A stretch of 64,000 nt of DNA, from NCBI GenBank assembly GCA_964016885.1, contig OZ024741.1:168454001-168518000 (forward strand), written 5' to 3'. Numbering within the stretch: position 1 is the stretch's first letter; every line of letters starts with the position of its first letter. Shown one piece after another: positions 1 through 64,000 of the stretch. Under the pieces are notes generated by a model. It was not told the DNA's origin, did not search any database, and was given only the letters and a program-made list of their open reading frames with translations. This DNA is from Eledone cirrhosa (Eukaryota). The translations under genes and the position numbers were made by a program.

Positions 1-1383
1 AAACCATTACTGAAGAAGGAAGAATGATATGAGCAAGGCATAGGTTGATGACAGAAAGCCTTAGGCAATACTCTTTATGCATGGATCATGGAAACATTAA
101 ACATGAGTAAGATATTACTAGTAGTAAGCAAAAACATTAAACATGAGCAAGGTAGACTCAATTGTAAGTAGATATATTTGACATGTGATGGGTAAATGGC
201 ATTTTTTTTCTTTTCTACTGTTTTGTAAGGGGGAGGAAGGGCAGTGCCCATGGCCCTTTAAAGGACCTATACAAATGGTGAGAGAGAAAAATGTTGCGGA
301 TGGTATTCTCAAACTGAAGATCTAACCCAAATGATTACAACAAAGTAAACTCTGCTAAAGTTACCTAAGGGATGGTGCTAAAATGGACGGTCTCTATTAA
401 GAAAGAAATATCCCAATAAGACTATCTCTCTAAACTTCTTTTCTGTCTGGTTCCAACATCATCAGACGACATGTTAAACCAGAGAAAACTTGGATATAAA
501 AGATATGTGGGATCAATCAACTACCTTCCATATATACTTGACCTTAAGTTACAAGTTACAAATTGTGAAGTTGGTTGGCCCTGCAGTTAAGGTGTTTAAC
601 TTCCAATAATATGGTCATGGGTTTGATTTCTAGATTGGGCATTGTGTTCTTGAACTAGATGCTTTGTTTCACAATTACTTTTTTTATATTAGAACTGGGA
701 CTCTTATTATTAGAACACTTGAGAAACATATGAGATACAACTTTGTAGGAGGTCAACTAAATCTTCATAGGTGTGAACTGTTAATTTCACATTTCATACA
801 CTACAAATTAAGTTTTAACATTCTGTAATGATTTAGCAAAAATATCTCAAAAACAGGTTTGTTAATTGAAATGTTTATAGTATCTTTACTAGTCTTTGTG
901 AAGACCTGCCATATTAGAATAATAACTTTTTAATCAATTTTCAATGTGATGCAGTCATAGTCATTTTTTGTATTTTTCAGGAATGATTTACCAATGGATT
1001 TATATGGTACAGGATGTTAAAAGTTAAAGAAAAAAAAAGAAAATCTAGAAAACACTATTGATGGAATTATTTGATTAGTTGATATGCAATGTGCATCAGA
1101 AAAAAATGAGTCAAGACAATCTTGAAGAGAGACAAATTAAGAAAACTAATGTTATGTTACATAAAGAAGTACAGATAAGAGAGTTATGCCATACTCAAAC
1201 GTATTTAATGTTACATAAAGGAATAGAAATAAGAGATTTAGACCATACATAATCTTATAGATACTTAATAATTAATGACTTCAATATAGTGCAACATGAA
1301 TACAAATGAAAGTTAAAGGCTGGAAAGAAGAAATATTATGGATGCATTAGATTAATACTTAAAATAGTGCTAAAAGCGAAGAC

Positions 1384-1401
1384 TATATATATGTGTGTGT
1401 G

Positions 1402-1457
<56 letters not shown>

Positions 1458-1521
1458 CATAGATATAAATACTTATATATCTATCTTATTACTGAAACAT
1501 CTAGAGAATTTATATATATGT

Positions 1522-1583
<62 letters not shown>

Positions 1584-1660
1584 ATGTGTGTGTACATATA
1601 TATAAATATATATTAAATATATATATATATATATATGTTTGTGTGTGTATACATATATCG
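1384..1660. repeat. compound (TA)n/(CA)n/(TG)n microsatellite
   Basis: Direct dinucleotide runs. The overlapping YIYI/HTHT/CVCV ORFs are translation artefacts. Confidence 0.95.
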
Positions 1661-1856
1661 ATCAACTCTCTAGAGGTTTTACTAATAAGATATAATTATA
1701 GTATTCTCGACTGGACACTAAATGAATTACCAAGAATATACAGTAAAACAAGAAAAAACGAAGACTACATTTAGAATACAGCACCAAGTATTTCACAGAT
1801 AAATCATATTTCCCAAGAATATATAGAATGTATTTCGTAATAAGAAAACTATTATA

Positions 1857-2428
1857 AACTAGTATTACCTGCTATATGACAGGTAATTTTCAGAGAATAT
1901 AATCGCCACTGTGGGTAACAGTGGGTACACACACCACACACACATATACACACACACGCGTGCGCACACACACACACATACACACAAACACAGACACACA
2001 CACACATATGTACAGAGAGAGAAAGAGAGAAACTAGAGTGAGAAGTCATTTGAGGAGTATACATTTGCCACTGTGGGTAACAGTAGGTACACACACACAG
2101 GCACACACAAACACGCATACACACACACACACTCACACACACATACACACACACACACACAGACACACACACACACACTCACACACAGACAGACAGACAG
2201 ACAAACACACACACAGACAGACACACACACACATACACACACATACACACACACACTCATACAGACAGACACACACACACAGACACACACATACACACTC
2301 ACACTCACACAGACACACACACACATTCTCTCTCCTCATATATATACAAGGGGAGAGAGAGAGAGAGACACTAGAGTGAGAAGTAATTTCAGGAGTATAC
2401 ATTTGCCATTGTGAGTAATGGTAGGTAA
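1857..2428. repeat. three ~60-bp units separated by (CA)n/(GA)n expansions
   Basis: actagagtgagaagt..gagtatacatttgcca(c/t)tgtg(g/a)gtaa recurs at ~2032 and ~2370, with a degenerate copy at ~1860-1930. Confidence 0.75.
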
Positions 2429-2467
2429 ATGCATAAAAAATGTGCAAATATATTAATATAAAATAAA

Positions 2468-4350
2468 GGTTATGAAGGTCACTGAAAGAGTCATAGCTCA
2501 GCTGATTAGGGAATGAGTTAACCTAGATGAGATGCAGTTTGGATTTGAACCAGATAAAAGTACCACATATGACGCCTTCCTTGTAGGACAACTGCAGGGG
2601 AAGTATCTATCTAAGTGCAGACCACTATACTTGGCTTTTGTAGACCTGGAAAGCTTTTGACAGAATCCCCCATTCCATTATCTGGTGGGCTCTTAGAAAA
2701 TTAGGAGTAGACAAGTGGCTTGTGTAGGCAGTACAAGCCATGTATAGAAGAATAGTTAGCAAGGTCAGAATCAACAATGATTATAGTGAACAATTTAGCA
2801 TACAGGTCCATGTCCATCAAGGCTCAGTTCTTAGTCCTCTCCTGTTTGTTATCGTCTTGCAGGCAATAACAGAGGAGTTTAAGACTGGCTGCCCATGGGA
2901 ACTTCTGTATGCAGGTGGACTAACCCTTATATCTGAATCTATAGCAGAATTAGAGATGAAATTCCAAACCTGGAAGCATGGCCTAGAATCTAAATGTCTT
3001 AAAATCAACTTGGCAAAGACTAAAGTTCTAGTAAGTAGAAAGGAAAACAGGACCCAGATCTCCTCATGGAAATGGCCCTGCTCAGTGTGTAGAAAAGGAG
3101 TAGGTGGAAATTCCATCCTATATCCCAAATGGAAACTATAGGTACACAAGAGACATAGTGGTATCTCAGGCAGGCTAACAAAGAACATAGGTTTTATATG
3201 TGGTCAGTGCACAGGGGCAGTAAGTAGCATGAGCTCTCAGGATACAATCATCTTCAAATGCCCAGAAGACTCTGTAGAAGTGGTAGATAGTTTCTGTTAC
3301 CTGCGTGACCAAATCAGCAGCAGGGGTGGGTGTTCCGAAAGCACAGTAACCAGAGTGAGATCGGGCTGGAGAAAGTTCAGGGAGCTACTACCACTGCTAA
3401 CTACAAAAGGTTTTTCCCTCAAAATGAAAGACAGACTGTATGATCCGTGTCTACGAACAACAATGTTGCACAACAGTGAGACATGGGCACTGTGTGCGGA
3501 GGACCTGCATAGATTGGAAAGAAATGAAGTGTTCATGTTATGATGGATGTGCAATAGAAATATACTCAAACGGCAAAGCATAAACACTCTTCATGAGAAA
3601 TTAGGCATAAGAAAGATCAGATGCTGTGTGTAGGAGAGGAGATTAAATTGGTATGAACATGTGATGCGTATGAAGGATGACAGATGTATAAAAAGGTGCA
3701 GAGTGCTCATGGAGTGGCCAGGCCTAGAAAGACTTGGGATGAGGTAATAAAAGCTGACTTTAAATATTTACACCTCACTAAGGCAATGATAGAGGACTGC
3801 GGTCTCTGGCGCTATGCAATATTACAGAAGACCCACCCTCCCATATTCTCAAGCTGAGGCATATGTTTAGTAGGCAAACATTCCTCTGCCATTTCCCCTC
3901 CCATACACACCCTTGCTGTAATCATCCCACCCCTATACCTATATCCCCAATTCACCATGCATCTTCACCACCCCACCCAAGTTTCCAACGCACACCACAA
4001 AGTGGTCCCCTGGAACCACAACAAAAGTGCCCAGTCCACACTGTAAAGTGGTCATGGAGGTGTCACAACAAAAGCACCCAGTCCAAATTGGAAAGTGGTT
4101 GTGTTGGCGACACAACAAAAAGTGCCCATCCCACACTGTAAAGTGATCATGTAAGTGTCATGACAAAAAGCATCCAGCCCATACTGTAAATGTAGTTGGC
4201 ATTAGAAAGGGCATCCAGCTGTAGAAACCAAGCCAAAATCAGTTCTGTGTAAGAGAAACACAGTCCTCAAACCTGATCTCTCACAAAGGGACAGCCTGTC
4301 CTACCCATGCTAACTTGGACAGTGGACGTTAAATGATGATGATGATCATG
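2468..4350 (+). mobile_element. RTE-clade (BovB-like) LINE, 5'-truncated and decayed, with 3' UTR and (GAT)n tail
   Basis: Broken RT frames: DEMQFGF, AFVDLE, VHQGSVLSPLLF, ELLYAGGL (YADD-derived), VVDSFCYL, GWRKFRELLPLL, SETWAL, plus the CSVC..C insertion. Tandem ccacactgtaaagtgg units, then ggacgttaaatgatgatg at ~4325-4350. Confidence 0.85.
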
Positions 4351-5449
4351 ATTCACTAAAACAATACATTATATTGATTCCACTAAAACAATACATTATA
4401 TTGCTCATGTTCAAACATTACAAATATAGTTTTAAATACTCTTGAGAATAAGCTAAGCGAAGAATTTCAGAAATTAAATATTTTCTCAAATATATTCATT
4501 CCATTCATGAATGGAGAAAGGGTGGAAAAGAATAATTTTGTGGAAATGCTATATGTATTTAATATTGTGTCAGTAGACAATAATAACATGTGTATGTGTG
4601 GGTTTATGTGTGTTTGTGTGTGCATGCATATTCTCCAGTGTCTGCTTGTCTCTCTCTACTCTTCCAGTATTTACCTGCTAGTTTGGTCAGTATGTATACT
4701 CTTCTTTCAACCCATATGTTAATTTTCTCTGTATCTCTATTTTACTCAGTCTCACCCTCTTTCTCTATCTTCTCATGCATGATGACGTCTAAGTATAATA
4801 ATGAAAATTTACAGTAGAACTACAAAAAATCTGTGGACAACTAAAAAAATGATTATAAAACAAAATACAAAAATAGGAAAGCAATCATTTGACAAAACAT
4901 TGAGCAAATTTGAATATTGGAAGTATGTTAGCTTATTGTAAACTGCTACAATGAAAGTTTCATTATGAAATGGCTGAATAATTGGATATACAAACCCCTA
5001 GAAACAGAAAATAATGGACAAAGTTGCATGTGCGAATTGATCTCATACCTGCTGTATGCTTGACAGCTGCAATACTATAAGGCCTCAGGCATGGATGACA
5101 AACGTGAAAAAGGTCATCTGTGAGAATTGAACTCACATCTCTCTGGCATATGGCAGGTGCAAGTTCAATTCTTATAGGTGAATTTGTTCCACTTTTTACC
5201 ATCTCTAGTGATTTATGTACCCAACGTTTTCAACTATTTTATAGTTAAACATGCATTGTAGCAGCTAACATACCAAAATATAAAGATAGGATTTTCTATC
5301 TTCAAGAAAGCAACTAAATCCAAAATAGCGATTGAAGTAATGGGCATTTGTGAGGAGAAAGGAAATGGAACAACATATATTTTGGAAGAGCTCAAACCTA
5401 AGCTATACATGAAGTACAAAATACTATGTTATATGTGTATGTGTTGGAT

Positions 5450-5735
5450 CTCCATCAGTTTCAATGATGGGTGTTCCAGAGCAGCTTGTACCTGAAATTA
5501 GCATGCAAGTAACTGAGTGTTCTATAGGCACATGTACTTTTAATGTTGTTTTCATGAAGATTCAGTTTGACACAGTGTGATATGAGGTTGGCCTTTTGAA
5601 CTATAAGGAAAACTAATTTCTAGCTGAGTAGGTTGGATCATCAGGAATAAAGTATCTTGTTGAATGACATAACACACCAGGAATTGAACATGATCTGATA
5701 ATCATGGGTTGAACAGCCTTACCACTAAGCCATAC
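5450..5735 (-). mobile_element. tRNA-derived SINE family B, degenerate
   Basis: The reverse complement resembles the head and body of the copies at 9385 and 55249 (ggcttagtggtaaggc..., gtcattcaacaagatacttt). Confidence 0.55.
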
Positions 5736-5787
5736 ACTTTCGTGCTATGCTATACTGATGCAAAGAAAGGCCTCTATTTGGTCATTA

Positions 5788-5972
5788 GGTGGATTGGCAG
5801 TATCAGTAGAGGGTCGGACGCCATGCTTTCCAGTATAGTTACGTCCCTTTACGATCTGAGTTCAAATCGCGCCGAGGTTGACTTTGCCTTTCATCCTTAC
5901 GGGGTCGATAAAATAAAGTACCAGTAATGCACTGGATATTGCTGGCCTTGTGCCTAAAGTAGAAACAATTAT
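5788..5972 (+). mobile_element. tRNA-derived SINE family A (short form)
   Basis: A-box-like tggcagtatcagtag, B-box gagttcaaatc, core gcctttcatccttacggggtcgataaaataaagtaccag, end ggccttgtgcctaaagtagaaacaattatt. Confidence 0.9.
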
Positions 5973-6042
5973 TTTGCATTCAAGCACTGAACATAGAAGT
6001 AGATACAGATAAACTACAGCCCAGAGAGATAGAGATAGAAAG

Positions 6043-6088
<46 letters not shown>

Positions 6089-6229
6089 TATGTTATGGGA
6101 GGTAGCAATCAATAGCGAGATAGAATGAAAAATAGGTTTCTTGAGTATTTTAATTTAGGACTTCTAGTCCTATCATGAAAAAGCAGTGTGAAATAAATCA
6201 TTGAACTTAATGGTCTGGTGATATAGAGA

Positions 6230-6400
6230 TAAAGACCCCCTTGGCACCAGTGACGTTGCAACTCATTTCTACAGCTGAGTGAACTGGAGCAACGTTAAGT
6301 AAAGTGTCTTGCTCAAGAACACAACGCAAAACCCGGTCTGAGAATCGAACACACAACCTCACTATTGTAAGTCTGATGCTCTAACCAGTAAGCTATGCAT
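6230..6400 (-). mobile_element. SINE family B
   Basis: The reverse complement has a tRNA head (gcttactggttagagc..gttcgattctc) and gtgttcttgagcaagacacttt. Confidence 0.75.
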
Positions 6401-7317
6401 CTGGTGATATACTATAATACAAAAGATCCATCCACCAGTATAAGCATTGTGACTACCTCCCTATTGTTAATACCATGATAAAATACATCCAATACACCCT
6501 GTATGGTGGTTGGTGTATGAAGAGCAATCTTCCATAAAAAACACCAAAATATGGAATGTATGAGCAAGATGAGGCTGCTAAGATCTGTTTGATCTTGGAA
6601 TGTGATATTTCGTCCAATCCATATTAGTGTGGAAAGCAAATGTAAAAACGATGATGATGATAACGATGACTCACTCAGCAACATAATCCAACCTCACAAT
6701 TGGGAATCAAGCTTACATTCTTATGATTGTGAGACCAGCACTCTAACCACTAGTTCACATGCAATTGTAAAAGAATCCATTTTGTATATTTCTTTACTGT
6801 CTCTGAAATACAAACTAGACTACAATCCCTACGGATAAAAGGTATTGGCTTATATTCTTTGACCTGTCTAGCTGATTCTGGAAGCATATATAGCATATAT
6901 CTTTCATTAAACATTATTCAGTTACTGAATGTACCATTTTCTTGATTTTAAAGAATGGAATTAAACAAGCATTCATTGGCTCATTGTAGCTGACAAACAT
7001 TGAAATTTACTTAGTGACAATTCCCTCCAGCTCTTTTTAAAATATATGATATTGTATGGGACTGGGAAACAATACAAATATAAAATGGTGACATGATGAC
7101 ATCTAACTTATTTCTCGTGAGTGTAAAGAAGTGAATCTTTGTTGTACATATCATGATGCGGGACTGACTCCAGCATCATGACTGACTGCTTGATTGACTC
7201 CCAGGGCTGTCAAATGAAGACAAAAGGAAACAAACAAACCAAACACTAATCCATTCAACCTGTCCAGCTATAGACATAAATGCCTGAGCAAAGATGTGTA
7301 GGAATGTATATATATAT

Positions 7318-7610
7318 AATTGTTTCTACTTTAGGCACAAGGCCAGCAATACCCAGTACATTACTGGTACTTTATTTTATCGACCATATAATGGCTTCTT
7401 ATATTAATAATGGTTTCTTATATAGGCACAAGGCCAGCAATTTTGGGGAAAGGGAAAGTCGATTAAATCAACCCCCAGTGCGTGACTAGTACTTTATCTT
7501 ATCGACCCCATAAGGATGAAAGACAAAATTAACCTCAGCAGGATTTGAACACAGAATGGAAACCCCCGTAACTCTATGCTGCGAAGCATGTTGCCCAACG
7601 CTCTACCCTA
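7318..7610 (-). mobile_element. SINE family A: short 3' fragment plus long-form copy
   Basis: gtttctactttaggcacaaggccagc at ~7322 and aataatggtttcttatataggcacaaggcc at ~7406. Confidence 0.85.
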
Positions 7611-8239
7611 CAAGCACACATCCACAAATAAATATATGTGTGCATCTGTGTGTGTTTTGAGATGTTTTTGTTTGTGTGCATGATGCATCATTGTACCATT
7701 TTGTACTTATGTTGAAAAACATTCCTCTGGACCTATATCTATAGGTGGTGCATGTGTGCATATATGTATACATACATGTGTATATACATGCATATATATA
7801 TAGAACATCATAATATGAGATTACACAGACTGTAGAAATTAAATGGGTCTTCTACTTATTGTTTGTTTGTTTCTGTGTTTATGTCTGTTAAATTAGCAGT
7901 TTGACAAAAAGAGATCAATAAAACAAATACCAGACTTGGCAAAATAAATACTGGGATTGATTTGATCAGCTAAATCAAGGCAGTATCCCAGTGTAATAAA
8001 ATAATGAATATTTAATTGAGAGAATATCATACAGCAGTTGTAATTGCTCAAATAGACAAAGTTTACTCCAGTTTTGTGTATCTCAGCTGGTGATGGGTAA
8101 GGTTTAGAAATGTAAGAGCCAGGGCCCACTCAAATCACCAGATTTGATTCTTCCCTACAAGAAAAATCCTTCATTGGTCATGGCTTACCATGGGGTTGTA
8201 CAAGGAAATTTTCTTCATCAAAAGATGATAGAACTTGAC

Positions 8240-8400
8240 ACCAGTGTCATCACAACTCAATTTTTCCAGCTGAGTTGACTGGAGCAATATGAAATAAAGT
8301 GTCTTGTTTAAGGACACAATCTACTGCCTATGCTAAGAAACAAGCTCACAACTTTATGACTGTGAGACTAACATGCTAGCTACAAAGCCAGGTGTCTTTA
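8240..8400 (-). mobile_element. SINE family B, degenerate
   Basis: ccagctgagttgactggagcaatatgaaataaagtgtcttgtttaaggacacaa matches family B on the minus strand. Confidence 0.65.
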
Positions 8401-9384
8401 CTGGAAGATTAAATAAATGAACCAATAATATACTGAGATGGCTGCTAGCCTTCCTTCACAATATAATATGTGACCTTGTCACTCCTGGTAGAGTCATAGG
8501 GACAGTGTAAGGAAATACTGTTTGCCTTGGGCATTCTAATCTGGCACAGCTGATTTCTTAGGGAGAGAGAGAAAGTGAGAAACAGATATAGAGGAAGAAT
8601 CTATCTTGGTACTGAACTGGTCCTTTTATCAACATCAAAAGGGATTTGAACTGAACACAGAAAGCTTGATCAAATATTGTGAAGCATTCTATCTGACATT
8701 TTAACAACACTGATAATTTTTCAATTTAACCAATTTCTTCCAGAGAAATATAGAGAGAGTAAAAGAGAAAGGAAGATCTATAGAGAGAGAAAGAACCACC
8801 TCAGTATTGGACTGGTAGCTTAATTATTCACATTGAAAAGATGAAAATCAAAGATGATCTTGGTGGGATTTGAACACAGTGTGCAAGGAACCTAAATGAA
8901 TACCACAAAACATTATATCCAATGTTTTTGCAACTCTGACAATTTACTGCTTTAAAACCAAATTACTTGTGACCTCAAGCCGATGTAAAAAAATTAAATT
9001 ATTTTAGGTCATCTTTGAAGCTTTGATCTGAGCATTCATGAATCTTATATTTTCATTCATATTTCATGATGCATTGAGCTGTTCTGATGAAAGATTAGTT
9101 TTTAATATCTTCTCCATATATTTAAGACAGTGCTCCAGTATGGCCAGTTTAATGACTGAAATCAGTAAAAGATTAGAAGAAGAATAAAATAATATGTTTA
9201 CGTCATCATTTTATTTTTGTTATTTTTCATTATTTCTCTCTATTTCACTATTTTTTTTCTTCATTTGTTGATATAGTGATATTGATTAGCTTGTTTTTGA
9301 TTTCATACCATGATAACCACAAATGTTTTGTGGTCATTAGGAAAATTAATTGCGATAGATTTGAATTGTTTATATATATAGACG

Positions 9385-9975
9385 CAATGGCGTTTCTTGT
9401 GAAGGTACGCAGTTTAGTGATTAGGGTGGTCAGCTCATTATTGTAAAGTCATAATTCTGATTCCTGGTAATGTGTTGTGTCCTTGAGCAAGACACAAAAT
9501 TTGACCTTGCTCCAATCCACTCAGCTAGAAAAACAAATGAGCTGTTCCTGTGATTCAAAAGGCCAACCTTGTCACACAGCCTGTCAAGCTGAATCTCACA
9601 GAGAACTACATTAACCTGTTGACTGCCGTGTATATTTTACACAACTACAGTTGCTGTGCCAGGTTTCTTTTCAGTAAAATGACTATTCTTTTAAACACAC
9701 ATTTGAATGATTGACCAATGTCACATCAATAAATTAGTAACCCCATTTAGCTTTGAAATTAGGAACTGTCGGAAATTAGTTCAAACATGTTAGGAAGAGT
9801 TATCTCGTTCGTGGCACTGGAATGCATAAATGTTAGGACAAGTTATCTCATCTACAGCACTGAAGAGATTAAGAGTACACATGCCTGTGGAATGCTTAAC
9901 CATTTGTATGTTAATTTCACAAGCAGACTGTTTCAATGGTCAAACAACTGGAACAGTTATCGTTGGAAACAATAG
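9385..9975 (+). mobile_element. SINE family B (long form) interrupted by a TTAA MITE
   Basis: tRNA-like head, gtgtccttgagcaagacac, then gagaactacattaa|...|gagtacacatgcctgtggaatgctt. Confidence 0.7.
9615..9868. mobile_element. TTAA-flanked MITE (piggyBac/Kolobok-type)
   Basis: TTAA at 9611-9614 and 9869-9872 splits a SINE-B. Degenerate TIRs cctgttgactgccgt / acagcactgaagaga. Confidence 0.55.
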
Positions 9976-10762
9976 ATGTCTGACATACAAAATAATGTTC
10001 CCTACTATTTGCTCTCTCCTCCATATATTCTTCCCTCAACATAATTTGTTAAAACTTCAGGTTTTCTGATTTTTTATATGTTTCTGTATTTATATATCAG
10101 AGTCATTAGTGTCAGATTAAAAGCATGACAGATTTGTTCTGTCTCTCTACACTCTGAGTTCAAATCCTTCCAATATCAACTTTGCCTTTCATTCTTTAGG
10201 GCTCAGTGAATAAAGTATCAGTCCAGTAGTCTTCGATTGGTGGAATTGGGAAAGCATAGGTTGGGATTCCAAATCCTAACTCCTGTCATCAGAATATTGG
10301 TGATTCTTTTGTCAGGAGTTGCAACTGAAAAGTGGTAAAATTGATGGAAAGAACAATGGAAATATTTCACTTGGTTCAAACTAATGATCATACTTTCCCT
10401 TTTCTTACCATTCTTATCTCAATTTTAATTGTTGTTCCAGTATTATTTTCAGCCTATTTGTGAGTTATGCTGTATTTGGCAGTTGCTATACTCTGATATG
10501 TTTATTTAAAGTGAAGTAATTACGATGTGGGAGAGTAATGATAATTCTTTATATTTTACTGTCTTCTAAAACATGAAAACCCATTAGCAAGACATTCACA
10601 ATACATTAAAACAATACATTACAATGGCAATACCTTAAAACTCAAATATTGCACGCTTTTACAATGATCTGTCCACTAGTAATGATATGATAAGCATTTG
10701 AATAAACTGTCATTTTTAGGTATTTTCTGCTAAATTACTACAGGTTGTTATGAATTAAATCG

Positions 10763-10804
10763 CTTCTTCTTCTTCTTCTTCTTCTTCTTCTTCTTCTTCT
10801 TCTT

Positions 10805-10833
<29 letters not shown>
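10763..10833. repeat. (TTC)n microsatellite
   Basis: Pure trinucleotide run. Confidence 0.97.
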
Positions 10834-10835
<2 letters not shown>

Positions 10836-11023
10836 GCAACCTTGTATAATCAACATTTAGAAAAATATAAATGCATCACGTTAAATATTGAGTTCCTTAC
10901 ACTGCAAATTGTCACAATGATTTGTCCACTAGTAAAGATATTATAAACATTTGAATTAACCAACCTCCTTTTAGATACTATTTGTTAAATAATCATAGGA
11001 TATTCAGACTTAAAATAGACAAA

Positions 11024-11584
11024 GAGTAATCCCCTGTTTATCGCAGGGGATACGTTCCAGAACCAACCGCAATCAATGAAAATCCACCATTTTCATAGTT
11101 TCAGCTTTAAAATACCTCGCCTGCTTTAAGTACATATAAACTCATTAAAACACACTTTTGTATTTAAACACCAAAAAACAGCCAGTAACGATCATATAGA
11201 AACTATCACCAACCATCATACCACTAGTTACCAATGACGACCATTACCTGCCGCATTATCCACTTATTAATGCACTGCCCATCTCCAGGCAATCTATGAT
11301 GGGTTTGTAGTAGATTAGATAAAAAAAACACAATAAGTAAAACGGTAATGGAATGAAGAATAGAAACATTTTTATAGTTAAAGCCTTACACTTACACTAT
11401 ACACTTCAATCACATCGAAACTTATTTAGTAAATTTAAAGTTTAAACACCTTTAATTCAGACGTATGTACCGCGATAAGAAAATAGATATATTCTAACGA
11501 AAAATCCGCTATGTAGCGAATAGAGAATTAAGTATGTTTCAAAGAACCGTGAAAAGTGAACCACGATACAGTGGGGGATTACTG
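11024..11584. mobile_element. Tc1/mariner (pogo/Tigger-like) MITE
   Basis: TIRs gagtaatcccctgtttatcgc / acgatacagtgggggattactg followed by TA. Tigger-like subterminal ggggatacgttccagaacc. Confidence 0.75.
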
Positions 11585-11713
11585 TATATTATTACATTCA
11601 CTTTCATTATGTCTCCTGATGCCATTTTGTATCAATAATTGTATCAATAATTTTGTTTTACACAGCTACAAACCTGGTCAGTGAAGCAGTTCCACTTTGG
11701 GTTATTATTATTT

Positions 11714-12203
11714 TGGCAGTATTGATAGAGCGTCAGACAACATGCTTCTGAGTTCAAATCTTGCTGAAGTTAGCTTTGCCTTTCATCCTTATGGGGTCGA
11801 AAGATAAAGTACCAGTAATGCACTAGGGTTGATTTAATCAACTTTCCCCTTCCCCAAACTTTTTGGCCTTGCGCCTAAATCAGAAACCAAGTGCAGTGGA
11901 TTGGCGCTATCAGTGGAGCAATGAACAACATGCTTTGTGGCATAGAGTTACAGCCCTTTACGTTCTGTGTTCAAATACTGTTAAGGTTAGTTTTGTCTTT
12001 CATCCTTACGGGGTCGATAAAATAAAGTACCAGTCACGCACTGGGGTCGATTTAATCGACTTTCCCCTTCCCCAAAATTGATGGCCTATATAAGAAACCA
12101 AGGGTAACTTTGCCTTTCATCCTTACGGGGTCGATAAAATAAAGTACCAGTAATTTACTGGGTAATTGCTGGCCTTGTGCCTAAAGTAGAAACAATTATT
12201 ATT
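11714..12203 (+). mobile_element. three tandem SINE family A copies (two long-form, one 3' fragment)
   Basis: The core tttcatccttacggggtcgataaaataaagtaccag occurs three times (~11780, ~11998, ~12115), each followed by agaaac(c/a)a. Confidence 0.85.
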
Positions 12204-12370
12204 ACTATTTTTATTTTTTTCATTATTGTTTCTGAGATATATGCCGAGTGTCTTACTGACACCTAGGGCAAATAAATTCACAGTGTGCTGTGGTAAGCCA
12301 GTTAATACAGCACATTGATTATAATTTAAAAAAAAAAAAATAAATAAAAGTTATTATTATTATTATTATT

Positions 12371-12762
12371 GTTCTTTGAGTCTCTGTCATTGATGTTATT
12401 TAACTGGAAAGTTTGTTGAAATGAATATACTGCACTTATGGCATTCCTACTGTTCAGATGTGATTTTAATACTCTCCGAATGTATTCAGATCTTATCAAT
12501 TCCTTCATTTTTTTGTTCTTGATGTCATCAGCCTCCAGAACACCTAAATATTTGTATCCTTCTTCAGTCTCAATTTCCTTTATCATCTCATCCGTTGGGA
12601 CCTGGATTCCGTTGCTTCAGCTCAATTTACCCCTCTTCATCACTAGGACTCCACACTTACTAATACCAAATTTCATACATATAACATTGCTGGACATTGC
12701 TTGACAGTGTCAACAAGCACATCCAACTCCTTCTCACTCTTCCCGAAGAGCTTAAGATCGTC

Positions 12763-12765
<3 letters not shown>
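12371..12765 (-). mobile_element. R4/Dong LINE fragment (family 1), 5'-truncated and internally deleted
   Basis: Minus-strand MDDLKLFGK..EEGYKYLGVLEADDI..NSRNAISAV is joined directly to the 3' UTR seen at 12804 and 41995. (TTA)n on both sides. Confidence 0.9.
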
Positions 12766-12796
<31 letters not shown>

Positions 12797-12803
12797 GTTA
12801 TTA

Positions 12804-15034
12804 CTCTTTGAGTCTCGGTCATTGATGTTAGTTAACTGGAAAGTTTGTTGAAATGAATATCAAGCCACTACCTGCAGCCTCAGATATTCAGGACGTATCA
12901 GAGGGTTCTTGCTGTTCCCAGCAAGCATGCCTTTTGAAGCGTTCCAAAAAGCGTGAAGGGGCCAATTTTCTTTAAGCATCCCTGGAAACTTTTTGAGATA
13001 GTCCCTAGTGCGCCTATGACAATCGGGATCACTTTGACTTCATGGCAGTTCCAAATCCTTTTTACCTCCCACTTTAAGTCTTGGTATCGGTTAATTTTCT
13101 CCCTCTCCTTCTCTTGCACTCTCGTGTCGAATGGGCAGGCTACATCCACAATCAGGCACGATCTTTTTTCTTTGTCCAAAACCACCAGGTCAGGTCTATT
13201 GTGTTCCAGTTTCTTGTCCGTCTGTATCCTAAAATCCCACAGCACCTTCACCTGATCGTTTTCTATCACCGACTCTGGCCTATGCTCATACCATTTCTCA
13301 GAATGTGGTAAATTGTTTACTTTGCACAGGTGCCAGTGGATCACCCTGCCCATCACATCATGTCTCCAGCCCTTATAGTGAGTCTGGGCTAGGTGTTTAC
13401 ACTCGGATACAATGTGAGCCACAGTCTCCTCTCTCTCTCCACAGATCCTGCACAGTGGACTAGCCTCCTCCTTGTAAATGTGGTGTTTCAACCACTTCGT
13501 TTTGAGGGCCTGCTCCTGCGCAGCCATTAACATTCCTTCTGTAGCCTTTTTAAGGTCTCCTCTTTTCAACCATTTCCATGTGTGTGGATCTCTAAATTCA
13601 GTTCTCTCAAAGAAGGTACTATGAAGGGATTTTTCCTGAAGGCTGCTCTTTCTCCTTGATGTTATTTCCTCCTTGGACATCCCCTGGCCTACTGTCCCCT
13701 CCTTCAGTACAGTTCTGAGCATTGGCTCCTTACTATCAGTCACGTATTTGTGTAGGTTGTTTTTCTCCATCTGAACACAATCCTCTATGCTGATAAGACC
13801 TCTTCCACCCTCAGATCTCCTTAAGTAGAGTCTATCGACATCACTCCTCTTGTGGAACATGTTGTAGATAGTCAATAGCTTCCTAGTCTTCCTATCCATT
13901 TCTTTTTGTTCAGCAACATTCCATCTCAGAATTCCTGCACTGTACCTAATAATAGACACAGCTCGGGAATTTACTGCACTTATGGCATTCCTACTGTTCA
14001 GATGTGAGTTTAATACGCTCCTTACTCTCCGAAGGTATTCAGTTCTTATCAATTCCTTCATCTTTTTGTTCTTGATGTCATCAGCCTCCAGAACGCCCAA
14101 ATACTTGTATCCTTCCTCAGAGTCAATTTCCTTTATCATCTCACCTGTTGGTATCTGGATTCCGTTACTTCTGCTCAACTTACCCCTCCTCATCACAATG
14201 ACTCCACACTTACTAATACCAAATTGCATACATATATCATTGCTGAAAATACGGACAGTGTCAACAAGCACATCCAACTCATTCTCACTCTTCCCGAAGA
14301 GCTTAAGATCGTCCATGAAGAGGAGGTGATTGATGGTAAGCCCTCCCTTTCCCAACTTGTATCCTGCTCTCACTTTTCGCAGTACACTGGTCAGGGGCAT
14401 CAGGGCAAGGACAAACAACAGAGGGGACAGACTATCTCCCTGGAAGATACCTCTCTTGACCTTCACGCTTCCCAAGGATTCTCCAGTTGATGTTAACTCT
14501 GTTTCCCAGGACTTCATACTTTTGCCCAACAACTGTCTGATGTTATCTGCCACTTTGAAGATCTCCAGGCTTTTGGTGATCCAAGAATGAGGCACCATGT
14601 CAAATGCCTTTTTGTAGTCTATCCATCCCATGGCAAGACCAGTGTGTCTCCTCTTGCAATTCCTCATTACCATCTTATCAATAAGTAACTGGTCCTTTGT
14701 ACCACGTGACTTCTTTTGGCATCCTTTCTGTTCGTCCGGTAACAAGTTGTTTGTGTGGAGGTGATGGTAGATTTCCTCAGACATAATGCTTGTCAACAGT
14801 TTCCACATTACGGACAGGCATGTGATAGGTCTATAGTTGGTAACATCATTACCCTTGATTCGGTCTTTCATTATCAGAACTGTGGTACCTTTTGTCAACC
14901 ACTCTGGTACCTCACCTGACATCAAGCAGTCATTGAACATGGTTGTCAGTTTCGGGTGGAGGGATGTTATATTCTTAATCCAATACCCCTGCACACCATC
15001 TGGGCCTGGTGATTTCCAGTTGGTTAGTTTTTTT
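12804..15034 (-). mobile_element. R4/Dong-clade RLE non-LTR retrotransposon (family 1), 5'-truncated, young
   Basis: Continuous RT plus CCHC plus PD-(D/E)xK endonuclease frame. The 3' UTR ends in (TAA)n in element orientation, the known Dong target. Confidence 0.93.
12898..15034 (-). CDS. reverse transcriptase - CCHC zinc finger - restriction-like endonuclease (Dong ORF, N-terminally truncated)
   Basis: NWKSPGPDG, NYRPITCL, DYKKAFD, GIFQGDSLSPLLF, LFMDDLKL, YKYLG, CRICG..ETVAHIVSEC, RHD, RPDLVV..DVACPFD. The stop is 6 codons early relative to the copy at 42072. The ORF-track N-terminus (MLLTMA) is antisense Tx1 sequence. Confidence 0.9.
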
Positions 15035-17871
15035 GGGGCCATCGTCAACAACAAGTGGTGGTTTGCTCTGAAAAGAGCGATATAGAATAGAGTCCATTAG
15101 GTTTAGTAAGGCTTTAGCAATAGAGAAAAATAGAGCAGAGGGAGAACTAGTTAGAAAATTAGACGAGGCGCTTAGCAAAGGCATCGCAACCGACGTACTT
15201 GCGGCGAAATTGGCCCTTGACCAATTCTTCAAAGCAAAGCACAAAGGCTGTGTTGTCAGAGCTAGGGTGCGTGCTCTCAGACACGAGGGGACGAAAGCCG
15301 TTCAATGGGCCCGAGTGGCAGAGGTGCGTCGTAGCAACAAAGCCACGATCCGGTCTTTGGTGGACCACGACGGGCGCATGCTACTCGATCTCTGGCAAAT
15401 GTGTGAAGCTTTTCAGCGACACTTCGCACAGCTGTACGGGGGCAGCGGCGGGCTGGATCGAAGGATGGACTTTAGTGTCTATCTCGAGGGACTGCTGCGG
15501 CTCTCGGCCACAAAGGCGGAGCGTTGCGAAAAGCCAATAACAGCCGCTGAAGTACGGGAGGCAATGACTGGCTGCCCAAGGGGTAAATCGCCTGGTTTGG
15601 TGGTCTGCCTTATGAACTTTACGTACAGATGCCAGACTTGTTCGGAGGCCTCTTGGCGGACGTCTACTGCAACTGGTAACAGAACGGGAGAATTCCCAGC
15701 TCTGTGAGCCGAGGAGCTGTGGTGCTGCTGAGAAAGGATCCGAACAAGGTGGATAACATAGATAATTTTAGGTCCATAACTCTGCTAAACACAGAGTTCA
15801 AGATTTTGGCCAAGGTGCTAGCAAAGAGGTTGGCGCTTGTCGTTGGTGGTCTGGTGGGAGAGGCGCAGACATGCGCTATTCCCGACAGATCCATCCATGA
15901 CAACCTCCACCTCATGCGATTCATCGTAGAGAGGGTAGCTAGGGAACCTGGCACGGGTGGGTCCTTGATCAATTTAGATCAGTCGAAAGCTTTCGATAGG
16001 GTCGACCATTGTTACCTAGCGGCAGTCCTGAAGGCGGCTGGCTTTGGGCTCGTCTTCAGAGGCTGGATCGCTGCCAGGCACAGTGACATCTGCTTTGTGG
16101 TGAGAGTGAACGGTCACCTTTCGGAACCGTTCAACATCATGCGCTCGGTCCGACAAGGATGTCCCCTCTCGTCCCTCTTGTACGTATTGACTCTCGAGCC
16201 ATTACTGCACAAACTGGAGACGTTGAGGGGCGTCCCGCGCGAACTAGGATGCGGAAGATCGTGTCAGCATATGCGGACGATGTCACCGTAGTGGTGTCGA
16301 ACGCCAAACACATCGAGGCGATCGGCACTACACTAAGAGAATACGAAGCGGTGACAGGAGCAATGATCAACCAGGAAAAGTCAGTGGGCCTGCAGTTCGG
16401 CACCTGGAGAGGCATGTCCATGCCGTCCAACAGCGTTGTCGGGCGCTGGACGACGGACAGATTAAATTGCTAGGGGTCTGGTTCGGTCCGGACCTCCAGA
16501 CGGACAAAAACTGGGATGAGGTAACGAGCAGGGTGGCTTCTCTCACCCAGAAATGGGCGCAGGGGAGGTGGCTAACGCGTACATCGCGCTCGTCATCTAC
16601 TACCGCCTGACCGTCGTACCTTGTCCTAAGCCCCGCCAGACTGCGCTGGAGCGTTTGCTCTTTCGCTTTTTGTGGAAGGGACGCGCTCCGATGGTCAGGC
16701 GGTTCATCTGCTGTCAACACCCGCTACGTGGAGGGCTGGGCATACCGTGGCTGATGATGCGCAGACACGCGCTCAGGCTACGACATCTCCACCTCTTCCT
16801 CGACGGTGCTCAGGTGTGGTCGCCGTTTGCTAGACGCGTCTTTCCACAGCTCGTCTCCTTTACGGAGCTGCAGTCCTGGGTCAAGCGAAGACCGAGAGGG
16901 AGCGCTTGGAGACTGGAATGTCTTCAGGCATTCACGCCCTCGGCAAATCGGGCAATGTGATCGGTGGAAACTCCACCTTGGCGTTCTATAGAGGATTAGT
17001 GGAGGGGAAGAGTGACGACGTACTTGGGGAAACTCTAGGCGTCGACAAAAATCAACTAGCCAATCTCTTCGGAAGAACTTTGGGGCCGGGGCCTATGGAC
17101 AACTTCCAGAAATCCCTGGCCTGGCAGTGCTACCGAGGAGCATTGCCAGTTCGGGATAAACTCTACAGGCATGGAGGTGCCGTCAGCCGGGCATGTCCGA
17201 GATGCGCGCAGGGCGACGAAACCGTCCTGCACGCACTCGTCCAGTGTCCGAGCGTTGCTGACTTGTGGGTTTATGTCGAACACCTGCTGTCGCGTGTAGG
17301 ACGGATCCAGCTATCAGCTGAGTCCATCGTGAGGATTGTCCCGCCCTCTTCCTTTAGCCGGGAAGGGCAGGCAGTTTTTATCTGTCTGGTGGCCATGGCA
17401 AACGTGATAGAATGGTGGATACGATTGAAAGGGCTGAAGACGAACACTTACCTCTTCGGTGATGCCCTGATTAACTTTTTCAAATTTCATTTGAAAAGGA
17501 AAATCAGGGTAGAGAGGGAAGTGCTCTCTTCCCAGCATTTTGTTGAAAGATGGGTGAGAGAGGCAAGAATGGCCCGAGTGAATGGGCCTACTCTGAGTAT
17601 GTGTTTGTAAATTAAAGGTGGAAAACTGGGAAAGGGCACTTGCCCTGGTGGTCAGGCTTACTGTGGCCTTTTAATGGGCTTTCTCCACAAATGTCCCTCG
17701 GAAGTCTCCCCCCTATTGGGGAATTTATCATTGTTATTTTTTTGTTACATCCTCTGTTTTTGTTTTTTTACACGCAGAAATACCCATTTGTACCGTCTTG
17801 TATTGTCCTGTACTGTCCTTAATGTCTACTTTATGTAAACCCTTGTGGTTAATAAAGAAAGCATTATTATT
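15035..17871 (+). mobile_element. L1/Tx1-clade LINE copy 1 (subfamily A), 5'-truncated, frameshifted
   Basis: GKSPG, NFRSITLLN, DQSKAFDRVDH, RQGCPLS, SAYADDV, CPRC..ETVLHALVQC. The 3' UTR ends ccttgtggttaataaagaaagc(att)n. Confidence 0.93.
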
Positions 17872-17976
17872 TGACTTTGCCTTTCATCCTTACGGGTTCG
17901 ATAAAATAAAGTACCAGTAATGCACTGGGTTATTGCTGGCCTTGTGCCTAAAGTAGAAACAATTATTATTATTATT
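17872..17976 (+). mobile_element. SINE family A 3' half with (ATT)n tail
   Basis: Core and terminus match family A. It directly follows the Tx1 tail. Confidence 0.9.
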
Positions 17977-18079
17977 AATGTAACAATTTCTTTTACTATG
18001 TTTAACTTTTTATTTTTACTCACCAATTAATTTGTCAGAGTTAAACAATATTGGAAAAATGAGTAGATATCAATCTTAT

Positions 18080-18228
18080 ATATAAATATATATATATATA
18101 TGTATATACACACACCACACACATATATATAGAGCTAGACAGTGAATCTACATATGTATACATCATTACCGTCATTTTGCGTCTGTTAAAAAAATGATAA
18201 TGTTGATGTACACATATGTAGATGTATC

Positions 18229-18301
<73 letters not shown>

Positions 18302-18500
18302 GTGTGTGTGTGTGTATGTATGTACCTATGTATTTATATTTATATATATATATATCTCTCTCTATATATATACATATACACATACATATATACACACATA
18401 TATACACACATATATATATAATATACATACATACACACAGGCACATATACACATAAATATGTACACATACACACACATATGCACATATATATATATAATG
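18080..18500. repeat. compound TA/TG/CA microsatellite
   Basis: Direct dinucleotide runs. Confidence 0.9.
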
Positions 18501-18877
18501 TTAACATTTAAGATAAGATCGACTTAATGCATCTCTATATTTTAGTATGGAATAGATAAGAGTACAGTAAGGAGAACAACTATAATGGAATAGAGAATGA
18601 AAAAAAACTGTCAGAATCTCATACTTTTCCATGCTTTAAGATGGCAAAAGTAGAAAAGTAGGACTAAAACTACCAATATAATTACAATTTCCTAATCTTC
18701 TATTGATAATAATTTGATATTCCAATTGAATTAATTTGTAATGTAATATATTTATTTGGTTACTTTCAAACATGAATTGTAAGGTTTATGTGAAACATTA
18801 TCAGATATGTGGTTATGATTAGCAATATAGGAGTGAAAACTAGAATAGTTAATATATATATATATATATATATATAT

Positions 18878-19000
18878 CGCTGAAGCTCATGGAGGAGATG
18901 ACAAAGGACTGTGACGTATGGAGAGATGCCGTGCTTAATAGGACCCGTCCCACCCTTGCAAGCAGGGAAAAGCGGACGCAAAATAATGATGATGATGATG
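18878..19000 (+). mobile_element. RTE LINE extreme 3' end with (GAT)n tail
   Basis: EEMTKDCDVWRDAVLNRTRPTLASREKRT, matching 52437-52694. Flanked by (TA)n. Confidence 0.85.
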
Positions 19001-19014
19001 ATATATATTTATAT

Positions 19015-19017
<3 letters not shown>

Positions 19018-19051
<34 letters not shown>

Positions 19052-20670
19052 CTTTCTTATTAACCACAAGGGTTTACATAAAGTAGACATTAAGGACAGT
19101 ACAGGACAATACAGGGCGATACAAATGGACATTTCTGCGTGTAAAAAACAAGAAACAGAGGATGTAATAATAGAACAATGAAAAAATTCTCCAATAGGGG
19201 GGAGACTTCCGAAGGACATTCGTGGAGAAAGCCCATTAAAAAGCCACAGTGACCCTGGCCACCAGGGCAAGTGCCCTCTCCCAGTTTTCCACCTTTAATT
19301 TACAGACACATACTCAGAGTAGGCCCATTCACTCGGGCCATACTTGCTTCTCTCACCCATCTTTCAACAAAATGCTGGGAAGAGAGCACTTCTCTCTCTA
19401 CCCTGATTTTCCTTTTCAAATGAAATTTGAAAAAGTTAATCAGGACATCACCGAAGAGTAAGTGCTCGTCTTCAGCCCTTTCAAACGTGTCCACCATACT
19501 ATCTCTTTCACCATGGCCACCAGACAGATAAAAACTGCCTGCCCTTCCCGGCTAAAGGAAGAAGGCGGGACAATCCTCACGATGGACTCAGCTGATAGCC
19601 GGATCCGTCCTACACGTGACAGCAGGTGTTCGACATAAACCCACAAGTCAGCAATGCTCGGACACTGGACGAGTACGTGCAGGACGGTTTCGTCGCCCTG
19701 CGCGCATCTCGGACATGCCCGGCTGACGGCACCTCCATGCCTGTAGAGTTTATCCCGAACTGGCAAAGCTCCTCGGTAGCACTGCCAGGCCAGGGATTTC
19801 TGGAAGTTGTCCATAGGCCCCAGCCCGAAAGTCCTTCTGAAGAGATTGGCTAGTTTATTTTCGTCGACGCCTAGAGTTTCTCCAAGTACGACATCTCGCT
19901 CTTCCCCTCCACTAATCCTCTATAGAACGCCAAGGTGGAGTTTCCACCGATCACATTGCCCGATTTGCCGAGGGCGTGAATGCCTGAAGACATTCCAGTC
20001 TCCAAGCGCTCCCTCTCGGTCTTCGCTTGAACCAGGACTGCAGCTCCGTAAAGGAGACGAGCTGGGGAAAGAGGCGTCTAGCAAACGGCGACCACACCTG
20101 AGCACCGTCGAGGAAGAGGTGGAGATGTCGTAGCTTGAACGCGTGTCTGCGCATCATCAGCCACGGTATGCCCACCCCTCCACGTAGCGTGTGTTAACAG
20201 CAGATGGACCGTCTGACCATCGGACCGCGTCCCTTCCACAAAAAGCGAAAGAGCAAACGCTCCAGCGCAGTCTGGCGGGGCTTAGGACAAGGTACGACGG
20301 TCAGGCGGTAGTAGATGACGGGCGCGATGTACGCGTTAGCCACCTCCGCTCGACCTTTCAGGGATAGCTTCCTCTGCGCCCATTTCTGGGTGAGAGAAGC
20401 CACCCTGCTCGTCACCTCGTCCCAGTTTTTGTCCGTCTGGAGGTCCGGACCGAACCAGACCCCTAGCAATTTAATCGGTCCGTCTGTCCAGCGCCGACGG
20501 TCCGCCTGTCCAGGTGCCGAGCTGCAGGCCCACTGACTTTCCCTGGTTGATCATTGCTCCAGTCACCGCTTCGTATTCTCTTAGTGTAGTGCCAATCGCC
20601 TCGATGTGTTTGGCGTTCGACACCATTACGGTGACATCGTCCGCATATGCTGACACGGATCTTCCGCATC
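19018..20670 (-). mobile_element. L1/Tx1 copy 2 (subfamily A), 5'-truncated
   Basis: Reverse-complement match to 16250-17870, from SAYADDV through CPRC and the 3' UTR. (AAT)n tail at 19018-19050. Confidence 0.93.
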
Positions 20671-20879
20671 TGAGTATAACCGAAGTTGTAGCTGCGATTA
20701 GCAGGTTCGGAAATTGATTTCTTGGAGGCTGTCATGAAGAACTCAGTGAGATGAAACCATCAATATATATATATAAAGGTTGAATTGTTAAATCTTCATT
20801 ACGTGTATTGAGGTATGACATGCATTTCACGATTGATCAGCTCAAGGTTCGATCTGTTCAATATACGTAATTCTTCCTA

Positions 20880-22133
20880 AGAAGGAATATGACGTCACTT
20901 TCAGCTTATATCTGCAGTCTAAAAGACAACCACACCCAATATAAGTTACACTGGGAGATCCTAGCTAGGGCTAGATCGTATAACGGAAATAAAAGACCAT
21001 GTGACCTCTGCGCCGCTGAGGTCCTGGAAATACTCTATGCCACAGACCACATCTTAAACAAAAAATCTGAGGCAATTTCGGCTTGTAAACATAAATTGTA
21101 CAAAACTTTCCTGTACTACAGCTCCACGTTATACCTTAATGGATAGTACGATTACGTGGATATGTTACGTCTTGATGTGGTAGCTAAGTATATGTTTTGT
21201 TTATACCATTACTTATTTGCAGAGGTAAGTATATTTTACCTGTATGTTTTGTGAAGGTACGTATACCTTCTCGTACGTATATTTGATTGTATATGTTGTG
21301 GCGTATAATTTTATATATTCTGGTACATATGGTTTGGTTATGTGTATACGGGAGTTTTGCGTCTGTGTGAGTATGCAGGTTCGTACGTATGTAGGGTGTG
21401 TGTATATGTGTACTTCATGTTTTGGTTGACTTACGTCTCCGAACATTTGTGTATTTACATGTAGGTATGTGGGTGCGCTTGTTATATACGTATTTATATA
21501 CGTTTATTTAATTATTTATTTATTTGTATACACGCATACACACACACACATATTTATATGTGCGTGGTTTTGTATATCTATGGTAAGTGTTTTCGCGTAT
21601 GCTTGTGTATGTAGGTATTTGTATGCGTGTATGTATTTATTTAATTTCTATTACCTCTGTATTGAATTTATTTACTTTGTTCTTAACTCTGAAGCGGAGA
21701 TTCATTCGGTCTCCTAGTTAGAATTTTAGTCTACGACTTCTGCTATACCATTTACCTGGTTTTGTCTTTGCGTGCAATTGTTCTCCACGCCCCACATATG
21801 ACGTATTATCTTCGTTTTTTTCGTTCATTGCCAGAGAACGTCTCTATGAACCACCTAAGAGAACATTAGTCTACGACCTCTTTTATACCATAAACGTGGT
21901 TCTGTCTTTGCGCGTAATTGTTTTTCACCGCTCCTATTAATGACGTATTATATTCGTTTTTTCCCGTTCTTTGCCAGGGAACGTTTCCACGAACCAAAGT
22001 ATCGTCTTCCTGTCTTCCTCCGGTTGCAACGTTTTTTGAAATATCCAGTTCTGCGTTTACAGATTGACTTTGTTAGTTTCAGAAGATCCCGTTAAGGGTG
22101 AAAGCAGCGATTCTTTGCTTAAACTTTAATCTT
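20880..22133 (+). mobile_element. Penelope-like element 3' remnant (GIY-YIG C-terminus plus pLTR)
   Basis: TSLSAYICSLKD..YKLHWEILARA.SY..CDLCAAE..LNKKSEAISACKH matches the C-terminus of PLE GIY-YIG endonucleases. A ~140-bp tandem duplication (21727-21995) and a hammerhead-like motif follow. Confidence 0.75.
22075..22125 (+). ncRNA. degenerate type I hammerhead ribozyme
   Basis: Stem I agttt/aaact. Core cAgaaga versus canonical cUgaNga. Stem II ccc-gttaa-ggg, then gaaa. Stem III agca/tgct, cleavage triplet CUU. Confidence 0.5.
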
Positions 22134-22162
22134 TTATTTTAATATATATATATATATATATT

Positions 22163-22510
22163 CAGGAAAAGCGGACGTTAAATGATAATGATGACCGAGA
22201 CCTCTGGCGTTATGCAGTAATAAAGTAGACTTCCCATGGGTACAAGCTGAAGCTGAAGGATATAGACAATATGCGCCCACCCCCTCCCACTGCAAAGTGG
22301 TTGTGGAGGTGCTACGGTAAAAAAGCATCCAGTAATCACTGTAAATGAGGTTTGTGTTAGGAAGGACATCAAGCTGTAGAAATCAAGCTAAAATCAGTTC
22401 CCGTATGCGCAAAACATGGTCACCCGACCTGGCATTGCCCTCAACAGGACAGCCCGTCTAACCCGTTCTAGCGGTGGAAGAATGGATGTAAAATGGTGAT
22501 GATGATGATT
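22163..22510 (+). mobile_element. RTE 3' UTR-derived fragments
   Basis: gaaaagcggacgttaaatgat, then ttaggaaggacatcaagctgtagaaa..ggatgtaaaatggtgatgatg, matching the 3' UTR at 3960-4350. Confidence 0.7.
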
Positions 22511-22519
22511 TATATATAT

Positions 22520-22558
22520 ATACCCATTCTCAGCCTTTTGGCTAAGATCAAAGTGTAG
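22520..22558 (+). pseudogene. U2 snRNA 5' fragment (3'-truncated retrocopy)
   Basis: ttctcagccttttggctaagatcaaagtgtag matches the conserved U2 5' end (TTCTCGGCCTTTTGGCTAAGATCAA(A)GTGTAG). It stops within the branch-point recognition sequence. Confidence 0.8.
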
Positions 22559-23160
22559 AATAGTTCAAATAAAAACATTTTAAAAAGTGTTTACATAGGA
22601 ATAAGAGCAGCAATATAGTAGATAGAGTGTCTGAGGGTGCAAAGAAGTTAAGCCTATTTTCCTGTCTATTTGGGGCTTTTGAAAGTGTTCTGCGGTAATT
22701 TGACAGGTATTGGTAAAGTAATTAGTGGCATAGGAGGTGCAGTGATGTCAAATTGTTGTGTTCCTTTTTTTCTTGTGGTGACCAGAAATAGAGGATGAAT
22801 GTTAAGGTTTCACTTTTGGTGTTCAAACAAGTGTTTGGCTCTAGTAAGTTTTTCAAAATAAGCCACCTTTCTGCAGAGTCCACAATTTCCATTAATATAG
22901 GTACAAACTAGTTCCATTAGTGTAGGTACAAACAAAAGAAAAGAGAAATCAAAACATAATGATAATACCTATAATAACAATTTGATATATTTATCCATTT
23001 TCAGTGGTTTCATAGATGTAACATGTCTAACTTCTTTAAATGCTTCTAAATAAGTAACAAGAAAAGGGAAATTGCATTATGGGACAACTTATAAAAGGAT
23101 TCAATTGCATTTATGCATTTTCAGTGGTTTGTCAGTAACATCAGTTCTATCCAGCTACTG

Positions 23161-23348
23161 ATAATTGTTTCTACTATTGGCACAAGGCCAGCAATTACCC
23201 AGTACATTACTGGTACTTTATTTTATCGACCCCGTAAGGATGAAAGGCAAAGTTAACCTCGGCGGCATTTGAACTCAGAATGGCAAGGGCCGTAACTCTA
23301 TGCGTCAAAGCATGGCGTCTGACTCTCTACTGATACAGCCAATTCACC
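23161..23348 (-). mobile_element. SINE family A (short form)
   Basis: Full reverse-complement match to family A. Confidence 0.9.
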
Positions 23349-23427
23349 GAGGAATATCGATGTCCTGATGGCACCATCAAGTTTTACCTGGCAGAGCAGT
23401 GACATCAGTTAATGTATAATGTGCTTT

Positions 23428-23862
23428 ATGATGATGATCATGATCATCACTGTTTTAACTCTGTTTTTCACACTTGCATGAGTTGGGTGACTTATGTTCT
23501 GAGTCTAGACAGGTTGAATATCCACATCTTGTACACATGTTACACTTTGTCAAAGTTTGACATGGTTTCTAAAATTGTTTACTCTTCCTAATGCCAACTA
23601 CATTACAGCATGTACTGTGTGCATTTTGTTGTAGCTCCAACACTACCATTTTACAGAAAGTAATGGGTGTACTTTATCATGGCACCAACACTACCATGTT
23701 GCAGAGTGAACTGAGTGCATTTTATCATGACCTCATAATTACCACTTTACAGAGCATACTGGGTATGATTTATTGTGGCACTAGCACTACCACTTTACAG
23801 AATGTACTGAGTGCATTTTGTCCTGACACCAGTACAGAGTGTAATGGGTGCATTTTATCATG
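23428..23862 (-). mobile_element. RTE 3' UTR-derived repeat with ~43-bp tandem units
   Basis: Repeated accactttacagag..tgcattttatcatg is the reverse complement of the ctgtaaagtgg units. Confidence 0.55.
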
Positions 23863-24185
23863 CTTATGGAGTGAAAATATTTTTATATTATTGGGCTATT
23901 GTAGTCTAGTAAATAGTTGCATTCTAGTTCTTGTAAATAGTTGCATTCATCCATTATATACTAGTATTTGCTGCCTTTCATTATATACTAGTATTTGCTG
24001 CCTTCCATTAACTCTTTTATAAAACCTCTATTTGTTGTGAAAATCTAAAAGATTATTGGTGTAGCTATTTTATTTTATTATTGACAGTTAAGTTCATTGT
24101 GAACATTTGTTATATTTACATATGTCGAAACATTTATTGGTGTGTTTTTAGCCTATAGCAGTACAATACCATCTAAATGTAATGC

Positions 24186-24268
24186 ATATATATATATATA
24201 TATATATGTGTATATGCATATATATATATATGTGTGTGTGTGTATATGCATCTATATATATATATATA

Positions 24269-24327
<59 letters not shown>

Positions 24328-24347
24328 CAGATATATCATGGGCAGAA

Positions 24348-24391
<44 letters not shown>

Positions 24392-24420
24392 CTGTCCATG
24401 ATATATCTGATATGTATATG
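24186..24420. repeat. (TA)n microsatellite containing a 25-bp inverted repeat
   Basis: catatcagatatatcatgggcagaa (24323-24347) versus ttctgtccatgatatatctgatatg (24390-24414). Confidence 0.9.
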
Positions 24421-24819
24421 TCTTAAACCTGATGTATATCCATTCCAGTAAATAAACTATAAAACACAACTGAAACCAATTTAAAATGGGAAAGAAATAA
24501 AATGTTAATACATACATCAATTTACAGTCACAGAATTCATCAATTTGTGTTTACACCCTCACACACACATGCATACATACATAGAAACACAAATATATAC
24601 ACACACACATATAAACAAACACACATAAATAAAAAGTTGTTGAGTTAACTTGTTCTTCCTTCACTTAGAATGACTTGCCTATTACAGATGAAAAGCAGGA
24701 ATGTTTATTCTCCGACTAAATATAACTATACATACATGCAGGCATGTATGTATAGTTATATTTACATGCATGCATACCTACCTACCTATCTACCTACCTA
24801 CTTACCAACATACATACAT

Positions 24820-27800
24820 TCATTTTACAAGGATTTGCTACAAACAGCATGGCTGAACACAACATCAACAACAACAAAATTAAGGAAGTACCGAAGACAA
24901 ATAACAAGGAAGGTAATCAAACTTTATTCAGTTGTAGCTACAGAAGAAACCGAAATTATAAATCGCATTTCTCTTGGAGTTGCGAACTTAATAATGAATT
25001 ATTTAATTGTTATGAAATGGCAAAAAACAATCCCTCCATTGGCTATATGAACAGAATGAAGCTACACTGGGACGAAATGCACCCAGAGCTAAATTATTTC
25101 ACAGCGAAACAACTATGCCAACAAGCGACGTTTGTTGAACGTAAAAATAAGATGAATATTATTAATTGTCAGTCCCCCACAACAAACATGTTATCAACAA
25201 CACGTGTTACAGGTCGCCATGCTACTAGACTTCCTAGCAGCCAGGTCGAACAGCGTCTTGAAACAACTATGCCTGTAAGAAACTTGACACCACCTGTACC
25301 ATCTAAGTCTACCTCGAATGCTGGGGAAAACACTATCGATAATAATCGAAGAAATTTGACACCGCGTGTACCATTCGAGTCTACCTCGACTGTTGTGGAA
25401 AATACTATCGATAATGATAATCAAAAGTATAAACAATTGAACATTTCCCTCATCGAAATCTTCCAGAGAGAAATTAACTCATGTATAAATATCTCTCTTG
25501 CTGAACGTGTTAAAACGACAATGTTTAATAAAAAAAACAACAAATAATGAAATATTACGTGCTATTGACGAAATAGGGGATGAATATTTACGACGGCTAA
25601 AAACCCCAACATTTTGGCAAATCAACGCCTGTTTATATGCCCTAGCAACGACAGTGAAGCATTATCTTGGTGATAGCAAAGATATTAACAAGAACAGAAC
25701 ACCATCAAAAATACCATCATATATAACTAAAATAGAAAAACAGATTGCTGACCTACAAAAAACCATAGGATATGTGACAATGCTCCTTACATGCAAACAA
25801 ACACAAAAAAACCTCACTCCTCACCAACAAAGAGTGAAAAATAAAATAGAGACGATGTTTGGTAACAGTAGAACCAGAACTTTCCAATATAAGCTGATCA
25901 CCCTCAAACAAGAATTGAGAGTTGTTAGCGAAAAACGCCGATACCCGAAGAAGGTAGATGAGAGAAAAGTGCTTAATAAAAGATTCAGACGAAACCAACC
26001 ATCAGTCTATAGTGATATGAAGAACAAAATAATAAGTGTGACTGAGGCCCCATCCCAGAAAGACATAGATTCCTTTTGGAGCAAAATATGGGGTGAAAAG
26101 AAGAATTTCAACCAAGATGCAGTGTGGCTAAGAGAAATCCGAAAGATCTATTGCTCCTACACTACAACAAAAACATACGAAATAAGTGAGGGTGCCCTTG
26201 AGACTGTTTTAGAAAACTCCAAGATAAGAAAACACCAGGAAGAGACATGATTGTCGGCTACTGGTACAAACAACTGATATTCTATCGGAGGTATCTTACT
26301 GACCTCTACCAACAAGTTCTTAAGAATGGTTGACATTAGCATAAATATTACTGGTCCCCAAGAACAAAGACATCCACTTGGCAAAAAAACTACCGACCCA
26401 TTGCATGCCAGAACCTGATGTATAAGATGTATACAGCCTGCCTGAACCTATTCCTCCAAGATCACTGTGAAAATAATAACATCATCTCAGATGAACAAGC
26501 AGCTGGAAAGAAAGGGGTTTGGGGATGTGCTGAACAACTCCTAATCAACAAAACTGCCAGGTCGGAGGTGCGACAACTTAGGAGGAATATGACTACAGTC
26601 TGGCTGGACTACAGGAAAGCTTTCGATTCTGTTCCCCACTCTTGGATGATAGAGGCCCTCCAACTTGCTAAAGTCCCAGACATTATTGTCAGAGCCATAG
26701 AGAGGCTGTCTTCTTCTTGGGCTACTATCCTAAGGTTAAAGACAGAGAGGGAGGACTCTATTTTCACTGATAAAATAAAATATTGCAGGGGTATATTTCA
26801 GGGGGACAGTCTCTCTGTGATATTATTCATATTGTCATTAAACCCCTTGTCCTTTCTGCTCAAGAAATGTGAGGGATACATCATTGGCTCACAGGAGGAC
26901 AGAAATACGAACCTAACCCATAATTTCTTTGTGGACGATCTGAAACTCTAAGCCAAGAACATGGATGGGATGAAGAAAAATCTTGACCAGGTTACAACGT
27001 TCTCAAAGGATATAGGTAAGAAAGATCTGGTCATTGGAACTCTCTGCGCAAAACAAAACAGTGGCTCACAATGTGTTTGCTGTGCCTGTCCTAACACCAA
27101 CGTTTGGAATACTCAATTGGACGATAGACAAAATCCGAGCAGTTGATGTTGAAACTCGAAAAATACTGAACAACACCGGAAACTTCCACATCAACAGTGA
27201 CATAGACCACCTTTACTTGAAACGTAAGCAGGGAGGCAGAGGCCTAACATCAGTCCAGACAACATTTGAATGTCGCATCATATCTCTCCAACAACATCTA
27301 CGAACCTCGAAGCGTAGGAGCCCGTTTCTCGAGCAAGTCTATCTGCATGAAATAGATAAGATCATGAGAGTTGGTAAGGAACTCCTCGAGAGATATTCCC
27401 TGTGTGATAATCAAAAACTCGCACCCAGGGATGTCGCTCAGCAGTATCGCAGTGAATCCATGGATGAAAAACTGCATGCCTATCAGCAAAAAATCATGCA
27501 TGGATATGTTGCCAGGAAGCTCCAGAGTGAGTGTAATATAGATAAGGAAAGTAGTCTATCTTGGACCAACAACCGCTATATTGGCTCCCACTTTGAAGTA
27601 TATGCTTTTGCAATCCAGGAACAGGAGATTAACACGAAATACCTGATTCACAAAAGAGATAGGGATGCAGGCAAAACACCTAGATGTGATAACAAGTGCA
27701 GACTCTGCAGAACTAACATCGAGGATATCACCCACGTCATCAGCAGCTGTCCAAAGATGTCATCGTGGTACTATCTACCTATGAGGCATGATGTAGTGGC

Positions 27801-28486
27801 AAAAACACTGTACAATGCAGTTCGTAAAAAAGATAGCCCCGATAATAAACACATTAAAAGCTACAACAATGTGGAAGACATCCATGCACATAATATGAAA
27901 GAGTACTGATGAAATGTTCCAGTAAAAACCCCAATAAAATGCAGGCATAACAGACCAGATATTATGATATGGGACAGGGAGAAGAAAGCATGCACAGTAG
28001 TGGAAATTAGCTGCCCAGCAGATGCCAATATAATATCAAAGATTAGTGAAAAGGAGAATATTTATGCAGAACTGATGAGAAATCTGCAGATACTCCACCC
28101 TGATTACACCTTCAGATTTATGCCTGTGATTATTGGGGCACTGGGATATGTTAATAACTGCCTCAATACAAATCTTGAGAAGCTAGGCTTCACAGGAACA
28201 GAAAGAACACAACTAGTTAGGAAATTACAAGTACAATCCATTAATGGAACAGTAAAAATATGTAAAACATTCCCAAAATTTTGCATCTAATAACTGCATA
28301 TACATGCACACATACAACTCAAAACATCCACATCCACACATAGAATAACATCCATATCTACACATGCAGGCATGCATATCTACCTAGTTGATGTTGTGTA
28401 AATTCCAATGAGAGAGTCTTGTGTCTATCTTAGAAACCGACTCTCTCTCTATTGGTAAAACTTTGTGAAATTATAAAACCAGAAGA
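24820..28486 (+). mobile_element. R4/Dong-clade RLE LINE (family 2), near full length, disrupted, flanked by (ACAT)n
   Basis: ATG at 24849. GYMNRMKLHWDE N-terminal motif typical of R4/Dong, YRPIAC, DYRKAFDSVPH, GIFQGDSLS, FFVDDLKL, CRLC..EDITHVISSC, RHD, RPDIMIWD..EISCP. Stop at 28290. Frameshifts, stops and an internal deletion near 27017. Confidence 0.9.
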
Positions 28487-28539
28487 ACATACATACATAC
28501 ATACATACATACATACATACATACATACATACATACATG
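28487..28539. repeat. (ACAT)n tetranucleotide tail/target
   Basis: Pure run directly after the element 3' UTR. A shorter (ACAT)3 lies at 24808-24819. Confidence 0.95.
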
Positions 28540-28589
28540 AGGATTGCAGCGTCTTCACACACGAGTGTCGTCTCATGCTGGGAACATTT

Positions 28590-28712
28590 AAAGGTTATGT
28601 AATTGGTTCAGAGGAGGCCAGAAACACAAACCTAACACAACTTCTTTGTGGATGATATGAAACATTATGCCAAGAATATAAATGGTATGAAGAAAAACCT
28701 TGAACTGGTTAT
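28590..28712 (+). mobile_element. diverged Dong family-2 RT fragment
   Basis: KGYVIGSEEARNTNLT..FFVDDMKHYAKNINGMKKNLELV parallels 26870-27000. Confidence 0.75.
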
Positions 28713-28914
28713 CTGTAGCAGAGACCGGTAAAACAGTCAGACCATTGATAAAGTGACTAGTTTTTCCTCACTTCACAATCATTGTATTCTAGATTTCCTT
28801 GAAACGGTCATATATTGCATGGTAGTGGCACCTGGGCACTGTGTGCAGAAGACTTGTGTAGATTGGAAATAAATGAAGCTTGTATGCTCTGATGGATATG
28901 TGATAGTAATATAT

Positions 28915-29247
28915 GTGTGTTTTTATTTGTTTATTTATTTGTTTATTTACATGTTACTGGTTGAAATAAAAATAAAATATTTTTATTTCTATGTTCTCTA
29001 ATTTGCCCTTATGTTCTAGAACATAAGGGCAAATTAGAGAACAGAAATAAAAATAAAATCTACACACAGAAAAGACGCAATGTTTAGACAAATCACAGAG
29101 GCAATAAACATAAATGAACTCCAACCAACATTAAATAGCAACATCACAACTTACAATGAAGGACAAAATGAAAACACACACACATAGAACAAACAACCAA
29201 CCAGTAACATGTAAATAAACAAATAAATAGACAAATAAAAACACACA
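28915..29247. repeat. nested palindrome / fold-back structure
   Basis: Perfect 52-bp palindrome at 28992-29043 and an outer 49-bp inverted repeat (28915-28963 / 29198-29246). Confidence 0.9.
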
Positions 29248-30274
29248 CAGACACCCGGATGTAAAACATGCGCAAACTAAGCACGCAACACACACAAAAA
29301 CAAGATGGCGTAGGACAGAACAAAGGAGAGGCACAAAACAAAGAAAATAATCTCCAGTCACTGAATAGGTCACAGACTGTGTGACGAAAGAACTTTGACA
29401 ACATATGAACAACCGTCCGGTTGTTGAACCAGCCAACCGGAAATTTATAAATTTTAAAATTTATAAATTAATTTATAATAAATTGGAGTGAAAGCAACTG
29501 GTGCGTGTGTTTCTTATTAGCAACATGACCCTCCCAAAGTATAACAATATATATATGTATGCATGTATGTATGGACATATGTATGTATATGTATGTATAT
29601 ATGTATGTATATATGTATGTATATATGTATATATGTATATACATACAGGAATTTAGGCAAAGGCAGTCAATGTTTCTAAGATGTAGTTTATTCCTTTCAC
29701 AGTACCTTGTGGGTAAATATCACTGTTGACCAATAAATATCCAGAAACATGCATCTCACAATCTCTCCACCTTTGATATGATCGTTTCTGTTTTTATTAT
29801 ACATAGACATATCGTAAATGACATCATTTTCATCCCTATTATGAACTACATTGTGTTACTGTTCATTAAAGACAGATTATTTTCCCATACTTTACTACGT
29901 GATATACATTTCTGTAACTTCCATATTTAAATTAATTTTACATTGTTATGCATTTCTGGATTTTTGGAAGGCTCTTCATCAGACATATATAAGGTTTTGC
30001 ATTAGCACAATATCTAATTAATGTTAACATCTTTGAGTAGAATAAATTTGGTGTGTCAAAAAGAAACGTTCATCATGTGGTAAAATATGTTTTGTTTCAG
30101 TTTCTGTTTATTTATGCTTTGTAGAGAACTGCCATTAAATGATTCATACAACTATGAATTAGTTCTATCTACTTTGAGTGCCACATGTGGCTTACAATCA
30201 GATTAATTATTTCCTATGGTACAAATAACTCCACCTAGATTAATTAGCTCCTTAAACAAGAAAAATACACCATT

Positions 30275-30530
30275 ATCATCATCATCATTAACATCACTGT
30301 TTAATATCTATTTTTCTATGCTAGCATGGGTTAGATGAGTTGTTCTGATATGAGACATATCAGATCAAATGACCATTTTCTGCTCATACAGAACTGTTTC
30401 TGGCTTGGTTTCTATAGCTGGATGCCCTTCCTAATGCCAACCCCATTTACAGGGTGGACTGGGTGATTTTTATTGTGACACCAAAACAACCATTTTACAG
30501 TGTGGACTGGGCACTTTTTATCGTGACAAT
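30275..30530 (-). mobile_element. RTE 3' UTR-derived fragment
   Basis: ttctatagctggatgcccttcctaatgccaac is the reverse complement of 4195-4225. Confidence 0.7.
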
Positions 30531-31529
30531 ATGCATGTGTGTGTGTGTTTGTTTGTGTGTGTGTGTGCGTGCGTGTATGTGTGTGCATGTGTGTGTGTAA
30601 ATATGTATGTATTCCATTCATGAAAATAATGAAGAAAGAATGAAAAGAAAACAACTTTGTACAAAATGTTAGCAGACAACAATTACTTGTTTGTATGTGT
30701 ATGTGTGTATGTATGTCTGTATATGTGCATGTCAGGTCACCAGTTGGTGCTACTGGTAACATGTATCCCAGTACAACCTGTCTCATGGTCGGGTCGTTGG
30801 CGACTAAACTGGCAACCCCACCAAGGTTTCTCGGTGAGGAGGGTGACTTTGGACATCCTGCAGGACTAAAAACAAAACCTGTCAAAGGGCAGAGGAGCTC
30901 TTAAGAGTCAATGGCCATCCAAAATCACCGGGAGAGATGACCCCTTAGCCTTTGTCAAGGCAGAATTCTAGGAGAAGGAAAACTCTGATATAACACCTGC
31001 AACTCTGATGGTATCCAATGATGTTGTCATGTTCTTCTTTTTGGTAAATATCATCTTGGTTAAGAGAGTGGGACTGGCTTTGTGCAGTGCCTTTGCTCAC
31101 TATAAAAGCTTCACGGCACAGGTATTGCTTTATATTTGGAGATCTCTCTGCACTTGTCGTCACATGGTACCATGGGCCCAGGACTATGTGTCAATAATTG
31201 TCACAGGTGTAGTGTTTGTACCAGAGTTTTCAACTGGATGGATTAAAAAGTCACATTCGTTCAGCGCATCGGTAGGAGTTCTCCTACATGGATATAAAGT
31301 AGTGGCCGTACTCGAAAACGAGTTGGCAACCATCATATGTGCATGTACATGTATGCATGTGTGTGTGTATATGTGTAAGGGAATATGTGGGTGTGTATAC
31401 ATGCGCCTCAAGTGTTCCTTGCTTCTCTAACTCTACACTCAATATACTTCTCTTTCAACTGACATATCTCTCTTTTACTCTCTCTCTCTATGATGTCTAA
31501 CAGACCAACCATTCACCAAATTGGGTATT

Positions 31530-31566
31530 ATATATTTATATATGCGTGTGTATATATGTATATATG

Positions 31567-31601
<35 letters not shown>

Positions 31602-31709
31602 ATATATGTATATATGTATATATATAGACAGTTCAAGAGTAAATCAATCTTAAATAGAGAGATAATGGTAGGAGATGATTGAGCTTGTGGTCTTAAATTG
31701 CTTAACTAC

Positions 31710-31808
<99 letters not shown>

Positions 31809-31815
31809 ATGTGTA
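31530..31815. repeat. (TA)n/(TG)n microsatellites
   Basis: Direct runs. Confidence 0.9.
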
Positions 31816-32099
31816 ATAAGATGCACAACAATTTCTCAAACATAACGTTTTCTCTAATTTTTTTCTATTCACTTAAATTTCAATATTAATATTTTTCCTG
31901 ACTTAAACTTTTTATTTATCTAATTTTTAAAACCTTAATTTGGAATCTAATTATCCGCATGACCAGTGACTGTTATTCTTTAATATCAGAATTAATTTTT
32001 ATAATCAGCATCCCCCAACCCATTTGTTTCTTCTTCATCCATCATTGTCTATCTTTTGTTTTTGGTTTTACTTAATTATTCATGTCCTATGCTGTATGT

Positions 32100-32412
32100 A
32101 TGGTGATGGTGATCATGGCTACAATGTCGTATATGGTCGTGGTGAAGATGAGGTGGTGAAGATGAGGAGGTGGAACAGGACGTTGATGATGTTGGTGACA
32201 TTGGTAACAACAACAATGAGGATGATGTTGATGATGATGCTGATGATGACAGCAAAAACGTTGATGATGATAATGATGATAAGCAAGATGACAATGACAA
32301 TGACGGCGATGATGATAGTGATTATGGTGTTGAGCAAGATGATAAGCTTGATGATGATGATGATGATGGTGATGAGCATGATGATGATGATGATAAACAT
32401 GATGATGATGAG
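32100..32412. repeat. degenerate (GAT)n low-complexity tract
   Basis: Imperfect GAT/GAC/GGT triplets. Frames give poly-D, poly-M and poly-I artefacts. Confidence 0.8.
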
Positions 32413-32552
32413 AAGGCTTTTCATGAAATTTCTTTTGTCATGATAACAATATCAGTTACAAAAATTAAATTATTCATTTAGTTAAATTCGTGAGGCAGAT
32501 GCACTTCATGAAAATACAAAGTGAAACAGTAACAATGATATTGACAGCAAAA

Positions 32553-32705
32553 TAATTGTTTCTACATTTGGCACAAGGCCAGTAATTATCCCAGTGCATA
32601 TTACTGGTACTTTATTTTATCGACCCCGTAAGGATGAAAGGCAAAGTTAACCTCGGCGGGATTTGAACTCAGAATGGCAAGGGACGTAACTCTATGCGTC
32701 AAAGC
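32553..32705 (-). mobile_element. SINE family A, 5'-truncated, with 19-bp TSD
   Basis: atattgacagcaaaataat at 32538-32556 and 32706-32724. Confidence 0.92.
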
Positions 32706-32746
32706 ATATTGACAGCAAAATAATGATAATGATGAGGGTGAGGATT

Positions 32747-32787
<41 letters not shown>

Positions 32788-32794
32788 AATGTTA

Positions 32795-33220
32795 ATAATG
32801 GTTTCTGATTTAGGCACAAGGCCAACAATTTTGGGGAAAAGGGAAAGTCAATTAAATCAACCCCAGTGCATTAGAGGTACTTTATTTTATTGACTCCATA
32901 AAGATCAAAGGCAAAGCTGACCTTGGCTGTATTTGAAATCAGAACATAAAGGGACCTAAATATAATCCACAAAGCATGTTGTCTACCGAAGCTGCCAATC
33001 CACTGCCATTCCACCAATGATAATAATAATAATTGTTTCTAATTTTAGCACTAAGTTGGCAATTTGAAGGGAAGGAGAAAGTCGATTAAATTGACCCTAG
33101 TACTTGACTGATGCTTTCAATTATTGACCTCAGAAAGATAAAAGGTGAAGTTAACCGTAGCGGGATTTGAACTTAGAAAGTAAAGATTCAGAAGAAATAC
33201 TGCTGCTAAGCATTTGTCCA
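32795..33220 (-). mobile_element. two older SINE family A copies (long form)
   Basis: ggtttctgatttaggcacaaggcc and gtttctaattttagcactaag termini, plus core matches. Confidence 0.75.
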
Positions 33221-33649
33221 ATTTTCCCTCAACTTAGCCTACCTACCTCCCTAATAACAACAACAACAATAACAACAGACCTGATAATATTGTAGATGTA
33301 CACAGAAATAGGTGTGAATGCCAAGAGATCACAACATTGAAAAGAAATTGAAAAAGTAACAAAATTGTACAAATATGATTAATACCACCTAACAACAATA
33401 AGATAATTCCAGTTTTCATCAGAGTTTTATCCATAATACCATTTAAACTGAAAGGTTATCTTCAGTAAATAGATCACAAATCACAAATTGCTCTTACAAA
33501 AGATCTCTCAGTTGGGTACGGCACATATGCTCATGAAAGGAATATGATTAGACTCAACAGTAATAGAAGCTCCAGTTATAAATATTTACTAAGCAAACCA
33601 TCAACAATAATGAAAATAATAACAATAACATTAATGAAGACTGTCAATG

Positions 33650-35217
33650 CTGAGGTGATGAAGGGAGATGAGAATCCTTCGCTTATAAAATGCATGAATG
33701 GCCTGCACAAAATATAGCTTCTGACAGTCAAGTCCAACTCCTGGCATTCATGTGGCAAAGCTGGATGTATTTAACAGAAGAAGGAGTGAAAGAATATGCT
33801 GGCATAAGTGATGAAAGAATCAAAATCAGAGAACAAATAAATGAAGTAGGTCAAATGTTAATGAACAGGGTTTTAGAAGTATTAAATGCAGAAGAGACAG
33901 AATTTATGTGGGATTTCAAGAAGACTGATCAACGGAGACTAAATCAAGAAACATGTAAATCCAATAATGTATTGAAGCATATTGAAATGAAGAACATCTC
34001 ACTAACAAACTCATCAAGGCTGCAAGTAGGATTGTTGCAGAAAGGATGGCATCGAAAATCAATGAGAGCAGAATTTTGACAGAAAGAAAGAGAAATAAAG
34101 AACCTTGGTGAAAAAGGAGAATATCAGAAGATGTAAGGTTTCTGAACAGCATATTGTCAATATTTGACAGGAAAAGAAAAGGAGAATTGAGGAATGGTTG
34201 CAAATTGGAAAAATTGAAGAAGTATGGTTGATACAAAAGGACTGAATGATGTAATTGAAGAGCTCAAGCAGCACATACTTCCCAAGAAAGCAAAACTAAC
34301 TAGATTTAAGAAAAGGTTTATTAAACAATACTGGCAAAACTGATTGTTTAGAATCGACCAAGAAAGATTTTATAAAGAAACTAATGATGAGTTAGCATAT
34401 GAGAGATTGGCCAAGCAGTATTGTGTTTGTAGTATATCCCAACAGGAAGTGACGTCGAAAATTACAAGTCAATTTCTTGCCTTCCATTAATGTGGAAATT
34501 ATTTTCATGATTGATTGCAGAAGAAATGTACACATTTCTTGATGATAATAACATTTTGCAAAGGGAACAAAAAGGATGCGAAAGCAAATGCAGAGGTACC
34601 AAAGACCAATTATTGATTGATAAAGCGGTGATGCAAGATTGTAAAAAAAAGAAGAGAAATCTTGGGAACAGTGTGGATTGACTACCACAAAGCTTATGGT
34701 ATGATTTGCCATTCATAGATAATTGAGTGTTTGGATATGTTTAGAATTGCAAGGAGTGGCGCATTATTTTTGTGCTTTACATGATTCCTCTGACTTTGGT
34801 ACTGAGGAAAATAGTCCTAGGATACCAATTCAAAGGAAAAACACAAAGGATCAATCATCTTCTCATCATGGGCGATTTGAAGCTGTATGTCATAGATGAG
34901 GTCATGTGAGTTCCTTGGCGAACACTGTCCATTATTTTAGTGTTGATTAAGGGCGGTGGATTGGCAGTATCCGTAGAGGGTCGGATGCCATGCTTTGACG
35001 CATAGAGTTATGACTCTTGCCATTTTGAGTTCAAATCCCACCAAAGTTAACTTTGCTTTCATCCTTATGGGGTCGATAAAATAAAGTACTAGTAATACAC
35101 TGGGTAATTGCTGGCCTTGTGCCAAAAGTAGAAACAATTATTTTAGTGCTGATGTTAAGATGTACCTTAAGAAATGTGGTGTGATGATTCTGAAAAGAAA
35201 CAAGGTACATTCTCTGG
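33650..35217 (+). mobile_element. old R4/Dong LINE remnant, interrupted by a SINE
   Basis: KEPW.KRRI, Y.QN.LFRIDQERFY, EQKGC...[30 protein letters not shown]. The frame continues after the SINE as FSADVKMYLKKCGVMILKR. Confidence 0.65.
34951..35140 (+). mobile_element. SINE family A, full length, with 17-bp TSD
   Basis: attattttagtg(t/c)tgat at 34931-34947 and 35137-35153. Confidence 0.92.
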
Positions 35218-36900
35218 GAGATCTACATCTGCTTCTTTGTTATGGAGAAAATACTGCCCATATATACATTTTTGCTCCCATTTAGTGCACAGTCTTTGTG
35301 AACCTTTATGTTTTGCCAACACTTTGATGTTCTTTGTGGCTTTAATTGCAGAATTGCGATCATTTTCAAAATGTATTCCCAATTCTTCAATAAAATTCTT
35401 ACTTTTCTTTGTGACTGAATATAACCTCTTCTTCCTTTCATGATCTGCAACTATTTTCATCATTCAGTCATTTGTGGTTTTAAGGTACTGATTGAGTCCA
35501 ATCCTTGACATCCTACATGACAGTTCAAGCTGGATCGTTCCTCTACCTTTGTTTTGTTTAGGGAGGTAGAGACAAATCTACATCTGCTTTTGAGTGATGA
35601 ATTTTATTACAGGTCAAATGTTTCCTGATTTTTTCTCTTAATTTCATTAATGTTCCAATTTATGAAATTGTAACTGTAGGTGACAATTGGGATTGCAAGT
35701 GCATTTATGGCAGATATTCTATTTCCTGAGTTAAGCTCAGTTTTCAAGACAGCACATACTCTCCTGTATCATTCCTTCCTGATTCACTCTTTCATGCTGG
35801 CATGGTGAATAAGTTGGTCTTCATTGATCCCTAGATATCTGTAGGCTTATTCCTGTTCTAGTTCGCTAATTACTGTATTCACATCTATTTCCATTGAGTT
35901 TGTGCTTGTCATTTTGCCTATCTTGAATATTGCTTTGATACATTTTTCCAATACAAACTACATCTCTACATCATCGCTGGACAGCTTTCTTCAGGAGTCC
36001 TTCCAATTCGCTGTCATTTTTGGCATACAGCTTAAAGTCATCCATATAACACAAGTGATTTATGGTTTTGCTGTCTATTTTGTAGCCATATTTTGTTAGG
36101 TTGATTGCTAAAGACAGTGGTGTGAGTGCAATGCAAAATATCAGATGCGAAAACGTTTCATCTTTCACTGCCAAGGGGTAATTTTGTTCAAGATAATACA
36201 TCTAAGACGATTATCAACCAGGATTAGTGAGCTCATACTACCCATGAGACACAGCTACTACCAGCCAGTCATCAGTGGCTATGGAGTTCTGAGCTAAATG
36301 CAGAGAGTGAGAGCTTAATTTAAGCTGCACAAAACCAGTGTCTTTCAACATGCAACTTTCGAGCTAATATGATCAGAAATAGAATTGGCCTAAAATGGTG
36401 ATTCTGTTGAGACTATTGACCACCTGGTTTCAGGCTGCAAAGTATTAGCTCCCCAAGGCATAATAGAGTGGGGCAATATTTATACTGGGTAATGTGCAGG
36501 TTTTATGCTCTGGAAATGGAGGGAAAATGGTACAACCATCACCCAGATGCAATAACAGGGGGCGAGAACATCATAATCCAGTGGAATTTCCCTGTGAACA
36601 CAGAACAATCAAGGCGAACAGGCCTGATAAAATTATGAAGGACCATAAAAAAGAAAACATGCTTCTTAATTGACATAAGCATTCCATCAGATCGTAACAT
36701 CTTGAAACAATCCAGAAAGCTCAGTATGTATAAAGATCTATCAATTAAAATTGAGAAAATGTAGCATCTTAAGGCCAGTAATAGACGGTGCACTTTGAAT
36801 GATAAAAAAAGAGAACTGAAAAATATTTGGACTGGATATCTGGAAAGTAATTTCTGCAAGAGATACAGAAAATAGTGCTGAAAATAGCTGAGAAGGGTAT
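35218..36900. mobile_element. R4/Dong LINE remnant with 5' inversion (minus 35218-36200, plus ~36255-36900)
   Basis: Minus strand: INHLCYMDDFKLYAK ... KWEQKCIYGQYF..EADVD. Plus strand resumes SHQWL.SSEL..ESE..AAQNQ, TIDHLVSGC, HNRVG, and the RLE tail. Confidence 0.75.
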
Positions 36901-37052
36901 TATCAATTTAAAAACCTTGCAAAAATATTTACTGTTGTTTGTGCCCATTTCTATTGATTGTAGCAATTGATTGTAAAATGTGTGTATTATCAAATTTTTC
37001 CTCGGGTGTTTTTTGGAAAGGAAGCAAAATTCAAAGGAAGTTTCAAACAATA

Positions 37053-37275
37053 ATAATGGTTTCTTATATAGGCACAAGACCAGTAATTTTTGAGGAGGGA
37101 AAGTTGATTAAATTGACCCCAGTGCGTGACTGGTAATTTATTATTTTATCAACTCCATAAAGATCAAAGGCAAAGCTGACCTTGGCTGTATTTGAAACCA
37201 GAACGTAAAGGGCCGTAACTCTATGCTGCAAAGCATGATATCCGACTCTCTACCGATACTGTCAATGCACCACCA
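37053..37275 (-). mobile_element. SINE family A (long form)
   Basis: aataatggtttcttatataggcacaag terminus plus core. Confidence 0.85.
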
Positions 37276-37303
37276 TATAATAATAATAATAATAATAATA
37301 ATA

Positions 37304-38075
37304 AGGAACCGAAAAACTGAGAGGCAAACATAACTGGGATTGACTTAGAATAGGAAGTCTAATAAAAGAAATGGAAAGCACTATCATACTTGCTCAAGAC
37401 CAAGTTATCAAAATCAATCACATTAGGAACACAAGGAAGACATATCCCCACTGTGCAGGGTGTGTGTGGAATGTTTGAGGACACAGTGGTACTCATTGTT
37501 GCAGAGTGCCCTGATTTGGTGCAAAATATATATAAGAAATGGAGACATGAAGAAGTAACCAAGGTTATACATTGAAAAATCTGCCAGAAGTGTGGATTTA
37601 AGTGTGTAGATAAGTGGTACAACCACAAGTAATTGAATCAGAAAATTGTAAAATCTTACAGGGCTTCACAATGCAGACAGACAAGATATTAGAGTACAAT
37701 AAGCTAAACATAACTGTGATGGACAAAAAACAGCAACAGAAATGTGGATATATAATAGACCTCTCAAGCCCATTTGATTTTAAACTGAAGAAAAAAGAAG
37801 AGAAAAATGAGAAAAATTACAATCCATTAAAATAGCAGATTGTGCAGCTGTGGAAATTGAAAAAGTTTAATGTGATACTAGTAGGGATAGGTGCCTTGGG
37901 AACTCTAACCCATAAATTTGATTATTGGATAAAGGAAATGGAAATTGAGTGCCATATAGCATTATTCCAGAAAGATTGTCTTTTGGGAATAGTATGAATT
38001 ATCAGGAAAGTTATGGACAGTTGATGGAGACAAATTTAATGATACCTAAGACCACTGGTTGTGGTCCACTATCAT
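37304..38075 (+). mobile_element. old R4/Dong LINE 3' remnant starting at (TAA)n
   Basis: AQDQVI, TVVLIVAECPDL..YKKWRH, KWYNH, IESENCKIL.GF.MQTDK, IGALGT. Confidence 0.7.
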
Positions 38076-38105
38076 ATAATATACAGATTTTCAACACCTT
38101 ATTTG

Positions 38106-39372
38106 GGGTCACTCATGACGAAAAACACACAAAAGCCCACGCCCACCCTGACCACCAAGGCAAGCAGCCTCTCTCAGTTTTCCCACTCCTCAGTCTACAG
38201 GCGCATACTCAGAGCAAGCCTATTCACTCGGACCAGACTTGCCACTTTCACCCACCTTTCAACAAACTTACTAGAAGACAGCACTTGCCTCTCCACCCTG
38301 ATTTTCCTCTTCAAGTGAAACCTGAAAAAGTTAATCAGGGAATAGCCGGAGAGGAAAGTGTCCCTCTTCAACCATTTTAACCTTATCTACCACACAATCT
38401 CTTTCACCATGGCCACCAGCCAGATGACAACTGCCTGTCCTTCCTCCTCTTTAAAGGAGGATGGCAGGACTATCTGCACAATGGACTCAGTCGATAACAG
38501 GATCTATCCTATATGTGACAGCAACTGTTCGACATAGCCCCACAAGTCAGCAATCCTCGGGCACTGAACAAGTGCATGCAGGACAGTTTCGTTGCCCTGC
38601 ACGTATCTTGGACAGACTCGGCTCACAGCACCTCCATGCCTATAGAGCTTATCCCGAGCCGGCAACACTCCTCAGTAGCACTGCCAGGCCAGGGATTTCT
38701 GGAAGTTGTCCATAGGCCCCGGGCTGGAAATTCTCTTGAAGAGAGAGAACAGCTGATCGTCTTCGACGCCCAGGGTCTCCCCGAGAACGTTGTCGCTCTT
38801 CCCCTCCACTAGCCCTCTATAGAACGCTGAGGTGGATGTTCCACCAATATCAGTGCCCAGCTGGTAGAGGGCGGTGAGCACTTGGTGACATTCCAGCTTC
38901 CAAGCACTATCCCTCGGTCTTTTCCTGATTCAGGACTGCAGCTCCGTCAAGGAGATGAGCTGGGGAATGTACGTCTGACAAGTGGCGACCACACCTGTTC
39001 ACCGTCAAGGAAGCACCAGAGATATCGCAGCCTCAGCACATGTTTGCGCATCGTCAGCCACAGCATACCCAGTCCTCCACGCAATGGGTGCTGACAGCAG
39101 ATGGATCATCTGATGATGGGAGCACGTCCCTTCCACAAAAAGCGGAAAAGAAGGCGCTCCATTTTGGTCAGAGTTGGGCGGGCAAGGTACGACGGTCAGG
39201 TGGTAGCAGATGACGTACATGATGTACGCATTCACCACCTCTTCCCGATCTTTCAGAGATAGCCTCCTCTCGGCCCATTTCTGGGTGAGAGAGGTCACCC
39301 TGCTTGTCACATCGTTCCAGTTTTTTCTCCATCTGGAGGTCCGGACTGAACCAGACCCAAGCAATTTAACCG
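38106..39372 (-). mobile_element. L1/Tx1 copy 3 (subfamily B), both ends truncated
   Basis: Reverse-complement match to 40355-41595 (LTALYQLGT..GVEDDQLF..MDNFQKSLAWQC). Confidence 0.9.
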
Positions 39373-39377
39373 ATGCA

Positions 39378-41787
39378 CGACGGACTGCCACAGGTCTCGA
39401 CGACCACAGTGCAGTGTTGCGAAAAACCGATAACAGCAGGTGAAATATGGGAAGCGATGTCTGACTGCACGAGGGGTAAATCACCAGGTTTGGATGGTTT
39501 GCCCTACGAGATTTATGCATATATGCCAAACTTGTTCTGAGACTTCTTGGCAGATGTCTACCGCAACTGGCAGCAAAACGGGAGCATTCCCAGTTTTGTG
39601 AGCCGGGGAGAGGTGGCGCTGCTGAGAAAAGACCCAAACAAGGGGGACGTTATAGACAACTTCAGGCCCATAACTCTGCTAAACGCAGAGTTTAAGATTT
39701 TGGTCGAGGTGTTAGCAAGGAGATTGGTGCTTGTCGTCGGTGATCTGGTAGGAGAGGCGTAAACATGCACTATTCCGGACAGATCCATCCACAACAACCT
39801 CCATCTCGTGCGATACATCATAGAGAGGGTGGTTAAGGAAACTGGCACGGGTGGGGCCCTGATCAACTTGGATCAATCTAAAGCATTTGATAGGGTCGAC
39901 CACCGGTACCTGGCTGCAGTCCTCGAAGCGGCCGGCTTCGGGCCCGTTGTTAGGGACTGGATTGCTGCGATGCACAGTGACATCTGCTCGATTGCGAGGG
40001 TGAATAGTCACCTGTCGCAACCTTTCGGCATCATGCACTCGGTCCACCAGCGTTGCCTCCTCTCGTCCCTCTTGTACGTACTGGCCCTCGAGCCGTTACT
40101 GCACATATTGGAGATGATGAGAGGGGTCCCATGCGAACTGGGATGCGGGAGACCCGTGTCAGCTTCCGCCGACGACGTCACTATGGTGGTGTCGAGCACC
40201 TAACACGTCTAGATGCATGGCACCGCTCTCAAGGAATATGAAGCGATGACAGGAGCAGAGATAAACAGGAAAAATCGTGGGGTTTGCAACTCGGCACCTG
40301 GAGAGGTAAGTCCATGCCATCCAACAGCATCGTGGGGAGCTGGACGGAAGGACCGGTTAAATTGCTCGGGGTCTGATTTGGTCCAGATCTCCAGATGAAG
40401 AAAAACTGGTGCGAGGTGACGAGCAGGGTAGCCTCTCTCACCCAGAAATGGGCTGAGAGGAGGCTGTCTCTGAAAGGTCGGGTGGAGGTGGCGAATGCGT
40501 ACATTGCGTCCGTCATCTGCTACCGCCTGACCGTCGTCCCTTTCCCTCGCCAAATCTGACCAAAATGGAGCGCCTTCTCTTCCGCTTTTTGTGGAAGGGA
40601 CGTGCTCCCATGGTAAGACGATCCAATTGCTGTCAACACCCGTTGCGTGGAGGACTAGGCATGCCGTGGCTGATGATGTGCAAACATGCACTGAGGCTGC
40701 GATATCTCTGGTGCTTCCTTGATGGTGAACAGGTGTGGTCGCCGTTTGCCAGACGTGCTTTTTACCAGCTCGTCTCCTTGACGGAACTGCAGACCCGGAT
40801 CAGGAAAAGACCGAGGGATAGCGCTTGGAAGTTGGAATGCCTCCAAGCGCTCACCGCCCTCTACCAGCTGGGCACTAGTATCGGTGAAACATCCACCTCG
40901 GCGTTCTATAGAGGGCTAGTGGAGGGAAAGAGCGACAACGTTCTCGGGAAGACTCTGGGCGTCGAAGACGATCAGCTGTTCGCTCTCTTCAAGAGAATTT
41001 TCAGACCGGGGCCTATGGACAACTTCCAGAAATCACTGGCCTGGCAGTGCTACCAGGGAGCGTTGCCGGTTCGGGATAAGCTCTACAGGCACGGAGGTGC
41101 TGTTAGCCGAGCCTGTCCGAGTTACGCGCAGGGCGACGAAACTGTCCTGCACACACTCATTCAGTGCCCGAGGATTGCTGACTTGTGGAGCTATGTCAAA
41201 CAGTTATCGACTGTGTCCATTGTGCAGATAGTCCTGCCATCATCCTTTAAAGAGGAGGAAGGGCAGGGAGTTGTCATCTGGCTGGTAGCCATGGCGAAAG
41301 AGATTGTGTATTGGACAAGGTTGAAAGGGTTGAAGACGGACACTTTCCTCTCCAGCCAATTCCTGATTAACTTTTTCAAGTTTCACTTGAAGAGGAAAAT
41401 CAGGGTGGAGAGGCAAGTGCTGTCTTCTAGTAAGTTTGTTGAAAGGTGGGTGAAAGTGGCGAGTCTGGTCCGAGTGCATGTGCCCTCTCTGAGTATGCGC
41501 CTGTAGACTGAGGAGTGTGAAAAATGAGAGTGGGCGCTTGCCCTGGTCGTCAGGATGGCCGTGCTATTTTGTATGGTTTTCATCACGAGTGACCCTCTGA
41601 GGTTTCCCCTTTCTAGGGGAATTTTTATTGTTTGAATTTTTTTTTGATTTCTAGCCCGATTTTGTTATAACCTGTTTACACGACCAAAACCCAGTTTATA
41701 TCGTCCTGTACTGTTCTGAGCCGTCTCTAATGTTTTTTCTTCATGTTAGCCCTTGTGGCCAATAAAGAAACCATTATTATTATTATT
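39378..41787 (+). mobile_element. L1/Tx1 copy 4 (subfamily B), 5'-truncated
   Basis: DGLPQVS..GKSPGLDGLPYE, NFRPITLLN, DQSKAFDRVDH, SASADDV. The end is ccttgtggccaataaagaaacc(att)n. Confidence 0.92.
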
Positions 41788-41793
41788 GTTAAA

Positions 41794-41994
41794 GGCGGTG
41801 GTTTGGCAGTATCAGTAGAGGGTCGGACGCCATGCTTAGACGCATAGAGTTACGGCCCTTGTCATTCTGAGTTTAAATCCCGCCGAGGTTAACTTTGCCT
41901 TTCATCCTTACGGGGTCGATTAAATAAAGTACCAGTAATGCACTGGGTATTTGCTGGCCTTGTGCCTAAAGTAGAAACAATTATTATTATTATT
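41794..41994 (+). mobile_element. SINE family A, full length, between Tx1 tail and Dong tail
   Basis: Complete head, core and terminus with (ATT)n. Confidence 0.93.
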
Positions 41995-42985
41995 GTTCTT
42001 TGAGTCTCAGTCATTGATGTTATTTAACTGGAAAGTTTGTTGAAATGAATATCAAGCCACTACCTGCAGCCTCAGATATTCAGGACGTACCGGAGGGTTC
42101 TTGCTGTTCCCAGCAAGCATGCCTTTTGAAGTGTTCCAAAAAGCGGGGCGGGACCAATTTTCTTTAACCATCCTTGGAAACTCTTTGAGATAGTACCTAG
42201 TGCGCCTATGACAATCGGGACTACTTTGACTTCATGGCAGTTCCAAATCCATTTAACCTCCAGCTTTAAGTCCTGGTATCGGTTAATTTTCTCTCTCTCC
42301 TTCTCTTGCACTCTCGTGTCGAGTGGGCAGGCCACATCCACAATCAGGCACGATCTTTTTTCTTTGTCCACAACCACCAGGTCAGGTCTATTGTGTTTCA
42401 GTTTCTTGTCCGTCTGTATCCTAAAATCCCGCAGCACCTTCATGTGATCGTTTTCCATCACCGACTCTGGCTTATGCTCATACCACTTCTCAGAATGTGG
42501 TAAATTGTTTACTTTTCATAGGTGCCAGTGGATCACCCTGCCCATCACATCATATCTCCAGCCTTTATAGTGAGTCTGGGCTAGGTGTTTACACTCGGAT
42601 ACAATGTCAGCCACAGTCTCCTCTCTCTCTCCACAGATCCTACACAGTGGGCTAGCCTCCTCCTTGTAAATATGGTGTTTCGGCCACTTCGTTTTGAGGG
42701 CCTGCTCTTGCGCAGCCATTAACATTCCTTCTGTAGCCTTTTTAAGGTCTCCTCTTTTCAACCAGTTCCATGTCTGTGGATCTCTAAATTCAGTTTTCTC
42801 AAAGAAGGCACTATGAAAGGATTTTTCATGAAGGTTGCTCTTTCTCCTTGTTATTTCCTCCTTGGACATCCCCTGGTCTATTGTCCTCTCCTTCAGTACA
42901 ATTCTGAGCATTGGCTCCCTACTATCAGTCACGTATTTGTGTAGGTTGTTTTTCTCCATCTGAACACAGTCCTCTATACTGATAA
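41995..42985 (-). mobile_element. R4/Dong LINE (family 1), 5'-truncated
   Basis: High identity to 12804-13795: CRICG CCHC and RPDLVV RLE, ending RYVLNI*. Confidence 0.93.
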
Positions 42986-44355
42986 CATAAAATCGCGCCG
43001 AGTGGAACGAGCATCCGAGTCCCAAATCCAAAAAGCTTTGGAACATGTGTGTGCAAAAAAACCCACATCGGACGTGGGCAGAAATATGGAACCGTGGACG
43101 TGTTCTTTGGAACACCACAGGAAGCCAGGGAACACTCCATGGTCCCATTAAGAAGTGACGACTTCACACTCGTCCCAAGCTATTGTGGTTAGAGACTCGT
43201 GAAGATCAGGGTTACCCACGTACCACCGGCCATCGAAATTCCTTGGCTAATGGCTGCCGTCCTCACCGGCATCGAGGCCAACACCAAGATAATCGAAATA
43301 GCGAAAGAAAAGCAGGAGAACTGGTCCGGATCTGGGATGGAGCTCCTGATCCAAGCGGACCAAAAAAGCAATGAGATCCCAGAGGTAATAGACCTCACTG
43401 ACGGCAACCACCTCACCGTAATCGTCGAGGGCAGAAGGTGTAGGTGTGTCGTTTGTGGTGAAGGAACCCACCTAAGGTCTTTCTGCCCTCAGGCTAAAAG
43501 GTTGAGGCCACCTCTCTTACCCACCCCAGTGACTCAACAATCAACACCACCAGCAGCAGAAATGGCAGCAACAACAGAAGCAACTGTAACAGCAACAACC
43601 ACAGCAACAGTAGCAAAACCAACACCACCACCACCCAACGCGCCAGAACTAGCACCAGCGCCTACACCACCCACCACGCCACAACCAAAACCGACGCCTG
43701 TGCAGGATTTTCCACTCCCCGACCTTTCGCAACTGGATACAGATTGTGACGAAGAGGAGTGGGAAACGGTATCAGGAAAAAAGAAAAAAAGTAAAAGAAG
43801 CCAAAAAAGAAAAAAAACTCTCTTCCCTCCCCCTCCAAAAACAAAATACAGAGGGAAACAAATAAACTATCAAACAAAAAAGTTAGGACAGCTATGCCAC
43901 CATCCACACCAGCATCACCAACCTCATCACCACAAACACCAACACCATCACCATCATTAACCCCAACACCCCTATCACCAACACCACAAAAGTCACCAAA
44001 AGGCCAAACAGAAACAAACCCACAACAAACGCAAACAAAACAAAACAACCAAAACGATACACACTACACAGCATTAAATTTGAACAACAACCAATTATTA
44101 CACTACATCCAACACAACACCAGCATCACAGAAAAAGCCTACACAACACCCCAAAAGTTCACACCACCTCCACACATACAAATCACTCGCATCACACAGA
44201 AAACGTACACGACACTAAAACAAAAAATCCCCAAAGACATCGGAGAATTCCGACAAGCACTCTCCAGGAGGATTTATAAGGACATCCTTCCGGAGGAGGC
44301 CACAAGCAGTGAAAAGGATGGAGAAACCATCCTTCCTCTACGAGAAGTAAGGTAA
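42986..44355 (+). pseudogene. Tx1 ORF1 (gag-like nucleic-acid-binding protein), disrupted
   Basis: CVVCGEGTHLRSFC is a CX2CX4HX4C knuckle. Pro/Thr-rich linker and EEEWETVSGKKKK basic motif. Split across frames, ending at 44355. Confidence 0.8.
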
Positions 44356-44389
44356 ATGGTCTTTCCCATCTTTTTCACTCCATTTCAAC

Positions 44390-47300
44390 ATGACCTCACT
44401 CAGAATAGGCAGCATAAATGCGCGTGGCTTGGGGTCGTCATGGAAGACGGGCCACCTGCTCAACGACCTCAGGTAACTAAACATAGATGTAGTGGCCATC
44501 AGCGAGACCAGAATCTCCGAGGCACGGGACTTCGCACCGATCTTCGGCGGCTACGATGTGTACGCATCTCCCAGCCGTCCTGGATCTGCGGAGGAGTTGC
44601 TGTGCTTTTTCGGAGAGGTTTGGATCTCGCCATACGGGCCATCATCCTGGACCCAGAGGGTAAGTTGGTGGTGCTGGACGTGACCAGCGGAGACGGGCAA
44701 GCTTTCAGGCTAGTGGCCGTCTATGCCCCGACAGGAGCAGGGAGGCCTGATTTCTTCCGGCGTCTGGAGACCTTTCTTGGAACGTCCTGCCCTTTAGTGT
44801 TAGTGGGCGACTGGAACGGGATCTTAGATGCACGCTGGGACTGTGTGGGATTAGCGGATAGGGGAGGAGGGTGCAAGAGCCTCACCAACCTGTTCAGGCG
44901 TTATGAACTGTCTGACAGGTACCGATTGGATTTCCCGAATGTGCCAATGTGGACTTGGACAAATCGCATAGGGTCATCCAGATCATATCTAGATAAAGTA
45001 TTTTGTAGGGAAATAGATAGGTCTAGCATAGGCTGTCCACAATTCAAGATAGTCAGCTACACGGACCACAAATTCGTGAACTGTGTGCTTGACTTAGATA
45101 GGCTTCATAGACGAGGACCAGGCTACTGGAAGCTAAACACGTCCTTACCAGCGCGCAAGGCCTACAGAGACCGGATTAGCGAACTAGTTAAGTGGGCGTT
45201 GACGGAGGCCATCGTCAACAACAAGTGGTGGTTTGCTCTGAAAAGAGCGATTAGAATAGAATCCATTAGGTTTAGTAAGGCTTTAGCAATAGAGAAAAAT
45301 AGAGCAGAGGGAGAACTAGTTAGAAAATTAGACGAGGCGCTTAGCAAAGGCATTGCGACCGACGTGCTTGCGGCGAAATTGGCCCTTGACCAATTCTTCA
45401 ATGCAAAGCACGAAGGCTGCGTTGTCAGAGCTAGGGTGCGTGCTCTCAGACACGAGGGGACGAAAGCCGTTCAATGGGCCCGAGTGGCGGAGGCGCGTCG
45501 TGGCAACAAAGCCACGATCCGGTCTTTGGTGGACCACGACGGGCGCATGCTACTCGATTCCGGGCAAATGTGTGAAGCTTTTCAGCGACACGTCACTCAG
45601 CTGTTCGGGGGCAGCGGTGGGCCGGGTCGAGGGATGGACTTTAGTGTCTACCTCGACGGACTGCCGCGGCTCTCGGCCACTGAGGCGGAGTGTTGCGAAA
45701 AGCCGATAACAGCCGCTGAAGTAAGGGAGGCAATGACTGGCTGCACAAAGGGTAAATCGCCTGGTTTGGATGGTCTGCCCTATGAACTTTACGTACAGAT
45801 GCCAGACTTGTTCGGAGGCCTCTTGGCGGAGGTCTACTGCAACTGGCAACAGAACGGTAGAATTCCCAGCTCTGTGAGTCGAGGAGCTGTGGCGCTGCTG
45901 AGAAAGGATCCGAAAAAGGGGGATAACATAGATAATTTCAGGTCCATAACTTTGCTAAAGACAGAGTTCAAGAGTTGGCCAAGGTGCTAGCAAAGAGGTT
46001 GGCGCTTGTCGTTGGTGGTCTGGTGGGAGAGGCGCAGCCCATTTGCCGTTCCCGACAGATTCATCCACGACAACCTCCACCTCATGCGATACATCGTAGA
46101 GAGGGTAGCTATGGAACCTGGCACGGTTGGGTCCTTGATCAATTTAGATCAGTCGAAATCTTTCGATAGAGTCGACCTTCGTTACCTAGCGGCAGTCCTG
46201 TGGGTGGCTGGCTTTGGGCCCGTCTTCAGAGCTGGATCGTTGCCATGCACAGCGACATCTGCTCTGTGGTGAGAGTGAACGGTCACCTTTCGGAACCGTT
46301 CAACATCATGCGCTCGGTCCACCAAGGATGTCCCCTCTCGTCCCTCTTGTACATATTGACTCTCGAGCCATTACTGCACAAACTGGAGGCGTTGAGGGGG
46401 ATCCCGCGCAAACTAGGATGCGGAAGATCCGTGTCAGCATATGCGGACGATGTCACCGTAGTGGTGTCGAACACCAAACACATCGAGGCGATCGGCACTA
46501 CACTAAGAGAATACGAAGCGGTGACAGAAGCAATGATCAACCAGGAAAAGTCATTGGGCCTGCAGCTCGGCACCTGGAGAGGCGACGCGGGGTGCTGGAC
46601 GGACAGAACGGTTAAATTGCTAGGGGTCTGGTTCCGTCCGGACCTCCAGACGGACAAAAACTGGGACGAGGTGACGAGCAGGGTGGCTTCTCTCACCCAG
46701 AAATGGGCGGAGAGGAAGCTATCCCTGAAAGGTCGAGCGGAGGTGGCTAACGCGTACATCGCGTCCATCATCTACTACCGCCTGACCATCGTACCTTGTC
46801 CTAAGCCCCGCCTGACAGCGCTGGGGCGTTTGCTGTTTCTCTTTTTGTGGAAGGGATGCGCTCCGATGGTCAGACGGTCCATCTGCTGTCAACACCCGCT
46901 ACGTGGAGGGATGGGCATGCCGTGGCTGATGATGCGCAGACACGCGCTCAGGCTACGACATCTCCACTTCTTCCTTGACGCTGATCAAGTGTGGTCGCCG
47001 TTTGCTGGACGCGTCTTTCCCCAGCTCGTCTCTTTGACGGCGCTGCAGTCCTGGGTCAAGCGAAGACCGAGAGGGAGCGCTTGGAGAATGGAATGTCTTC
47101 AGGCGCTCACAGCCCTCGACCAGTCGGGCAATGCGTTCGGTGGAAACTCCACCTCGGCGTTATATAGAGGATTAGTGGAGGGGAAGAGTAACGACGTACT
47201 TGGGGAAACTCTAGGCGTCGACGAAAATCAACCAGCCAATCTCTTCGGAAGAACTTTTGGGCCGAGGCCTATGGACAACTTCCAGAAATCCCTGGCCTTG

Positions 47301-47784
47301 CAGTGCTACTGAGGAGCTTTGCCAGTTCGGGATAAATTCTACATCATGGAGGTGTCGTCAGCCGGGCATGTCCCAGATGCGCGCAGGGCGACGAAACCGT
47401 CCTGCACGCACTCGTCCAGTGTCCGAGCATTGCTGACTTGTGGGTTTATGTCGAACACCTGCTGTCGCGTGTAGGACGGATCCAGCTATCAGCTGAGTCC
47501 ATCGTGAGGATTGCTCCGCCCTCTTCCTTTAGCCGGGAAGGGCAGGCAGTTTTATCTGTCTGGTGGCCATGGCGAAAGAGATAGTATGGTGGACACGTTT
47601 GAAAGGGCTGAAGACGAACACTTACCTCTTCGGTGATGCCCTGATTAACTTTTTCAAATTTCATTTGAAAAGGAAAATCAGAGTAGAGAGGGAAGTGCTC
47701 TCTTGCCAGCATTTTGTTGAAAGATGGGTGAGAGAGGCAAGAATGGCCCGAGTGAATGGGCCTACTCTGAGTATGTGTCTGTAA
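44390..47784 (+). pseudogene. Tx1 ORF2 (APE endonuclease + RT + C-terminal CCHC), frameshifted
   Basis: MTSLRIGSINARGL, AISET, GGVAVL, VYAP, VGDWN, WTW, YLDKVF, TDH (APE motifs). GKSPGLDGLPYE, YADDV. Confidence 0.88.
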
Positions 47785-48021
47785 ATTAAAGGTGGAAAAC
47801 TGGGAGAGGGCACTTGCCCTGGCGGTCAGGGTCATTGTGGATTTTTAATGGGCTTTCTCCACGAATGTTCCTCGGAAGTCTCCCCCGTACTGGAGAATTT
47901 TTCATTGTTATTTTTTTGTTACATCCTCTGTTTTTGTTTTTTACATGCAGAAATGCCCATTTGTACCGTCCTGCATTGTCCTTAATGTCTACTTTATGTA
48001 AACCCTTGTGGTTAATAAAGA

Positions 48022-48065
<44 letters not shown>

Positions 48066-48066
<1 letters not shown>

Positions 48067-48343
48067 CTCAAGCAGGTTTGTCTGACATGGCAGCACTTCA
48101 GTGCCTGTAGATTTTATCTCAAACCGGTAGTAGCCCCCCCCCCCTCCCAGTAACACTGGCAAGTCAGTGATCTCTGGAAGTTATCCATAGTTCTTGGCTC
48201 GAGAGTCCTTTAGAACAGACATGTCAGTTCAAATTGTTTGACGTCCAGAGTCTTTCCGAGTTGCCCACCACTAATTCTCTATAGACTTGAGAGTGGAAGT
48301 TCCACTGACCATATTGCCTGCCTGGTAGAGGGCAGTGAGGACC
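48066..48343 (-). mobile_element. older Tx1 ORF2 fragment
   Basis: Minus strand reads VLTALYQAG..GKTLDV..TMDNFQRSLTCQCY..LPV.DKIYRH. Confidence 0.7.
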
Positions 48344-48540
48344 TGGCAACAACTAGTTAATAAAACATGGATGGATGTAACAGCAGACTTCCCATCAATA
48401 TTTGACTTCAACAAAGAAAACAAATTTTATAACATTGATGGCAGCATTCATCTATGTCGATTAGATTACAAAAATCATTGGATTCACTTCAACTGTGGTA
48501 TTGTTAAGCTCACTAATGAAATGGCAATGTTGAATAGTTC

Positions 48541-48726
48541 AATAATTGTTTCTACTTTAGGCACAAGGCCAGCAATTACCCAGTACATTACTGGTACTTT
48601 ATTTTATCGACCCCGTAAGGATGAAAGGCAAAGTTAACCTCGGCGGGATTTGAACTCAGATCGTAAAGGGACGTAACTATGCTGGAAAGCATGGCGTCCG
48701 ACCCTCTACCGATACTGCCAATCTAC
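48541..48726 (-). mobile_element. SINE family A (short form), inserted in the satellite edge
   Basis: Full reverse-complement match. Satellite-like units occur on both sides. Confidence 0.92.
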
Positions 48727-49595
48727 TGTGGTATTGTTGAACTGTTCAATATTGTGGTATTGTTGAATAGTTCAATAATGTGGTATTGTTGAATAGTTCA
48801 ATAATGTGGTATTGTTGAACTGTTCAATAATGTGGTATTGTTGAACTGTTCAATAATGTGGTATTGTTGAATAGTTCAATAATGTGGTATTGTTGAACTG
48901 TTCAATAATGTGGTATTGTTGAACTGTTCAATAATGTGGTATTGTTGAATAGTTCAATAATGTGGTATTGTTGAATAGTTCAATAATGTGGTATTGTTGA
49001 ACTGTTCAATAATGTGGTATTGTTGAACTGTTCAATAATGTGGTATTGTTGAATAGTTCAATAATGTGGTATTGTTGAATAGTTCAATAATGTGGTATTG
49101 TTGAACTGTTCAATAATGTGGTATTGTTGAACTGTTCAATAATGTGGTATTGTTGAATAGTTCAATAATGTGGTATTGTTGAATAGTTCAATAATGTGGT
49201 ATTGTTGAACTGTTCAATAATGTGGTATTGTTGAACTGTTCAATAATGTGGTATTGTTGAACTGTTCAATATTGTGGTATTGTTGAACAGTTCAATAATG
49301 TGGTATTGTTGAACTGTTCAATTATATGGTATTGTTGATCAATTCAATAACGTGGTAGTGATGAAAAGGTCAGTAATGTGGTATTGTTGATCAGTTCAAT
49401 AATGTGGTACTGTTGAACTCTTCAATAATGTGGTATTGTTGAACTCTTCAATAATGTGGTATTGTTGAACTGTCCAATAATGTGGTATTGCTGAACTGTT
49501 CAATATTGTGGTGGTGATGAAAAGGTCAATAATGTGGTATTGTTGAACACACCAATAATGTGGTATTCTTGAACAGTTCAATACTGCAGTATTAT
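48727..49595. repeat. 26-bp palindromic minisatellite (~33 units)
   Basis: Unit tgtggtattgttgaa(ct/ta)gttcaataa. Homogeneous to ~49320, then degenerate. Confidence 0.95.
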
Positions 49596-49619
49596 TGAAT
49601 GCTCAAAAAATGGTGTATT

Positions 49620-49915
49620 ATGTTTACATTAGAGGAATCTGTGCATAAGAGAAGTCTACTTTGGCTTGAAAATGTGATGTACATGTATAATGATCGCTGG
49701 GTGAAGAAGTGCCAGCAAATGCCAGTGAAAAGAAGCTGTGGTAGAAAGGCCTGGGCAGAGGTTATGGGAGCTGACCTCAAATCACTGAGACTCACAGAGT
49801 TGATGACAAAGGATTGTGACATGTGGAGAGATGCCATGCTGAGAAGGACCTGTCCAACCCCTGCAAGCATGGAAAAGAGGATGTAAAAATAACGTTGATG
49901 GTGACGATGATGATG
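49620..49915 (+). mobile_element. RTE LINE 3' fragment
   Basis: DRWVKKCQ..ADLKSLRLTELMTKDCDMWRDAMLRRTCPTPASMEKR plus GAT tail. Confidence 0.8.
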
Positions 49916-49994
49916 ATAATTATTTGTTAATGCCTTGACACTATTACTTTTGTCTCTAGATGTTTAATTTAGTCTTTTAGTGTATTCCGTGAAA

Positions 49995-50372
49995 GTATGT
50001 GGCTTAGTGGTTAAGGTGCTGGGCAAACAACTCTTTTGTCGTATGTTTGATTCTCAGAATACTTTATTTTACATTGCTCAGGTCCATTCATCTGGGAAAA
50101 TGACACTTGCACATTAATTTCACAATTGTAAATTTATGAGTTATATTCTCAGTGGCACATTGTGTCCTTGAGCAAGGCACTTTATTTTGTGTTGCTCTAG
50201 TTCACTTTGCTGGAAAAAAGTTTCACTTCTGTCACACACTGGATCTCCCTGAAAACTACTTTAAGAGCACACTTGTGTAATGAATGCTCAAACAATTGCA
50301 CATTAATTTCATGATGAAATATCTCTGTTGTTGAAACAAGTGGAAGTCTTGTCAGCATCAATGGAGGCCCAA
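49995..50372 (+). mobile_element. SINE family B, rearranged
   Basis: tggcttagtggttaaggtgc head, tgtgtccttgagcaaggcacttt, gaaaactactttaagagcacac. Confidence 0.65.
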
Positions 50373-51429
50373 CACAAACACATACTCACATGCAGGATGT
50401 ACACAATTACCAGCTATATATCGAATTTCAAAAACATTGCTTGTTCTTAAATATGAGATTATTACATCATTAGAATTATACTTTGCTCCAATACAAGTTG
50501 TCTTCTTTTGTATAATTCTGTTTTAGCTAAATTTAGCAATTTCTCTTTCTTCATTCTTTGTTTTAAAATAGATTTTAGCCATTCAGTCGTCGCGTTAGGC
50601 AAAATATCTGTTATGTCTATGTTGGGCATCATAATTTGTTTTAAATGTAACTGAACTTTCTATTTAAAATAAACTGTTGAAAACATTTGCCCTGCATATT
50701 GAATATATAGCACCATTGGTATGGTTACTTTAAAGGTCATTGAATGTAGATAAATGATATATATATACGCTATATACACAGTGTAAAGATAGCATTTATC
50801 ATCATCATCATCAATTTTCAATTTTTTTTTGTTACATATTTTCCTCTTTTTTACAACTGAAACATTTTGACTGCCTCCCCCCCCCCTAACATTGAAATAA
50901 ATAACCGAAAAGCATACAAAAACAAGATACGTGAATTAAATTTTTATTTCTATATAGTGTAGTTTATTGGTTGTATGGGAATCTGGCAGAAGGAAGCTAT
51001 CGATTGTAGTCATTAAGAACCCTGTATACAGCTATATGCAAAAAGATACTCCTAGCCAAACTGAAATGCTAATATCACCGACGCCATTTCGTTAGCTGGG
51101 TATACATATCAACAGAATAACATCTGGTAACATTCCCCCTGTAGTTAATGAGGGGTGGAAATATATTCTTTTACTCCTTTTCTGATGTCAGTCATTAGGC
51201 TGTAGTTTGCTGGAGAACCGCCCTGAAAGGATTCTTAGTCATTGGCCCAATTACTTAATTTTCAAGTGACGTACTTATTTTATCAATCTTGTATTTTTGT
51301 TGAACTGCTAGGCTATTGGACATAAACAAAGTCACACATACACTGATATTTTCATTTTAATCCCCCCCCCCCCCCCACACACACACATACACATATATAT
51401 ATATATATATATATTCTCAAAAGCAATGG

Positions 51430-52035
51430 CGCAAGATCCAGACCTCTGGCGTTATGCAGTAATATAGAAGATCCACCTTCCCATGTGCACAGGTTGAAGA
51501 ATACATCATGTATGCACTACCTTCCTCCACCCTTTTCAATACACCTCCACATCCCCTGTCCATGTCCCTCCCCCACTTGCACCTCCCATGTCCTAACACA
51601 CCACCCACGCCTCAATACCTGACCCCTAATACAGGCCCCTAGATCTACCGCCACACCCCAGTCCCCAGCCCACAATGTAAAGTGGTTGTATAGGTAACAC
51701 AACAAAAAAGCAACCAGCCCATACTGTAAAGTGGTCATATAGGTGCCACAACAAAATGCCTCCAGCCCACACTGTAAAGTGGTTGTGTAGATGACAGGGC
51801 AAAAAGCGCCCACCTCACACTGTAAAGCATCCAGCCATAGAAACAAACCAAAACCAGTCTTATATGAGCAAGTCATGGTCATTGGACCTGGCATCACAAC
51901 CTCTCTAGTGCTAGCGCCATAATATAATGCACCCAGTAAATCTATATATAATTGGGATAACTTGTCTAACCCATGCTAGCATGGAAAATGGACGTTAAAC
52001 AGTGATGATGATGATGAGGATAATGATGAGGATGA
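51430..52035 (+). mobile_element. RTE 3' end / 3' UTR
   Basis: gacctctggcgttatgcagta, ccacactgtaaagtgg units, gctagcatggaaaatggacgttaaa..gatgatg. Confidence 0.7.
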
Positions 52036-52057
52036 AGTATCCATATATATATATATA

Positions 52058-52156
52058 CAGGGTGTCCCAAAAATTGTATACACACTTTGATCAATTGTAC
52101 AGGTAATATTTATTAGAATGTTGTTGAAGTGTGTATACATCTTTTGGGACACCCTG
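52058..52156. mobile_element. 99-bp Tc1/mariner MITE
   Basis: TA|cagggtgtcccaaaa..tgtatacacactt ... aagtgtgtataca..ttttgggacaccctg|TA. Confidence 0.88.
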
Positions 52157-52415
52157 TATATATAAAGTGAAAATGTCAATAAGAAGAAAGAGTGCTCTAT
52201 TTATAAACAGAGCTAATTTATTATGATTTGTACACATGAAAATTAATTGCAATCAAAGATTTCATAAGTGCAAGCTGTTTGCTTGCCATCTCATTGCTCG
52301 ACAATATGACTTGTAAACATAGCTTGCATTTATGCAAGATTATTAGATCATGAACATCTTGTATGCAATGAGTTTCTGTGTATGAATCAATACATACACG
52401 CACACACACATATAT

Positions 52416-52725
52416 ATCATCATCATCATCATCATTTTACGTCCGCTTTTCCCTGCTTGCAAGGGTTGGACGGGTCCTATTCAGCACAGCATCTCTCCAC
52501 TTGTCACGGTCCTTCGTCATCTCCTTGGTGAGTTTCAGCGATCTGAGGTCTGCTCTCACCACCTCCACCCATGTTTTTCGTGGTCTACCTCTACTGCGTC
52601 TTCCCTCCACTGGGACTTCCTGGCACTTCTTCACCCATCGGTCATCCTCCATGCGCATCACATGTCCATACCATCTCAGCCTTCTCTCCTGCACACCACA
52701 ACTTATCCATCTTATACCCAGTATG
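52416..52725 (-). mobile_element. RTE LINE 3' fragment, young
   Basis: QERRLRWYGHVMRMEDDRWVKKC..GRRSRGRPRKTW..TKDRDKWR, with a (GAT)n tail. Confidence 0.9.
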
Positions 52726-53043
52726 CATTGTAATGTGATACGAAGGGCATCCTGCCATAGGAAAAGATTGGGGGACTCTTCAGCTGTGTCAAAAACATTA
52801 CAACCTCCCTAATGCTTGTGCTATGATAAAACACTTCCAGTACACTCTGTAAATTGTGAATAATTAGGTAAGATCTGACCATCTGAAAGGTTAGTAGCTT
52901 TGATCAAATACTGACTTAGTCTGTGATAATTGGCCCCACCCCTGCCAACAGAGAAAATGGAGGTTAAATGATGATGATGATGATATTTATACTTCATCTG
53001 CTTTGTGATGGATAAAGAGATTTTAATATCAATCAATGCACAA

Positions 53044-53263
53044 GGGCGGTGGATTGGCAGTATTAGTAGAGTGTTGGACAACATGCTTTGTAGCATAGAG
53101 TTACAGGCCTTTATGTTCTGTGTTCAAATCATGCTGAAGTTAACTTTAACTTTCATCCTACAGGGTCGATAAAATAAAGTACCAGCAACTGACTGGGTTC
53201 GATTTCATCGACTTTCCTCTCCCTCCAAAAATTGTTAGCCTTGTGCCTAAATCAGAAACCAAT
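53044..53263 (+). mobile_element. SINE family A (long form)
   Basis: gggcggtggattggcagta head through ccttgtgcctaaatcagaaacc. Confidence 0.85.
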
Positions 53264-54346
53264 ATTAATCGATACATGGCCAATTTCACTTTGGTATAAT
53301 GGTTGTGCAGCTGTGTGAGTTTGAATCCTGCAGGTGATACTATCCACGTTTTCAATCACTATGGGCTTATATGCCCAACTTCTTCAACTGCTTTCAGTGT
53401 GGTGGATGGGCAGAATTGGTAGAGCATCAGATGAAATTCTATTATGGTTCTTGTTATGGCTCTTGTTATGGCTCTTTACATTCTGAGTTCAAATGCAACC
53501 ATCTAATGATGTTTGCCCTTTTAAAAATATGCTGGCCTTGTGCTTAAATTAAAAACCAATATCAATTGATGGGGATTCGTTGTGACACAACTTTGGCAAA
53601 AAATAAAAAAAGTTATTTTTAGATTTGTTTATTTTTTAGCCAGTGAAGAAGTTATAAAAGTTTAGAATCTCTTTATTTTGGTATTACATTAAATGTCTAC
53701 TCGTCAACGAAACTTGAAACGTACTTTATGTTCTTATTTAATTTATTTTCCGCCAATCTTTTTGGAATGTCTAAGATCTTTCATACAACACTCTCTCTCT
53801 CGTTAATCATTCACATTACCCTTGCATCTATCTTTTACATGTTTTCTTATATAAATATCTTTTGTATCAGTTTATTATTATTATTATTTTTCTTTTTTGG
53901 AAGATAACTCAAAGAAAAACAGCAGAAAACCCACAATGTTTTCACAATATTCTATCAGATATTCCAAGTTTTCAGATATTTTCTAAAACTATCTCTGACA
54001 CCTGATTACATAACATATACAAAGAAAGACGCTGCGTGCAGTTCAAGCATTTTTTTAGACAGTATTAACTGTATTAAGTGAAATGACAGACGGATCTATT
54101 CAATATATTGGTGTACTGGCTTGTTTGTGTGTGTGTGTATGTGTTTATATATATATTGGAGTATTTATTTTTGTGTATGTTTATATATCAACATCATCAT
54201 CATCACCATTTAGCGTCCATATATATATATTAGTATATTAGTAAACTTGTGTGCATGTGTGTTTATATATATGTATGTATATGCTTGTGTGCTTATATAC
54301 ATGTATGTACTTATTTGTGTGTGTGGATATGTGTGTTTATATATAT

Positions 54347-55060
54347 TGGTGTATTTGTTTGTGTGTCTGTTTATATATATTAGTGTATTTATTTGTGTGT
54401 CTGTTTATATATATTAGTGTATTTGTTTGTGTGTCTGTTTATATATATTAGTGTATTTGTTTGTGTGCCTGTTTATATATATTAGTGCATTTATTTGTGT
54501 GTCTGTTTATATATATTAGTGCATTTATTTGTGTGTCTGTTTATATATATTAGTGCATTTGTTTGTGTGTCTGTTTATATATATTAGTGCATTTGTTTGT
54601 GTGTCTGTTTATATATATTAGTGCATTTATTTGTGTGTCTGTTTATATATATTAGTGTGTTTGTTTGTGTGTCTGTTTATATATATTAGTGTATTTGTTT
54701 GTGTCACTGTTTATATATATTAGTGTATTTGTTTGTGTGTCTGTTTATATATATTAGTGTATTTGTTTGTGTGTCTGTTTATATATATTAGTGTATTTGT
54801 TTGTGTGTCTGTTTATATATACTAGTCCATTTATTTGTGTGTCTGTTTATATATATTAGTGCATTTATTTGTGTGTCTGTTTATATATATTAGTGCATTT
54901 GTTTGTGTGTCTGTTTATATATATTAGTGCATTTGTTTGTGTGACTGTTTATATATATTAGTGCATTTTTTTGTGTGTCTGTTTATATATATTAGTGTAT
55001 TTGTTTGTGTGTCTGTTTATATATATTAGTCTATTTGTTTGTGTGTCTGTTTATATATAT
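54347..55060. repeat. 34-bp minisatellite (~21 units)
   Basis: Unit tagtg(t/c)attt(g/a)tttgtgtgtctgtttatatatat. Confidence 0.95.
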
Positions 55061-55123
55061 TGTTTTTTTTTGTAAGTACTTATTTGTACATGTATGTGTG
55101 CAGGGGTGGAGTGGTGGTGTAGC

Positions 55124-55247
<124 letters not shown>

Positions 55248-55248
55248 G

Positions 55249-55390
55249 AAGGCACATGGCTTAGTGGTTAGAGCATTGGCCTTGCAATCGAAAGGTTGTG
55301 AGTTCAATTCTCAGACCAGGTGATGTGTTGTTTCCTTGAGCAAGACACTTTATTTCACATTGCTCCAGTTTATTCAGCTGTAGAAATGAG
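55249..55390 (+). mobile_element. SINE family B
   Basis: A-box tggcttagtggttag, B-box gagttcaattct, then ccttgagcaagacactt. Confidence 0.8.
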
Positions 55391-55404
55391 ACTGGGGTCC
55401 CTAT

Positions 55405-55573
55405 CATTCCACTGAAAAGTGGTCGTGGAGGTGCCATGGCAAAAAAGCACCCAGCACTCACTGTAAATGAGGTTGGTGTTAGGAAGGGCATCCAGCTGTA
55501 GAAATCTAGCCAGAATCAGTTCCCGTCCCACCCTTGCAACCAGGGAAAAGCGGACGTAAAATGATGATGATGA
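55405..55573 (+). mobile_element. RTE 3' UTR / terminus fragment
   Basis: ttaggaagggcatccagctgtagaaa..cccttgcaaccagggaaaagcggacgtaaaatgatgatg. Confidence 0.75.
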
Positions 55574-55799
55574 TATATATATATATATGAGTATGAATGC
55601 ACTAACTGTTGATAGATGTGTGCCTGTGTGCATGTTCATATGTGTGTCTGTGGGATTATGTGTGTACTTGTGTGTGTCTGTTGACACTTATAATAGGTCT
55701 AGATAGATGTGATTATGAGTATGTTTGCGTCTATTTGTGTGTGCATATCTGTGTGAATGTGTGCACATGAGTGTTTGTATGTAGGTGTGTGTCTGTGAG

Positions 55800-56620
55800 T
55801 TTGTGTGTATGTGTATCGGTGTGTATGTTATCTGCACATGTGTGTGTTTGTGTGTATGTTATCTGCACGTGTGTGTGTATGTGTGTATGTGTATCAGTGT
55901 GTATGTTATCTGCACATGCGTGTGTTTGTGTGTATGTTATCTGCACGTGTGTGTGTATGTGTGTATGTGTATCGGTGTGTATGTTATCTGCACGTGTGTG
56001 TGTTTGTGTGTATGTGTATCGGTGTGTATGTTATCTGCACGTGTGTGTGTTTGTGTGTATGTGTATCAGTGTGTATGTTATCTGCACATGTGTGTGTTTG
56101 TGTGTATGTGTATCGGTGTGTATGTTATCTGCATATGTGTGTGTTTGTGTGTATGTGTATCAGTGTGTATGTTATCTGCACATGTGTGTGTTTGTGTGTA
56201 TGTGTATCGGTGTGTATGTTATCTGCATGTGTGTGTGTTTGTGTGTATGTGTATCAGTGTGTATGTTATCTGCGCATGTGTGTGTATGTGTGTATGTGTA
56301 TTGGTGTGTATGTTATCTGCACATGTGTGTGTATGTGTGTATGTGTATCAGTGTGTATGTTATCTGCACATGTGTGTGTTTGTGTGTATGTGTATCGGTG
56401 TGTATGTTATCTGCACATGTTTGTGTGTATGTGTATCGGTGTGTATGTTATCTGCACGTGTGTGTGTTTGTGTGTATGTGTATCGGTGTGTATGTTATCT
56501 GCACATGTGTGTGTTTGTGTGTATGTGTATCGGTGTGTATGTTATCTGCACATGTGTGTGTTTGTGTGTATGTGTATCGGTGTGTATGTTATCTGCACAT
56601 GTGAGTGTTTGTGTGTATGC
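55800..56620. repeat. 47-bp TG-rich minisatellite (~17 units)
   Basis: Unit gtgtgtatgttatctgcac(a/g)tgtgtgtgtttgtgtgtatgtgtatc(g/a). The long C/V ORFs in all three frames are artefacts. Confidence 0.93.
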
Positions 56621-58018
56621 ACTGACTGACCATTGATAGAAATATATAAGATGAAGAAGATAGATGTGATGATGTGTGTGTCTATGTGTGTGTTTGTGAA
56701 GAATGTTTATATGTGTGTGCACTATTGATTAACAGTTTTCTATGCCTTTATTCTTTCATTGATTTCATTCATTTAACTGCAGCCCAGCTGGAGCACTGCC
56801 TTAAACTGTATTGAAGTTATCTTTTTATTCCCCTATTCTTTCACCTTTTTTAATAATTAAACTCTGGCCATGCTGGGGCACTGCCTTAACATTTGTTGAA
56901 ATTTCCCTTTTTCTTTTATTCTTTCATTGGTTTTAAGTTGTGACTGCAGCCATGTTGCAGCATACTGCTTCTAGCTGCTCAAATTAACTCAAATCTAACT
57001 ATGGTAGAAGACACTCCAGATTCTACACAGAGGAATTGAAGTGAGGACATCTTCATTCTTAACCTTATGGCCATGCATGTCTCATTGAACCCATCACCAA
57101 GGAGGGAGGGGCATTGGATAAGATTGAGCCCCTCCCATCCCTAATGGGGCACTGTTGGATTTAGAAAATTAAATTTATAAAAAAACATCCTGAAATACGT
57201 TCGTGTGAAAAAACGGCCATCCACAATGTTCTAAATCATCCGTGAACACTGGTAATGAGCCTGTTTCTCATGCAAATGCCTATGAAATCCCTTACATGTG
57301 TGTGTGAGTGAGTGTGTGTGTGTTAGACATCTATTAGTTGCAATTGTCCCTGTTATTCGATCAACAGTTCAGCTTGCAAAGGAAATTAATATGCCAATCA
57401 CCTATCATTCCAAAGACACATGTACACTAATCCTAATCCTCAAGAAGCTTTAACATGACATAGTCTATGACAAGGCTGGCCCTTTGAAACATGGTAAAAC
57501 TCATTTTTTGTAGAAGAGCAAACTGTACAAATTTATCAATTATTTCATTATTAATAGTATCTATAACAAATGGTTCATAAATAAAATTCTTTTGGAAGAT
57601 TTTGATTTAAATAGAAACACTTTGGATTGTTTTGTTTCATAGAACCAGCGGCAGTTTTGGAAGGGATGGTATGAAAAGGGTAAATAAATGTTCATTCTTA
57701 CTATGATTCCAGAGTTTGGGGATAACCTGTAGATTGAAATGTAAAGAAAAAAACAAAGTGTTAGAGCAAGCAATGAATTTACAAATTAATGTATCCTGAT
57801 TTTAGTGAAAAATATTTTCTTTTACTCAGCACAAAGACAGTGTTTAGGTGCTTTTCTCAATGTAATACATCATCTATTTTATAAATATTTGTATTATCAA
57901 GATGACATTCTTGAAACATTATAGATATGCCAGAAAAGAAAAAGCAGTGAGTTATCAAAGCATTTAGTTTGTGCGTATGTGTAGGCCTCTGGGTACTATC
58001 TGTCATTATCTTCACTCA

Positions 58019-58204
58019 GCGGTAGATTGGCAGTATCGGTAGAGGGTCGGAAATCCTTTCCAGCATAGTTATGTCCCTTTATAATGTGAGTTCAAATCTC
58101 ACCGAGGTTAACTTTGCCTTTCATCCTTACGGGGGTCGATAAAATAAAGTACCAGTAATGTACTGGGTAATTGCTGGCCTTGTGCAAAATGTAGAAACAA
58201 TTAT
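58019..58204 (+). mobile_element. SINE family A with 16-bp imperfect TSD
   Basis: attatcttcactcagc before and attatgttcaatcagc after. Confidence 0.9.
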
Positions 58205-58490
58205 GTTCAATCAGCAGTTCCTAGCTTGAATATGTATTACTTATATAGTAATGCAGTATGTAGGTGGGCCTGCAGATGCTGTAGACACTCAGTAGTTCTT
58301 GATTTGATTTTGTGTTACTCCTGTAATAATGATTTCACCAGTTTCAATGTGTTTTCATGTCATTTGATGGTAAAGAAACCACTGGAGTTTATTTTTTTAT
58401 TTGTAATGTATGTAGGACATGTCAGTCAAAGGCTGTTATGGTTGTGCATTCAAGTAATTCACTTGAAATACATGTGGTTTCAGGTTTTAA

Positions 58491-58711
58491 CCCTTTGACA
58501 TTTACATTATTCTATATATACTATTGTATTTTCATGGTAAACACTTTATTTCACATAATTATCTCACATATTATCGAATCTATGAGATTTTGATATTATT
58601 TATTTTGAGAACAATGCTTTAACATCAGTATGAGCAGCCAGCTATGGCTGGTTTGAACAGAAAGAGGTGAGAGAATTCTGACCAGATACAGCTGGTTTAA
58701 ATGCTAAAGAA
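58491..58711. mobile_element. TTAA-flanked MITE (piggyBac-like)
   Basis: TTAA|ccctttgacattta ... taaatgctaaagaa|TTAA. Confidence 0.65.
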
Positions 58712-59004
58712 TTAATCCTAAGCATAACACTTTAAGCAAGGGTCCTTCCTATAATAGCAGAAGATTGACTAAACATTTCCAGAAAGAAAGTATGGAAGCC
58801 CCTTCAGGGGAATTGTTTCTTTTCCTCTGTGGTAGAATTAATCTGCCTGATTTAAACACGATCACCTATCCTTTGGATGACTTTGGCAGTGATCAGTCTA
58901 TTGCAACCAGTTGAGCCAGACCTTTAATCCTACTTTCCTCCCATCAGTCCTAGAGGCTCTGATATGGGTCATGGGTGCTCCCATTTTTGCTGATTAAACC
59001 ATAA

Positions 59005-59205
59005 AATAATGGTTTCTTATATAGGCACAAGGCCAGCAATTTTGGGGGAGGGGAAAGTCGATTAATTCAACCCCAGTATGTGACTGGTATTTTATTTTAT
59101 CGACCCCGTAAGGATGATAGGCAAAGTTAACCTTGGCGGGATTTGAACTCAGATCATAAAGAGCCATAACTCTATGCTACAAGGCATGGCACCCGACCCA
59201 CTACC
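59005..59205 (-). mobile_element. SINE family A (long form) with 12-bp TSD
   Basis: ccataaaataat at 58999-59010 and 59209-59220. Confidence 0.9.
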
Positions 59206-59654
59206 TACCCATAAAATAATGTTGCCTGCTCCTCCTTAAGCATTGCCTATGTAAGCATTCAAAATACATATTTTAACTCTTAAGAGCCTGTAGTGATTTA
59301 GTAGAAAATATCTAAAAACAGCTTTATTTATTCAAATGTTCATAGTATTCATAGTATTTTTACTACTGGACAAATTGTTCTTAAAATTTTAAATATTTAA
59401 TATAATGCTGTCGTAGTGCAGTTTTGCACTTTTCAAGAATGTCTTGTTAATGTGGTTGCATGTGGTTTGTTAATTCAAATGTGTATAGTATCTTTATAGT
59501 GGACAGATTATTGTAAAAATTTGCATTAAACAAAAGATATAGTGCTGTTTTGTATTATTCAAGAATGTCTTGCTACTGTACTGCCATGCAGTACAGGACG
59601 TTCAGTGTTATTCTATGATATACATATATGGCACATCTGTCATTATTATTTTGA

Positions 59655-59715
59655 ATAAAGTACCAGTAATGCACTGGGTATTTGCTGGCCTTGTGCCAAA
59701 AGTAGAAACAATTAT
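59655..59715 (+). mobile_element. SINE family A 3' fragment with TSD
   Basis: attattttgaat flanks both sides. Confidence 0.85.
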
Positions 59716-60955
59716 TTTGAATGGCAGCAATCAATGTTAATTATTCACAACTAGGAGATTGGTTGAGTAGGGAGGGATGGGAGGATGTTTGAAGAGGGGT
59801 AAGATAATCAATTATGGATCAATGCAGCACCGTTAGCAAGTTACATATGACGTGATTTAAATCAACAGTCAAAAACATCCTAATGGCTGAACCTATCATG
59901 GCATTCAAATAACGTCAATGAAAATGGTTGATTAAATCCTTGATATTTAATTAGTATTTAATTCATCGTCACGGAAACTGGCTTTCTGTCAACCAACGTG
60001 ATTCAGTGAGTGCACAAGATCATTGCTATGGAAACTAATACTGTCTAAACCAAAATTATTTTTACTTTGATTTAATGATTTATAGAACTTTTGATAATTA
60101 AATATGATTATAGAATATAATTGTCATGTTAAAATTAATTAGGAATTTATTTTAATTTGCATATTATTTTCAGTGTTTGTGTTAAACCACATTTTCATTT
60201 TCATTCACTGCTATATATATGCATATATGTATGTAAATGTGTGTGTGTGAGAGTGTGTATATATACTTATAGTTAGTACACATTTGTGCATGAACCTATA
60301 CTAATTGAGTCAGATCTGCAGTTCATTTAACACATGTGCTATTATTATGCATTACTATATTATTTTTAATAGTTTATATATAACAGTTTTATGGGATATT
60401 TTTTCTCTTCATTCAATCTGTTAGAAATAGCAACCAAGAAAATAAAGGACCAAGTAAGATTGGACCAGGGAATCAATGTTTCAATTAGTCTTTCCATTAC
60501 TGATCACAATTCTTGACAGAAGGAGCAAGTCAAATAAAGTATTTGGTCAAAATCAGTGTGCTTCTATGAAATAAAAATATATTTTACTATCTTAGTAATG
60601 GAATAAATCATAACTTTAGTAAATCCTTCAAAATTGTGCATTTATTAACTGAAACAGAGTGTATTTCATTAAAAATATGGTCATGAATGGGTTTAGAAAA
60701 GTACACATTGAAATTCTATATTGCCTTTTACTTGCATTGTTTTCCTTTCAGTAAATAAGTTGAGAAATGTGAACAGTTTACAGTGACAAGCTGCCAGCAA
60801 TGAATAGAATTTGCCAAGATTTTGGAGATTCTCCATAAATGATGCCAGGTTGAAATTAGTGAATATGTGTATATGACAGTTGTTAAAGGAAATAAATGTA
60901 TATTTTCTGCTCGGTGTATTTATTTAAATATATTTAAACTTTATATGTATGAGTG

Positions 60956-61027
<72 letters not shown>

Positions 61028-61450
61028 TAAAAGAAAAAACAAAAACAATAACGAAGAGTGTAGTTCAAAGTATTAGTATTAAGTTCACGCTTGAGAGTTG
61101 GGGGTGGGGGACTATATATATGTATATTTATATTTATATATATAATGGTGGTACCACTAAGATGACATTTAAGCATAAAGGAGGTATATATAAAGACATA
61201 TTTAAATATACATTATACGTTTATATACAATAAACATATGGGTAGCCTTGCTGCTGAAGAAAAATATTTTTTCCTGACGAAAAAATTTATTTTTCTCTAT
61301 TTTCCTTTGTGAATGTATCACAGTGTTGCCAGTACATTCTCAGAATGTCAGACAGCACTGTTTCAAGATTTGTTAATCTTTCATCAGTGACACTCAAGCC
61401 ATACTGACAAGGAAATAGATTAGAGTTTTTATAAAATGTTGTGTTATAGT

Positions 61451-61485
<35 letters not shown>

Positions 61486-62289
61486 ATGTATATATATATG
61501 TATGTCAGCTGATGCACATGGGATGCTTTTTCTTCTACATTTATGTACATTATTCAATCTGGAGCTATAATAAAAGACACTTACCCATGGTGCAATGGTG
61601 TAGGACTGAAACAGAACTACGTGGTTACAAAGCAAACTCCTTAACCATAGTCATGTTATTCCTGTCACTTAAGTAAGTTTGTAAGCATTTTACTAAAGTG
61701 AGAAAGCATGCCTAGCTACATGAAATTTGACAGTAATCTGATAGTTTTGGTAACAATTTGCTTAGAAATTATTATTCAGTGTGAATATGATTATCATATC
61801 ATAGTCTTGAGACTGTAATCTTAGAGAGATGACTAAGTGCAGCTGAAAACTAACAATCTAAATATATGAAGCAACATTTCATGTGTAGTGCAGGGAATTA
61901 GTGAAGGCAATTGACTCAGTGGTCATGGCAGTAGTTCTCAGAAAAATTTTATTCACAGTATACTTTAGAAAAGGTAAAAATATTTTGGTGCATTTTGTAC
62001 CTGAATTGGAAAATTTATTCAAAAGAAGTATTTACACATACTGTAGAACTTACAGATATTTATAAATACAGAAAAATTAGTTGTACTTCCTTCATTAGCC
62101 AATAAATGGAGCTAAATTATCAATGAGAACCATAAGCTTGGTGTTTTTTGGTAGTTTTCATTCTTAGTTTATTTGTTTCCAGCTTTGAGTTATATATGAA
62201 CTATATTACAAATATTAAATTGTATTTTCCACGTTTTAAATTAGATTTTTGTTGGATCTTGGAATAGTGTGAAGATGGAAGATGTGTAA

Positions 62290-62700
62290 ACGTTTTGTCA
62301 CCTTGGAAATATGTTGAATAGAGAAGGTGCATCAGACTCTGTGTGTGATAGTGTCTGGAATGAAATGTGGATGGAAGAAAATCCAGGAATTGAGTGGTGG
62401 AAAGGCAGGAAAGAATGGGAATGAGTAGAGAATTGCTGTGAGAGAGGAATACCGAAGTGCAGAGAATGATGGGAATAGAACCAGTGATAAATGTTGTGAA
62501 GAGAAATAGAATGAGATCATTAGGTCATGTCTTAAAAGAGGATGAATGTGATTGGGTGAGAGGAGTGATGGAAATAAATGTGGTAGGAAGTAGAGGAGGT
62601 AGAAGACCCTAAAAAGGAGCTAAAGTGATGGAAGAGGAAATGAAATCTATGGGATTGAAGAGAGATGCAGACAACTGGAAAAAATAGAGAGGTTTGTCAT
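62290..62700 (+). mobile_element. old RTE LINE remnant
   Basis: GWKKIQEL, VVKRNRMRSLGHVLKEDECDWVRGVMEINVVGSRGGRRP. Confidence 0.65.
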
Positions 62701-62899
62701 AGGGTTCATAAAACTAAGCGCTGTTTTAGCAAGAAGAAGGCATTAAAGTGCTTATTGTTAGATGTAGTTTTTCATGGTACCCAAAATGACATTGTGAGGG
62801 ACACCTAATTACAGTGCACAGCACAACTAGGTATATCACACTGCACACCAAATTACAGATTTGGACTGGAGTAATATGAAATAAAGTATATTGCTCATG

Positions 62900-63220
62900 A
62901 ATACAATACACTGACAGGAATCAAACTCACAAACTGAAAATTGTAAGTTGAACACCCTAAACCAATGGTTCTCAAAGTGTAAGGCTCAGCACATTATTTC
63001 ATATTGCTCCAGTCCATAAATCTGTCACAAAAAGAGTTGTACATTTAATTCAAAGGTCCAGCTTTGTCACACAGTTTCATGCTGAATCTCCCTGGAATTA
63101 GGTTCACAGTACATCTCTCTGTGCAGGGCTCAGCCACTTACATGTTCATTTCATGAAGCAGGCTGCTTCATTGATCGAACTACAGAAACACTTGGTGTTA
63201 GAACTAATGGAGGTCCAGCA
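62900..63220. mobile_element. SINE family B remnants
   Basis: atttcatattgctccagtcca, gctgaatctccctg and ctcagccacttacatg match the body of the family-B long form. Confidence 0.55.
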
Positions 63221-63662
63221 TGCACACACAAACACACACAAAAATAATCAATACCTATCATTTCACAGTAAACTATTCATATCTTCAGTTACAAGATGAA
63301 GAATGTTGAGGAACATATGTGTAATTTTCAAGAGAATCCTTCCCAATAGCTATGCCAATTAACATTGGGGATATTTAGAAATCTAGAACTTCAATCGAAT
63401 ATTTGGGCTATCTGGTATACTTTCAAAAACCTAATATACACAGACATACATACATATATGTATATTCATATATATATATATGCGTTTGTGTGCGTGTGTG
63501 TGTGTGTGTGTGTAATATTTATTATTAGCACAATTTAAAAGTTTAAGCAAACAATTTATACTTTCACCCCAAATCAGAATCTGAAACTGGGAAATATCAA
63601 TCTGTGGATGCAAAAGTGAATATTTCAAATATAAATATAGTTATATAAATATATATGTATAA

Positions 63663-63700
<38 letters not shown>

Positions 63701-64000
63701 TAGGAATTGTAACTTCAAGTTACTGTTGGTTCACCAAATTGACCACTCGATATGTAGTTACATCCTTTCCACTACGCAGAGTGTAAGGTTTGATCTCCAT
63801 AGATGGGTCCCAACTTTGGAATCAAAAGCTAATCAATCTCAAAACGCACGTCACATAAGCTTACTGATAATTTAACAACTCATCCCTACTTATTATTACT
63901 ATTATATATAAAAATATGTAAATGTATATATATATATATATGCATCTGGCACGGTGGGACACACCATGGTCACCCGCATAGTTAACCAAGTCGTACAGAA

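What the first reader, a model, noticed from the sequence alone, without database searches (positions are those of the whole stretch)
41981..48065. Second, independent Dong(-)/Tx1(+) head-to-head fusion
Seen: the same architecture recurs 29 kb away with different breakpoints. Dong is cut at ..ctatactgataa| (42985) and Tx1 begins in ORF1 (cataaaatcgcg..). Again it is bounded by (TTA)n on both outer ends with none at the junction. The different breakpoints rule out segmental duplication of case 1. Both long young Dong-1 copies in the window are capped this way. Inference: this is a recurrent process rather than an accident.
Basis: partly seen in the sequence, partly recalled or inferred. Interest (0 to 1): 0.75.

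Follow-up and report, generated by a model that had tools for sequence, protein, structure and literature searches.

The report
Two repeat-seeking LINEs joined head-to-head
Two unrelated jumping genes that both land in (TAA)n repeats, always in opposite directions, sit head-to-head here with no repeat left between them, and the missing repeat was likely lost by an ordinary deletion, not by a special coupled insertion.

Summary
An antisense 989-bp 3' piece of a Dong-like LINE (41997-42985) abuts a sense Tx1/L1-like LINE that lacks its first 768 bp (42986-48024). (ATT)5 and (TAT)14 lie outside and no repeat lies at the joint. The joint is unique in the 3.0-Gb genome, as is the joint of case 1, so neither is a duplication or an amplified composite.

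Recurrence comes from target sharing. Dong and the Tx1-like LINE (with its SINE) insert into the same (TAA)n tracts with fixed, opposite polarity: 36 of 37 neighbour pairs are antisense.
- Head-to-head neighbours (10 of 39) are no commoner than tail-to-tail neighbours (16 of 39).
- Of 66 resolved Dong 5' ends, 47 abut plain (AAT)n.
- Direct Dong/Tx1-or-SINE joints number 5-6 of 76, against 4.9-6.1 expected by chance.
- Direct tail-to-tail joints with both 3' ends missing, which reverse transcription cannot make, are as frequent (3 of 39). Deletions across these tracts are therefore common enough to explain the fusions.

Best reading: sequential insertions, then loss of the spacer. Two-element twin priming is not excluded. 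No read support for the joint was obtained. Interest is low to moderate.

The parts
41795..41979 (+). 185-bp SINE, full length, bounding the left repeat remnant. Same orientation as Tx1. Its last ~28 nt resemble the Tx1 3' tail.
41980..41994 (.). (ATT)5, the left outer remnant of the target microsatellite, next to the Dong 3' end
41997..42985 (-). Dong-like LINE with restriction-like endonuclease motifs: the 3'-terminal 989 bp (positions 2956-3941 of a 3941-bp copy), 5'-truncated
   Evidence: The family's long open frame has RT, CCHC and RPD..D..K motifs and its best solved relatives are R2 proteins.
42983..42985 (.). TAA shared by both parent sequences at the joint (3-nt microhomology); no microsatellite here
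   Evidence: Other copies continue with the usual Dong sequence past 42985 (loose ends).
42986..48024 (+). Tx1/L1-like APE-type LINE, positions 769-5807 of 5807. It starts inside ORF1, and its frames are broken in several places.
44356..45990 (+). ORF2 fragment with the APE endonuclease domain (Exo_endo_phos)
46170..47312 (+). ORF2 fragment with the reverse transcriptase domain (RVT_1)
48025..48066 (.). (TAT)14, the right outer part of the target microsatellite, next to the Tx1 3' end
12804..15034 (-). Case 1: Dong-like copy, 3'-terminal ~2.23 kb, preceded by (ATT)13 at 12764-12803
15035..17872 (+). Case 1: Tx1-like copy from about position 2990 to its 3' end. A 5'-truncated SINE (17873-17961) and (ATT)5 follow.

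Best explanation
Two LINE families that insert into the same (TAA)n tracts with fixed, opposite polarity each landed in one tract here. The repeat between their 5' ends, with part of one or both elements, was likely removed by a deletion, either when the second element's truncated 5' end was joined or later.

Shown:
- Both families are (TAA)n-specific and antisense to each other.
- Head-to-head and tail-to-tail neighbours are both common.
- Most 5' ends keep the repeat.
- Joints without repeat occur with any kind of neighbour, at the product of the two separate frequencies.
- Deletions across these tracts occur.

Inferred: that this particular joint arose by such a deletion, and the order of the two insertions.
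For: Polarity. Within 150 bp of 39 sampled Dong copies, 26 of 27 Tx1/SINE neighbours are antisense to Dong. Beside 39 sampled Tx1 copies, 10 of 10 Dong neighbours are antisense (binomial p=6e-10).

No 5'-5' excess. Tx1/SINE lies at the Dong 5' side in 10 of 39 and at the 3' side in 16 of 39. Dong lies at the Tx1 5' side in 4 of 39 and at the 3' side in 6 of 39.

Tally of 76 independent Dong copies (my reading):
- 47 abut (AAT)n.
- 19 have no (AAT)n; 3 of these abut (GAA)n only.
- 10 are unresolved.
- A Tx1/SINE neighbour is present in 12 of the 47 and in 5-6 of the 19 (p=0.76-0.77).
- Expected direct fusions are 4.9-6.1; observed are 5-6.

Direct joints go with a truncated partner: 8 of 9, against 4 of 26 pairs that keep a spacer (p=1.6e-4). 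This excludes a spacer that merely happened to be zero units long and fits a deletion reaching into the partner.

Deletion control. 8 of 39 Dong copies lack their 3' end and tail. In 3 of the 39 (L003, L020, L034) the cut 3' end abuts a Tx1 that also lacks its 3' end, with no repeat between. Target-primed reverse transcription starts at 3' ends and cannot make such joints.

The window itself shows similar damage: a Tx1 copy cut at its 3' end (38106) and a Dong copy with an internal ~1.1-kb gap.

The joints carry 3-nt and 2-nt microhomology.
Against: No intermediate was seen, such as an allele or paralogue with the spacer still present or with only one of the two elements.

Private-substitution loads of the two halves are equal, which co-insertion also predicts. 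Case 1: 13 of 2229 against 19 of 2835. Case 2: 8 of 989 against 27 of 2818.

If the partners were once full length, the deletions were large: at least 768 bp of Tx1 here and about 3 kb in case 1.

The samples are small, consist of the best-scoring 40 hits per search, and were classified by hand. One of the direct joints (L105) rests on a weak match.
Confidence: 0.65

Rival explanations
1. Two-element twin priming. A staggered break made in the (TAA)n tract by one element would expose two 3' ends, one complementary to the Dong RNA tail and one to the Tx1 RNA tail. Both would prime reverse transcription at once, and the two incomplete cDNAs would be joined by microhomology. The result would be one head-to-head insertion with no repeat inside.
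For: The geometry fits exactly. The sense strand of Dong is followed by (TAA)n and that of Tx1 by (TTA)n, so each exposed 3' end is the other element's natural primer. Both partners are 5'-truncated in 8 of 9 direct joints. The joints show 2-3 nt of microhomology. The two halves carry equal private-substitution loads. Both families have copies with long open frames.
Against: Direct 5'-5' joints show no excess over expectation (5-6 observed, 4.9-6.1 expected). 13-14 of the 19 Dong 5' ends without repeat have no Tx1/SINE partner at all. None of the 9 truncated Tx1 copies without repeat abuts Dong. Direct 3'-3' joints, which this model cannot make, are as frequent: 3 of 39 against 3 of 39 in the same sample.
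Confidence: 0.22
2. Assembly artefact: two repeats wrongly joined.
For: No read or contig bridging 42985/42986 was obtained. The public contigs laid were 40-100 nt pieces of repeats.
Against: The joint links unrelated sequences at internal positions that share only 3 nt. Assemblers misjoin at long shared repeats. The locus lies in a 416-Mb contig with no N in the stretches read. Comparable joints occur at six or seven other loci.
Confidence: 0.04
3. An amplified composite element, or a segmental duplicate of case 1.
For: The same two families and the same orientation occur 29 kb apart. The Tx1 copies in the window share rare variants.
Against: Both joints are unique among the 40 scored hits of each search. 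The breakpoints differ. The two Dong halves are 94% alike, while each has closer relatives elsewhere (96-98%). The flanks differ.
Confidence: 0.01

Closest known systems
Dong, the (TAA)n-specific LINE of Bombyx mori, Anopheles gambiae and Biomphalaria glabrata (listed in PMC3812793, passages read; its placement in the R4 clade is recalled)
   Same: One long open frame with RT. There is no APE domain, and CCHC and RPD..D..K motifs lie downstream of the RT. The best solved relatives are R2 proteins. The 3' end is always followed by (TAA)n.
   Different: RT phylogeny against the named Dong elements was not done. This family is about 3.9 kb long, has at least 2253 matches in the genome, and often forms tandem arrays.
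Target-specific Tx1-clade LINEs (Xenopus Tx1L; Kibi in (TC)n and Koshi in (TTC)n, as listed in PMC3812793, where they are given only as APE-type elements; their Tx1-clade placement is recalled)
   Same: Two ORFs. ORF2 has APE, RT and a zinc-binding domain. It aligns with human L1 ORF2p across the endonuclease and RT. One relative is named 'Transposon TX1 149 kDa protein' by its source. Microsatellite specificity is strict: 23 of 23 full-length copies are flanked by (ATT)n.
   Different: The target is (TTA)n, which is not among the APE-type targets listed in the passages I read. Clade membership was not tested by phylogeny. It has a partner SINE with a similar 3' tail.
TRAS and SART in the (TTAGG)n telomeric repeats of Bombyx mori (PMC7265360, passages read)
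   Same: Two LINE families use one simple repeat as target and insert in opposite directions by nicking opposite strands.
   Different: TRAS and SART are both APE-type. Here one partner carries restriction-like endonuclease motifs and the other is APE-type, and the target is a dispersed trinucleotide microsatellite.
L1 twin priming and L1 target-site deletions (recalled from the L1 literature; the preprint 10.1101/2024.08.27.596794 on synchronous L1 events was seen only as a search listing)
   Same: Head-to-head geometry, 5' truncation, and microhomology at the inner joint. Loss of target DNA at the 5' joint of truncated copies.
   Different: Classical twin priming inverts part of one RNA. Here the two arms are unrelated elements, and a single event is not shown.

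Membership tests
Dong-like LINE with restriction-like endonuclease (R4 clade) | Single long ORF with reverse transcriptase and no APE endonuclease | tested here: met
   A 1072-aa open frame in L010 has RVT_1 (E=1.5e-22) and no Exo_endo_phos hit.
Dong-like LINE with restriction-like endonuclease (R4 clade) | C-terminal CCHC motif followed by a PD-(D/E)XK restriction-like endonuclease | tested here: met
   CRICGEREETVAHIVSEC and RPDLVV..IVDVA..K were read by eye in the translation. The motif definition is recalled. No profile or fold test was run.
Dong-like LINE with restriction-like endonuclease (R4 clade) | Insertion into (TAA)n with the 3' end next to the repeat | tested here: met
Dong-like LINE with restriction-like endonuclease (R4 clade) | RT phylogeny groups it with Dong/R4 rather than R2 or others | not tested
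   Only a ranking of solved structures is available: R2 proteins at E=3e-29 against L1 ORF2p at 7e-14. No reference Dong sequence was at hand.
Tx1 clade (L1 group) | ORF1 plus an ORF2 with APE, RT and a C-terminal zinc-binding domain | tested here: met
   L073 has a 701-aa ORF1 and a 1204-aa ORF2 with Exo_endo_phos, RVT_1 and zf-RVT. It aligns to human L1 ORF2p over residues 69-920 (E=1e-52).
Tx1 clade (L1 group) | RT phylogeny groups it with Xenopus Tx1L | tested here: inconclusive
   The only lead is one relative at 32% identity whose source names it 'Transposon TX1 uncharacterized 149 kDa protein'. No tree was built.
Tx1 clade (L1 group) | Sequence-specific insertion | tested here: met
   23 of 23 full-length copies have (ATT)n at the 5' joint, and the 3' ends are followed by (ATT)n.
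Twin-priming product | The two arms come from one insertion event (classically one RNA, non-overlapping segments) | tested here: not met
   The arms are two unrelated elements. Whether they arrived in one event is undecided; their ages are equal within error.
Twin-priming product | Microhomology at the inner joint | tested here: met
   TAA (3 nt) in case 2 and GG (2 nt) in case 1. End joining after a deletion would also give this.
Twin-priming product | One target-site duplication around the whole pair | not testable with these tools
   Both flanks are the same trinucleotide repeat, so a duplication cannot be recognised.
Pair of LINE families sharing one repeat target in opposite orientation (TRAS/SART-like) | Same repeat, fixed opposite polarity | tested here: met
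   36 of 37 neighbour pairs are antisense.

The most novel reading that the evidence does not exclude
The break that one (TAA)n-specific LINE makes hands the other family a ready-made primer. Dong and Tx1 can then integrate together in one two-RNA twin-priming event, a form of cooperation or hijacking between unrelated retrotransposons with different endonucleases.
Probability: 0.2. Interest if true: 0.7.

Novelty: new member of a known kind. Interest (0 to 1): 0.3.

Why it matters
The fusion looks like the ordinary outcome of two target-specific LINE families crowding the same microsatellites, followed by loss of the repeat between them. What is worth keeping:
- This genome holds a pair of families, one R2-like with restriction-like endonuclease motifs and one APE-type with a partner SINE, that use (TAA)n with strict opposite polarity. 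This parallels TRAS and SART on telomeric repeats.
- Full-length Tx1 copies always keep the repeat at their 5' joint, while truncated copies often do not. This bears on how 5' ends of such elements are joined.
- If the coupled-insertion reading were true, it would show cross-family use of integration intermediates.

Tried and rejected
**Read support for the joint.** One run search and one laying of four runs on 42286-43685 gave only 40-100-nt contig pieces of the repeats. None was shown to bridge 42985/42986. A narrower laying on 42936-43035 did not complete eight times. The joint therefore remains without independent read support.

**Age test.** Counts of private substitutions against 60-85 sampled copies do not differ between the halves in either case. 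A first run without the window's own copies suggested that the Tx1 of case 1 was older (54 against 15 private differences). That gap disappeared once the window's related Tx1 copies were included. For another direct pair (L020), the best genome-wide identities were 95% for the Tx1 half and 97% for the Dong half, which is not decisive.

**Zero-length spacer by chance.** Rejected, because direct joints go with a truncated partner (8 of 9 against 4 of 26).

**One element inserted inside the other.** Rejected. No remainder of Tx1 lies left of the Dong 3' end, and no Dong lies right of the Tx1 3' end.

**Other.**
- The search of earlier findings returned nothing.
- tRNA search on the SINE: no gene called.
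- Five of the Dong 5' flanks without repeat (L021, L031, L036, L038, L088) and several Tx1 flanks matched none of my reference copies.

Full report
**What is there**

The window is part of a 416-Mb contig of a 3.0-Gb animal genome. Between 41980 and 48066 the + strand reads as follows:
- (ATT)5;
- the last 989 bp of a Dong-like LINE in antisense (41997-42985);
- directly after it, a Tx1/L1-like LINE in sense that lacks its first 768 bp (42986-48024);
- (TAT)14.

No trinucleotide repeat lies at the inner joint. Other Dong copies continue ...ctgataa-GACCTCTTCC, and other Tx1 copies read ...gattaa-CATAAAATCG. The parents therefore share only TAA at the joint.

Case 1, 29 kb upstream, has the same layout with other breakpoints. 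Dong is kept to about 15034 (position 1736 of 3941). Tx1 starts at about position 2990. The shared bases are GG.

A 200-bp query across each joint finds only the window's own place spanning it. The other 39 scored hits of each search cover one half only (2253 and 194 first-look candidates). The two Dong halves are 94% alike and each has closer relatives elsewhere. The observation and the claim of independence both stand.

**What the two elements are**

*Dong-like family.* Its full length is 3941 bp (copy in L001). One copy carries a 1072-aa open frame (L010) with RVT_1 and no APE domain. Downstream of the RT lie a CX2CX7HX4C motif and RPD..D..K, read by eye. Its best solved relatives are R2 proteins (E=3e-29), ahead of L1 ORF2p (7e-14). 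Its sense strand is always followed by (TAA)n.

*Tx1-like family.* It comes in at least two younger forms (5.8 and 6.0 kb) and older subfamilies. One copy (L073) has a 701-aa ORF1 and a 1204-aa ORF2 with Exo_endo_phos, RVT_1 and zf-RVT. ORF2 aligns to human L1 ORF2p over endonuclease and RT (E=1e-52). One relative at 32% identity is named 'Transposon TX1 149 kDa protein' by its source. That is a lead, not a clade test. Its sense strand is followed by (TTA)n.

*SINE.* A 185-bp SINE shares the last ~28 nt of the Tx1 tail and sits in the same repeats in the Tx1 orientation.

**Why the architecture recurs**

I sampled three sets from the genome:
- 39 Dong copies around the hits;
- 39 Tx1 copies around the hits;
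- 38 further Dong copies around the hits.

I annotated each locus against real full-length copies. Each sample is the 40 best-scoring hits of its search. One hit was dropped because it duplicated L038. L016 and L017 were counted once, as were L064 and L065.

Within 150 bp, 26 of 27 Tx1/SINE neighbours of Dong are antisense to it, and 10 of 10 Dong neighbours of Tx1 are antisense. The two families therefore use opposite strands of the same tract. Only head-to-head or tail-to-tail arrangements are possible.

Head-to-head is not favoured. Tx1/SINE lies at the Dong 5' side in 10 of 39 and at the 3' side in 16 of 39. Dong lies at the Tx1 5' side in 4 of 39 and at the 3' side in 6 of 39.

I classified 76 independent Dong copies by hand:

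| 5' end of Dong copy | Copies | With an antisense Tx1/SINE neighbour |
|---|---|---|
| Abuts (AAT)n | 47 | 12 |
| No (AAT)n (3 of these abut (GAA)n only) | 19 | 5-6 |
| Unresolved (divergent 5' region) | 10 | not counted |

- Among the 19 without (AAT)n, the neighbour is a 5'-truncated antisense Tx1 or SINE in L003, L018, L020, L082 and L105 (weak match). In L037 it is a nearly complete SINE.
- The two neighbour shares do not differ (p=0.76-0.77).
- The expected number of direct fusions is 4.9-6.1. The observed number is 5-6.
- None of the 9 truncated Tx1 copies that lack the repeat at their 5' joint abuts Dong.

**What makes the repeat-free joints**

They are not just spacers of zero length. 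The partner is truncated in 8 of 9 direct joints, against 4 of 26 pairs that keep a spacer (p=1.6e-4). Both a deletion reaching into the partner and a two-RNA twin-priming event predict this.

The control that separates the two models is the tail-to-tail joint.
- 8 of 39 Dong copies lack their 3' end and tail.
- In 3 of the 39 (L003, L020, L034) the cut 3' end abuts a Tx1 that also lacks its 3' end, with no repeat between them.
- Reverse transcription starts at 3' ends, so only deletion can make such joints.
- They are as frequent as direct head-to-head joints in the same sample (3 of 39).

The window shows the same kind of damage: a Tx1 copy cut at its 3' end without any repeat (38106) and a Dong copy with an internal gap. 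Same-orientation joints without repeat also occur (Dong-Dong in L029, Tx1-Tx1 in L068, SINE-Tx1 in L045 and L058).

A single process accounts for all these classes: loss of the tract with adjoining sequence, either at the joining of a truncated 5' end or later.

**What stays open**

Private-substitution loads are equal in the two halves of both cases (13 of 2229 against 19 of 2835; 8 of 989 against 27 of 2818). Both models allow this.

The two-element twin-priming idea is mechanistically neat, because each exposed 3' end of a break in the tract matches the other family's RNA tail. Nothing excludes it for this locus. The counts give it no support either.

I could not get reads or contigs that bridge the joint. 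A misjoin between unrelated sequences that share 3 nt is unlikely but not ruled out.

**Comparison and verdict**

Dong is a known (TAA)n-specific LINE (PMC3812793, passages read). Microsatellite-specific APE-type families such as Kibi and Koshi are known for other repeats (same source; their Tx1-clade placement is recalled). TRAS and SART are a known pair inserting in opposite directions into one repeat (PMC7265360, passages read).

I saw no (TTA)n-specific APE-type family in those passages or in my searches. I did not search Repbase, so I do not claim it is unpublished.

The fusion is real, independent of case 1 and part of a recurrent pattern. The pattern is explained by target sharing with opposite polarity plus frequent loss of the tract. 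Interest is low to moderate. The families are new members of known kinds.

Noticed in passing
window 38106-39372 (-) and 39378-41790 (+): Two copies of an older Tx1 subfamily lie head-to-head with a 5-nt spacer. The arms overlap in element coordinates (about 4611-5836 and 3631-6041) and are about 90% alike. The left arm lacks its last ~200 bp and has no (TAA)n flank. This is neither a classical twin-priming inversion nor a simple hairpin.
   Followed up: partly
window 41795-41979, 17873-17961, 12150-12194 and many loci: A 185-bp SINE always lies in the Tx1 orientation inside (ATT)n. Its last ~28 nt resemble the Tx1 3' tail (alignment A1), so it is likely mobilised by the Tx1 machinery. ARAGORN calls no tRNA in it.
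   Followed up: partly
L048, L056, L072, L076 (Tx1 position ~1851): Four full-length Tx1 copies carry a SINE at the same internal position. The insert seems to have been propagated as part of the element.
   Followed up: no
L045 (~6090-6240) and L058 (~3960-4027), oriented coordinates: Same-orientation chimeras: the 5' part of a SINE is joined to the 3' part of a Tx1 without any repeat. This is what a template switch from Tx1 RNA to SINE RNA, or a deletion, would give. Similar cases are Dong-Dong (L029) and Tx1-Tx1 (L068).
   Followed up: no
L022, L087, L092, L096, L114 (Dong 5' joints): (GAA)n lies instead of, or directly after, (AAT)n at five Dong 5' ends. This is unexplained. It may reflect another repeat-specific element or added repeats.
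   Followed up: no
L050 1-1247 (oriented); L027, L032, L052, L087, L102, L110: A third repeated element ends ...gataaatgcaactgt next to (AAT)n beside Dong copies. It overlaps an 839-aa open frame in L027. It may be another (TAA)n-associated element.
   Followed up: no
Tx1-centred loci L040-L078: All 23 full-length Tx1 copies have (ATT)n at the 5' joint, but only 6 of 15 truncated copies do (p=3e-5). This suggests that full-length and truncated cDNAs are joined in different ways.
   Followed up: partly
window 15035-17872, 19052-20670, 42986-48024: The three younger Tx1 copies in the window share rare variants. The private differences of the first fall from 54 to 19 when the window's own copies are added to the comparison. 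This hints at local sources or gene conversion.
   Followed up: no
window 12368-12765 (-): A short Dong copy has its 3'-terminal ~55 bp joined to an internal segment, a gap of about 1.1 kb. Its 5' end abuts (ATT)13.
   Followed up: partly
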